Source of the DNA: Nemertoderma westbladi
Lineage: Eukaryota; Animalia; Xenacoelomorpha
Assembly: GCA_032718475.1 (NCBI GenBank)
Contig: JAUCBJ010001766.1
Coordinates: forward strand, 1 to 38,976
Reading direction: 5' to 3'
Length of the DNA: 38,976 nt
Shown here: in pieces, positions 1-38,976 of the stretch
Position numbering within the stretch: position 1 is the stretch's first letter
Layout of the letters: every line of letters starts with the position of its first letter
The notes under the pieces: generated by a model
What the model was told of the DNA's origin: nothing
What the model saw: only the letters and a program-made list of their open reading frames with translations
Databases searched by the model: none
Translations under genes and position numbers: made by a program

Positions 1-1317
1 ATTGTAGTTATAATATATTTATTTATCCAAAATTAACATGCGTTAAATTATTATTACTGTAGGATAAATCAGCTGGTTTTCTGACAAATTTTGCAAAACA
101 TGGGGCTGTCTGCCAATCTGCATGTACCATTTGTACCGGTACTGTCAGGCTGTACTCAATTCCTGAATCGAGAATTCTGCAATCATTCAATACTGCAATA
201 CAGGTCAGCCGGTACCATACACTGCAGACATGCCATATCATGTAATCTAAACATGGCCCCGGAAACCCTTGCGGTGATTATAGTTTAGGCCTAATTAGCC
301 TAGTACCGGTAATAAAAGATAGTTCAGTAGTTACCGCTAATCATTCAGTCATTGGCACGGTACACCGTATTGCTGTACTGCCGTTGTAGTGCGCACCGTA
401 GGTACCACCCATGCGTAGGCTGACTGTGCTGATTATGGTACTGTCAGACTGTGGTACCTAAGCTATATACTGTTAGGTATATTGCTGTATTGGGGTGGGG
501 TTAGGAATAATCCATTTGTTTTAGCATTGAACTGTTGAATCCCCTTATTTATTATAAAACCATTGGAAATATTCGCAAATGCTGCTCCATTACTGTCTGA
601 AACGCTCCCGACAGGACAGTCCGATGTATCTGGACCCGAGCAGCCGAGTTGCTTCAAGAGGTGATTAACGGGGGAATACTACGGAATTGCTTGTTTGTCA
701 GTACGATTCTATTTGGGTATTTACTACACTCAGACACTGGGAATACGGCGGTCGGTCAGATCGTAATGCGGGCCACTGCCAAGTTCATCATGCCTCACTC
801 CGGTCACCCACCTTGGAGTGCGGTGGGAAGAGTCCCACTTACTGACTTACGTCGACGACTGGACGAATCGACGAGGATTGCGATCTGGGTTTAGCGGCGG
901 CCCGGATCCTGGGATCGCCTGGGGGAAATGGTTGAACGTTGGGCAGACGTTATCGCACTGGATTACGTTCTCTGTGACGCGAAAGTGTGAAGCGAATTCG
1001 TTGTCGAATTGGGTCGGAAGCTGCGGGAATTCTACTGTTCTACGGGAGTAAACCGCAGCGGTCCGGTGACTACGGACGGATACTACTGGGATAAGCAGGT
1101 ATTTCGATCGAGTTTCTCGTATTCTCGATGCTCGAGGCGGATAGAGAGTTGGTTGTGTTGGGCGGTGTTGTTCAATTCTATCAAACATATTAAATAATTG
1201 GTAAAATAATAAAAACACACCAGATAAAGATTCTGAGCTTATGGTAAAGAGATAGGCCGAACTTACAATTTCCAAATAGATTGTTCATATAATAAATATA
1301 TTTTTGGTATTTGATTT

Positions 1318-1589
1318 CAAGATAGGGGGGGGGGGGGGGGGGGGGGGGAACTGGACGCAATAAAAATTCATCCCTCTCCCAGGGGAAATTGGACGCAAAT
1401 AACAACAGCTGATTACTCTCAAAAATAAAACTGTAACCTGTTCTATTGTGTTTACTTTATTGTTTTGGTTAAAATAACGTGCCACTGTAACCTGCTCCTT
1501 TCCCAAAATTGAGAAATTAATATTGAGGCGGGATATTAATTCGCCAAGATGGGATTTGCGTCCAGTCCCACCCCCCTCCTATCTCTTGA
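1318..1589. mobile_element. MITE-like element with imperfect terminal inverted repeats
   Basis: Left end CAAGATAGG(G)n-AACTGGACGCAA matches the reverse complement of right end TTGCGTCCAGTCCCACCCCCCTCCTATCTCTTG. Related internal sequence (TTATTGTTTTGGTTA...GTAACCTG) recurs at about 10220-10460, 13315, 18410 and 38365. Confidence 0.6.
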
Positions 1590-1666
1590 TTTCACTAAAA
1601 AATAGAATACATTGCATTTTACTGTTATAATTACTGTATTGAATAAAATAATTAATTGATTGTTTA

Positions 1667-2050
1667 TTAAACCGTGCTAAGCACGTTGAACTGGAGCTCT
1701 AACAATTCCCCACTAGCGGCAGACAGGAACTGTAAAAGTCTCTGTAGAATTTCTAATTAAGCAATGCTCTTAGGTAACTACTACTAAATTTCAGATGAAT
1801 CTGATCTTTGGTTCTATAATTACAGCTATTTTTACGTTTCTGTTAATTCGCCCCCTAGCGGCAGACCGGGGAACTGTAGAAGTCTGTCTGTGTGTAGAAT
1901 TTCTAAATTTTTTATAGACTACATGTGTACCAAGTTTGGTTCCATTTCATCCATGATTGACCGACTTATTAGCTTTTCAAACATTCCTGCCACAAACATA
2001 GCCAGAGGCAGCCACAAACAAATAAAAGCTGCAGGAACTCTAGCGATAAT
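1667..2050 (-). mobile_element. Non-autonomous Helentron/HINE-like element, family 2, copy 1
   Basis: Similar along its length to 37834-38205. Terminal hairpin CGTGC-TAA-GCACG and subterminal TGGAGCTCT (1692-1700), whose reverse complement lies at the far end of copy 2. Confidence 0.55.
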
Positions 2051-2465
2051 TAATTTATTAATTATTAAATACTGTTTCAATTAAATTCTTTACGAAAATC
2101 TAGTCATCTTCTTTTAAATATGGACCCTGCATTCATGGAAAATATAATATTTGATAATTCATCAGTCAGCCTACGCTAATTTCACAGCAAAGTCCTTGTC
2201 ATGGCCTGTGTGTAGTAGGCCATGGTACCACCCTACTACCGGTACCGGCTGACCGCGTGACCGGTGGCAAATAGCACTTCAGCACTTGCACAGCAACAGC
2301 ACTACCGGCGATACACAGGTTGAAATTTATGTAGAGTTTGCTCAACAGTACAGATATAAAATAGTTATCTAAATTATATATATTACTATTGACAAGTATT
2401 GAAATATATACCGTTATTCGTGTTATCAGTATTTGCAAAATCTGACATTGAAGAGGTGAGAGAAG

Positions 2466-2797
2466 ATGAATACCGGCACTCAACAAAACCAACGCTTATC
2501 ACAGGTCGGTATGGTTACCTCGAAACCGGCGCGACTGTCCACTCGAATACAACTTCAAAACACAAACGCCAACAATAAACAGAAAGCGAATCGAACGTCT
2601 TCAGAAGAATCTGTCATTGGGACGAAGAAAAGGAAGCCGAAACCACGGGAATGGACCACAGCTAAGATTGAATGCTCCCATTGTCAGAGTTCCTGGACCG
2701 AAATTGAAACACCAATTGCCGATGGGCTTGATCTCTCAAACCAAAACTTCCTCTGCGGGGTTTGCGCGGCAGTAAAGATTGAAAGTCTGGAAGCTGG
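2466..2797 (+). pseudogene. Truncated ORF with CxxC...CxxC zinc finger; possible LINE ORF1 N-terminus
   Basis: ECSHCQSS...NFLCGVCAAVKIESLE after a basic low-complexity stretch. The ORF runs into a repeat at 2797, so its tail is not authentic. Confidence 0.35.
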
Positions 2798-3066
2798 CAT
2801 CCCTAGGTATTATTATTATAAAGAGCGTCAGCCTGCGTTTAATAAATATATTTTAATACAAAACAGGTCGAACGCAAAGAGGCTTATAATGAAGACGAGT
2901 ACTGCATTGATTATATTCCTATAAACCACCTGGCTTTGCATATTGAACGTGCGTTTGGAAATAAGTTCGTGCTACCCTTCCGTAGGTGGTAGATGTCGCG
3001 GTTATGTATTGGTGGGTGGGGGGAAGAGGGGGGGGGGGGGTGCAGATTGAAAGGGGTGAACACGTA
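2797..3066. repeat. Dispersed repeat, about 270 bp, copy of 5552-5826
   Basis: Both copies align from GCATCCCTAG to an identical end at GAACACGTA, with a poly-G tract near the end. Confidence 0.85.
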
Positions 3067-3194
3067 CTGTCCCCCTTTCTTTGATTAATTGGTGGTGTGG
3101 GTTAATCTCTCATAACCTGATTTTGTGATACAGTCGCACAATTTTAATTTGTATCTCATAACTGGGCCTCGTGCTGCGCGAAGGCCCCACGAAC

Positions 3195-4318
3195 GTGTTT
3201 CTGTTGATCCGATTCCTTGTAAGTTACATATTTTACATTTTGCTAAATATATTATATCTTTGTCATCACAGGTAAGGCGCTGTTTAATTTCATATTTAGT
3301 TTTCAAACGGGTCGAGGTTAATCCGAATTGTTTTGTTGGTTTTATCGCTTCACATGGTATACATTTCTGTCTTGTACATTTTTTAGATCCAGCATGTGTT
3401 GTATTTGCCTGGTTCTTCTGCTTTGATGTTAAACTGGATGGAGCTAAAATTCCCTTTAGCGTAGGGGCCCTACGGTTAATATTTACTATTTTATAAGAGT
3501 CAATGAGTTGATTGGTCCTGATGTCTGTTCTTAGAATAGGTGTATGTTTGTCTACTATCTTTTGTATTGATCCTAATATAGGTTCAGTGTTACTAACATA
3601 AAATATGGTATATTTACTTTTATTTCGTTTTTTATCATTTTGTAGAGATTCTAACTGTGTCTGTCTGAATAGCTGCCGCTGCAAATTGTGTAGTAACATC
3701 GGCCATTCTCCAACCCCTAGCAATGAATGCTGCTCCATATTCATAAAGTGCTTGCATTAAATCCTCCATTCGTGAATTGTTACGCCTCAATCGTAGGGCA
3801 ACCCCATATGGAACGTGTTTAAGTTGACTGTGCGGATGGGCTGAGTGCGGACATATATATTGATGGACGTCTGTTGGTTTGTGGTATATTTTTGTTTGAA
3901 GTATTCCATTGTCATCAAAAAATATAGTTAAATCTAAGTAATTAATTTTCCTTCCATATTCTTCTAATTTAAACTTTATTTTCCCAGGTTTAACGGTATT
4001 GTTGAGGTGGTCAATCAGAATACCGATATCTTCATCTTCTTGTTCAAGTGTAATAGCTATTCCATCATCTATAAATCGTTTCCATTCTTCCGGAGGCTTT
4101 GGTGAAGTTCGGACTGCTGTATCAATATATTCAGCACCAAAAATGTCTGTGTAAGAGCAAGAGTATGATGGGCCCATTGCCGACCCATCCACTTGTGTGT
4201 AATGTTTTCCATTAAAACTACAATTATTACAATTTAAACATAATTCTAGAGCTTCAGTCAAACATTCTACTGGGGGAGAGTCTTCTAGTAATAAATCTGG
4301 GTGATGAAATCTATCCAA
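3195..4318 (-). mobile_element. Penelope-like retroelement fragment (RT C-terminal half, thumb, Cys-rich linker, start of GIY-YIG endonuclease), frameshifted and truncated at both ends
   Basis: ORF 3635-4318 has QVDGSAMG, RFIDD, NYLDL, YHKPT and SAHP, typical PLE RT motifs. ORF 3085-3744 has CTRQKCIPC...LTC and IIYLAKCKICNLQGIGST (GIY-YIG-like). Frameshift near 3640-3660. Confidence 0.92.
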
Positions 4319-4620
4319 ACTTGGTACACATGTTGTTTGGCAAAAGTTTAGAAATTTTCTAAGTTGAATTTTCGTGTGGCCTTCGAGAAGCTAAGATAAT
4401 AGCAGTTAATTAGTTAATTAAATTGATTACGGTAAAAACAGCACTTTCAACCTGCCTGTTAAAGGAAATTAATTGTTTTACAGTATAAGACTTCAATAAT
4501 TATACTTAAAAATTATACAGATGTAATCCACATACCCCATTCTATTATAGTTTTTAATTAGTTCAAGTGATTTGCTTTAATAATTGTGTCTTTAATTGAT
4601 CTAAAGTAATTAAAACGGCA
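4319..4620. repeat. Diverged partial copy of the repeat at about 8478-8770
   Basis: Shared CTTGGTACACAT...GGCAAAAGTTTAGAAATTTTC...CCTTCGAGAAGCTAAGATAATAGC...GTTCAAGTGATTTGCTTTAA. It abuts the truncated end of the Penelope RT. Confidence 0.85.
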
Positions 4621-5254
4621 TAGAAAATTGATTCTCATTAAATACTGCTCATTTATTGGCCAACATGCTGGTACATAGATGGAAGGATGTGTGTGTAAGG
4701 CAGCCAGTTGCTGGGAATGATTATTGGTCAAGTCTCTGCTGGTGTGGAGCTAGCTGGCTGGGAGTTGTGGCTGTAGACTAACCAGAGAGGAATTGTAATA
4801 GGCAACCAGGATTGCTATTCCAGCCCAGACAGCATTCTTTAAATCCCACATCCCACCATCCTTCCTGTATTCCAATTCCTATTGACTCTACTATAAATGT
4901 TGTATTGCTATCTCAGGTAAATGACAGATGATAATAACATAAATACTATCCATGGCATGGCTGTTGTGTAGGCTTATATATGAAATAGTTTATTCCACAA
5001 TGTATTTGTCTGGTTATTTTTTAATTGAATTTTTGTAAAGTAGTAAAATTAATGTTCTTAAAAATAATTTTATTATTTTATATGTAACCAAGGAAATTAG
5101 CTACAATTTTTCGCTGCAGCTTTAAGAGTGTACATTGATTTAATATTATTTCAATACCCATATTACTACATCGGCATACGATGCGTTGGCGTTGTATCAC
5201 ACATCTCCACATAGATGTATCAGCAGTTACTCGCACAGTTTCGAAACTTCGCAT

Positions 5255-5826
5255 AGTTATAACTGTATAAAGGTCGTCAGTCTGCGTTTAGGAAAAATAT
5301 TTTATGACAACACAGGACGAGCGACGAGCGCAACGAGGCATATAATGAAGACGAGTACTGCGTAGACTATATTCCTATAAACCATACCTGGCTGCGCCTA
5401 TTGAACGCATCGGTAGTTATAAAGATCGTCAGTCTGCGTTTAGGAAATATATTTAAATATAAAACAGGACGAGCACAACCAGGCTTATAAAGAAAACGAG
5501 TACTGCGTTAACTAAATTATTATATAAACCACCTGGCTTCACACATTTATCGCATCCCTAGTTATTATTATTATAAAGATCGTCCTAGCCTGCGTTTAAG
5601 AAATATATTTAAATTCAAAACAGGACGAACGCAATAACGAACGCTTATAATGAAAACGAGTACTGCGTTTATTATATTCCTATAAACCACCTGGCTTTGC
5701 ATATTGAACGTGCAATTGGAAATAAGTTCGTGCTACCCTTCCGTGGGTGGTAGATGTCGCGGTTGTGTATTGGTGGGTGGGAAGGGTGGGGGGGGGGGGG
5801 TCCAGATTAAAAGGGCTGAACACGTA
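5255..5826. repeat. Three diverged tandem units of about 152 bp plus a G-rich end
   Basis: AAAG(G/A)TCGTC near 5269, 5421 and 5575, each followed by CAGGACGA and ACGAGTACTGCG. The last unit plus tail is duplicated at 2797-3066. Confidence 0.8.
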
Positions 5827-5829
5827 GGT

Positions 5830-7278
5830 ATCACTTGTCTGGATCCGACCGAAAAAAAAAAATTTCGAAAAAAGGTACTGGGGTGGTTATATTGCAGCAC
5901 CAAAATTACAAGTAGTGCACAATTTTCACCAAATTTGAAAGTTACATTTTTGGCTAATTATTTTTCAATACAGGTTTTCTGGGGTGCAAAATACATTGGA
6001 AAATATTTAAAAATGATATGATTACTACATTATAAATGGCTGTTTAGTCGTCTCTGAGTAGGAAAAAAATGAAAAAAACAAGTAGCCAGCACTTTTCAGT
6101 TAGAACACAAAATTTTTAATTCACTTATACGATGCTATAAATTCACATTTTCAGATTTTCGAGAGCGCTGATTCTAATGGAATACATTTCTAATATGCCA
6201 GATCATTGCTACTTGTATTTTTCGTAAATCTTGTAAATTTTGGTGCTAGCACCAAATTTCGTACCCATCACCAAAAAGTACAAGTTTGCGATGTCCAGCG
6301 CTGTTTTTATTGATTCCATCGGATTCAGGACCCTCATAAACCCGTATAACGCAAGAAACAAGGTGATACTATCTACTTATCAATTTGCATATTTTCCAAA
6401 ATTTGGTGCTGGCACAACAATTTTCACCCACCGGCGAAAAATACAAGTTTGAGAACTCTTATGAAATTTTTACTGATTCCATTGAATTCAGAACCATCAC
6501 AAACCCGTATAACGCAAGAAACAAGGTGACACAATCAATTGATATATTTGATGGTTTTCAAAATTTGGTGCTAGCACCACATTTTGCACCCACATCCGAA
6601 AAATACAAGTTTGAGATGTCTAGTTCGATAATTATATTTTCCATTGAATTCAGAACAGCCATAAACCTCTAAAACTCAAGAAATAAATTGTCACAAGCAA
6701 TTTTATCTATTAAATGGATTTTTTTTCAAAATTTCGTGCTAACACCAAAATTTGTACACAGCGCCGAAAAATACAAGTTTGATACGCTTGGTGCAACTCG
6801 TATATATTTCATCGAATCCAGAAACCCAAAAAACCCCAATTGCGTAAAAAACAAGTTTCAAACGATCAATTTACAAAATTGACTTATTTCAAAATTTGGT
6901 GCTGGCACCAAAATTTGGCACCCACCGAAAAAAACAAGTTTGAAATTTCTAAATCAATTTATATGAACTCCATCAAATTTCTAACACCAAAAAACCGGTG
7001 TAAATCCAAAATAGAGATGTTACAATTCATATTTATTGAAATGTAATTTTCAAAAAACGTCTCAAAAAAAGTGCCAAAAGTAGGGTTAAAAAATGGTGCT
7101 ATAACTCGAAAAGTACCCAATATTTTTGAAAACGGTTTTCACTACTAGGAAGACAATAGATTTTTAGGAAAAGACATAAAATTTCAGATTTCCAACTGCG
7201 TTTGTTTCAGAATTATAATAAAAAAAACACGGGGGAGGGTCATATTGACCCCCCCCCCCCCGGGTTTAATAGGGTTAA
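5830..7278. mobile_element. piggyBac-type non-autonomous element (right terminus visible; left boundary approximate)
   Basis: Ends in CCCGGGTTTAATAGGG followed by TTAA (7275-7278). The uninterrupted target GCT-TTAA-GAAATGTG is present in the paralogous repeat at 8731-8745. No left TIR found. Confidence 0.55.
6230..7050. repeat. Five diverged tandem units of about 163 bp, each with a palindrome
   Basis: Core T(G/C)GTGCT(A/G)(G/A)CAC at 6241, 6404, 6566, 6734 and 6897. Consensus palindrome AAATTTGGTGCTAGCACCAAATTT. Confidence 0.85.
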
Positions 7279-7843
7279 GAAATGTGTTTTTAATTGATCT
7301 AAACGTAATTAACTTATTAAAATGCCCTGTCTCCAGCTGTACTTCCATAGCTCCCTCATTCCTTTGGCATATGCATGCTAGCATAGCTGGGAATTGGAAC
7401 CAGTCCAACCACTTCATCACACTCAAAGGCAGCAATGTAATGAGCCAGAGTAATAAGCCAGCTTTGTTATTGTGTTTAGCTTACAAAATGATTGGCCGAG
7501 TACTTAATCATGATTCTTTAGAATATTTGGTTAAATAATTTCGTTGAGGTGTTGACATGATAAAATCTCAGTATCAATACTATCGGCATAAGGTAAGTTT
7601 TATATTTATTACAAATTGGGTCGCCTCCACGCCTAAAATATTTAATATATTACTTTATGAGTTTAACATGTTACCAATAACATGAGTTTATTGATTTCTT
7701 TGTTGGTTAAGTAAATTAAATAATATGCTGTAGAGAACGCAGTCTCTCAACTTTCAATAATAATATTTACATAGGCAATACCGCCATGCTGAATGTGGAA
7801 GGTATATCCGACTGTCAGATACGGCAGTACTGGTAAGTGGTAA
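7275..7843. repeat. Near-identical copy of 8734-9315
   Basis: Aligns from TTAAGAAATGTG to TGGTAAGTGGTAA. Duplicated spurious ORFs 7184-7435 and 8661-8894. Confidence 0.95.
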
Positions 7844-8359
7844 AAAAATGTTAAATATTGAAATATAATTAAGAAACATCTCCATTGATCACAAAATAGT
7901 GTTTAAATAGAACCGTCACCGAATATTCTAAAAACGCGAAAATCGGAGTGGAGAGGAAGCGAGCAGAGTGGAGTAGGGGGGGCGGGCCGTACCTGAAATC
8001 GCGAAGGGCCTGAGCGCGTGGGCGCGAGGATTGATTCAAGGTAAGAACCCGGGCCTTAAATGTGCAGGAAATTACCACGAACAATACCTTGGGTACTAGT
8101 GAACGGAAAGTGAAGTACCGGCGCAGCGGTAAGTCTCGTTTGCCTGACGTGAAATTCGGGCTCGGTTCAACCGTCTTCTTAAATCTTCAGCTCAGCAGCT
8201 CTCTTCATTTTTTTTCGATATTCTAGAACACAATATTACTATACTGCCACACCACGTCCGCGCCAAAAAAATTTTTATCAGTCCACAAGTAGGCACTAAT
8301 GTTGAAAAGGTATTGAGTCTATATGGGGCCACTAGTGATACATAAAGGTTTATTGTTTA

Positions 8360-9315
8360 TTCTCAGTTGCTATAGCAACAGGTTGCTATGACTCAGGGTT
8401 TAGACATAAGTTCCTATAGCGTTCTTCACTTCGTCGGCTAATCGCAGAAGATCTATAGGCTTCGAGATGGGTCCGCCTTGGTACACATATAGTCTGGCAA
8501 AAGTTTAGAAATTTTCCAAGTAGAATTTCCGTGTTGCCTTCGAGAAGCTAAGATAATAGCAGTTAATTAGTTAATTAAGTTGATTAGGGTAAAAACAGCA
8601 TTTTCAACCTGCCTCTTAAAGGATATTAAATTTTCTAGTATAAGATTTAAATAATTATACTTAACAATTATACAGAGCTGTATTCCCCATACCCCATTCC
8701 GTTATTGTTTTTATTGAGTTCAAGTGATTTGCTTTAAGAAATGTGTTTTTAATTGATCTAAACGTAATTAACTTATTAAAATGCCCTGTCTCCAGCTGTA
8801 CTTCCATAGCTCCCGCATTCCTTTGGCATATGCATGCTAGCATAGCTGGGAATTGGAACCAGTCCAACCACTTCATCACACTCAAAGGCAGCAATGTAAT
8901 GAGCCAAACTAATAAGCCAGCTTTGTTATTGTGTTTAGCTTACAAAATGATTGGCCGAGTACTTAATCATGATTCTTTATAATAATCTTTATAATATATT
9001 GGTTAAATAATTTCGTTGAGGTGTTGACATGATAAAATCTCAGTATCAATACTATCGGCATAAGGTAAGTTTTATATTTATTACAAATTGGGTCGCCTCC
9101 ACGCCTAAAATATTTAATATATTACTTTATGAGTTTAACATGTTACCAATAACACGACTTTATTGATTTCTTTGTTGGTTAAGTAAATTAAATAATATGC
9201 TGTAGAGAGCGCAGTCTCTCAACTTTCTATAATAATATTAACATAGGCAATACCGCCATGCTGAATGTGGAAGGTATATCCGACTGTCAGATACTGCAGT
9301 ACTGGTAAGTGGTAA
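8360..9315. repeat. Longest copy of a repeat also present in part at 4319-4620 and 7275-7843; start may be HINE-like
   Basis: Overlapping alignments to both partial copies from about 8478. Preceded by palindromic GTTGCTATAGCAAC and ATAGCAAC-AG-GTTGCTAT. Left boundary uncertain. Confidence 0.6.
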
Positions 9316-10219
9316 GTGGCTAGTGGCGGTTCTCCAGCATACATTCAGATATTATATAGTTTCAGTTTCCGTCAATTCGGGTTCGATGACCCCTAATATA
9401 TATATATGGCCACTACAATGCGATCTTTAATTATTTTTGCTAGAAATTTGTGCTGTTTGTATATATTTGTGAATAGCTTCCAGTTGTATTTGGAGTTATA
9501 TTAAAAATAAATGTAACTTATTACTTTTAAAACACAAATTTTATGTTAATATGTACTGTACCTCTGCCTTTCATTGGTGTTCTTATCTATTGGTATTGGT
9601 GCTATCTCTATTGGTATTCGTACTGCGCGAAGGCCCCATGAACGTGTCTCAATCCTTACAATATATAATATTCAATATTACGTTATATAACTGCAGAACC
9701 AATTAATTGGTTATTAAAAGATGCCATCGTTGTGAAATGGTGACCCAGCAGTTTATCCTTAAATTAAAAAAAAAGCCCGTACCGGTACCTATGTGGTTAC
9801 CTATGCCTGCTTATCTTTACTTCGAGCTAAAAATCTTGTTGGATATATACAGTAGTTAGGATTAATGCTCTTCTATATGGACTAAAATAGGAAGATAATA
9901 ATAATGAAATAATAAGAGATGATAAGTTTCAACAAACATAACAATATAAAAGTTGGTCAACACCTAAATGCAGAATATGTGTAAGTCCGCATAATAGCTC
10001 ACATAAGGGCCAACATTTATAATCCACCAGGCAGTTATAGCAGAATTATTTTTTAATTTTTATTAAATTATCAATTTTTTATTACTACTGTACTTACCTG
10101 AAATACAATTTTTTCATGATATCCCACCCGTCTATCTTGATTCAATGGCGCAAAATGACCGCAAACACCAAATGTGTGTTTAGTGTGTTTGAAAAAGTAA
10201 TTGAATTTATTTTAAAACG

Positions 10220-10460
10220 TGAAGGGAAAGGAGCAGGTTACAGTGGCGGTATTTTCTAACCAAAACATTAAACGATACTTTATAACCCTGGAAAATAACG
10301 GTAAATTTCAATGTTCTGTTGACTTTCGTTTATTGTTTTGGTTAGAATTACGTACCATTGTAATCTGCTCCTTTCCCTTAAATTATAATTTAACATTGAG
10401 GCGAGATATAAATAAACCGAGATGGGATTTGCGTGAAGTCGCCACCAACCTGTCTCTATT
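10220..10460. repeat. Internally palindromic copy of the 1318-1589 family
   Basis: GGGAAAGGAGCAGGTTACAGTGG...AACCAAAAC is mirrored by GTTTTGGTT...CCATTGTAATCTGCTCCTTTCCC. Ends GATGGGATTTGCGT as in the 1318-1589 copy. Confidence 0.7.
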
Positions 10461-11448
10461 CTATTTTATTGTTAGAAATCTCAAATCGCAAAATAGAATA
10501 ATTCAAATCACCGCAAGATGTCGCTATCGAACATGGACTAGCAATCCACTTTGCCAGGATATTTTTGTAAAGCCAGTTAGTGGCCATTCCCAGTAATAGC
10601 TGGAATATCATTGGCCAATAAACTGTTATAGGCTACAAGCGGTTGAGATTGTAATATAATTCAATGTGATTTACCACAGGGAGCCCTTTGTAACATGGTG
10701 TACATTGATGCACAGTGTACCATTCATAGGTTTGGCTCTTCACATTCAACCTGTTTATTGACTTGTAATTGAGTTATTATAAGCATTCAACACCTATTTT
10801 TGTATATTACATTGCCAGAACATGTACAGTTGTATTAATAAAATTGACATAATGTATTGATTATTGGTATTTAATAAATTTATTTAGTGTTTGTTGTTAG
10901 TATTACTATCGCCTCTAAACCTATATTATATTAGTGACATTACTAAATTTTACTATTAAATTCAAAAATAGCTTAATTATGGTGAATCAAATCCATTGTT
11001 TAGCGAATCGAAAATGTTTATTATCATTAAGGAAACAGAACAGGTTATAGTGGCAGCCTATTATAAGGTAACACTAACCGCAACACCTAATACTTCAGTA
11101 CCGGTACTTATTTAACTATCACAGACACAGTTCAACACAATTTATTTATTCTAAACAAAACAATAACACGGTTAGAGACTCATTTAAGATTTTATCGAAT
11201 AATTACATGTTAATTTCGTCGATTCTTGTTGCTCAGTTTGATGTTTATTTTATTTTACATTAATATTTAATTTTTTTATATTTATTAATATTTAATATTC
11301 AGCAATGAATTGGTTTGTTGTTTTTCGGATTCTTATACAATAGTTATATTAATATTATAGACGGCGGGCTGTGTAGGTACTTGTCCTGTAATTTTAATGA
11401 ATCTGAATTTTAATTAAAACTACAGTTTATTATCCTATCAGCCTATGC

Positions 11449-11866
11449 CAGAGGCGTAACGAAGGGGGGGGGACGTTCCCCCGGGTACACTCACCCAGCG
11501 GCGCTGAAATGTCAGGGAAAATGTCAGGAAATTCTTGTAAAATTAGGATAAATCAGTGAAAATTCAGGGATTGTGATACAGTATTTACAGTACGGTACAT
11601 GTGTAATAAGTCAGTAAGTGAAAATGTGAAAAATTTTCTCTGCTCGTTTCGCTCGTCATTCTATATATTATAAGTGCACTATATCAAACTTGTGTGAAAT
11701 AGATTTCATATAGTTATACAGCATACTGTTAGATATATAATATTTAAGAAAACAACGTCATATAATAGAAAAGTTAAAATTATTGAAGGTAGGGGGGGGG
11801 GGGGGGGGGGGGGGGGGCATCTCAGCTTCACTCCCCTGGGTGCCAGAAGGGCTCGCTTCGCCTCTG
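11449..11866. mobile_element. hAT-type MITE, 418 bp
   Basis: TIR CAGAGGCG / CGCCTCTG. Imperfect 8-bp TSD GCCTATGC (11441-11448) / CCCTATGT (11867-11874). Confidence 0.7.
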
Positions 11867-12074
11867 CCCTATGTCACAGCAAATAATTTAATAATTTATT
11901 TATATTACAAGTAGCTCCTTACTGTTTTTATATTATCCGATTTCTGTATTATTATTTATAATTTTAAACCTAATTAACTAAAGTAAACTTAATAACTTAA
12001 ATTGTGTTGTTGAGCGGCATATACATAACTGGCGGCATAATGATGTTTTGATTATAAAAACCAAGAAAGCCATA

Positions 12075-12959
12075 ATGGAGATTATTTCGTTTGTTTTATT
12101 TCTTATCTGTCTAACTGATATCAGCTACCAATCTGATTCAATTCTACAAGAAATCAAGTTTACGCAACCATTTTATAACGTTAGCATTACTGAACATGTC
12201 CCATCCCACAGTTACGTTAACACAAAAACACGAATGGGAATTCAAATTCCCCGCCAATTTCTTCCGAGGGGTTCGTATGGCGAGGCCCTGACCATAGTTT
12301 ATAAAATAGAAAAGACGAGTAGTGTGAAGGAATTTTTTAAAGTTGAAACTTTTTTAACCGGCGATTTCGTTTTTTTAGCTGTTCGAACGAAGGGCGGCAC
12401 GTTAAATAGTCTAAACCGCGAGCGTCAGGATTTATACGAGATACCTGTAAAAGGTGTTATTCGGTTAGCGGGAAAATACGGAGGAGGGGGACAAAAAGTT
12501 GAAGTTTATTGCCGTGTTTATTGTCGGGTAGAAGACGCTAACGATATTCAACCTTTTTTTAACCAATCAGCGTACAGTATAGACGTTCTAGAATCAACAC
12601 CCGCGAGAAGCGAACTGGTAGCTGTGCACGCTTACGACGCCGACATTGGTGCTAATGGCGATGTTTATTACTCGTTTGTTGAGGAAACTGAAACGTTTTC
12701 TATTCATCCCATAAGCGGGGTTGTAAGTCTCATTAAAGAGTTGGATTACACGCAGGCTGTTTACTACAGGTTGACTCTAAGTGCTAAGGACAGGGGGGGT
12801 GGGGGCGGGGGCCAGCATGCCCCCTCGACCAACCCCTCTCTCGCACTCCTAGAGATAAACGTTAAACAAATAAACATGCATTCCCCTGTCATTGCTATTC
12901 ACCATCTCCCCAATGTTGTTGAACATGGTCTCAACGAGACAATTTACGCCATACTACAG
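12075..12959 (+). CDS. FAT1: Fat-like (FAT1/2/3 group) cadherin, coding exon 1: signal peptide and first cadherin repeats
   Basis: ATG at 12075 gives hydrophobic MEIISFVLFLICLT. FTQPFYNVSITE, GDFVFLAVRTKGG, LNRE, DANDIQP, AYDADIGANG and FSIHPISG match the FAT1-type N-terminus as I recall it. Donor CAG|GTACGG, phase 0. The symbol denotes the FAT1/2/3 orthology group. Confidence 0.93.
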
Positions 12960-14977
12960 GTACGGTTCTATTAATATATTTTTAATTTATTACGATTACG
13001 CCATACTGATAAAGTACACTAGTCTGATAATGTTGATGTGCTGCATTTATAGGTGTATGTTTGTATGTATGGGTGTATAATATTAGTATAACAGTGGTGG
13101 CGGGGGGCGGGACGTGCCCCCCACTAGAGAGTCGCAGGGTGCCAAATTTCCCCCCCACAATATAAAGATTTCCATATCAGATTCTCACAATTTACAATTT
13201 TTATTGTATTTTTATATATTTAGACTTTGTATTTTTATTGAATCTCCTCCAGCATTAAGTTTTTTTATTGCAATTATTTCTATCTTACAACCTGTACAGA
13301 TAGCAGATACCAATTCGTTTATTGTTTTGGTTAGATATAGATAATTATAAACGAATATAAATACGTATTTATGAAAATATAATTAAGACACATTCACATT
13401 AACCTTGTTTACTATTACGATTTATTACAGTCGTGTATTTAGTTTACAGGGAATAATATCGGTTTCCTATTAATTTATTTGCATCTGCGACCTTATTGAA
13501 CTTTGTAATTATCTGCTTCCGACGCATCCAAGCAGTATAACAATAATTGTATCTTATTTCATTATCTTATTGTTTATAGCAGGCCTATACGTAATATTAA
13601 ATGAGGTTGTAGAAACAACAGCTTGCAATATGCGTATAGTTATAGTTAAACGTAATGTAAGCAAGAAAACTAATTTTATTGTTTTATATTTTATTGTTAT
13701 AGTAGAGTAATGTGCCCCCTACCTACATGAGTTTGCGTGACAAACAGTTAACTTGGCAAGTAATTCTATATATTTTAGCTGTTTTAGCTACACTAACTTA
13801 TCGCATCACTGTTGTATATAGGCACCAGACACTCACAACACTCTAATATCTATGCTAACAATGTTATCATATTTATGTGTTATTATCTCGCAGGTTGACT
13901 CTGTATCCGGCTATGTTATTATACTATAACTATTACTGCCACTTCCCAGATAACAATATTTGTATTTGATAAGAACGAAATGTATTTTGCAAAGTGATGT
14001 TAATGAAACGAATTCGTCTTTATTTTATTTCCAGTAACGAGATGTTATTATTAATGACATTTCAAGAACTGAGTTGTAATTTGAATTCTTAATAAAACTA
14101 ATAAAAAAAACACCCTAATTTTATTTTATTTTCAATTAATGGTATTGAATTTTGTGGAAATGCGCGGGTTTTTTTTTTTAAACATATTATTATTGATATT
14201 GGGGGATGCAGATGTGGGAGTGGGGGGGGGGGGGGGGGGGGTGGTTTTCAAATTAATACATTTCTTATTAGGTAAGTGACTCGTCCGGATTTTATTGAAG
14301 TGACTCATTGGGAGACTGACAGACAACGGACTGCACCAGGTATTCCTCTCTCCTAACATAACTGAAACGGCAATACTTTTTGTAAGATTTACTGCCTCTA
14401 CTTTACAACATGTTTTATCTGGTAGACTTAGACAGCCACTAATAATATGTTGCCAATACACCAGTAATTCCCAGTCCAATAACCCTAAACTCGCAGCTGT
14501 TGTTGGCTGTGTCGGGGTTTAAGGCGGCCGAGATTGATATTGGAGTTTTCTATAGATAATTGGATATCTTATCATATTATACTAATTCTATTTATATTTT
14601 TAATAGTCTCTGTATCAAAGTTGCTTAAGATATTATGATTAAACGAATTATTATCCCTTGAGACATTTATTCAAATTTGAATTAAATTAAATAAATTGAT
14701 ATTGATAAAGAATTCCTAATTCCACCACCCCACACCCCCTGACATAAAGACAAATTCACACGTATCAGTGAAATGATTAATTGAAATTTTTGCATATATC
14801 ATAAATATGAACTGAAAGACTCAAATTATTAAATTTTGAATGTCGGAAACCCCTAAATAAATGTATTTATACAATCGTAAGTATAAAATTAAATATAATT
14901 TTTACTATTTACATTAGAATTCCTCCAATAATTGGTTATTTTTCAGGGCACCACCACTCAGATGTTTTGTTCCCTAG

Positions 14978-15208
14978 GTAACGGACGCAGACAGCCACCG
15001 TAGCGGTCGCATCGACCGGGTCTTCCTTTCTTCGGGAGACGACGACAGACAGTTCCACGTGACCCGCGGTCTGGGGGGTCCCTCCGAGTACACCATAGAG
15101 ATAGCGCGGCCCCTGGACAGGGAGACCAAACCGGCGTACAACCTCACCGTAGTCGCCTGGGATAGCGGTGCCCCGGTGCGGTCCGCTAGTATATCGGTTC
15201 GGGTGCAG
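14978..15208 (+). CDS. FAT1: Fat-like cadherin exon 2
   Basis: TTCCCTAG| VTDADS...PLDRE...YNLTVVAWDSG...VRVQ |GTGAGT; 231 nt, phase 0-0. Confidence 0.92.
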
Positions 15209-15363
15209 GTGAGTCGCCGTCGGCGTGAGTCGGAGTTAATTAATAATAATAAATGAATTGTTGTGGGGCGAGTGACGCGGTGTATTAAATATACAATGTA
15301 AATTGGACAATATGAAAATGCTCTCCATAGCGAAAAATAACAACCGGCCCTATTGGGGCTCGA

Positions 15364-15407
15364 ACCCGGTACCTAGGTTTCAAACTTCTGGTTATCATCA
15401 GCCGAGT
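15364..15407 (-). ncRNA. Minimal type I hammerhead ribozyme motif (left arm)
   Basis: Minus strand reads ACUCGG CUGAUGA UAAC-CAGAA-GUUU GAAA C-CUAG-G UA CCGGGU. Stem I is 6 bp with one U-G pair. Predicted cut after GUA, between 15370 and 15369. Confidence 0.75.
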
Positions 15408-15598
15408 GTGTGTACTGAGCTACCAGACCGGATGAATATTTCGCTGTGGAGTGGGAGATCATATTTAGCCCGTACAATCACTCAAAGGAATAACGGTAAT
15501 AACGAAAGTTGTACTTTCCTTTGAGTGATTAGTTGGCCTTAATATGATCTCCCACTCCATAGCGAAATATTCATCCGGTCTGGTAGCTCAGTACACTC

Positions 15599-15642
15599 AC
15601 CCGGCTGATGATAACCAGAAGTTTGAAACCTAGGTACCGGGT
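15599..15642 (+). ncRNA. Minimal type I hammerhead ribozyme motif (right arm)
   Basis: ACCCGG (15599-15604), CUGAUGA (15605-15611), stem II AAC/GUU, GAAA (15625-15628), C-CUAG-G, UA, CCGGGU (15637-15642). Stem I is a perfect 6 bp. Predicted cut after A15636. The first stem II position is U-U, which is non-canonical. Confidence 0.78.
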
Positions 15643-16308
15643 TCGAGCCCCAATAGGGCCGGTTGATATTTTTCGCTATGGAGAGTTAATTAATGCGCTC
15701 AACGCTGAAACCATTGAAATTATTTATCGATCTTCTTCTGAAATATAATAAAAATTTTGGAACATTTCATATATCCCGGGAATAAAAGCGATATTTAAAA
15801 AAAAATTGAATGACTAACAAATACAGCAGTTATTCCAATTCAATGGAATCAATCGCCTCTCCTATTTAAGTCTCTAACCTTTGTAATTTATAAAGACAAA
15901 ATTTAGGTATTATAATATGAGTGGAGTTCTAGAGATTAGCAATGGCCGCAAATATGTCATAGCTAACGGTATAACTTGTTACTATTGGTATAGATAGTGT
16001 TCTGGAATATGTTAGCTATTTATTTTGAATTCATGTTCCGGTTCTATTTTTTTTGTTCTATTCAATTCATTATAAAATCTGGAATGCATTTTATTTACAA
16101 CGTATTGCATATCTTTCTAAAACAACGTGTTTAAAACTAATTAAAAATGAGTTTTGTATCAGTTGAAAGCTCGTGTTTGTTTAATGTGAGCTAGTCTTTA
16201 GTTTTCTGTCTAGTTACATTTGTTCATTAACACTATTAATTTTAGTTGGTAATTTTGTCATTTCACTGTTAAGACTAAAAGTGAAGCTGGGATATGCCGG
16301 CGAAATAA

Positions 16309-16627
16309 CTGGGACGAAACGTCCTGGGACGAAATGCCCTGGGCCCGAAACGTCCTGGGACCGAAACGTCCGGGGACGAAACGTCCCGGGACCGAAACGT
16401 CCTGGGACCGAAACGTCATGGGACCGAAACGTCCTGGGACCGACACGTCATGGGACCGAAACGTCCTGGGACGAAACGTCTTGGGACGAAACGTCTTGGG
16501 ACCGAAACGTCATGGGACCGAAACGTCCTGGTACCGACACGTCATGGGACCGAAACGTCCTGGGACGAAACGTCTTGGGACGAAACGTCTTGGGACGAAA
16601 CGTTCTGGGACCGAAACGTCCCGGATC
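16309..16627. repeat. 15/16-bp minisatellite, about 20 units of TGGGAC(C)GAAACGTCC; resembles a solo arm of a foldback transposon
   Basis: Direct tandem units ending in CCCGGATCC. No opposite arm seen. Confidence 0.9.
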
Positions 16628-16695
16628 CATATTTAAAGTATTTGTAATCTGTTTGACATTATTTTTACTCCAATATTGGTTATTCTGTTGTCTAG

Positions 16696-16948
16696 GTAAC
16701 CGACACTAACGACCACGCGCCCACCTTCCTACGTAGCAGCTACAACGCTACGGTAGATGAACTGAGCCCGTCGCACACCATAGTAACCAAGGTAACGGCC
16801 CGAGACAAGGACCTCGGTGCCAACGCCCTCGTCAGATACTCTTTGCGTAGCGGCAATGATTTGGGAATGTTCCGTGTGGATCCGACTACAGGGTTGCTGG
16901 TCGTGAAGGAACCCTTACCGGCTCATCCGACTATCTACGCGCTCACAG
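16696..16948 (+). CDS. FAT1: Fat-like cadherin exon 3 (absent from the ORF track)
   Basis: TGTCTAG| VTDTNDHAPTFLRSSYNATVDE...ARDKDLGANALVRYSL...FRVDPTTG...IYALT then G|GTAGGT; 253 nt, phase 0-1. Confidence 0.92.
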
Positions 16949-18118
16949 GTAGGTAGTGCTGGCTCATTGGTTAACATACCGGCTAACAGGCAGGTAGTAC
17001 CGGCTCAATGGTTAACAGTACCGGCTCACAGGTAGTTAGTACCGGCTCAATGGTTAACAGTACCGGCTCACAGGTAGGTAGTACCGGCTCTCAGGTAGGC
17101 TGCACCGGCTCATTGGTTAATAGTACCGGCTCACAGGTAGGTAGTACCGGCTCATTGGTTAATAGTACCGGCTCATTGGTTAATAGTACCGGCCCACAGG
17201 TAGGCAGTACCGGCTCATTGGTTAATAGTACCGGCCCACAGGTAGGCAGTACCGGCTCATTGGTTAATAGTACCGGCTCATTGGTTAACAGTACCGGCTC
17301 ACATGTAGGTAGTACCGGCTCACATGTAGGTAGTACCGGCTCACAGGTAGGTAGTACCGGCTCTCATTTAGGCTGCACGGCTCATTGGTTAATAGTATCG
17401 GCTCACAGGTAGGTAGTTCCGGCTCAATGGTTAACAGTACCGGCTCACAGGTAGGTAGTACCGGCTCTCAGGTAGGCTGCACCGGCTCATTGGTTAACAT
17501 ACCGGCTCACAGGTAGGTAGTACCGGCTCAATGGTTAACAGTACCGGCTCACAGGTAGTTAGTACCGGCTCAATGGTTAACAGCACCGGCTCACAGGTAG
17601 GTAGTACCGGCTCAATGGTTAACAGTACCGGCTCACAGGTAGGTAGTACCTGCTATCAGGTAGGCTGCACCGGCTCATTGGTTAACAGTACCGGCTCATT
17701 GGTTAATAGTACCGGTTCATTGGTTAATAGTACCGGCTCATTGGTTAATAGTACCGGCCCACAGGTAGGCAGTACCGGCTCATTGGTTAATAGTACCGGC
17801 TCATTGGTTAACAGTACCGGCTCACATGTAGGTAGTACCGGCTCACAGGTAGGTAGTACCGGCTCTCATTTAGGCTGCACGGCTCATTGGTTACTAGTAC
17901 CGGCTCACTGGTAGGTAGGTAGTTCCGGCTCATTGGTTAATAGTACCGGCTCATTGGTTAATAGTACCGGCCCACAGGTAGGCAGTACCGGCTCATTGGT
18001 TAATAGTACCGGCTCACAGGTAGGCAGTACCGGCTCACTGGTTGGGAGTACCGGCTCAATGGTTGGCAGTACCGGCTCACTGGTTGACGGAACCGGCTCA
18101 CAGTGAGGCAGTACCGGG
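16941..18118. repeat. 21-bp minisatellite with two unit types, overlapping the exon 3 donor
   Basis: Units ACCGGCTCACAGGTAGGTAGT and ACCGGCTCATTGGTTAATAGT. Higher-order block of about 500-520 bp (GGTTAACATACC near 16970 and 17493). Confidence 0.95.
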
Positions 18119-18225
18119 GTTCGCATAACGAGCTACGAGTATTTGTGGAAGTAAACTCGGAATGTTGTAATTATAATTAAATTAAGGTTTTTCAACTTTA
18201 TCTAACGTATTTGTCTACGTTTCAG

Positions 18226-18357
18226 TGCGAGCGACCGACCAAGGGGTGGCGTCCATGCGTCGATGGAGCGAGTGCGTTGTTTACGTCGCCATACGTGACG
18301 TGAACAACCACCCGCCTCGGTTCGATATGGAAGAATACACGGCACGAATTAGCGAAG
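18226..18357 (+). CDS. FAT1: Fat-like cadherin exon 4
   Basis: GTTTCAG| (V)RATDQG...IRDVNNHPPRFDMEEYTARISE then G|GTTTGT; 132 nt, phase 1-1. Confidence 0.9.
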
Positions 18358-18557
18358 GTTTGTTTACAAATAGGCAGTCTTTCTTATTTCTACCTTATAA
18401 CATGTACAGTTAGTTTATTGTTTTGGTTAGATTCACACCTTCTGTAACCTGGGTTTTTAGTGAAACCTGGTATTATTCACATGAGGTAAACCACAAAGTG
18501 AAATATAACAGCTGGAAGTCTTGTATGCTCCACATGTACCAATAGGGAAGTCACTTA

Positions 18558-18710
18558 AGGCCATGATACACCACAGGAGCGGCGAGCGGCAGCAGCCATT
18601 TGTGGTGTATCATCACCCATAGAAAATAATGTGTTCTATTTTTAAAAAGTGGCCGCTCGCCGCGGCCGCTCGCCGCTGCCGCTCGCCGCTCCTGTGGTGT
18701 ATCATGGCCT
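18558..18710. mobile_element. PIF/Harbinger-type MITE, 153 bp
   Basis: Perfect TIR of more than 30 bp (AGGCCATGATACACCACAGGAGCGGCGAGCGGC). TTA on both sides (18555-18557, 18711-18713). Confidence 0.88.
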
Positions 18711-18832
18711 TTAGAATCCGTTTGGTTACAAATTTCGATACAAAACGAATTGTGACGTCACGAAACTATTAACTTTTATGGATTGGTCGGGTGTTGAATC
18801 TCTTCAATTGTTTCAATTTGTTCCGATATTTG

Positions 18833-19735
18833 ACTTTATTTTACTCTATCCAGGTGCTCCAATCGGTACTCCCGTTCTGTTTTACTTTATTTTACTTTAT
18901 CCAGGTGCTCCGATCGGTACTCCCGTTCTGTTTTACTTTATTTTACTTTATCCAGGTGTTCCGATCGGTACTCCCGTTCTGTTTTACTTTATTTTACTTT
19001 ATCCAGGTGCTCCGATCGGTACTCCCGTTCTGTTTTACTTTATTTTACTTTATCCAGGTGCTCCGATCGGTACTCCCGTTCTGTTTTACTTTATTTTACT
19101 TTATCCAGGTGTTCCGATCGGTACTCCCGTTCTGTTTTACTTTATTTTACTTTATCCAGGTGCTCCGATCGGTACTCCCGTTCTATTTTACTCTATCCAG
19201 GTGCTCCGATCGGTACTCCCGTTCTGTTTTACTTTATTTTACTCTATCCAGGTGCTCCGATCGGTACTCCCGTTCTGTTTTACTTTATTTTACTTTATCC
19301 AGGTGCTCCGATCGGTACTCCCGTTCTGTTTTACTTTATTTTACTCTATCCAGGTGCTCCGATCGGTACTCCCGTTCTGTTTTACTTTATTTTACTCTAT
19401 CCAGGTGTTCCGATCGGTACTCCCGTTCTGTTTTACTTTATTTTACTCTATCCAGGTGTTCCGATCGGTACTCCCGTTCTGTTTTACTTTATTTTACTTT
19501 ATCCAGGTGTTCCGATCGGTACTCCCGTTCTGTTTTACTTTATTTTACTTTATCCAGGTGTTCCGATCGGTACTCCCGTTCTGTTTTACTTTATTTTACT
19601 TTATCCAGGTGCTCCGATCGGTACTCCCGTTCTGTTTTACTTTATTTTACTTTATCCAGGTGCTCCGATCGGTACTCCCGTTCTGTTTTACTTTATTTTA
19701 CTCTATCCAGGTGTTCCGATCGGTACTCCCGTTCT
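18833..19735. repeat. 51-bp minisatellite, 18 copies, made of the exon 5 splice acceptor
   Basis: Unit GTTTTACTTTATTTTACT(T/C)TATCCAG|GTG(C/T)TCCGATCGGTACTCCCGTTCT. AG ends at 18853, 18904 ... 19159, 19200 (one 41-bp unit), 19251 ... 19710. Confidence 0.97.
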
Positions 19736-19943
19736 CTCTGTCCTCGCCACTGACGCAGACGAGATGGGTAGCGCGTTCGTCCTCTACTCTATAGAGAACA
19801 TGGACGCGGCGGTTGCCCTTCCCTTTAGGCTCGCCCCACGCGAGGTGGTATACGGGGCTACGAGTGGGAGCAACCGCGCTCAGGATATTGTGACCTCGCG
19901 TCTGTTAGACTACGAGACAATGGCTCGGGTCTACACCATACAG
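19711..19943 (+). CDS. FAT1: Fat-like cadherin exon 5
   Basis: (G)VPIGTPVLSVLATDADE...LLDYETMARVYTIQ |GTATGC; 233 nt, phase 1-0. The start assumes use of the last acceptor copy. Confidence 0.87.
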
Positions 19944-19984
19944 GTATGCCAGCGTGTTTATTAGGTTATTTACAACACCAATAT

Positions 19985-20160
19985 TGGTGTGGTGTTGTAG
20001 ATTCGATCCTCGCAAAGGGAGACTTTTCACTTCGGCAAGAAAGCGACTAGACGTAGACAGAGCTTTATAACTGAATTGCCTCCATAAATGTTTGCTAAAT
20101 GGGTACCAGTTTCCTGTGGGGAGTATACTTCTGGGGGGGGGGGGGGGGGGGGATCCCTAC
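19985..20160 (+). mobile_element. Possible degraded SINE
   Basis: B-box-like AGATTCGATCC and AAATGGGTACC, a motif I associate with conserved SINE central domains. Weak evidence. Confidence 0.3.
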
Positions 20161-20297
20161 ACTAACGGCTGAATAAAACTTTATTAACACACTATATTGT
20201 AAAACATGTGCATGTTGTTGGGCATTGTTACTTCATGTGTTGTGTAGGAAATTATTGTCTGCCCTCTACATCTACAACAAATCGCCATCTGGTGTTG

Positions 20298-21135
20298 GGG
20301 CCCTAATCACATAGCGAGGTGTTTAATTTGGGCCCTAATCACATAGCGAGGTGTTTAATTTGGGCCCTAATCACATAGCGAGGTGTTTAATTTGGGCACT
20401 AATCACATAGCGAGGTGTTTAATTTGGGCCCTAATCACATAGCGAGGTGTTTAATTTGGGCCCTAATCACATAGCGAGGTGTTTAATTTGGGCACTAATC
20501 ACATAGCGAGGTGTTTAATTTGGGCCCTAATCACATAGCGAGGTGTTTAATTTGGGCCCTAATCACATAGCGAGGTGTTTAATTTGGGCACTAATCACAT
20601 AGCGAGGTGTTTAATTTGGGCCCTAATCACATAGCGAGGTGTTTAATTTGGGCACTAATCACATAGCGAGGTGTTTAATTTGGGCCCTAATCACATAGCG
20701 AGGTGTTTAATTTGGGCACTAATCACATAGCGAGGTGTTTAATTTGGGCCCTAATCACATAGCGAGGTGTTTAATTTGGGCACTAATCACATAGCGAGGT
20801 GTTTAATTTGGGCCCTAATCACATAGCGAGGTGTTTAATTTGGGCCCTAATCACATAGCGAGGTGTTTAATTTGGGCACTAATCACATAGCGAGGTGTTT
20901 AATTTGGGCCCTAATCACATAGCGAGGTGTTTAATTTGGGCACTAATCACATAGCGAGGTGTTTAATTTGGGCCCTAATCACATAGCGAGGTGTTTAATT
21001 TGGGCACTAATCACATAGCGAGGTGTTTAATTTGGGCCCTAATCACATAGCGAGGTGTTTAATTTGGGCCCTAATCACATAGCGAGGTGTTTAATTTGGG
21101 CCCTAATCACATAGCGAGGTGTTTAATTTGGGCCC
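20298..21135. repeat. 32-bp minisatellite, 26 copies
   Basis: GGGC(C/A)CTAATCACATAGCGAGGTGTTTAATTT, with only one variable position. Confidence 0.98.
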
Positions 21136-21705
21136 GTTAATATCTTTATGCTTCTAATTAAGTGATGCTGTGTGAATGTATAATATGGCGAGGCGACAGT
21201 TATTGGCAAATTATATCCAAAACAAAACTCGAATAATATTTTCGACTTATTCTCCATTTATTTACCCCACCAATAACTAAACTCTAGAAATATGTGAATT
21301 ATACCATAACAAAGAAATATACAATAACTTGTAGTCATAAAGGCGATACGGAAGTAAATAAAGTGCTCTTTTTATACTTTGATGTACTCGGTAACCATAG
21401 CAACAAACTGTTATTTTAGTTGTCAATAATGAGCTGATGAGCTTGTTTCAGATTGCAATTGGGGAAATTTGTGTCATAATTAATTATTAATTTAAAATTA
21501 GAAATTGAAAGTAAACTATGTATAACTTCATAATGATACTCAAGATATGGTGCTGCTCTCATTAAAATTAAAATTCATGGTCTTAAAAATAAATATGCTA
21601 TTCGTTTTCACTGTAAAATTCTACACTAAATAGATTCTGAACTGCGTTGTAACGGTTGTCTATAGAATCGACTATTTCACATCACAAATTTATTTGATTT
21701 AATTC

Positions 21706-24110
21706 GGGTAGGTGTAAAACGCGGATCCGGATCCGGATTCAGGATCCGGATACGGATCAGGACACGGATTTGCGAGTGTAAAAGGCGGATCCGGATTTAC
21801 CTACAATCCGTAACTGAGTGTAATATGCGGATTCTGAAATACGCAATCCGTATTGCAGTGTAAAACGCGGATTCATATATTTTATGAATCCGGAATGGAG
21901 TGTAAAATACGGATTTACGTTAATTACCAAGTTTTAATGGATCCGGAATGGAGTGTAATTCACGGATTTTCGTGAATTACCAAGTTTTGTTGGATCCGGA
22001 ATGGAGTGTAAAATACGGATTTTCGTTAATTACCAAGTTTTATTGGATCCGGAATGGAGTGTAAAACACGGATTTCGTTAATAACCAAATTTTGTTGGAT
22101 CCGGAATGGAGTGTAAAACACGGATTTCGTTAATTACCAAGTTTTATTGGATCCGGAATGGAGTGTAATACACGGATTTTCGTGAATTACCAAGTTTTGT
22201 TGGATCCGGAATGGAGTGTAAAACACGGATTTTCGTTAATTACCAAGTTTTATTGGATCCGGAATGGAGTGTAAAACACGGATTTTCGTAATTACCAAGT
22301 TTTGTTGGATCCGGAATGGAGTGTAAAACACGGATTTTCGTTAATTACCAAGTTTTGTTGGATCCGGAATGGAGTGTAAAACACGGATTTTCGTGAATTA
22401 CCAAGTTTTATTGGATCCGGAATGGAGTGTAAAACACGGATTTATGTTAATTACCAAGTTTTATTGGATCCGGAATGGAGTGTAAAACACGGATTTTCGT
22501 TAATTACCAAGTTTTGTTGGATCCGGAATGGAGTTTAAAACACGGATTTTTGTTAATTACCAAGTTTTATTGGATCCGGAATGGGGTGTAAAACGCGGAT
22601 TCAATTTATTTACCAAGTGTTACTAGATCCGGGAAGGTGTGTAAAACGCGGATTGATTCAGGTTAATTACAAAGTGTTACTGGATCCGGGAAGGGGTGTA
22701 AAACGCGGATTGATTCAGGTTAATTACAAAGTGTTACTGGATCCGGGAAGGGGTGTAAAATGCGGATTTACGTTAATTACTGAGTTTGTTAATGAGGGAC
22801 ACAACTATTAATGAGGGACACACATTAATGAGGGACACAAACATTAATGGGGGACACCTTAATAGTTAATAGACACCTTAATAATTAGTCTATGTCTAGG
22901 GGCCACACATAAGCTTAATCCGGCTCTGGGGGACACCTTAAGTGGGAACGTGACCTCCCTGGTAGAGCGGCTCTGTAGACAATTGTATGGTAGGATTACT
23001 GTCCTGTTCCCTGATTGGCTTATCCATCCCAACCTCCCTTACAAACAAGAATCACTGTTCTGCCTAGCTGGCGGTAGTTTGTACTGCATCATAGCGTACT
23101 CTATTTAAGGCCTTGCAAGCGTGCTGCCTTCCTAATTTATGGAGGCTGAACTGTTCAGTATAATTTCTTATTAAACATGGATGACAGTGATGACTTTGTA
23201 AAGGTTCCATTTACGGGATTCGTTATTCCGAGTCCAACCAATGATACAGCCATTGTTGAGCCGCTTGAACTCACTACCCAAACATCGTGCACCCCGAGTC
23301 CGGAGAAGAAAAAACCAGGAAAGTCAGCAAGCCAAGAAAAGTTACTAAAGAACAATAAACATTGCACTAATTAATAATTGTAACTAGATGAGGCTCTGGG
23401 TCTTTATTGCATATGCGTTTTATAAATTGTTCATTAAAACTTACTAATTAACTTGAATCCGCGTTTTACACCCCTTCCCGGATCCAATAAAACTTGGTAA
23501 TTAACATAAATCCGTGTTTTACACTCCGTTCCGGATCCAATAAAACTTGGTAATTAACGTAAATCCGTGTTTTACACTCCATTCCGGATCCAATAAAACT
23601 TGGTAATTAACGTAAATCCGTGTTTTACACTCCATTCCGGATCCAATAAAACTTGATAATTAACGTAAATCCGTGTTTTACACTCCATTCCGGATCCAAT
23701 AAAACTTAGTAATTAACGTAAATCCGCGTTTTATACCCCTTCCCGGATCCAATAAAACATGGTAATTAACTTGAATCCGCGATTTACACCCCTTCCCGGA
23801 GTTAATAAAACTTTGTAATAAACCTGAATCCGTATTTTACACCCAATCCCGGATTCAGTAGAAATATGAATCCGTGTTTTACACTCCGTTCAGGATTTAG
23901 CCTAAAACATGAATCCGCGCTTTACACTCCGTTCCGGATCTGAAAAAAAGGCCAATCCGCATTTTACACTCGGTTAAGGATTCGGTAAATTTAGCAGTGC
24001 ACGGATCCGCAGATTACACCCTAAAAATGTAAATTCAGTCGACTTCCATAGGGACAATGTTAAATGATAGAATCCTGATCCTGATCCGGATCCGCGTTTT
24101 ACTCTGACCC
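21706..24110. mobile_element. Foldback/Mutator-type non-autonomous transposon, 2405 bp
   Basis: Perfect 9-bp TSD ATTTAATTC (21697-21705, 24111-24119). Ends GGGT...GTAAAACGCGGATCCGGATC inverted. Arms are built from about 60-bp tandem units in opposite orientation. Confidence 0.9.
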
Positions 24111-24169
24111 ATTTAATTCCTCTGCCAAATACGGAATGATTTATTTAAAATGGTTTCTTATTATTCTAG

Positions 24170-24334
24170 GTTCGGGCCCAGGACTGGGGGGAGACCCGCA
24201 GTAGGGAGGCGGTTACCAACGTTACCGTTTACTTAGACGACGCAAACGATAACGCCCCGCTCTGGACTGAGACGGGTTGCCGGGCAACCATACCTCGCGC
24301 TTACCCACCCGGTCGAGGGATTATCACGCTTCAG
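24170..24334 (+). CDS. FAT1: Fat-like cadherin exon 6 (absent from the ORF track)
   Basis: TATTCTAG| VRAQDWGETRSREAVTNVTVYLDDANDNAPLW...GIITLQ |GTGATC; 165 nt, phase 0-0. Confidence 0.92.
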
Positions 24335-24779
24335 GTGATCTAACTAGCTAATGTTCTAAAATATTATCGGGATTGGTTAAACCCGTCGTCCATAGAAATT
24401 TACAAAATATTTTGAACGATTTTCTGTAATTTCCGATCGATTATCGATGATTTTCGATTATTACCAATGTAAAATATAAGAAATTATAAATTATTTATTG
24501 GTTAACCTTAATGGATCAACGTAATTATAAATACGGTTAAACATTTCCTGGGATAATCGAAGCTGATACAAGTTGATTACGAGCAAAGGTTTACTGTTTT
24601 GGTTAGGATAATAATCCACATTCCATTCCCTTTAATTATTAATAATTAACAATATTAATTTGCCGAGATAATTTGTTCAACCCCCCCCCCCAAACCCCAA
24701 CAACCCCTGTCTCACTGTACTACTACTATTGGAACTTAATTTGGCGCAAATTTAATTATTATTTATTATTAAACTACAG

Positions 24780-25384
24780 GCGGTAGACTACGACGCTGGC
24801 TCTGTGGTTACCTACCGGGTTGCCGGGGGCAACCGAGGCGATGTGTTCCGAGTGGATCCCCGCACCGGGGTGGTGAGTCTCTCCCGAGCGATCCGGGGGT
24901 CCGACGAGTCGACCTACCGACTCGAGTTTGTCGCCTCCGACGGCCAACTCGATTCCTCCTCCAACTTCCTCAACGTTAGCGTCTACGCGGGCGGCGGAGC
25001 CGGCTCGGTGGCCCGGCAGTTCGCCTGCGCGCAAACCGGGGCGCTTCGCCAAGTCGCTAGATTCGACAGCCAAGCGATCCGTGCGCAACGCGCGCACGAC
25101 TCGTCGCTGAGGCGGTTCTCCGACGACTTCCTCGTGGATCGGCACGCGCCGCGGTTCCCCCCGCAGCAGCGCGACGCCTCGGTCTCCGTCTCGGAGTACC
25201 TCGACGTCGGATCGGCGGTCTTCCAGTTGCGTGCTCGGGATGCTGACAGCCCCGGAGGTGACGGGTTCAGTCCCAGGTTGCGGTACGTTGTCGCCTACGG
25301 GAACGTCGACGGTTGCTTCGGGATCAGCGATTCGCTTCAGGCTGTTACTGTTATCAGTCGGCTAGACCGGGAGAAGACAGACAG
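24780..25384 (+). CDS. FAT1: Fat-like cadherin exon 7
   Basis: CTACAG| AVDYDAGSVVTYRVAGGN...FRVDPRTG...ARDADS...LDREKTD then AG|GTATGT; 605 nt, phase 0-2. Confidence 0.92.
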
Positions 25385-25828
25385 GTATGTAGCCCTCTTG
25401 CGTTGTCAGGTTGCTAACAAGTTAATTTAACATATTAATATTGGTTTCCTAACTTCTAGGTCGGAATTGTCTGGATCCAAATAAATAAAAATAATTAATA
25501 GAAATTACCGGTAATCAATAACAAAAATCTGTGTTCTAGATAATATAATAATATTTTTCTTTTTTGATAGCTAGTATGCTTTAGAACATTTTCAAAAAAT
25601 AGCAAAAACTAGATAGTATTATAAAAATTTGGAGGGGGTCTGCCTAAAAAACACAGAATACACTCAATTCGAAAAGTTCTATACAACTATAAAATTACAT
25701 AGCAAACGTGTCTAGAACGAAGAAATATCCATGGACACATCAATATTATGTTGAATAATAAACAATGTAACGTTATTATTATGTTATTAAAATTATTATT
25801 TATTATTATTATAATTTATAAATTATTT

Positions 25829-26008
25829 GGGTCGGAATTGTCCTATGCTGGATCCGGATAATTCCGACCCGGACAATTCCTACCCATTAAAATTTCATTC
25901 AAGCTCTGAGTGGCTCGGAATTGTCCGTGTCGGAATTGTCCGGGTCGGAATAGTCCGGGTCGGAATTGTCCGGGTCGGAATTGTCCGGGTCGGAATTGTC
26001 CGTACACC
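25829..26008. repeat. 15-bp GGGTCGGAATTGTCC units in direct and inverted orientation (small foldback MITE)
   Basis: Two inverted units (GGA(T/C)AATTCC..CCC) face six direct units. A solo unit also occurs near 25459. Confidence 0.8.
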
Positions 26009-26206
26009 AATGAAAGGGTAGTGTATATTAACCATGAAACATCACGGCCACAATGATCAATTAGTAGCGAGTGGTTAAAGACGGCCAAGTACTGTAGGGT
26101 TGAGCGCAGTGGCAGCAGATGATGGTATGACAGATGGGAGGCCATGAGGAGGTAAATTGCGGACATACAAGGTATCTGATAGTATTTCCAGGTGTATATT
26201 TTACCT

Positions 26207-26320
26207 GAGCCGGTAGCTGAATGGTTAGAGCGTCAGACTTCCAACCCGGAGGTCACCAGTTCGAGCCCACCTGGACGTCATTGCCATATTTGCAAAAAGC
26301 TGTGCCCAACAAAAAGTTAT
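26207..26320 (+). mobile_element. tRNA-derived SINE head
   Basis: A box TAGCTGAATGG, D-arm-like GGTTAGAGCG, B box AGTTCGAGCCC. Stems are too degenerate for a real tRNA. Confidence 0.7.
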
Positions 26321-26327
26321 AATAGCA

Positions 26328-26525
26328 TTTATATGCAATCCAACCTCCTTAGCAGCCCTCTCCACTTTATTTAGTAGAAGCTGTGCATCTGCTAGCATAT
26401 TAGAGAGCAGGGCGATGTCATCCGCAAAGTCGGTGTCTGTGACTGTAGTTGCCGGATATCTACTACTTCTGCGTTCTTGAAGTGTGAATCCCAGGTCTTC
26501 ACCCTTTGTGGCCGTCATCATTGCG
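26328..26525 (-). mobile_element. LINE reverse transcriptase fragment (RTE-like)
   Basis: VTDTDFADDIALLSN...AQLLLNKVERAAKEVGLHIN matches the non-LTR RT FADD and GLxIN motifs. Confidence 0.85.
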
Positions 26526-28151
26526 TATGTGTTTTATTCTCTACATTTCTCCATATGCCATAATCTTTTCTCAATGAAACTAGTGACGGGCCTAGCGGCC
26601 CGATAAGGAACCGACTTTTTATTTTAAATAAGAGACAATAAGAATTAGTATAGAACTAATAATTATGTAAAAATACAATCATATTTCATACAATAATTAT
26701 TAATAAATTCGATCTATTATTAGTTGCTCAATTCTAGAACAAAATCGACCTGCAACTAGTGAAGACCTCGTTTTGGAATTTCGAAACCACGCTGGTGCGA
26801 TGCGCGATATCGTGTTTAGTTAATAAATTGAAAACTCCATCAATTCATGTGAAACCAGTAATAAGAAATCGCGATAAATGTAATTAAATAAAAATTATTC
26901 TAGAAAAATTTTCCTCAAAAAGTATGAAGTCTTGGCGTTGGTGACGCGAAACTAGGCTAGTGAGATTCAGGATATTGCGTTTAATATAAAAATCGAAAAC
27001 GCTATCGAATTCCGTAAAGGCGTTAATAAAATACTGCAACTTTTTTGAAATTTGTAAAATTCTAGAACTAGAAAAAATTATTTTTTGAACGGCGCTGTTT
27101 GGGGTTTCGAAACATGGATAGGCTGAAAGAGGACATCTAATTAAGTTGAAAAATGAAAACCCCATCGAATTTGGACAAAGCGTTCCGGAGTTATAGCGGA
27201 TCGAAAAAAATTGACCCCCCCCAGTCGCCAAAAATTTACAGTAATTTAAAATTTTGCAAAAAAAATTTTTTGCGTTATTTTTGATGGCGAATCGATTGGC
27301 AGTACTGGCTACGAAAAATTTTTTTTTGAAATTTTTGGTCAGAAAAAAAACATGGAAAAAGTATACTTTTAAAAAGATTTGATGTCTTTGCCTATGGTCA
27401 GAGAATGATCCAACTCTGTAACTTGGCAATCGCTCAAATCCATTCAGCTGAATGGCACAGTAGAGTAAACTAAAGTAAATTCCCTATACAATGTTCTGAA
27501 GGGGTGACTGACAGAGAGTAATCCAACAATAAAACATTTTGCAATAATGTTGGCATTAATGTAGCCAACTCACTGTGTACGTAACAGTCATTCAGCTTAC
27601 ATTAGCAGAGTGAGATATTCCCATAGATTGCATTGGGAAGAGTAATTCAGCTGAGGCGATATTAGATTTCAAACTAAACCAACCAGTTAATAATGTTTGC
27701 TTTGACAGAGAGTGGTGGCCTATACAAACAGTATGGGTGTACTGAGTATAATAATCTTGGCAACCTCATCGATTTATTACTAAGCCTTCTGTAGAAATGC
27801 ATTACATAAGCCATTTTTCATCACGACACCAGCTGTCATGGGTGTTATTTTACCATTGCGCCTATGGCGTTTTTTCGTTTATGTCTATTTTTCGAGCCCA
27901 CGGCTCATGGACGAAATAGCGGAACATACCAGGGACCTTAGAATCGCGGTATCTAGCCGCTGTGAAAATTTCATCAAAATCGTTAGAGTAGTTTTGGCTG
28001 TAGATCAGTCAGCCAGCCAGTCAGCCAGCCAGCCAGCCAGTCTCGAGCAATTCTTACAGTAATGAACCTCTCGGTTCCTCTTTTACTACTAGTGACGGGC
28101 CTAGCGGCCCGATAAGGAACCGACTTTTTATTCCAAATAAAGGAGACAACG

Positions 28152-29103
28152 AGCTCGGCTCGGTCTGGCATGATTGGGCTCGATTCAGTTCGACTTGGCT
28201 TGATCGGCTCGGTTTGGCTCGATTGGGCTCGACTCGACTCAGCTCGATTCGGCTCAATCAGCTTGATTGGGTTCGACTCGGCTTGGTTCGGCTCAATTGG
28301 GCTCGACTCGGCTCGATTGGTCTCGACTCGGCTCGATTGGGCTTGAATCGGCTCGATTGGTCTCGACTCGGCTCGATTGGGCTTGAATCGGCTCGATTGG
28401 GATTAATTGGGCTTGACTCGGATCGATTTGGCTCAACTTGGCTCAGTCCGGCTCGACTGGGCTTGGTCCGGCTCAATTGGGCTCGACTAGGCTTGATTGG
28501 GCTCTACTCGGCTCTATTGGGCTCGACTCGGTTCGATTGGGCTTAACTCGGCTCAGTCGGGCTCGACTCGGCTTGATTAGGCTCAACTCGGCTCCGTCCG
28601 GATCAATTGGGCTCGACTCGGCTTGATTGGTCTTGACTCGACTCAGTCTGGCTCAATTTGGCATGTCACGGCTCGATTGGTTTCGGCTCAGCTCGGTCTG
28701 AGTCGACTCAGCTCGATTCGGCTCAATCGGCTCGATTCGGTTCGACTTGGCTCGGTCCGGCTCGACTTGGCTCAATTGGGCTCGATTCGGCTCAATCCGC
28801 TCAACTCGGCTCGATTGGGATTGATTGGGCTTGACCCGGTTCGATTTGGCTCAACTTGGCACAGTCTGGCTCGATTGGGCTCGACTTGGCCCAGTCCGGC
28901 TCAATTGGGCTCGACTAGGATTGATTGGGCTCGACTCGGCTCTATTGGGCTCGACTCGACTCGATTGGGCTTGAATCGGCTCAGTCTGGCTCGCTCGGCT
29001 TAATTGGGCTCAACTCGGCTCCGTTCGGCTCGATTGGGCTCGACTCGGCTTGATCGCCTCGATTGGTTCTATTCGGCTCGATCGGTATGATTCGGCTCGA
29101 TTG
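28152..29103. repeat. Degenerate pentanucleotide repeat (GGCTC/GACTC/GATTG) inside array unit 2
   Basis: About 950 bp of 5-bp periodicity; source of the low-complexity ORFs at 28214-29003. Confidence 0.95.
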
Positions 29104-29104
29104 A

Positions 29105-29441
29105 CACATGCTGCTGGAAGGGTCAAAGCCAAACTCACGTGCTGCTCGAAGGGACAAAGTCAAACAGTGTGTCTATTATTTGATGTAACTCACGTGCTGC
29201 TCGAAGGGCACAACATCATATATCAAGGGTCAAAGCAAAACTCACGTGCTGCTCGAAGGGACAAAGTCAAACAGTGTGTCTATTATTTGATGTAACTCAC
29301 GTGCTGCTCGAAGGGCGCAAATACATATATCGAAGGGTCAAAGCCAAACTCACGTGCTGCTCGAAGGGACAACTCAAACATTGTGTCTAATATTTGATTA
29401 ACTCACGTGCTGCTCGAAGGGCGCAACTACATATATCGAAA
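29105..29441. repeat. Tandem repeat of about 54 bp (alternating, about 107-bp dimer) with AACTCACGTGCTGCTCGAAGGG core
   Basis: Six exact core copies near 29132, 29188, 29239, 29294, 29347 and 29400. Confidence 0.9.
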
Positions 29442-32400
29442 CAAGCCCTTGTCTTGTATTTTAATTATATCAGAAATCCTTGCCTTCAGTACAAAATATC
29501 TAAAAATTCATTTACCTGAAGTATGGGTAACATCATAAATTCGCTTTTCACACAGTAGTTAACTAAAGCAAATACCCTTCAGGTTGACTGAATGATTTTA
29601 TTAATGTTTGCCCTGCATATGCATAATGTACTATATTTGGGTCCCATGACCCACCCCATTGCTTACATCTGATAGAGAGTAATCCCAAATTAACTTCCCT
29701 CTACGAAAATTATTTTAATTAAATACATACAACATGGCAGTCAACTCTACACTCAACAGTACACAATAACTAAAATGGCATTCAGCTTACCAGCTATTCG
29801 CATTAAGCTAATAGATATTCGATTTCATTCGATTCAGTGAGTGTGTGAGGGCTATTGGGAGAGCAATCAGCTTATGATGTAATACATTAGAAGCCCACAG
29901 CTTATGTTTGCTCACTGTCTGAGTTGTAGAGTGAGGATAATACTTGGCACAGAAAGCATTTCCTTGTTAGGTGGCCATTCCTATAGAATAGCATTACTAG
30001 GCCATCTCTATCCATTTTTCATGAGTGCCAGCTGGTGTTTTTATCATTGCGCCTATGGCGTTTTTTCGTTTATGTCTATTTTTCGAGCCCACGGCTCATG
30101 GACGAAATAGCGGAACATACCAGGGACCTTAGAATCGCGGTATCTAGCCGCTGTGAAAATTTCATCAAAATCGTTAGAGTAGTTTTGGCTGTAGATCAGT
30201 CAGTCAGTCAGTCAGTCAGTCAGTCAGCCAGCCAGCCAGTCTCGAGCAATTCTTACAGTAATGAACCTCTCGGTTCCTAACTAGTGACGGGCCTAGCGGC
30301 CCGATAAGGAACCGACTTTTTATTTTAAATAAAAGAGACAACGAGAATTAGTATAGTTCTAATAATTATCTAAAAATACAATCATATTTCATACAATAAT
30401 TATTAATAAATTCGATCCATTATTTAGTTGCTCAATTCTAGAACAAAATCGACCTGCAACTAGTGAAGACCTCGTTTTGGAATTTCGAAACCACGCTGGT
30501 GCGATGCGCAATATCGTGTTTAGTTAATAAATTGAAAACTCCATCAATTCATGTGCAATCAGTAATAAGAAATCGCGATAAATGTAATTAAATAAAAATT
30601 ATTCTAGAAAAATTTTCCTCAAAAAGTATGAAATCTTGGCATTGGTGACGCGAAACTAGGCTAGTGAGATTCAGGATATTGCGTTTAATATAAAAATCGA
30701 AAACGCTATCGAATTCCGTAAAGGCGTTAATAAAATACTGCAACTTTTTTGAAATTTGTAAAATTCTAGAACTAGAAAAAAATAATTTTTGAACGGCGCT
30801 GTTTGGGGTTTCAAAACATGGATAGGCTGAAAGAGGACATCGAATTAAGTTTAAAAATGAAAACCCCATCGAATTTGGACAAAGCGTTCAGGAGTTATAG
30901 CGGATCGAAAAAAATTTACCCCCCCCAGTCGCCAAAAATTTACAGTAATTTAAAATTTTGCAAAAAAATTTTTTTGCGTTATTTTTGATGGCGAATCGAT
31001 TGGCAGTACTGGCTACGAAAATTTTTTTTTGAAATTTTTGGTCAGAAAAAAAAACATGGAAAAAGTATATTTTTAAAAAGATTTGATGTCTTTGCCTATG
31101 GTCAGAGAATGATCCAACTCTGTACTTGGCAATCGCTCAAATCCATTCAGCTGAATGGCACAGTAGAGTAAACTAAAGTAAATTCCCTATACAATGTTCT
31201 GAAGGGGAGACTGGCAGAGAGTATTCCAACCATAAAACATTTTGCAATAATGTTGGCATTAATGTAGCCAACACACTGTGTACTTAAGTCATTCAGCTTA
31301 CATTAGCAGAGTGAGATATTCCCATAGATTGCATTGGGAAGAGTAATTCAGCTGAGGCGATATTAGATTTCAAACTAAACCAACGAGTTAATGTTTGCTT
31401 TGACAGAGAGTGGTGGCCTATACAAACAGTATGGGTGTACTGAGTATAATAATCTTGGCAACCTCATCGATTTATTACTAAGCCTTGTGTAGAAATGCAT
31501 TACATAAGCCATTTTTCATCAGGACACCAGCTGTCATGGGTGTTATTTTACTATTGCGCCTATGGCGTTTTTTCGTTTATCTCTATTTTTCGAGCCCAGA
31601 GGCTATGGACGGAGTAGCCGATCATGCCAGGGACCTTAGAATCGCGGTATCTAGATGCTGTGAAAATTTCATCAAAATCGTTAGAGTAGTTTTGGCTGTA
31701 GATTAGCCAGTCAGCCAGCCAGTCAGTCAACAATTCTTACAGTAATGAACCTCTCGGTTCCTAACTAGTGACGGGCCTAGCGGCCCGATAAGGAACCGAC
31801 TTTTTATTTTAAATAAAAGAGACAACGAGAATTAGTATAGAACTAATCATTATGTAAAAATACAATCATATTTCATACAATAATTATTAATAAATTCAAT
31901 CTATTATAAGTTGCTCAATTCTAGAACAAAAACGACATGCAACTAGTGAAGACCTCGTTTTGGAATTTCGAAACCACGCTAGTGCGATGCGCGATATCGT
32001 GTTTAGTTAATAAATTGAAAACTCCATCAATTCATGTGCAACCAGTAATAAGAAATCGCGATAAATGTAATTAAATAAAAATTATTCTAGAAAAATTTTC
32101 CTCTAAAAGTATGAAGTCTTGGCATTGGTGACGCGAAACTAGGCTAGTGAGATTCAGGATATTGCGTTTAATATAAAAATCGAAAACGCTATCAAATTCC
32201 GTAAAGGCGTTAATAAAATACTGCAACTTTTTTGAAATTTGTAAAATTCTAGAACTAGAAAAAATTAATTTTTGAACGGTGCTGTTTGGGGTTTCGAAAA
32301 ATGGATAGGCTGAAAGAGGACGTCGAATTAAGTTGAAAAATAAAAACCCCATCGAATTTGGACAAAGCGTTCCGAAGTTATAGCGGATCGAAAAAAATTG

Positions 32401-35400
32401 ACCCCCCCCCAGTCCCCAAAAATTTACAGTAATTTCAAATTTTGCAAAAAAAAATTTTTGCGTTATTTTTGATGGCGAATCGATTGGCAGTACTGGCTAC
32501 AAAAATTTTTTTTTTTAATTTTTGGTCAGAAAAAAAACATGGAAAAAGTATCTTTTTAAAAAGATTTGATGTCTTTGCCTATGGTCAGAGAATGATCCAA
32601 CTCTGTAACTTGGCAATTGCTCAAATCCATTCAGCTGAATGGCACTAAACTAAATTCCCTATACAATGTTCTGAAGGGGAGACTGACAGAGAGTAATCCA
32701 ACAATAAAACATTTTGCAATAATGTTGGTCTTAGCCTTACAGAGTATCAGTATAAGGCTGAGTAAACATTCCACCTTATAAGCATACAGCCTCCACAGTA
32801 TTAATGTTGGCATTAATGTAGCCGATACACTGTATACCTAATAGTCATTCAGCAGGGGGAAGAGTTATTCACCTGAGGCGGTAATAGATTGCAGTTGGCA
32901 GCCTCATCGATTTATACTAAGCCTGTGTAGAACCACAAACTAAATCAACCAGTTAATATTTGCTTTGACAGAGAGTGCAGGGCCTAAACAAACAGTATGG
33001 GTGTACTAAGTATAATAATCTTGGCAACCTCATCGATTTATTACTAAGCCTTGTGTAGAAATGCATTACATAAACCATTTTTCATCAGGACACCAGCTGT
33101 CATTGGTGTTATTTTACCATTGCGCCTATGGCGTTTTTTCGTTTATGTCTATTTTTCGAGCCCACGGCTCATGGACGAAATAGCGGAACATACCAGGGAC
33201 CTTAGAATCGCGGTATCCAGCCGCTGTGAAAATTTCGTCAAAATCGTTAGAGTAGTTTTGGCTATAGATTAACCAGCCAGTCAATCAATCAGCCAACAAT
33301 TCTTACAGTAATGAACCTCTCGGTTCGTGACGGGCCTAGCGGCCCGATAAGGAACCGACTTTTTATTTTAAATAAAAGAGACAACGAGAATTAGTATAGA
33401 ACTAATAATTATGTAAAAATACAATCATATTTCATACAATAATTATTAATAAATTCGATCTATTATTAGTTGCTCAATTCTAGAACAAAATCGACCTGCA
33501 ACTAGTGAAGACCTCGTTTTGGAATTTCGAAACCACGCTGGTGCGATGCGCGATATCGTGTTTAGTTAATAAATTGAAAACTCCATCAATTCATGTGCAA
33601 CCAGTAATAAGAAATCGCGATAAATGTAATTAAATGAAAATTATTCTAGAAAAATTCTCCTCAAAAAGTATGAAGTCTTGGCGTTGGTGACGCGAAACTA
33701 GGCTAGTGAGATTCAGGATATTGCGTTTAATATAAAAATCGAAAACGCTATCGAATTCCGTAAAGGCGTTAATAAAATACTGCAACTTTTTTGAAATTTG
33801 TAAAATTCTAGAACTAGAAAAAATTAAATTTTGAACGGCGCTGTTTGGGGTTTGGAAACATGGATAGGCTGAAAGAGGACATCGAATTAAGTTGAAAAAT
33901 GAAAACCCCATCGAATTTGGACAAAGCGTTCCGGAGTTATAGCGGATCGAAAAAAATTGATCCCCCCCAGTCGCCAAAAATTTACAGTAATTTAAAATTT
34001 TGCAAAAAAAATTTTTTGCGTTATTTTTGATGGCGAATCGATTGGCAGTACTGGCTACGAAAAAATTTTTTTTGAAAGTTTTGGTCAGAAAAAAAAACAT
34101 GGAAAAAGTATATTTTTAAAAAGATTTGATGTCTTTGCCTATGGTCAGAGAATGATCCAACTCTGTAACTTGGCAATCGCTCAAATCCATTCAGCTGAAT
34201 GGCACAGTAGAGTAAACTAAAGTATATTCCCTATACAATGTTCTGAAGGGGAGACTGACAGAGAGTCCAACAATAAAACATTTTGCAAAAATGTTGACAT
34301 TAATGTAGCCAACTCACTGTGTACTTAAGTCATTCAGCTTACATTAGCAGAGGGAGATATTCCCATAGAGTGCGCATTGGGAAGAGTAATTCAGCTGAGC
34401 CGATAATAGATTTCAAACTAAACCAACCAGTTAATATTTGCTTTGACAGAGAGTGCAGGGCCTAAACAAACAGTATGGGTGTACTAAGTACAATAATCTT
34501 GGCAACCTCATCGATTTATACTAAGCCTTGTGTAGAAATGCATTACATAAGCCATTTTTCATCAGGACACCAGCTGTCATGGGTGTTATTTTACCATTGC
34601 GCCTATGGCGTTTTTTCGTTTATCTCTATTTTTCGAGCCCAGAGGCTATGGACGGAGTAGCCGATCATGCCAGGGACCTTAGAATCGCGGTATCTAGCCG
34701 CTGTGAAAATTTCATCAAAATCGTTAGAGTAGTTTTGGCTGTAGATCAGTCAGTCAGCCAGTCAGCCAACAATTCTTACAGTAATGAACCTCTCGGTTCC
34801 TAACTAGTGACGGGCCTAGCGGCCCGATAAGGAACCGACTTTTTATTTCAAATAAAAGAGACAACGAGAATTATTATAGAACTAATAATTATGTAAAAAT
34901 ACAATCATATTTCATACAATAATTATTAATAAATTCGATCTATTATTAGTTACTCAATTCTAAAACAAAATCGACCTGCAACTAGTGAAGACCTCGTTTT
35001 GGAATTTCGAAACCACGCTGGTGCGATGCGCGATATCGTGTTTAGTTAATAAATTGAAAACTCCATCAATTCATGTGCAACCAGTAATAAGAAATCGCGA
35101 TAAATGTAATTAAATAAAAATTATTCTAGAAAAATTTTCCTCAAAAAGTATGAAGTCTTGGCGTTGGTGACGCGAAACTAGGCTAGTGAGATTCAGGATA
35201 TTGCGTTTAATATAAAAATCGAAAACGCTATCGAATTCCGTAAAGGCGTTAATAAAATACTGAAACTTTTTTGAAATTTGTAAAATTCTAGAACTGGAAA
35301 AAAATATTTTTTGAACGGCGCTGTTTGGGGTTTGGAAACATGGATAGGCTGAAAGAGGACATCTAATTAAGTTGAAAAATGAAAACCCCATCGAATTTAG

Positions 35401-36383
35401 ACAAAGCGTTCCGGAGTTATAGCGGATCGAAAAAAATTGACCCCCCCCAGTCGCCAAAAATTTACAGTAATTTAAAATTTTGCAAAAAAAATTTTTTGCG
35501 TTATTTTTGATGGCGAATCGATTGGCAGTACTGGCTACGAAAAATTTTTTTTGAAATTTTTGGTCAGAAAAAAAACATGGAAAAAGTATATTTTTAAAAA
35601 GATTTGATGTCTTTGCCTATGGTCAGAGAATGATCCAACTCTGTAACTTGGCAATCGCTCAAATCCATTCAGCTGAATGGCACAGTAGAGTAAACTAAAG
35701 TAAATTCCCTATACAATGTTCTGAAGGGGTGACTGAAGAGAGTAATCCAACAATAAAACATTTTGCAATAATGTTGGCATTAATGTAGCCAACACACTGT
35801 ACTTAACAGTCATTCAGCTTACATTAGCAGAGTGAGATATTACCATAGATTGCATTGGGAAGAGTAATTCAGCTGAGGCGATATTAGATTTCAAACTAAA
35901 CCAACGAGTTAATGTTTGCTTTGACAGAGAGTGGTGGCCTATACAAACAGTATGGGTGTACTGAGTATAATAATCTTGGCAACCTCATCGATTTATTACT
36001 AAGCCTTCTGTAGAAATGCATTACATAAGCCATTTTTCATCACGACACCAGCTGTCATGGGTGTTATTTTACCATTGTGCCTATGGCGTTTTTTCGTTTA
36101 TGTCTATTTTTCGAGCCCACGGCTCATGGACGAAATAGCGGAACATACAAGGGACCTTAGAATCGCGGTATCTAGCCGCTGTGAAAATTTCATCAAAATC
36201 GTTAGAGTAGTTTTGGCTGTAGATCAGTCAGTCAGTCAGTCAGCCAGCCAGCCAGCCAGTCTCGAGCAATTCTTACAGTAATGAACCTCTCGGTTCCTAA
36301 TAAACTTTTCTCACTTACTATTGGCTGCGTTTTTTTTCCTTTTACTATAAACTTGGATCCATATTCTTCCGTTTCTCCCGTAG

Positions 36384-36934
36384 ATACGTTCTCGGAATTA
36401 CCGTGTGGGACGACGGGGACCCTCCCAAGTCCGACTCCACCGAACTCACGGTCGCCGTGGAGGACGTCAACGATAACCGACCCCGATTCACCCAATCGCT
36501 GTACCGAGCGCTCGTCTACGAGGACGCGACTCCGGGCACGCCGGTATTCCGGGTGAAGGCGACGGATCCGGATGCCGGTCCCAACGGGGCGGTCCGCTAC
36601 TCGCTGGCGTCCACGGATCCCGAGTTCGCGGTGGACCCCGCGAGCGGCGTGGTCCGCGTCGCCCGTGCGTTGGATCGCGAACGACGCGACTCCTACCGCC
36701 TCCGGATCCGCGCCTCCGATTCGTCGCCCTCGAGTCCGCTCTCCGCGGTGGCGGTGGCGCGAGTCGCGGTCGCCGACCGCAACGACAACCCGCCCCGCTT
36801 CCAACCCCCCGATTCCCGGACGAGAGTTCGCGAAGATTATCCCCGCGGATCCGTCGTTATCGCTCTGACCGCTTTCGATCCAGACGACGGTCTCGGCGGG
36901 GAGGTTCGCTATTCATTCGTCAGTGGAGACAACG
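36384..36934 (+). CDS. FAT1: Fat-like cadherin exon 8
   Basis: TTTCTCCCGTAG| (R)YVLGITVWDDG...EDVNDNRPRF...ATDPDAGPNG...LDRE...DRNDNPPRF...SGDN then G|GTGGGT; 551 nt, phase 2-1. Confidence 0.94.
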
Positions 36935-37283
36935 GTGGGTTCTAAAATCAATCATAATGTTTATCTATGTAACTCAACTTTATTTCCCTATCAGCTGTGT
37001 TGAATATATCCCTAACTAAAGTTAAACGCTACACTTTATTGTACAAACAGTACACTTTATTTTCTCCATTGTATATCTTGAAGTGAATTGCCCAAATATT
37101 GTTGAAATATGCAGAAAGACGCTACATAAATATATGTATATGTATATTATTGTTATTATTATTATCTTATCTTGACTACTTTATGTCCCTTTAGTGTATA
37201 TATTCCTACTGTACTTTACCCCCCCCCCCCCCCCCCCCCCCCCCTCCAACTAGATTTCATTCTAACTTTATTTCCCTGTCTAG

Positions 37284-37634
37284 GTGACTTTTTGATCGAC
37301 CCGGTTACCGGGACTGTCCGGGTCTCGGGTTCCCTTGACTACGAGACACGTCGTCTGTACAACGTGACCGTGCAGGCTCGGGACCGAGCCGCCAACCATC
37401 TCAGCAGTTTCTCCCGGCTCATCCTCGAGATCGTTGACGTGGACGAGAACTGGGCCAGGCCCAGGTTCCCCGCGGGTTTCTACAGTTCCTGGGGGGTCCG
37501 AGAGGGGGCGCCCAAGGGGGAGGTGGTCGCCGAACTGGTTGCCACGGACGCCGACGTTGGTAGGGACGGCGAGATTGATTACATCATCGTCGGGGGCAAC
37601 GGGGTCGGGAGGTTCGCTCTGGACAAGGATAGCG
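37284..37634 (+). CDS. FAT1: Fat-like cadherin exon 9 (gene continues beyond the window)
   Basis: CCTGTCTAG| (G)DFLIDPVTG...LDYE...IVDVDEN...ATDADVGRDGEIDY...DKDS then G|GTGAGT; 351 nt, phase 1-1. Confidence 0.94.
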
Positions 37635-37833
37635 GTGAGTCGATTACAGACGATCACTTCCGATTCATAAGATACTTTCAAGAAATACTTTCGTTATTTT
37701 TCCTCTAGACCAACATTATGGACTTAGTAAGTCTTACTAGGTCTAACATGAAGGAATCAAGTATTTCGATTAGATTTTCACTTGTCAGTTTACGCGTAAC
37801 ACCCTCAGTACTAAATCGTCATACCTAAATTAA

Positions 37834-38205
37834 TTAAACCGTGCTAAGCAATTTGCCCCCTAGCGGCAGACCTAAAAGTCGATCTGTGTGTCAAATTTCT
37901 ATTTAAGCAATGCGCGTAGGCTACTACTACCAAATTTCAGATGAATCTGATGGTTGGTTAAACTATAATTACAGCTACTTTTACGTGTCTGTCAATTTGC
38001 CCCCTAGCGGCAGACAGCGGAACTGCTGTAGAAGTTTGTCTGTGTGTAGAATTTCTAACCTTTTGATAGACTACACGTGTACCAAGTTTGGTTCCATTTC
38101 ATCAATGATAGACCGACTTTTAGCGTTCAAACATTCCAGCCACACACAAACAAACAAACAAACTAGTAATAGCTGCAGGAACTCGAGCAGAGCTCCATGC
38201 GATAA
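37834..38205 (-). mobile_element. Helentron/HINE-like family 2, copy 2
   Basis: Aligns with 1667-2050. (CAAA)n microsatellite, then GAGC-AGA-GCTC short inverted repeat overlapping subTIR AGAGCTCCA (38189-38197). Confidence 0.55.
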
Positions 38206-38976
38206 AATAAATTACATCACAGGTTACAGGTTATCCCCCTATTATAATTATATTATTATTATTGGAATTTTATATGAAGAATTTATATATTTTTTTAATA
38301 TATCCTTTAGTTATGTTTATAGCGCTTATTATTTCTACTTAACATTTTACAACAGATACTGATTAATTCGTTTATTGTTTTGGTTACATTCATCCCTTCT
38401 GTAACCTGGGTTTTAGAAAAAAACATGGTATTCTCTAGTTAACAGAATTAAATCATTAACCAGTTAATAATATCAATTCATTAGTAATTCAATATTATAG
38501 ATTCCCTGACACCAGGAACGCCTAGTAAATAATTATTGATTTCCTTTTCCAAACCACAAAATAATAGAATAGCTGCTGCTGACCCATTGCTTTACAACTC
38601 CCCTCGTTCCAGTTGCTTTACTGTCCCCTTTGTGTGGCGTTTCGGGTTTTCCTTTCAACCCAGGGATGAAAGCCTGTGCCTAAATGGCCCCCAACTCTGT
38701 GCAACTATTGTGGGCCCCTGTTTTATAATCAGCGCTAGTAGACACCTTGACGCCCAATTTTTCCTTTATTGTTCGCTCTAACGGTCATTCAACTCTGCGT
38801 GACTCATCAATATCAATTTATATTAAGTGAAGTGTATAACCTCAACTACACCATGTCCTGGAACATAGTTAGTATCGTTATTCAGGTACCCCCCCCCCCC
38901 CCCCCCCAACCCCCACCCCCCAGATTGCATGAAATTTGAAACAGAGATAGTTTCACATCCCTCCTCCTTACTGGGT

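Follow-up and report, generated by a model that had tools for sequence, protein, structure and literature searches.

An inverted structure found within an intron of a cadherin gene of the xenacoelomorph Nemertoderma westbladi (contig JAUCBJ010001766.1, positions 1-38,976; this whole stretch is referred to here as the window) is best explained, with moderate confidence, as one insertion of a many-copy, non-coding repeat in which a hammerhead ribozyme motif is nested in a tRNA-like frame. The repeat is likely a retroelement copied by the enzymes of Penelope-like elements (PLEs), and its inverted twin arrangement is likely the footprint left by such insertion. The nesting is the distinctive feature of the element, with the cleavage triplet occupying the variable-loop position of the frame and stem I lying on the T stem and B box.

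Because 12-bp direct repeats, corresponding to a sequence that occurs only twice in the window, flank positions 15245-15682, the insertion is considered to comprise a tail (15245-15320), a left unit, a junction and a right unit (Table 1). With the GT donor of the cadherin intron being found at 15209, the insertion begins 36 nt into that intron. A foldback of 365 bp (15321-15685) had been described in an earlier, sequence-only reading of the window, and its arms were readily located (15321-15490 and 15516-15685), each being 170 nt long and the two being 94% complementary. The arms differ at 10 of 170 positions, six of which are clustered in 10 nt (15466-15475). The 5' ends of the units lie at about 15503 on the minus strand and at 15505-15508 on the plus strand, and microhomologies of 10 nt and 3 nt are found at the junctions, the latter at the end of the inverted arm. 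The 76-nt tail is present on one end of the insertion only and its end is an AT-rich simple repeat. Each arm also contains a perfect 13-bp helix (15555-15567/15671-15683; z about -4) that prolongs the acceptor helix and reaches into the tail. The direct repeats, the one-sided tail, this outer helix and the many-copy family considered below go beyond what had been noted earlier. No open reading frame runs through the unit and tail, and no further copies of the element were detected elsewhere in the window.

Table 1. Features of the insertion and its surroundings, in window positions.
Feature	Position	Strand	Basis or remark
Host cadherin-domain coding stretch, stop-to-stop frame	14978-15208	+	Pfam PF00028, E 2.9e-11; donor sequence
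Left 12-bp AT-rich direct repeat, likely target-site duplication	15233-15244	.	10 of 12 nt also matched by family contigs
3' tail, left arm only, part of the family	15245-15320	-	Depth and loose ends, sequence
Left unit copy, outward-reading, with variant 5' block (six differences, 15466-15475)	15321-15503	-	
Left hammerhead with U-G in stem I; cleavage predicted after 15370	15364-15407	-	
Head-to-head junction, meeting point of both 5' ends	15491-15515	.	
Right unit copy, tail-less; final 3 nt shared with the right direct repeat	15505-15685	+	
5' strand of 13-bp outer helix, which the tail's first 12 nt could prolong to about 15541	15555-15567	+	
tRNA-like acceptor 5' strand, positions 1-7	15577-15583	+	Against 15654-15660, 6/7 pairs
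A-box core at tRNA positions 8-16; this subfamily has a shortened D arm	15584-15592	+	
Right hammerhead, predicted cut after A15636	15599-15642	+	Stem I 15599-604/15637-642; CUGAUGA 15605-611; stem II 15612-624; GAAA 15625-628; palindrome 15628-635
B box/T arm, overlaps stem I 3' strand	15640-15650	+	Sequence, register
T5 run, possible Pol III terminator, also within the outer helix	15669-15673	+	
Right 12-bp direct repeat	15683-15694	.	

The 13-bp inner inverted repeat prompted consideration of a cut-and-paste MITE or a Helitron-type element, yet such readings were rejected since copies reach beyond this repeat on both sides and since the direct repeats are of 12 bp and the ends asymmetric. 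A match to MIR537 reflects the central hairpin alone.

Judged by its sequence, each arm carries a putative minimal, palindromic type I hammerhead inside the tRNA-like frame. CTGATGA, GAAA, C-CTAG-G and GTA were located on both arms, in agreement with the full core and 6-bp stem I previously described, such that the conserved elements of minimal type I hammerheads (CUGANGA, GAAA and UH) are found together with six of six stem I pairs and a tiny stem III containing an 8-nt palindrome. The single stem I difference between the arms (15601/15405) is real and, as had been stated, preserves pairing, with C-G in one arm and U-G in the other. By contrast, stem II is not the stable stem with a basal G-C pair seen in such ribozymes, comprising instead a U-U at its base and three pairs, the same weakness as had been cautioned earlier. 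In a comparison with Rfam, put forward in the sequence-only reading as a check of the motif, Hammerhead_HH9 aligned to both arms at 19.7 and 17.7 bits, far under the gathering score of 52 (E 0.0083 with 141 bases searched). A pattern combining the hammerhead with a B box, written after the element had been seen, yielded two matches in the window and none in 100 shuffles.

The A-box core (15584), the B-box core (15640) and the acceptor helix were found to occupy a fixed tRNA register on both arms. The proposed acceptor-like pairing of CCGGTCT with GGGCCGG corresponds to six of seven pairs, in exact register, between positions 1-7 and 66-72 of the frame. The claim that the hammerhead lies between the A and B boxes likewise held for both arms; when the hammerhead was kept fixed, the in-register frame was recovered in 0 of 20,000 flank shuffles. 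In shuffles of the window, its chance rate was 0.01 per window. The 3' strand of stem I, extending to 15642, corresponds to the 5' strand of the T stem and, as had been noted, overlaps the B box, which starts at 15640. As such, the ribozyme fold and the T arm would be mutually exclusive. The frame is not that of a complete cloverleaf, lacking an anticodon stem and presenting three of five T stem pairs, and no tRNA gene was called by ARAGORN or by Rfam. Under relaxed settings, ARAGORN returned a tRNA-Leu with a 242-nt intron that stretches across the two arms, an artefactual call due to the palindrome. In the family considered below, the loose ends at 15413 and a single joint string point to copies in which the A box runs via GG into a longer D arm. 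The absence of the GG here thus appears to reflect a deletion in this subfamily, accounting for the earlier caveat that the A box lacks these bases.

It is conceivable, albeit tentatively so, that a tRNA gave rise, in place, to an active hammerhead, with the A and B boxes still serving as promoter and the resulting self-transcribing, self-cutting tRNA-ribozyme chimera parasitizing Penelope enzymes. In such a scenario, an anticodon-loop motif would have become CUGANGA, the variable loop would have become the cleavage site and a T-stem strand would have become a strand of stem I. The exact register maintained from the cleavage triplet via the T arm to the acceptor strand argues for this origin, as does the possibility of three Watson-Crick states at acceptor pair 2-71 in the unphased variants of the family. 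Moreover, ordinary tRNA genes can hold both core boxes, since two of eight metagenome matches to the hammerhead-plus-B-box pattern are tRNA genes called by ARAGORN, in which CTGATGA is the anticodon loop and GAAA is found in the variable arm. Such mimicry of both boxes by tRNAs serves as a warning, while also rendering an in-place origin conceivable. Against this origin, CUGAUGA lies some 4 nt beyond the anticodon register in those copies with a long D arm, and capture of a ready-made PLE ribozyme would be simpler.

The distribution of the repeat was considered in public DNA runs from one organism, obtained in three studies. Five of the eight runs listed contain part of the stretch and four of these were analysed, one of which may be the source of the window itself. 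Matching contigs were found in all four runs (1486, 836, 1009 and 109, respectively). In run X1, summed depth over 15236-15685 reached 1-2e5, as compared to 34-59 on the unique right flank, a value that is inflated by overlapping short contigs and does not equal copy number; the left flank is without cover in every run, probably due to a filter, and was left out of the comparison. We infer that the element is present in hundreds of copies or more. Depth in run X1 is maintained on passing upstream from the tRNA-like start (34k vs. 35k), and cover passes the T5 run into the tail. Among the 24 of 570 loose ends listed, 3' ends of the family cluster at 15307, 15286 and 15235-15241, and the 5' end was placed near 15505-15508; those found further upstream than 15508 are of mixed sequence (agreement 0.55-0.59), suggesting a hard 5' end. 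Among the 15 of 57 joints listed, 10 are antisense-to-sense, head-to-head junctions between units with differing breakpoints and two more switch strand, while no head-to-tail joint was seen either here or at the locus. The variant 5' block of the left unit is covered well above single-copy depth.

Several individual contigs deserve mention. In run X4, an inverted tail-to-unit contig (joint 15324 to 15544) presents a depth of 932, as opposed to 17-50 for the other contigs listed, implying that this inverted composite was itself amplified. Some copies pass 15235 with shared sequence (agreement 0.56-0.78) in which a loose likeness to the 5' start of the left unit can be seen by eye, offering a weak hint of head-to-tail units of some 280 nt. 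Finally, a joint linking 15369 to 15637 coincides with both predicted cut sites; being of single-copy depth and with undetermined letters in between, it was set aside.

The arrangement seen at this locus is one previously described for PLEs, insertions of which often include a second copy that is inverted, 5'-truncated and directly adjacent, and present a tail on just one end (PMC8557442). Likewise, pairs of minimal hammerheads on opposite strands, 100-700 bp apart, are known (PMC4209133, as excerpted). Of mechanistic relevance, the PAc protein is described, in that part of the study covered, as nicking AT-rich DNA, extending both strands, starting at two internal RNA sites and assisting its own hammerhead, cleavage by which is dispensable for insertion in vitro (PMC11167929). 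Here, an inverted, 5'-truncated copy joined at its 5' end is found both at the locus and in the 10 of 15 listed joints, together with discrete 3' ends, an AT-rich target and a one-sided tail, albeit one of 76 nt rather than the usual 30-40 nt. As such, the inverted twin is most likely a known Penelope-type insertion footprint, probably involving two template RNAs, rather than the dimerisation device envisaged in the sequence-only reading, given the varied breakpoints of the listed head-to-head joints. The six clustered differences between the arms and the coverage of the left variant above single-copy depth fit two template RNAs better than a single RNA that folded back. A Pol III RNA of about 100 nt, as had been proposed, is an unlikely mobile template, since copies begin some 70 nt ahead of the tRNA-like start and pass the T5 run.

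Were the element instead a tRNA-derived SINE mobilised by an ordinary LINE, its inversion would have to be ascribed to twin priming acting on a dimeric RNA. In keeping with the SINEBase definition, the repeat is short, non-coding and present in many copies, and includes A and B boxes in a tRNA-derived frame; the 12-bp target repeat, the AT-rich simple repeat at the end of the tail and the 3-nt microhomology where the inverted arm ends also fit such mobilisation. Nonetheless, this is rather unlikely. The tRNA-like head is not at the 5' terminus, with the unit starting at about 15505, some 70 nt upstream of position 1, and with no drop in depth between the two; the same 170 nt are duplicated in both arms; and inversions comprise the majority of the joints listed. 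In addition, a minimal palindromic hammerhead is a PLE trait, in the sections considered of the survey of such motifs (PMC4209133).

A slightly less probable possibility is that an autonomous Penelope-like element with a tRNA-derived promoter contains the unit as its pseudo-LTR, the copies seen being truncated stumps. This would leave the same footprint as does insertion of a non-coding repeat by PLE enzymes, and is in line with those contigs that pass 15235 with shared sequence; yet no open frame crosses the unit and tail, and the mixed loose ends before 15508 suggest that the unit has a hard 5' end.

To address conservation, variants were mapped onto one arm, with 40 of 53 rows being listed, of which three fall in the unique flank and from which tail rows were not counted; the variants are unphased and their classes were set after the data had been seen. 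In this listed set, no variant was found at the 18 core and palindrome positions, whereas outside the ribozyme, 16 of 87 were variable (Fisher p 0.04). The sequence-only reading had suggested alignment of copies as a test of core conservation, and in the variants listed the core was indeed spared, a pattern that is suggestive of selection on the ribozyme. Of the four listed variants inside the ribozyme, one changes N7, one yields a wobble in stem I, one lies in loop II and one replaces U-U by A-U at the base of stem II, the last accounting for about half of the depth in run X4. Amongst the unphased acceptor variants, changes at positions 2, 3, 66 and 71 could keep or better pairing, whereas changes at 68 and 69, present at a few percent, would disrupt it.

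The folding of the corresponding RNAs was next predicted. The isolated core (15595-15648) is predicted to prefer a double-hammerhead dimer, the lowest-energy dimer pairing stems I and III at -39.0 kcal/mol, as compared to 2 x -11.8 (-23.6) kcal/mol for two monomers and -32.8 kcal/mol for a dimer with the core forced open; the palindrome duplex by itself is predicted at -11.4 kcal/mol. By contrast, in the whole unit, 15577-590 is predicted to pair with the core and stem II, with the probability of stem I being 0.0, and in the 15575-15673 RNA, the active fold lies above the competing fold by 6.7 kcal/mol in the monomer and by 12.6 kcal/mol in the dimer, energies that take no account of tertiary contacts or proteins. 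In the host pre-mRNA, the two arms would pair in a hairpin of -317 kcal/mol, predicted to mask the sense ribozyme. With the competing fold predicted to mask the ribozyme, self-cleavage by the unit is doubtful. The earlier notion that two RNAs of about 100 nt dimerise and self-cleave thus finds partial support at the level of the predicted core, yet not at that of the 15575-15673 RNA, whose dimer favours an inactive fold.

These predictions bear on two further explanations. In the first, which we consider improbable, the hammerhead of this tRNA-derived repeat is now inactive or a look-alike, and appears conserved simply because amplification was recent. The weak stem II, the competing fold and the low Rfam scores point in this direction, as do the two metagenome pattern matches called as tRNA genes; those tRNAs, however, present neither stem II nor a palindromic stem III, and listed variation in the family spares the core and, in one run, re-establishes stem II. 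In the second, the inverted twin itself would be functional, with two divergent RNAs of about 100 nt dimerising and cleaving, yet while both arms are intact, the palindrome could form a duplex and one inverted junction was amplified in run X4, this is most improbable, given how breakpoints differ among copies and often delete one ribozyme, with the listed joints suggesting that two intact ribozymes in this geometry are absent from most copies, how many copies could provide partners in trans and how the full-unit dimer is predicted to prefer an inactive fold.

Returning to insertion of a non-coding repeat by PLE enzymes as the preferred reading, the following course of events can be proposed. 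Shared bases would serve as Pol III promoter in DNA and as ribozyme in RNA. The mobile template would be a longer read-through or multimeric RNA, as copies include about 70 nt before the tRNA-like start and run beyond the T5 run. A PLE protein would then nick both strands at an AT-rich site and copy two RNAs, one starting from the tail end and the other from the helix end, such that the resulting cDNAs would join head-to-head. The competing fold would normally hold the ribozyme off, with cutting occurring only in a palindrome-linked dimer and probably being protein-assisted; this would free a unit-length RNA with its ends clamped by the long helix. The PLE-like remnant found in the window is in line with this course. 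Several points argue against it, including the absence of head-to-tail joints among the 15 listed. The 76-nt tail exceeds the 30-40 nt given for PLEs, the junction microhomology is unlike the non-homologous initiation reported for PAc, the T5 run would stop Pol III ahead of the tail, and stem II is without the usual G-C, with the active fold being predicted to be disfavoured in the whole unit. As for an autonomous partner, the element shows no similarity to the PLE-like remnant in the window (see below) and the unit contains no RT or GIY-YIG open reading frame.

The closest known system is the Sm-alpha family of Schistosoma, which, together with Sj-alpha, resembles the present element in being tRNA-related, apparently transcribed by Pol III, present in many copies and equipped with a type I hammerhead (PMC6765202; PMC2770079, each in the sections considered). 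In Sm-alpha, as drawn in a review figure legend, the promoter precedes the ribozyme and units form tandem arrays; here, the ribozyme is instead nested between the boxes, sharing bases with the B box, and the locus is head-to-head. Penelope-like insertions and their minimal hammerheads, to the extent described in the passages considered (PMC8557442; PMC4209133; PMC11167929), share with the element an inverted 5'-truncated copy, a one-sided tail, discrete 3' ends, an AT-rich target and a palindromic, tiny stem III, while the element differs in having no open reading frame, a tRNA-like frame, a longer tail and junction microhomology. Metazoan non-LTR retrozymes (PMC7229834; bioRxiv 10.64898/2026.07.22.740005, in part) resemble it in unit size (150-450 nt, non-coding), in carrying a type I hammerhead, in pairing strongly with themselves, in having larger target repeats and in their proposed PLE origin, yet are defined by head-to-tail tandems and circular RNA, and are described without a tRNA-like promoter in the text covered. 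The Helenus and Cassandra TRIMs also contain a small-RNA-derived Pol III promoter inside the repeat rather than at its 5' end; these are LTR elements with PBS, PPT and target repeats of 4-5 bp, and the portion of the main text considered mentions no hammerhead (PMC10886601). Finally, in Pr77/L1TcRz of the Trypanosoma L1Tc element, one set of bases likewise encodes both a DNA-level promoter and an RNA-level ribozyme, although the latter is HDV-like, lies 5'-terminally in a LINE and is apparently not tRNA-derived, in the part of the report considered (PMC3383444).

The sequence-only reading had been aware of no element of this design. As to the nesting, no hammerhead nested in a tRNA frame was encountered in the literature surveyed, which was judged mostly by title and start of abstract. 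The statement does not stand for the inverted twin, which is known from PLE insertions; the twin is thus not new and it is the nesting that is the interesting part. Pattern scans returned one, zero and six loci in viral contig collections, eight in metagenomes, zero in each of two sets of prokaryote genomes and none in plasmids; none of these 15 loci corresponds to the present element, the collections being mostly prokaryotic and containing little animal DNA. Among these loci, L002 and L007 (1475-1563) are metagenome tRNA-like genes with a long variable arm, a GAT anticodon (tRNA-Ile by ARAGORN), both core boxes and, by eye, five of six stem I-like pairs. L001, on a viral contig (~580-650, minus strand), is a hammerhead-like motif in which GAAA is followed by the same CCTAGG as in the present element, yet with no tRNA frame.

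Were the element active, some 100 bases would do double duty, with shared nucleotides serving as Pol III promoter at the DNA level and as self-cleaving ribozyme at the RNA level, such that cleavage would part the A box from the B box. An active element would also offer a compact natural system for addressing the role of hammerheads in Penelope-type transposition and whether SINE-like elements are able to use PLE rather than LINE enzymes, as well as a candidate case of a ribozyme evolving from a tRNA.

Elsewhere in the window, a broken RT and endonuclease remnant spans 3085-4390 on the minus strand in two frames, both of which match one 969-aa protein (41% and 29% identity). On the basis of its motifs, we take this remnant to be Penelope-like; its fragments received no name from Pfam or PDB. 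Some 900 nt upstream of the remnant, at about 5225-5290 on the minus strand, lies a hammerhead-like core (CTGACGA ... GAAA), part of which is duplicated near 5430. Regions 11982-12974, 14978-15208 and 36700-37635 are exons of the divergent cadherin gene, the best relative of which is 33% identical and which, from its motifs, is presumably Fat-like; the later exons are much more GC-rich than are the introns. Finally, 16250-29050 and 26600-36250 contain many tandem arrays with periods of 10, 16, 21, 32, 51 and 53 nt, including an inverted pair of 53-nt arrays at 21845-23897, as well as a unit of about 1.5 kb that is repeated about five times within these array regions.
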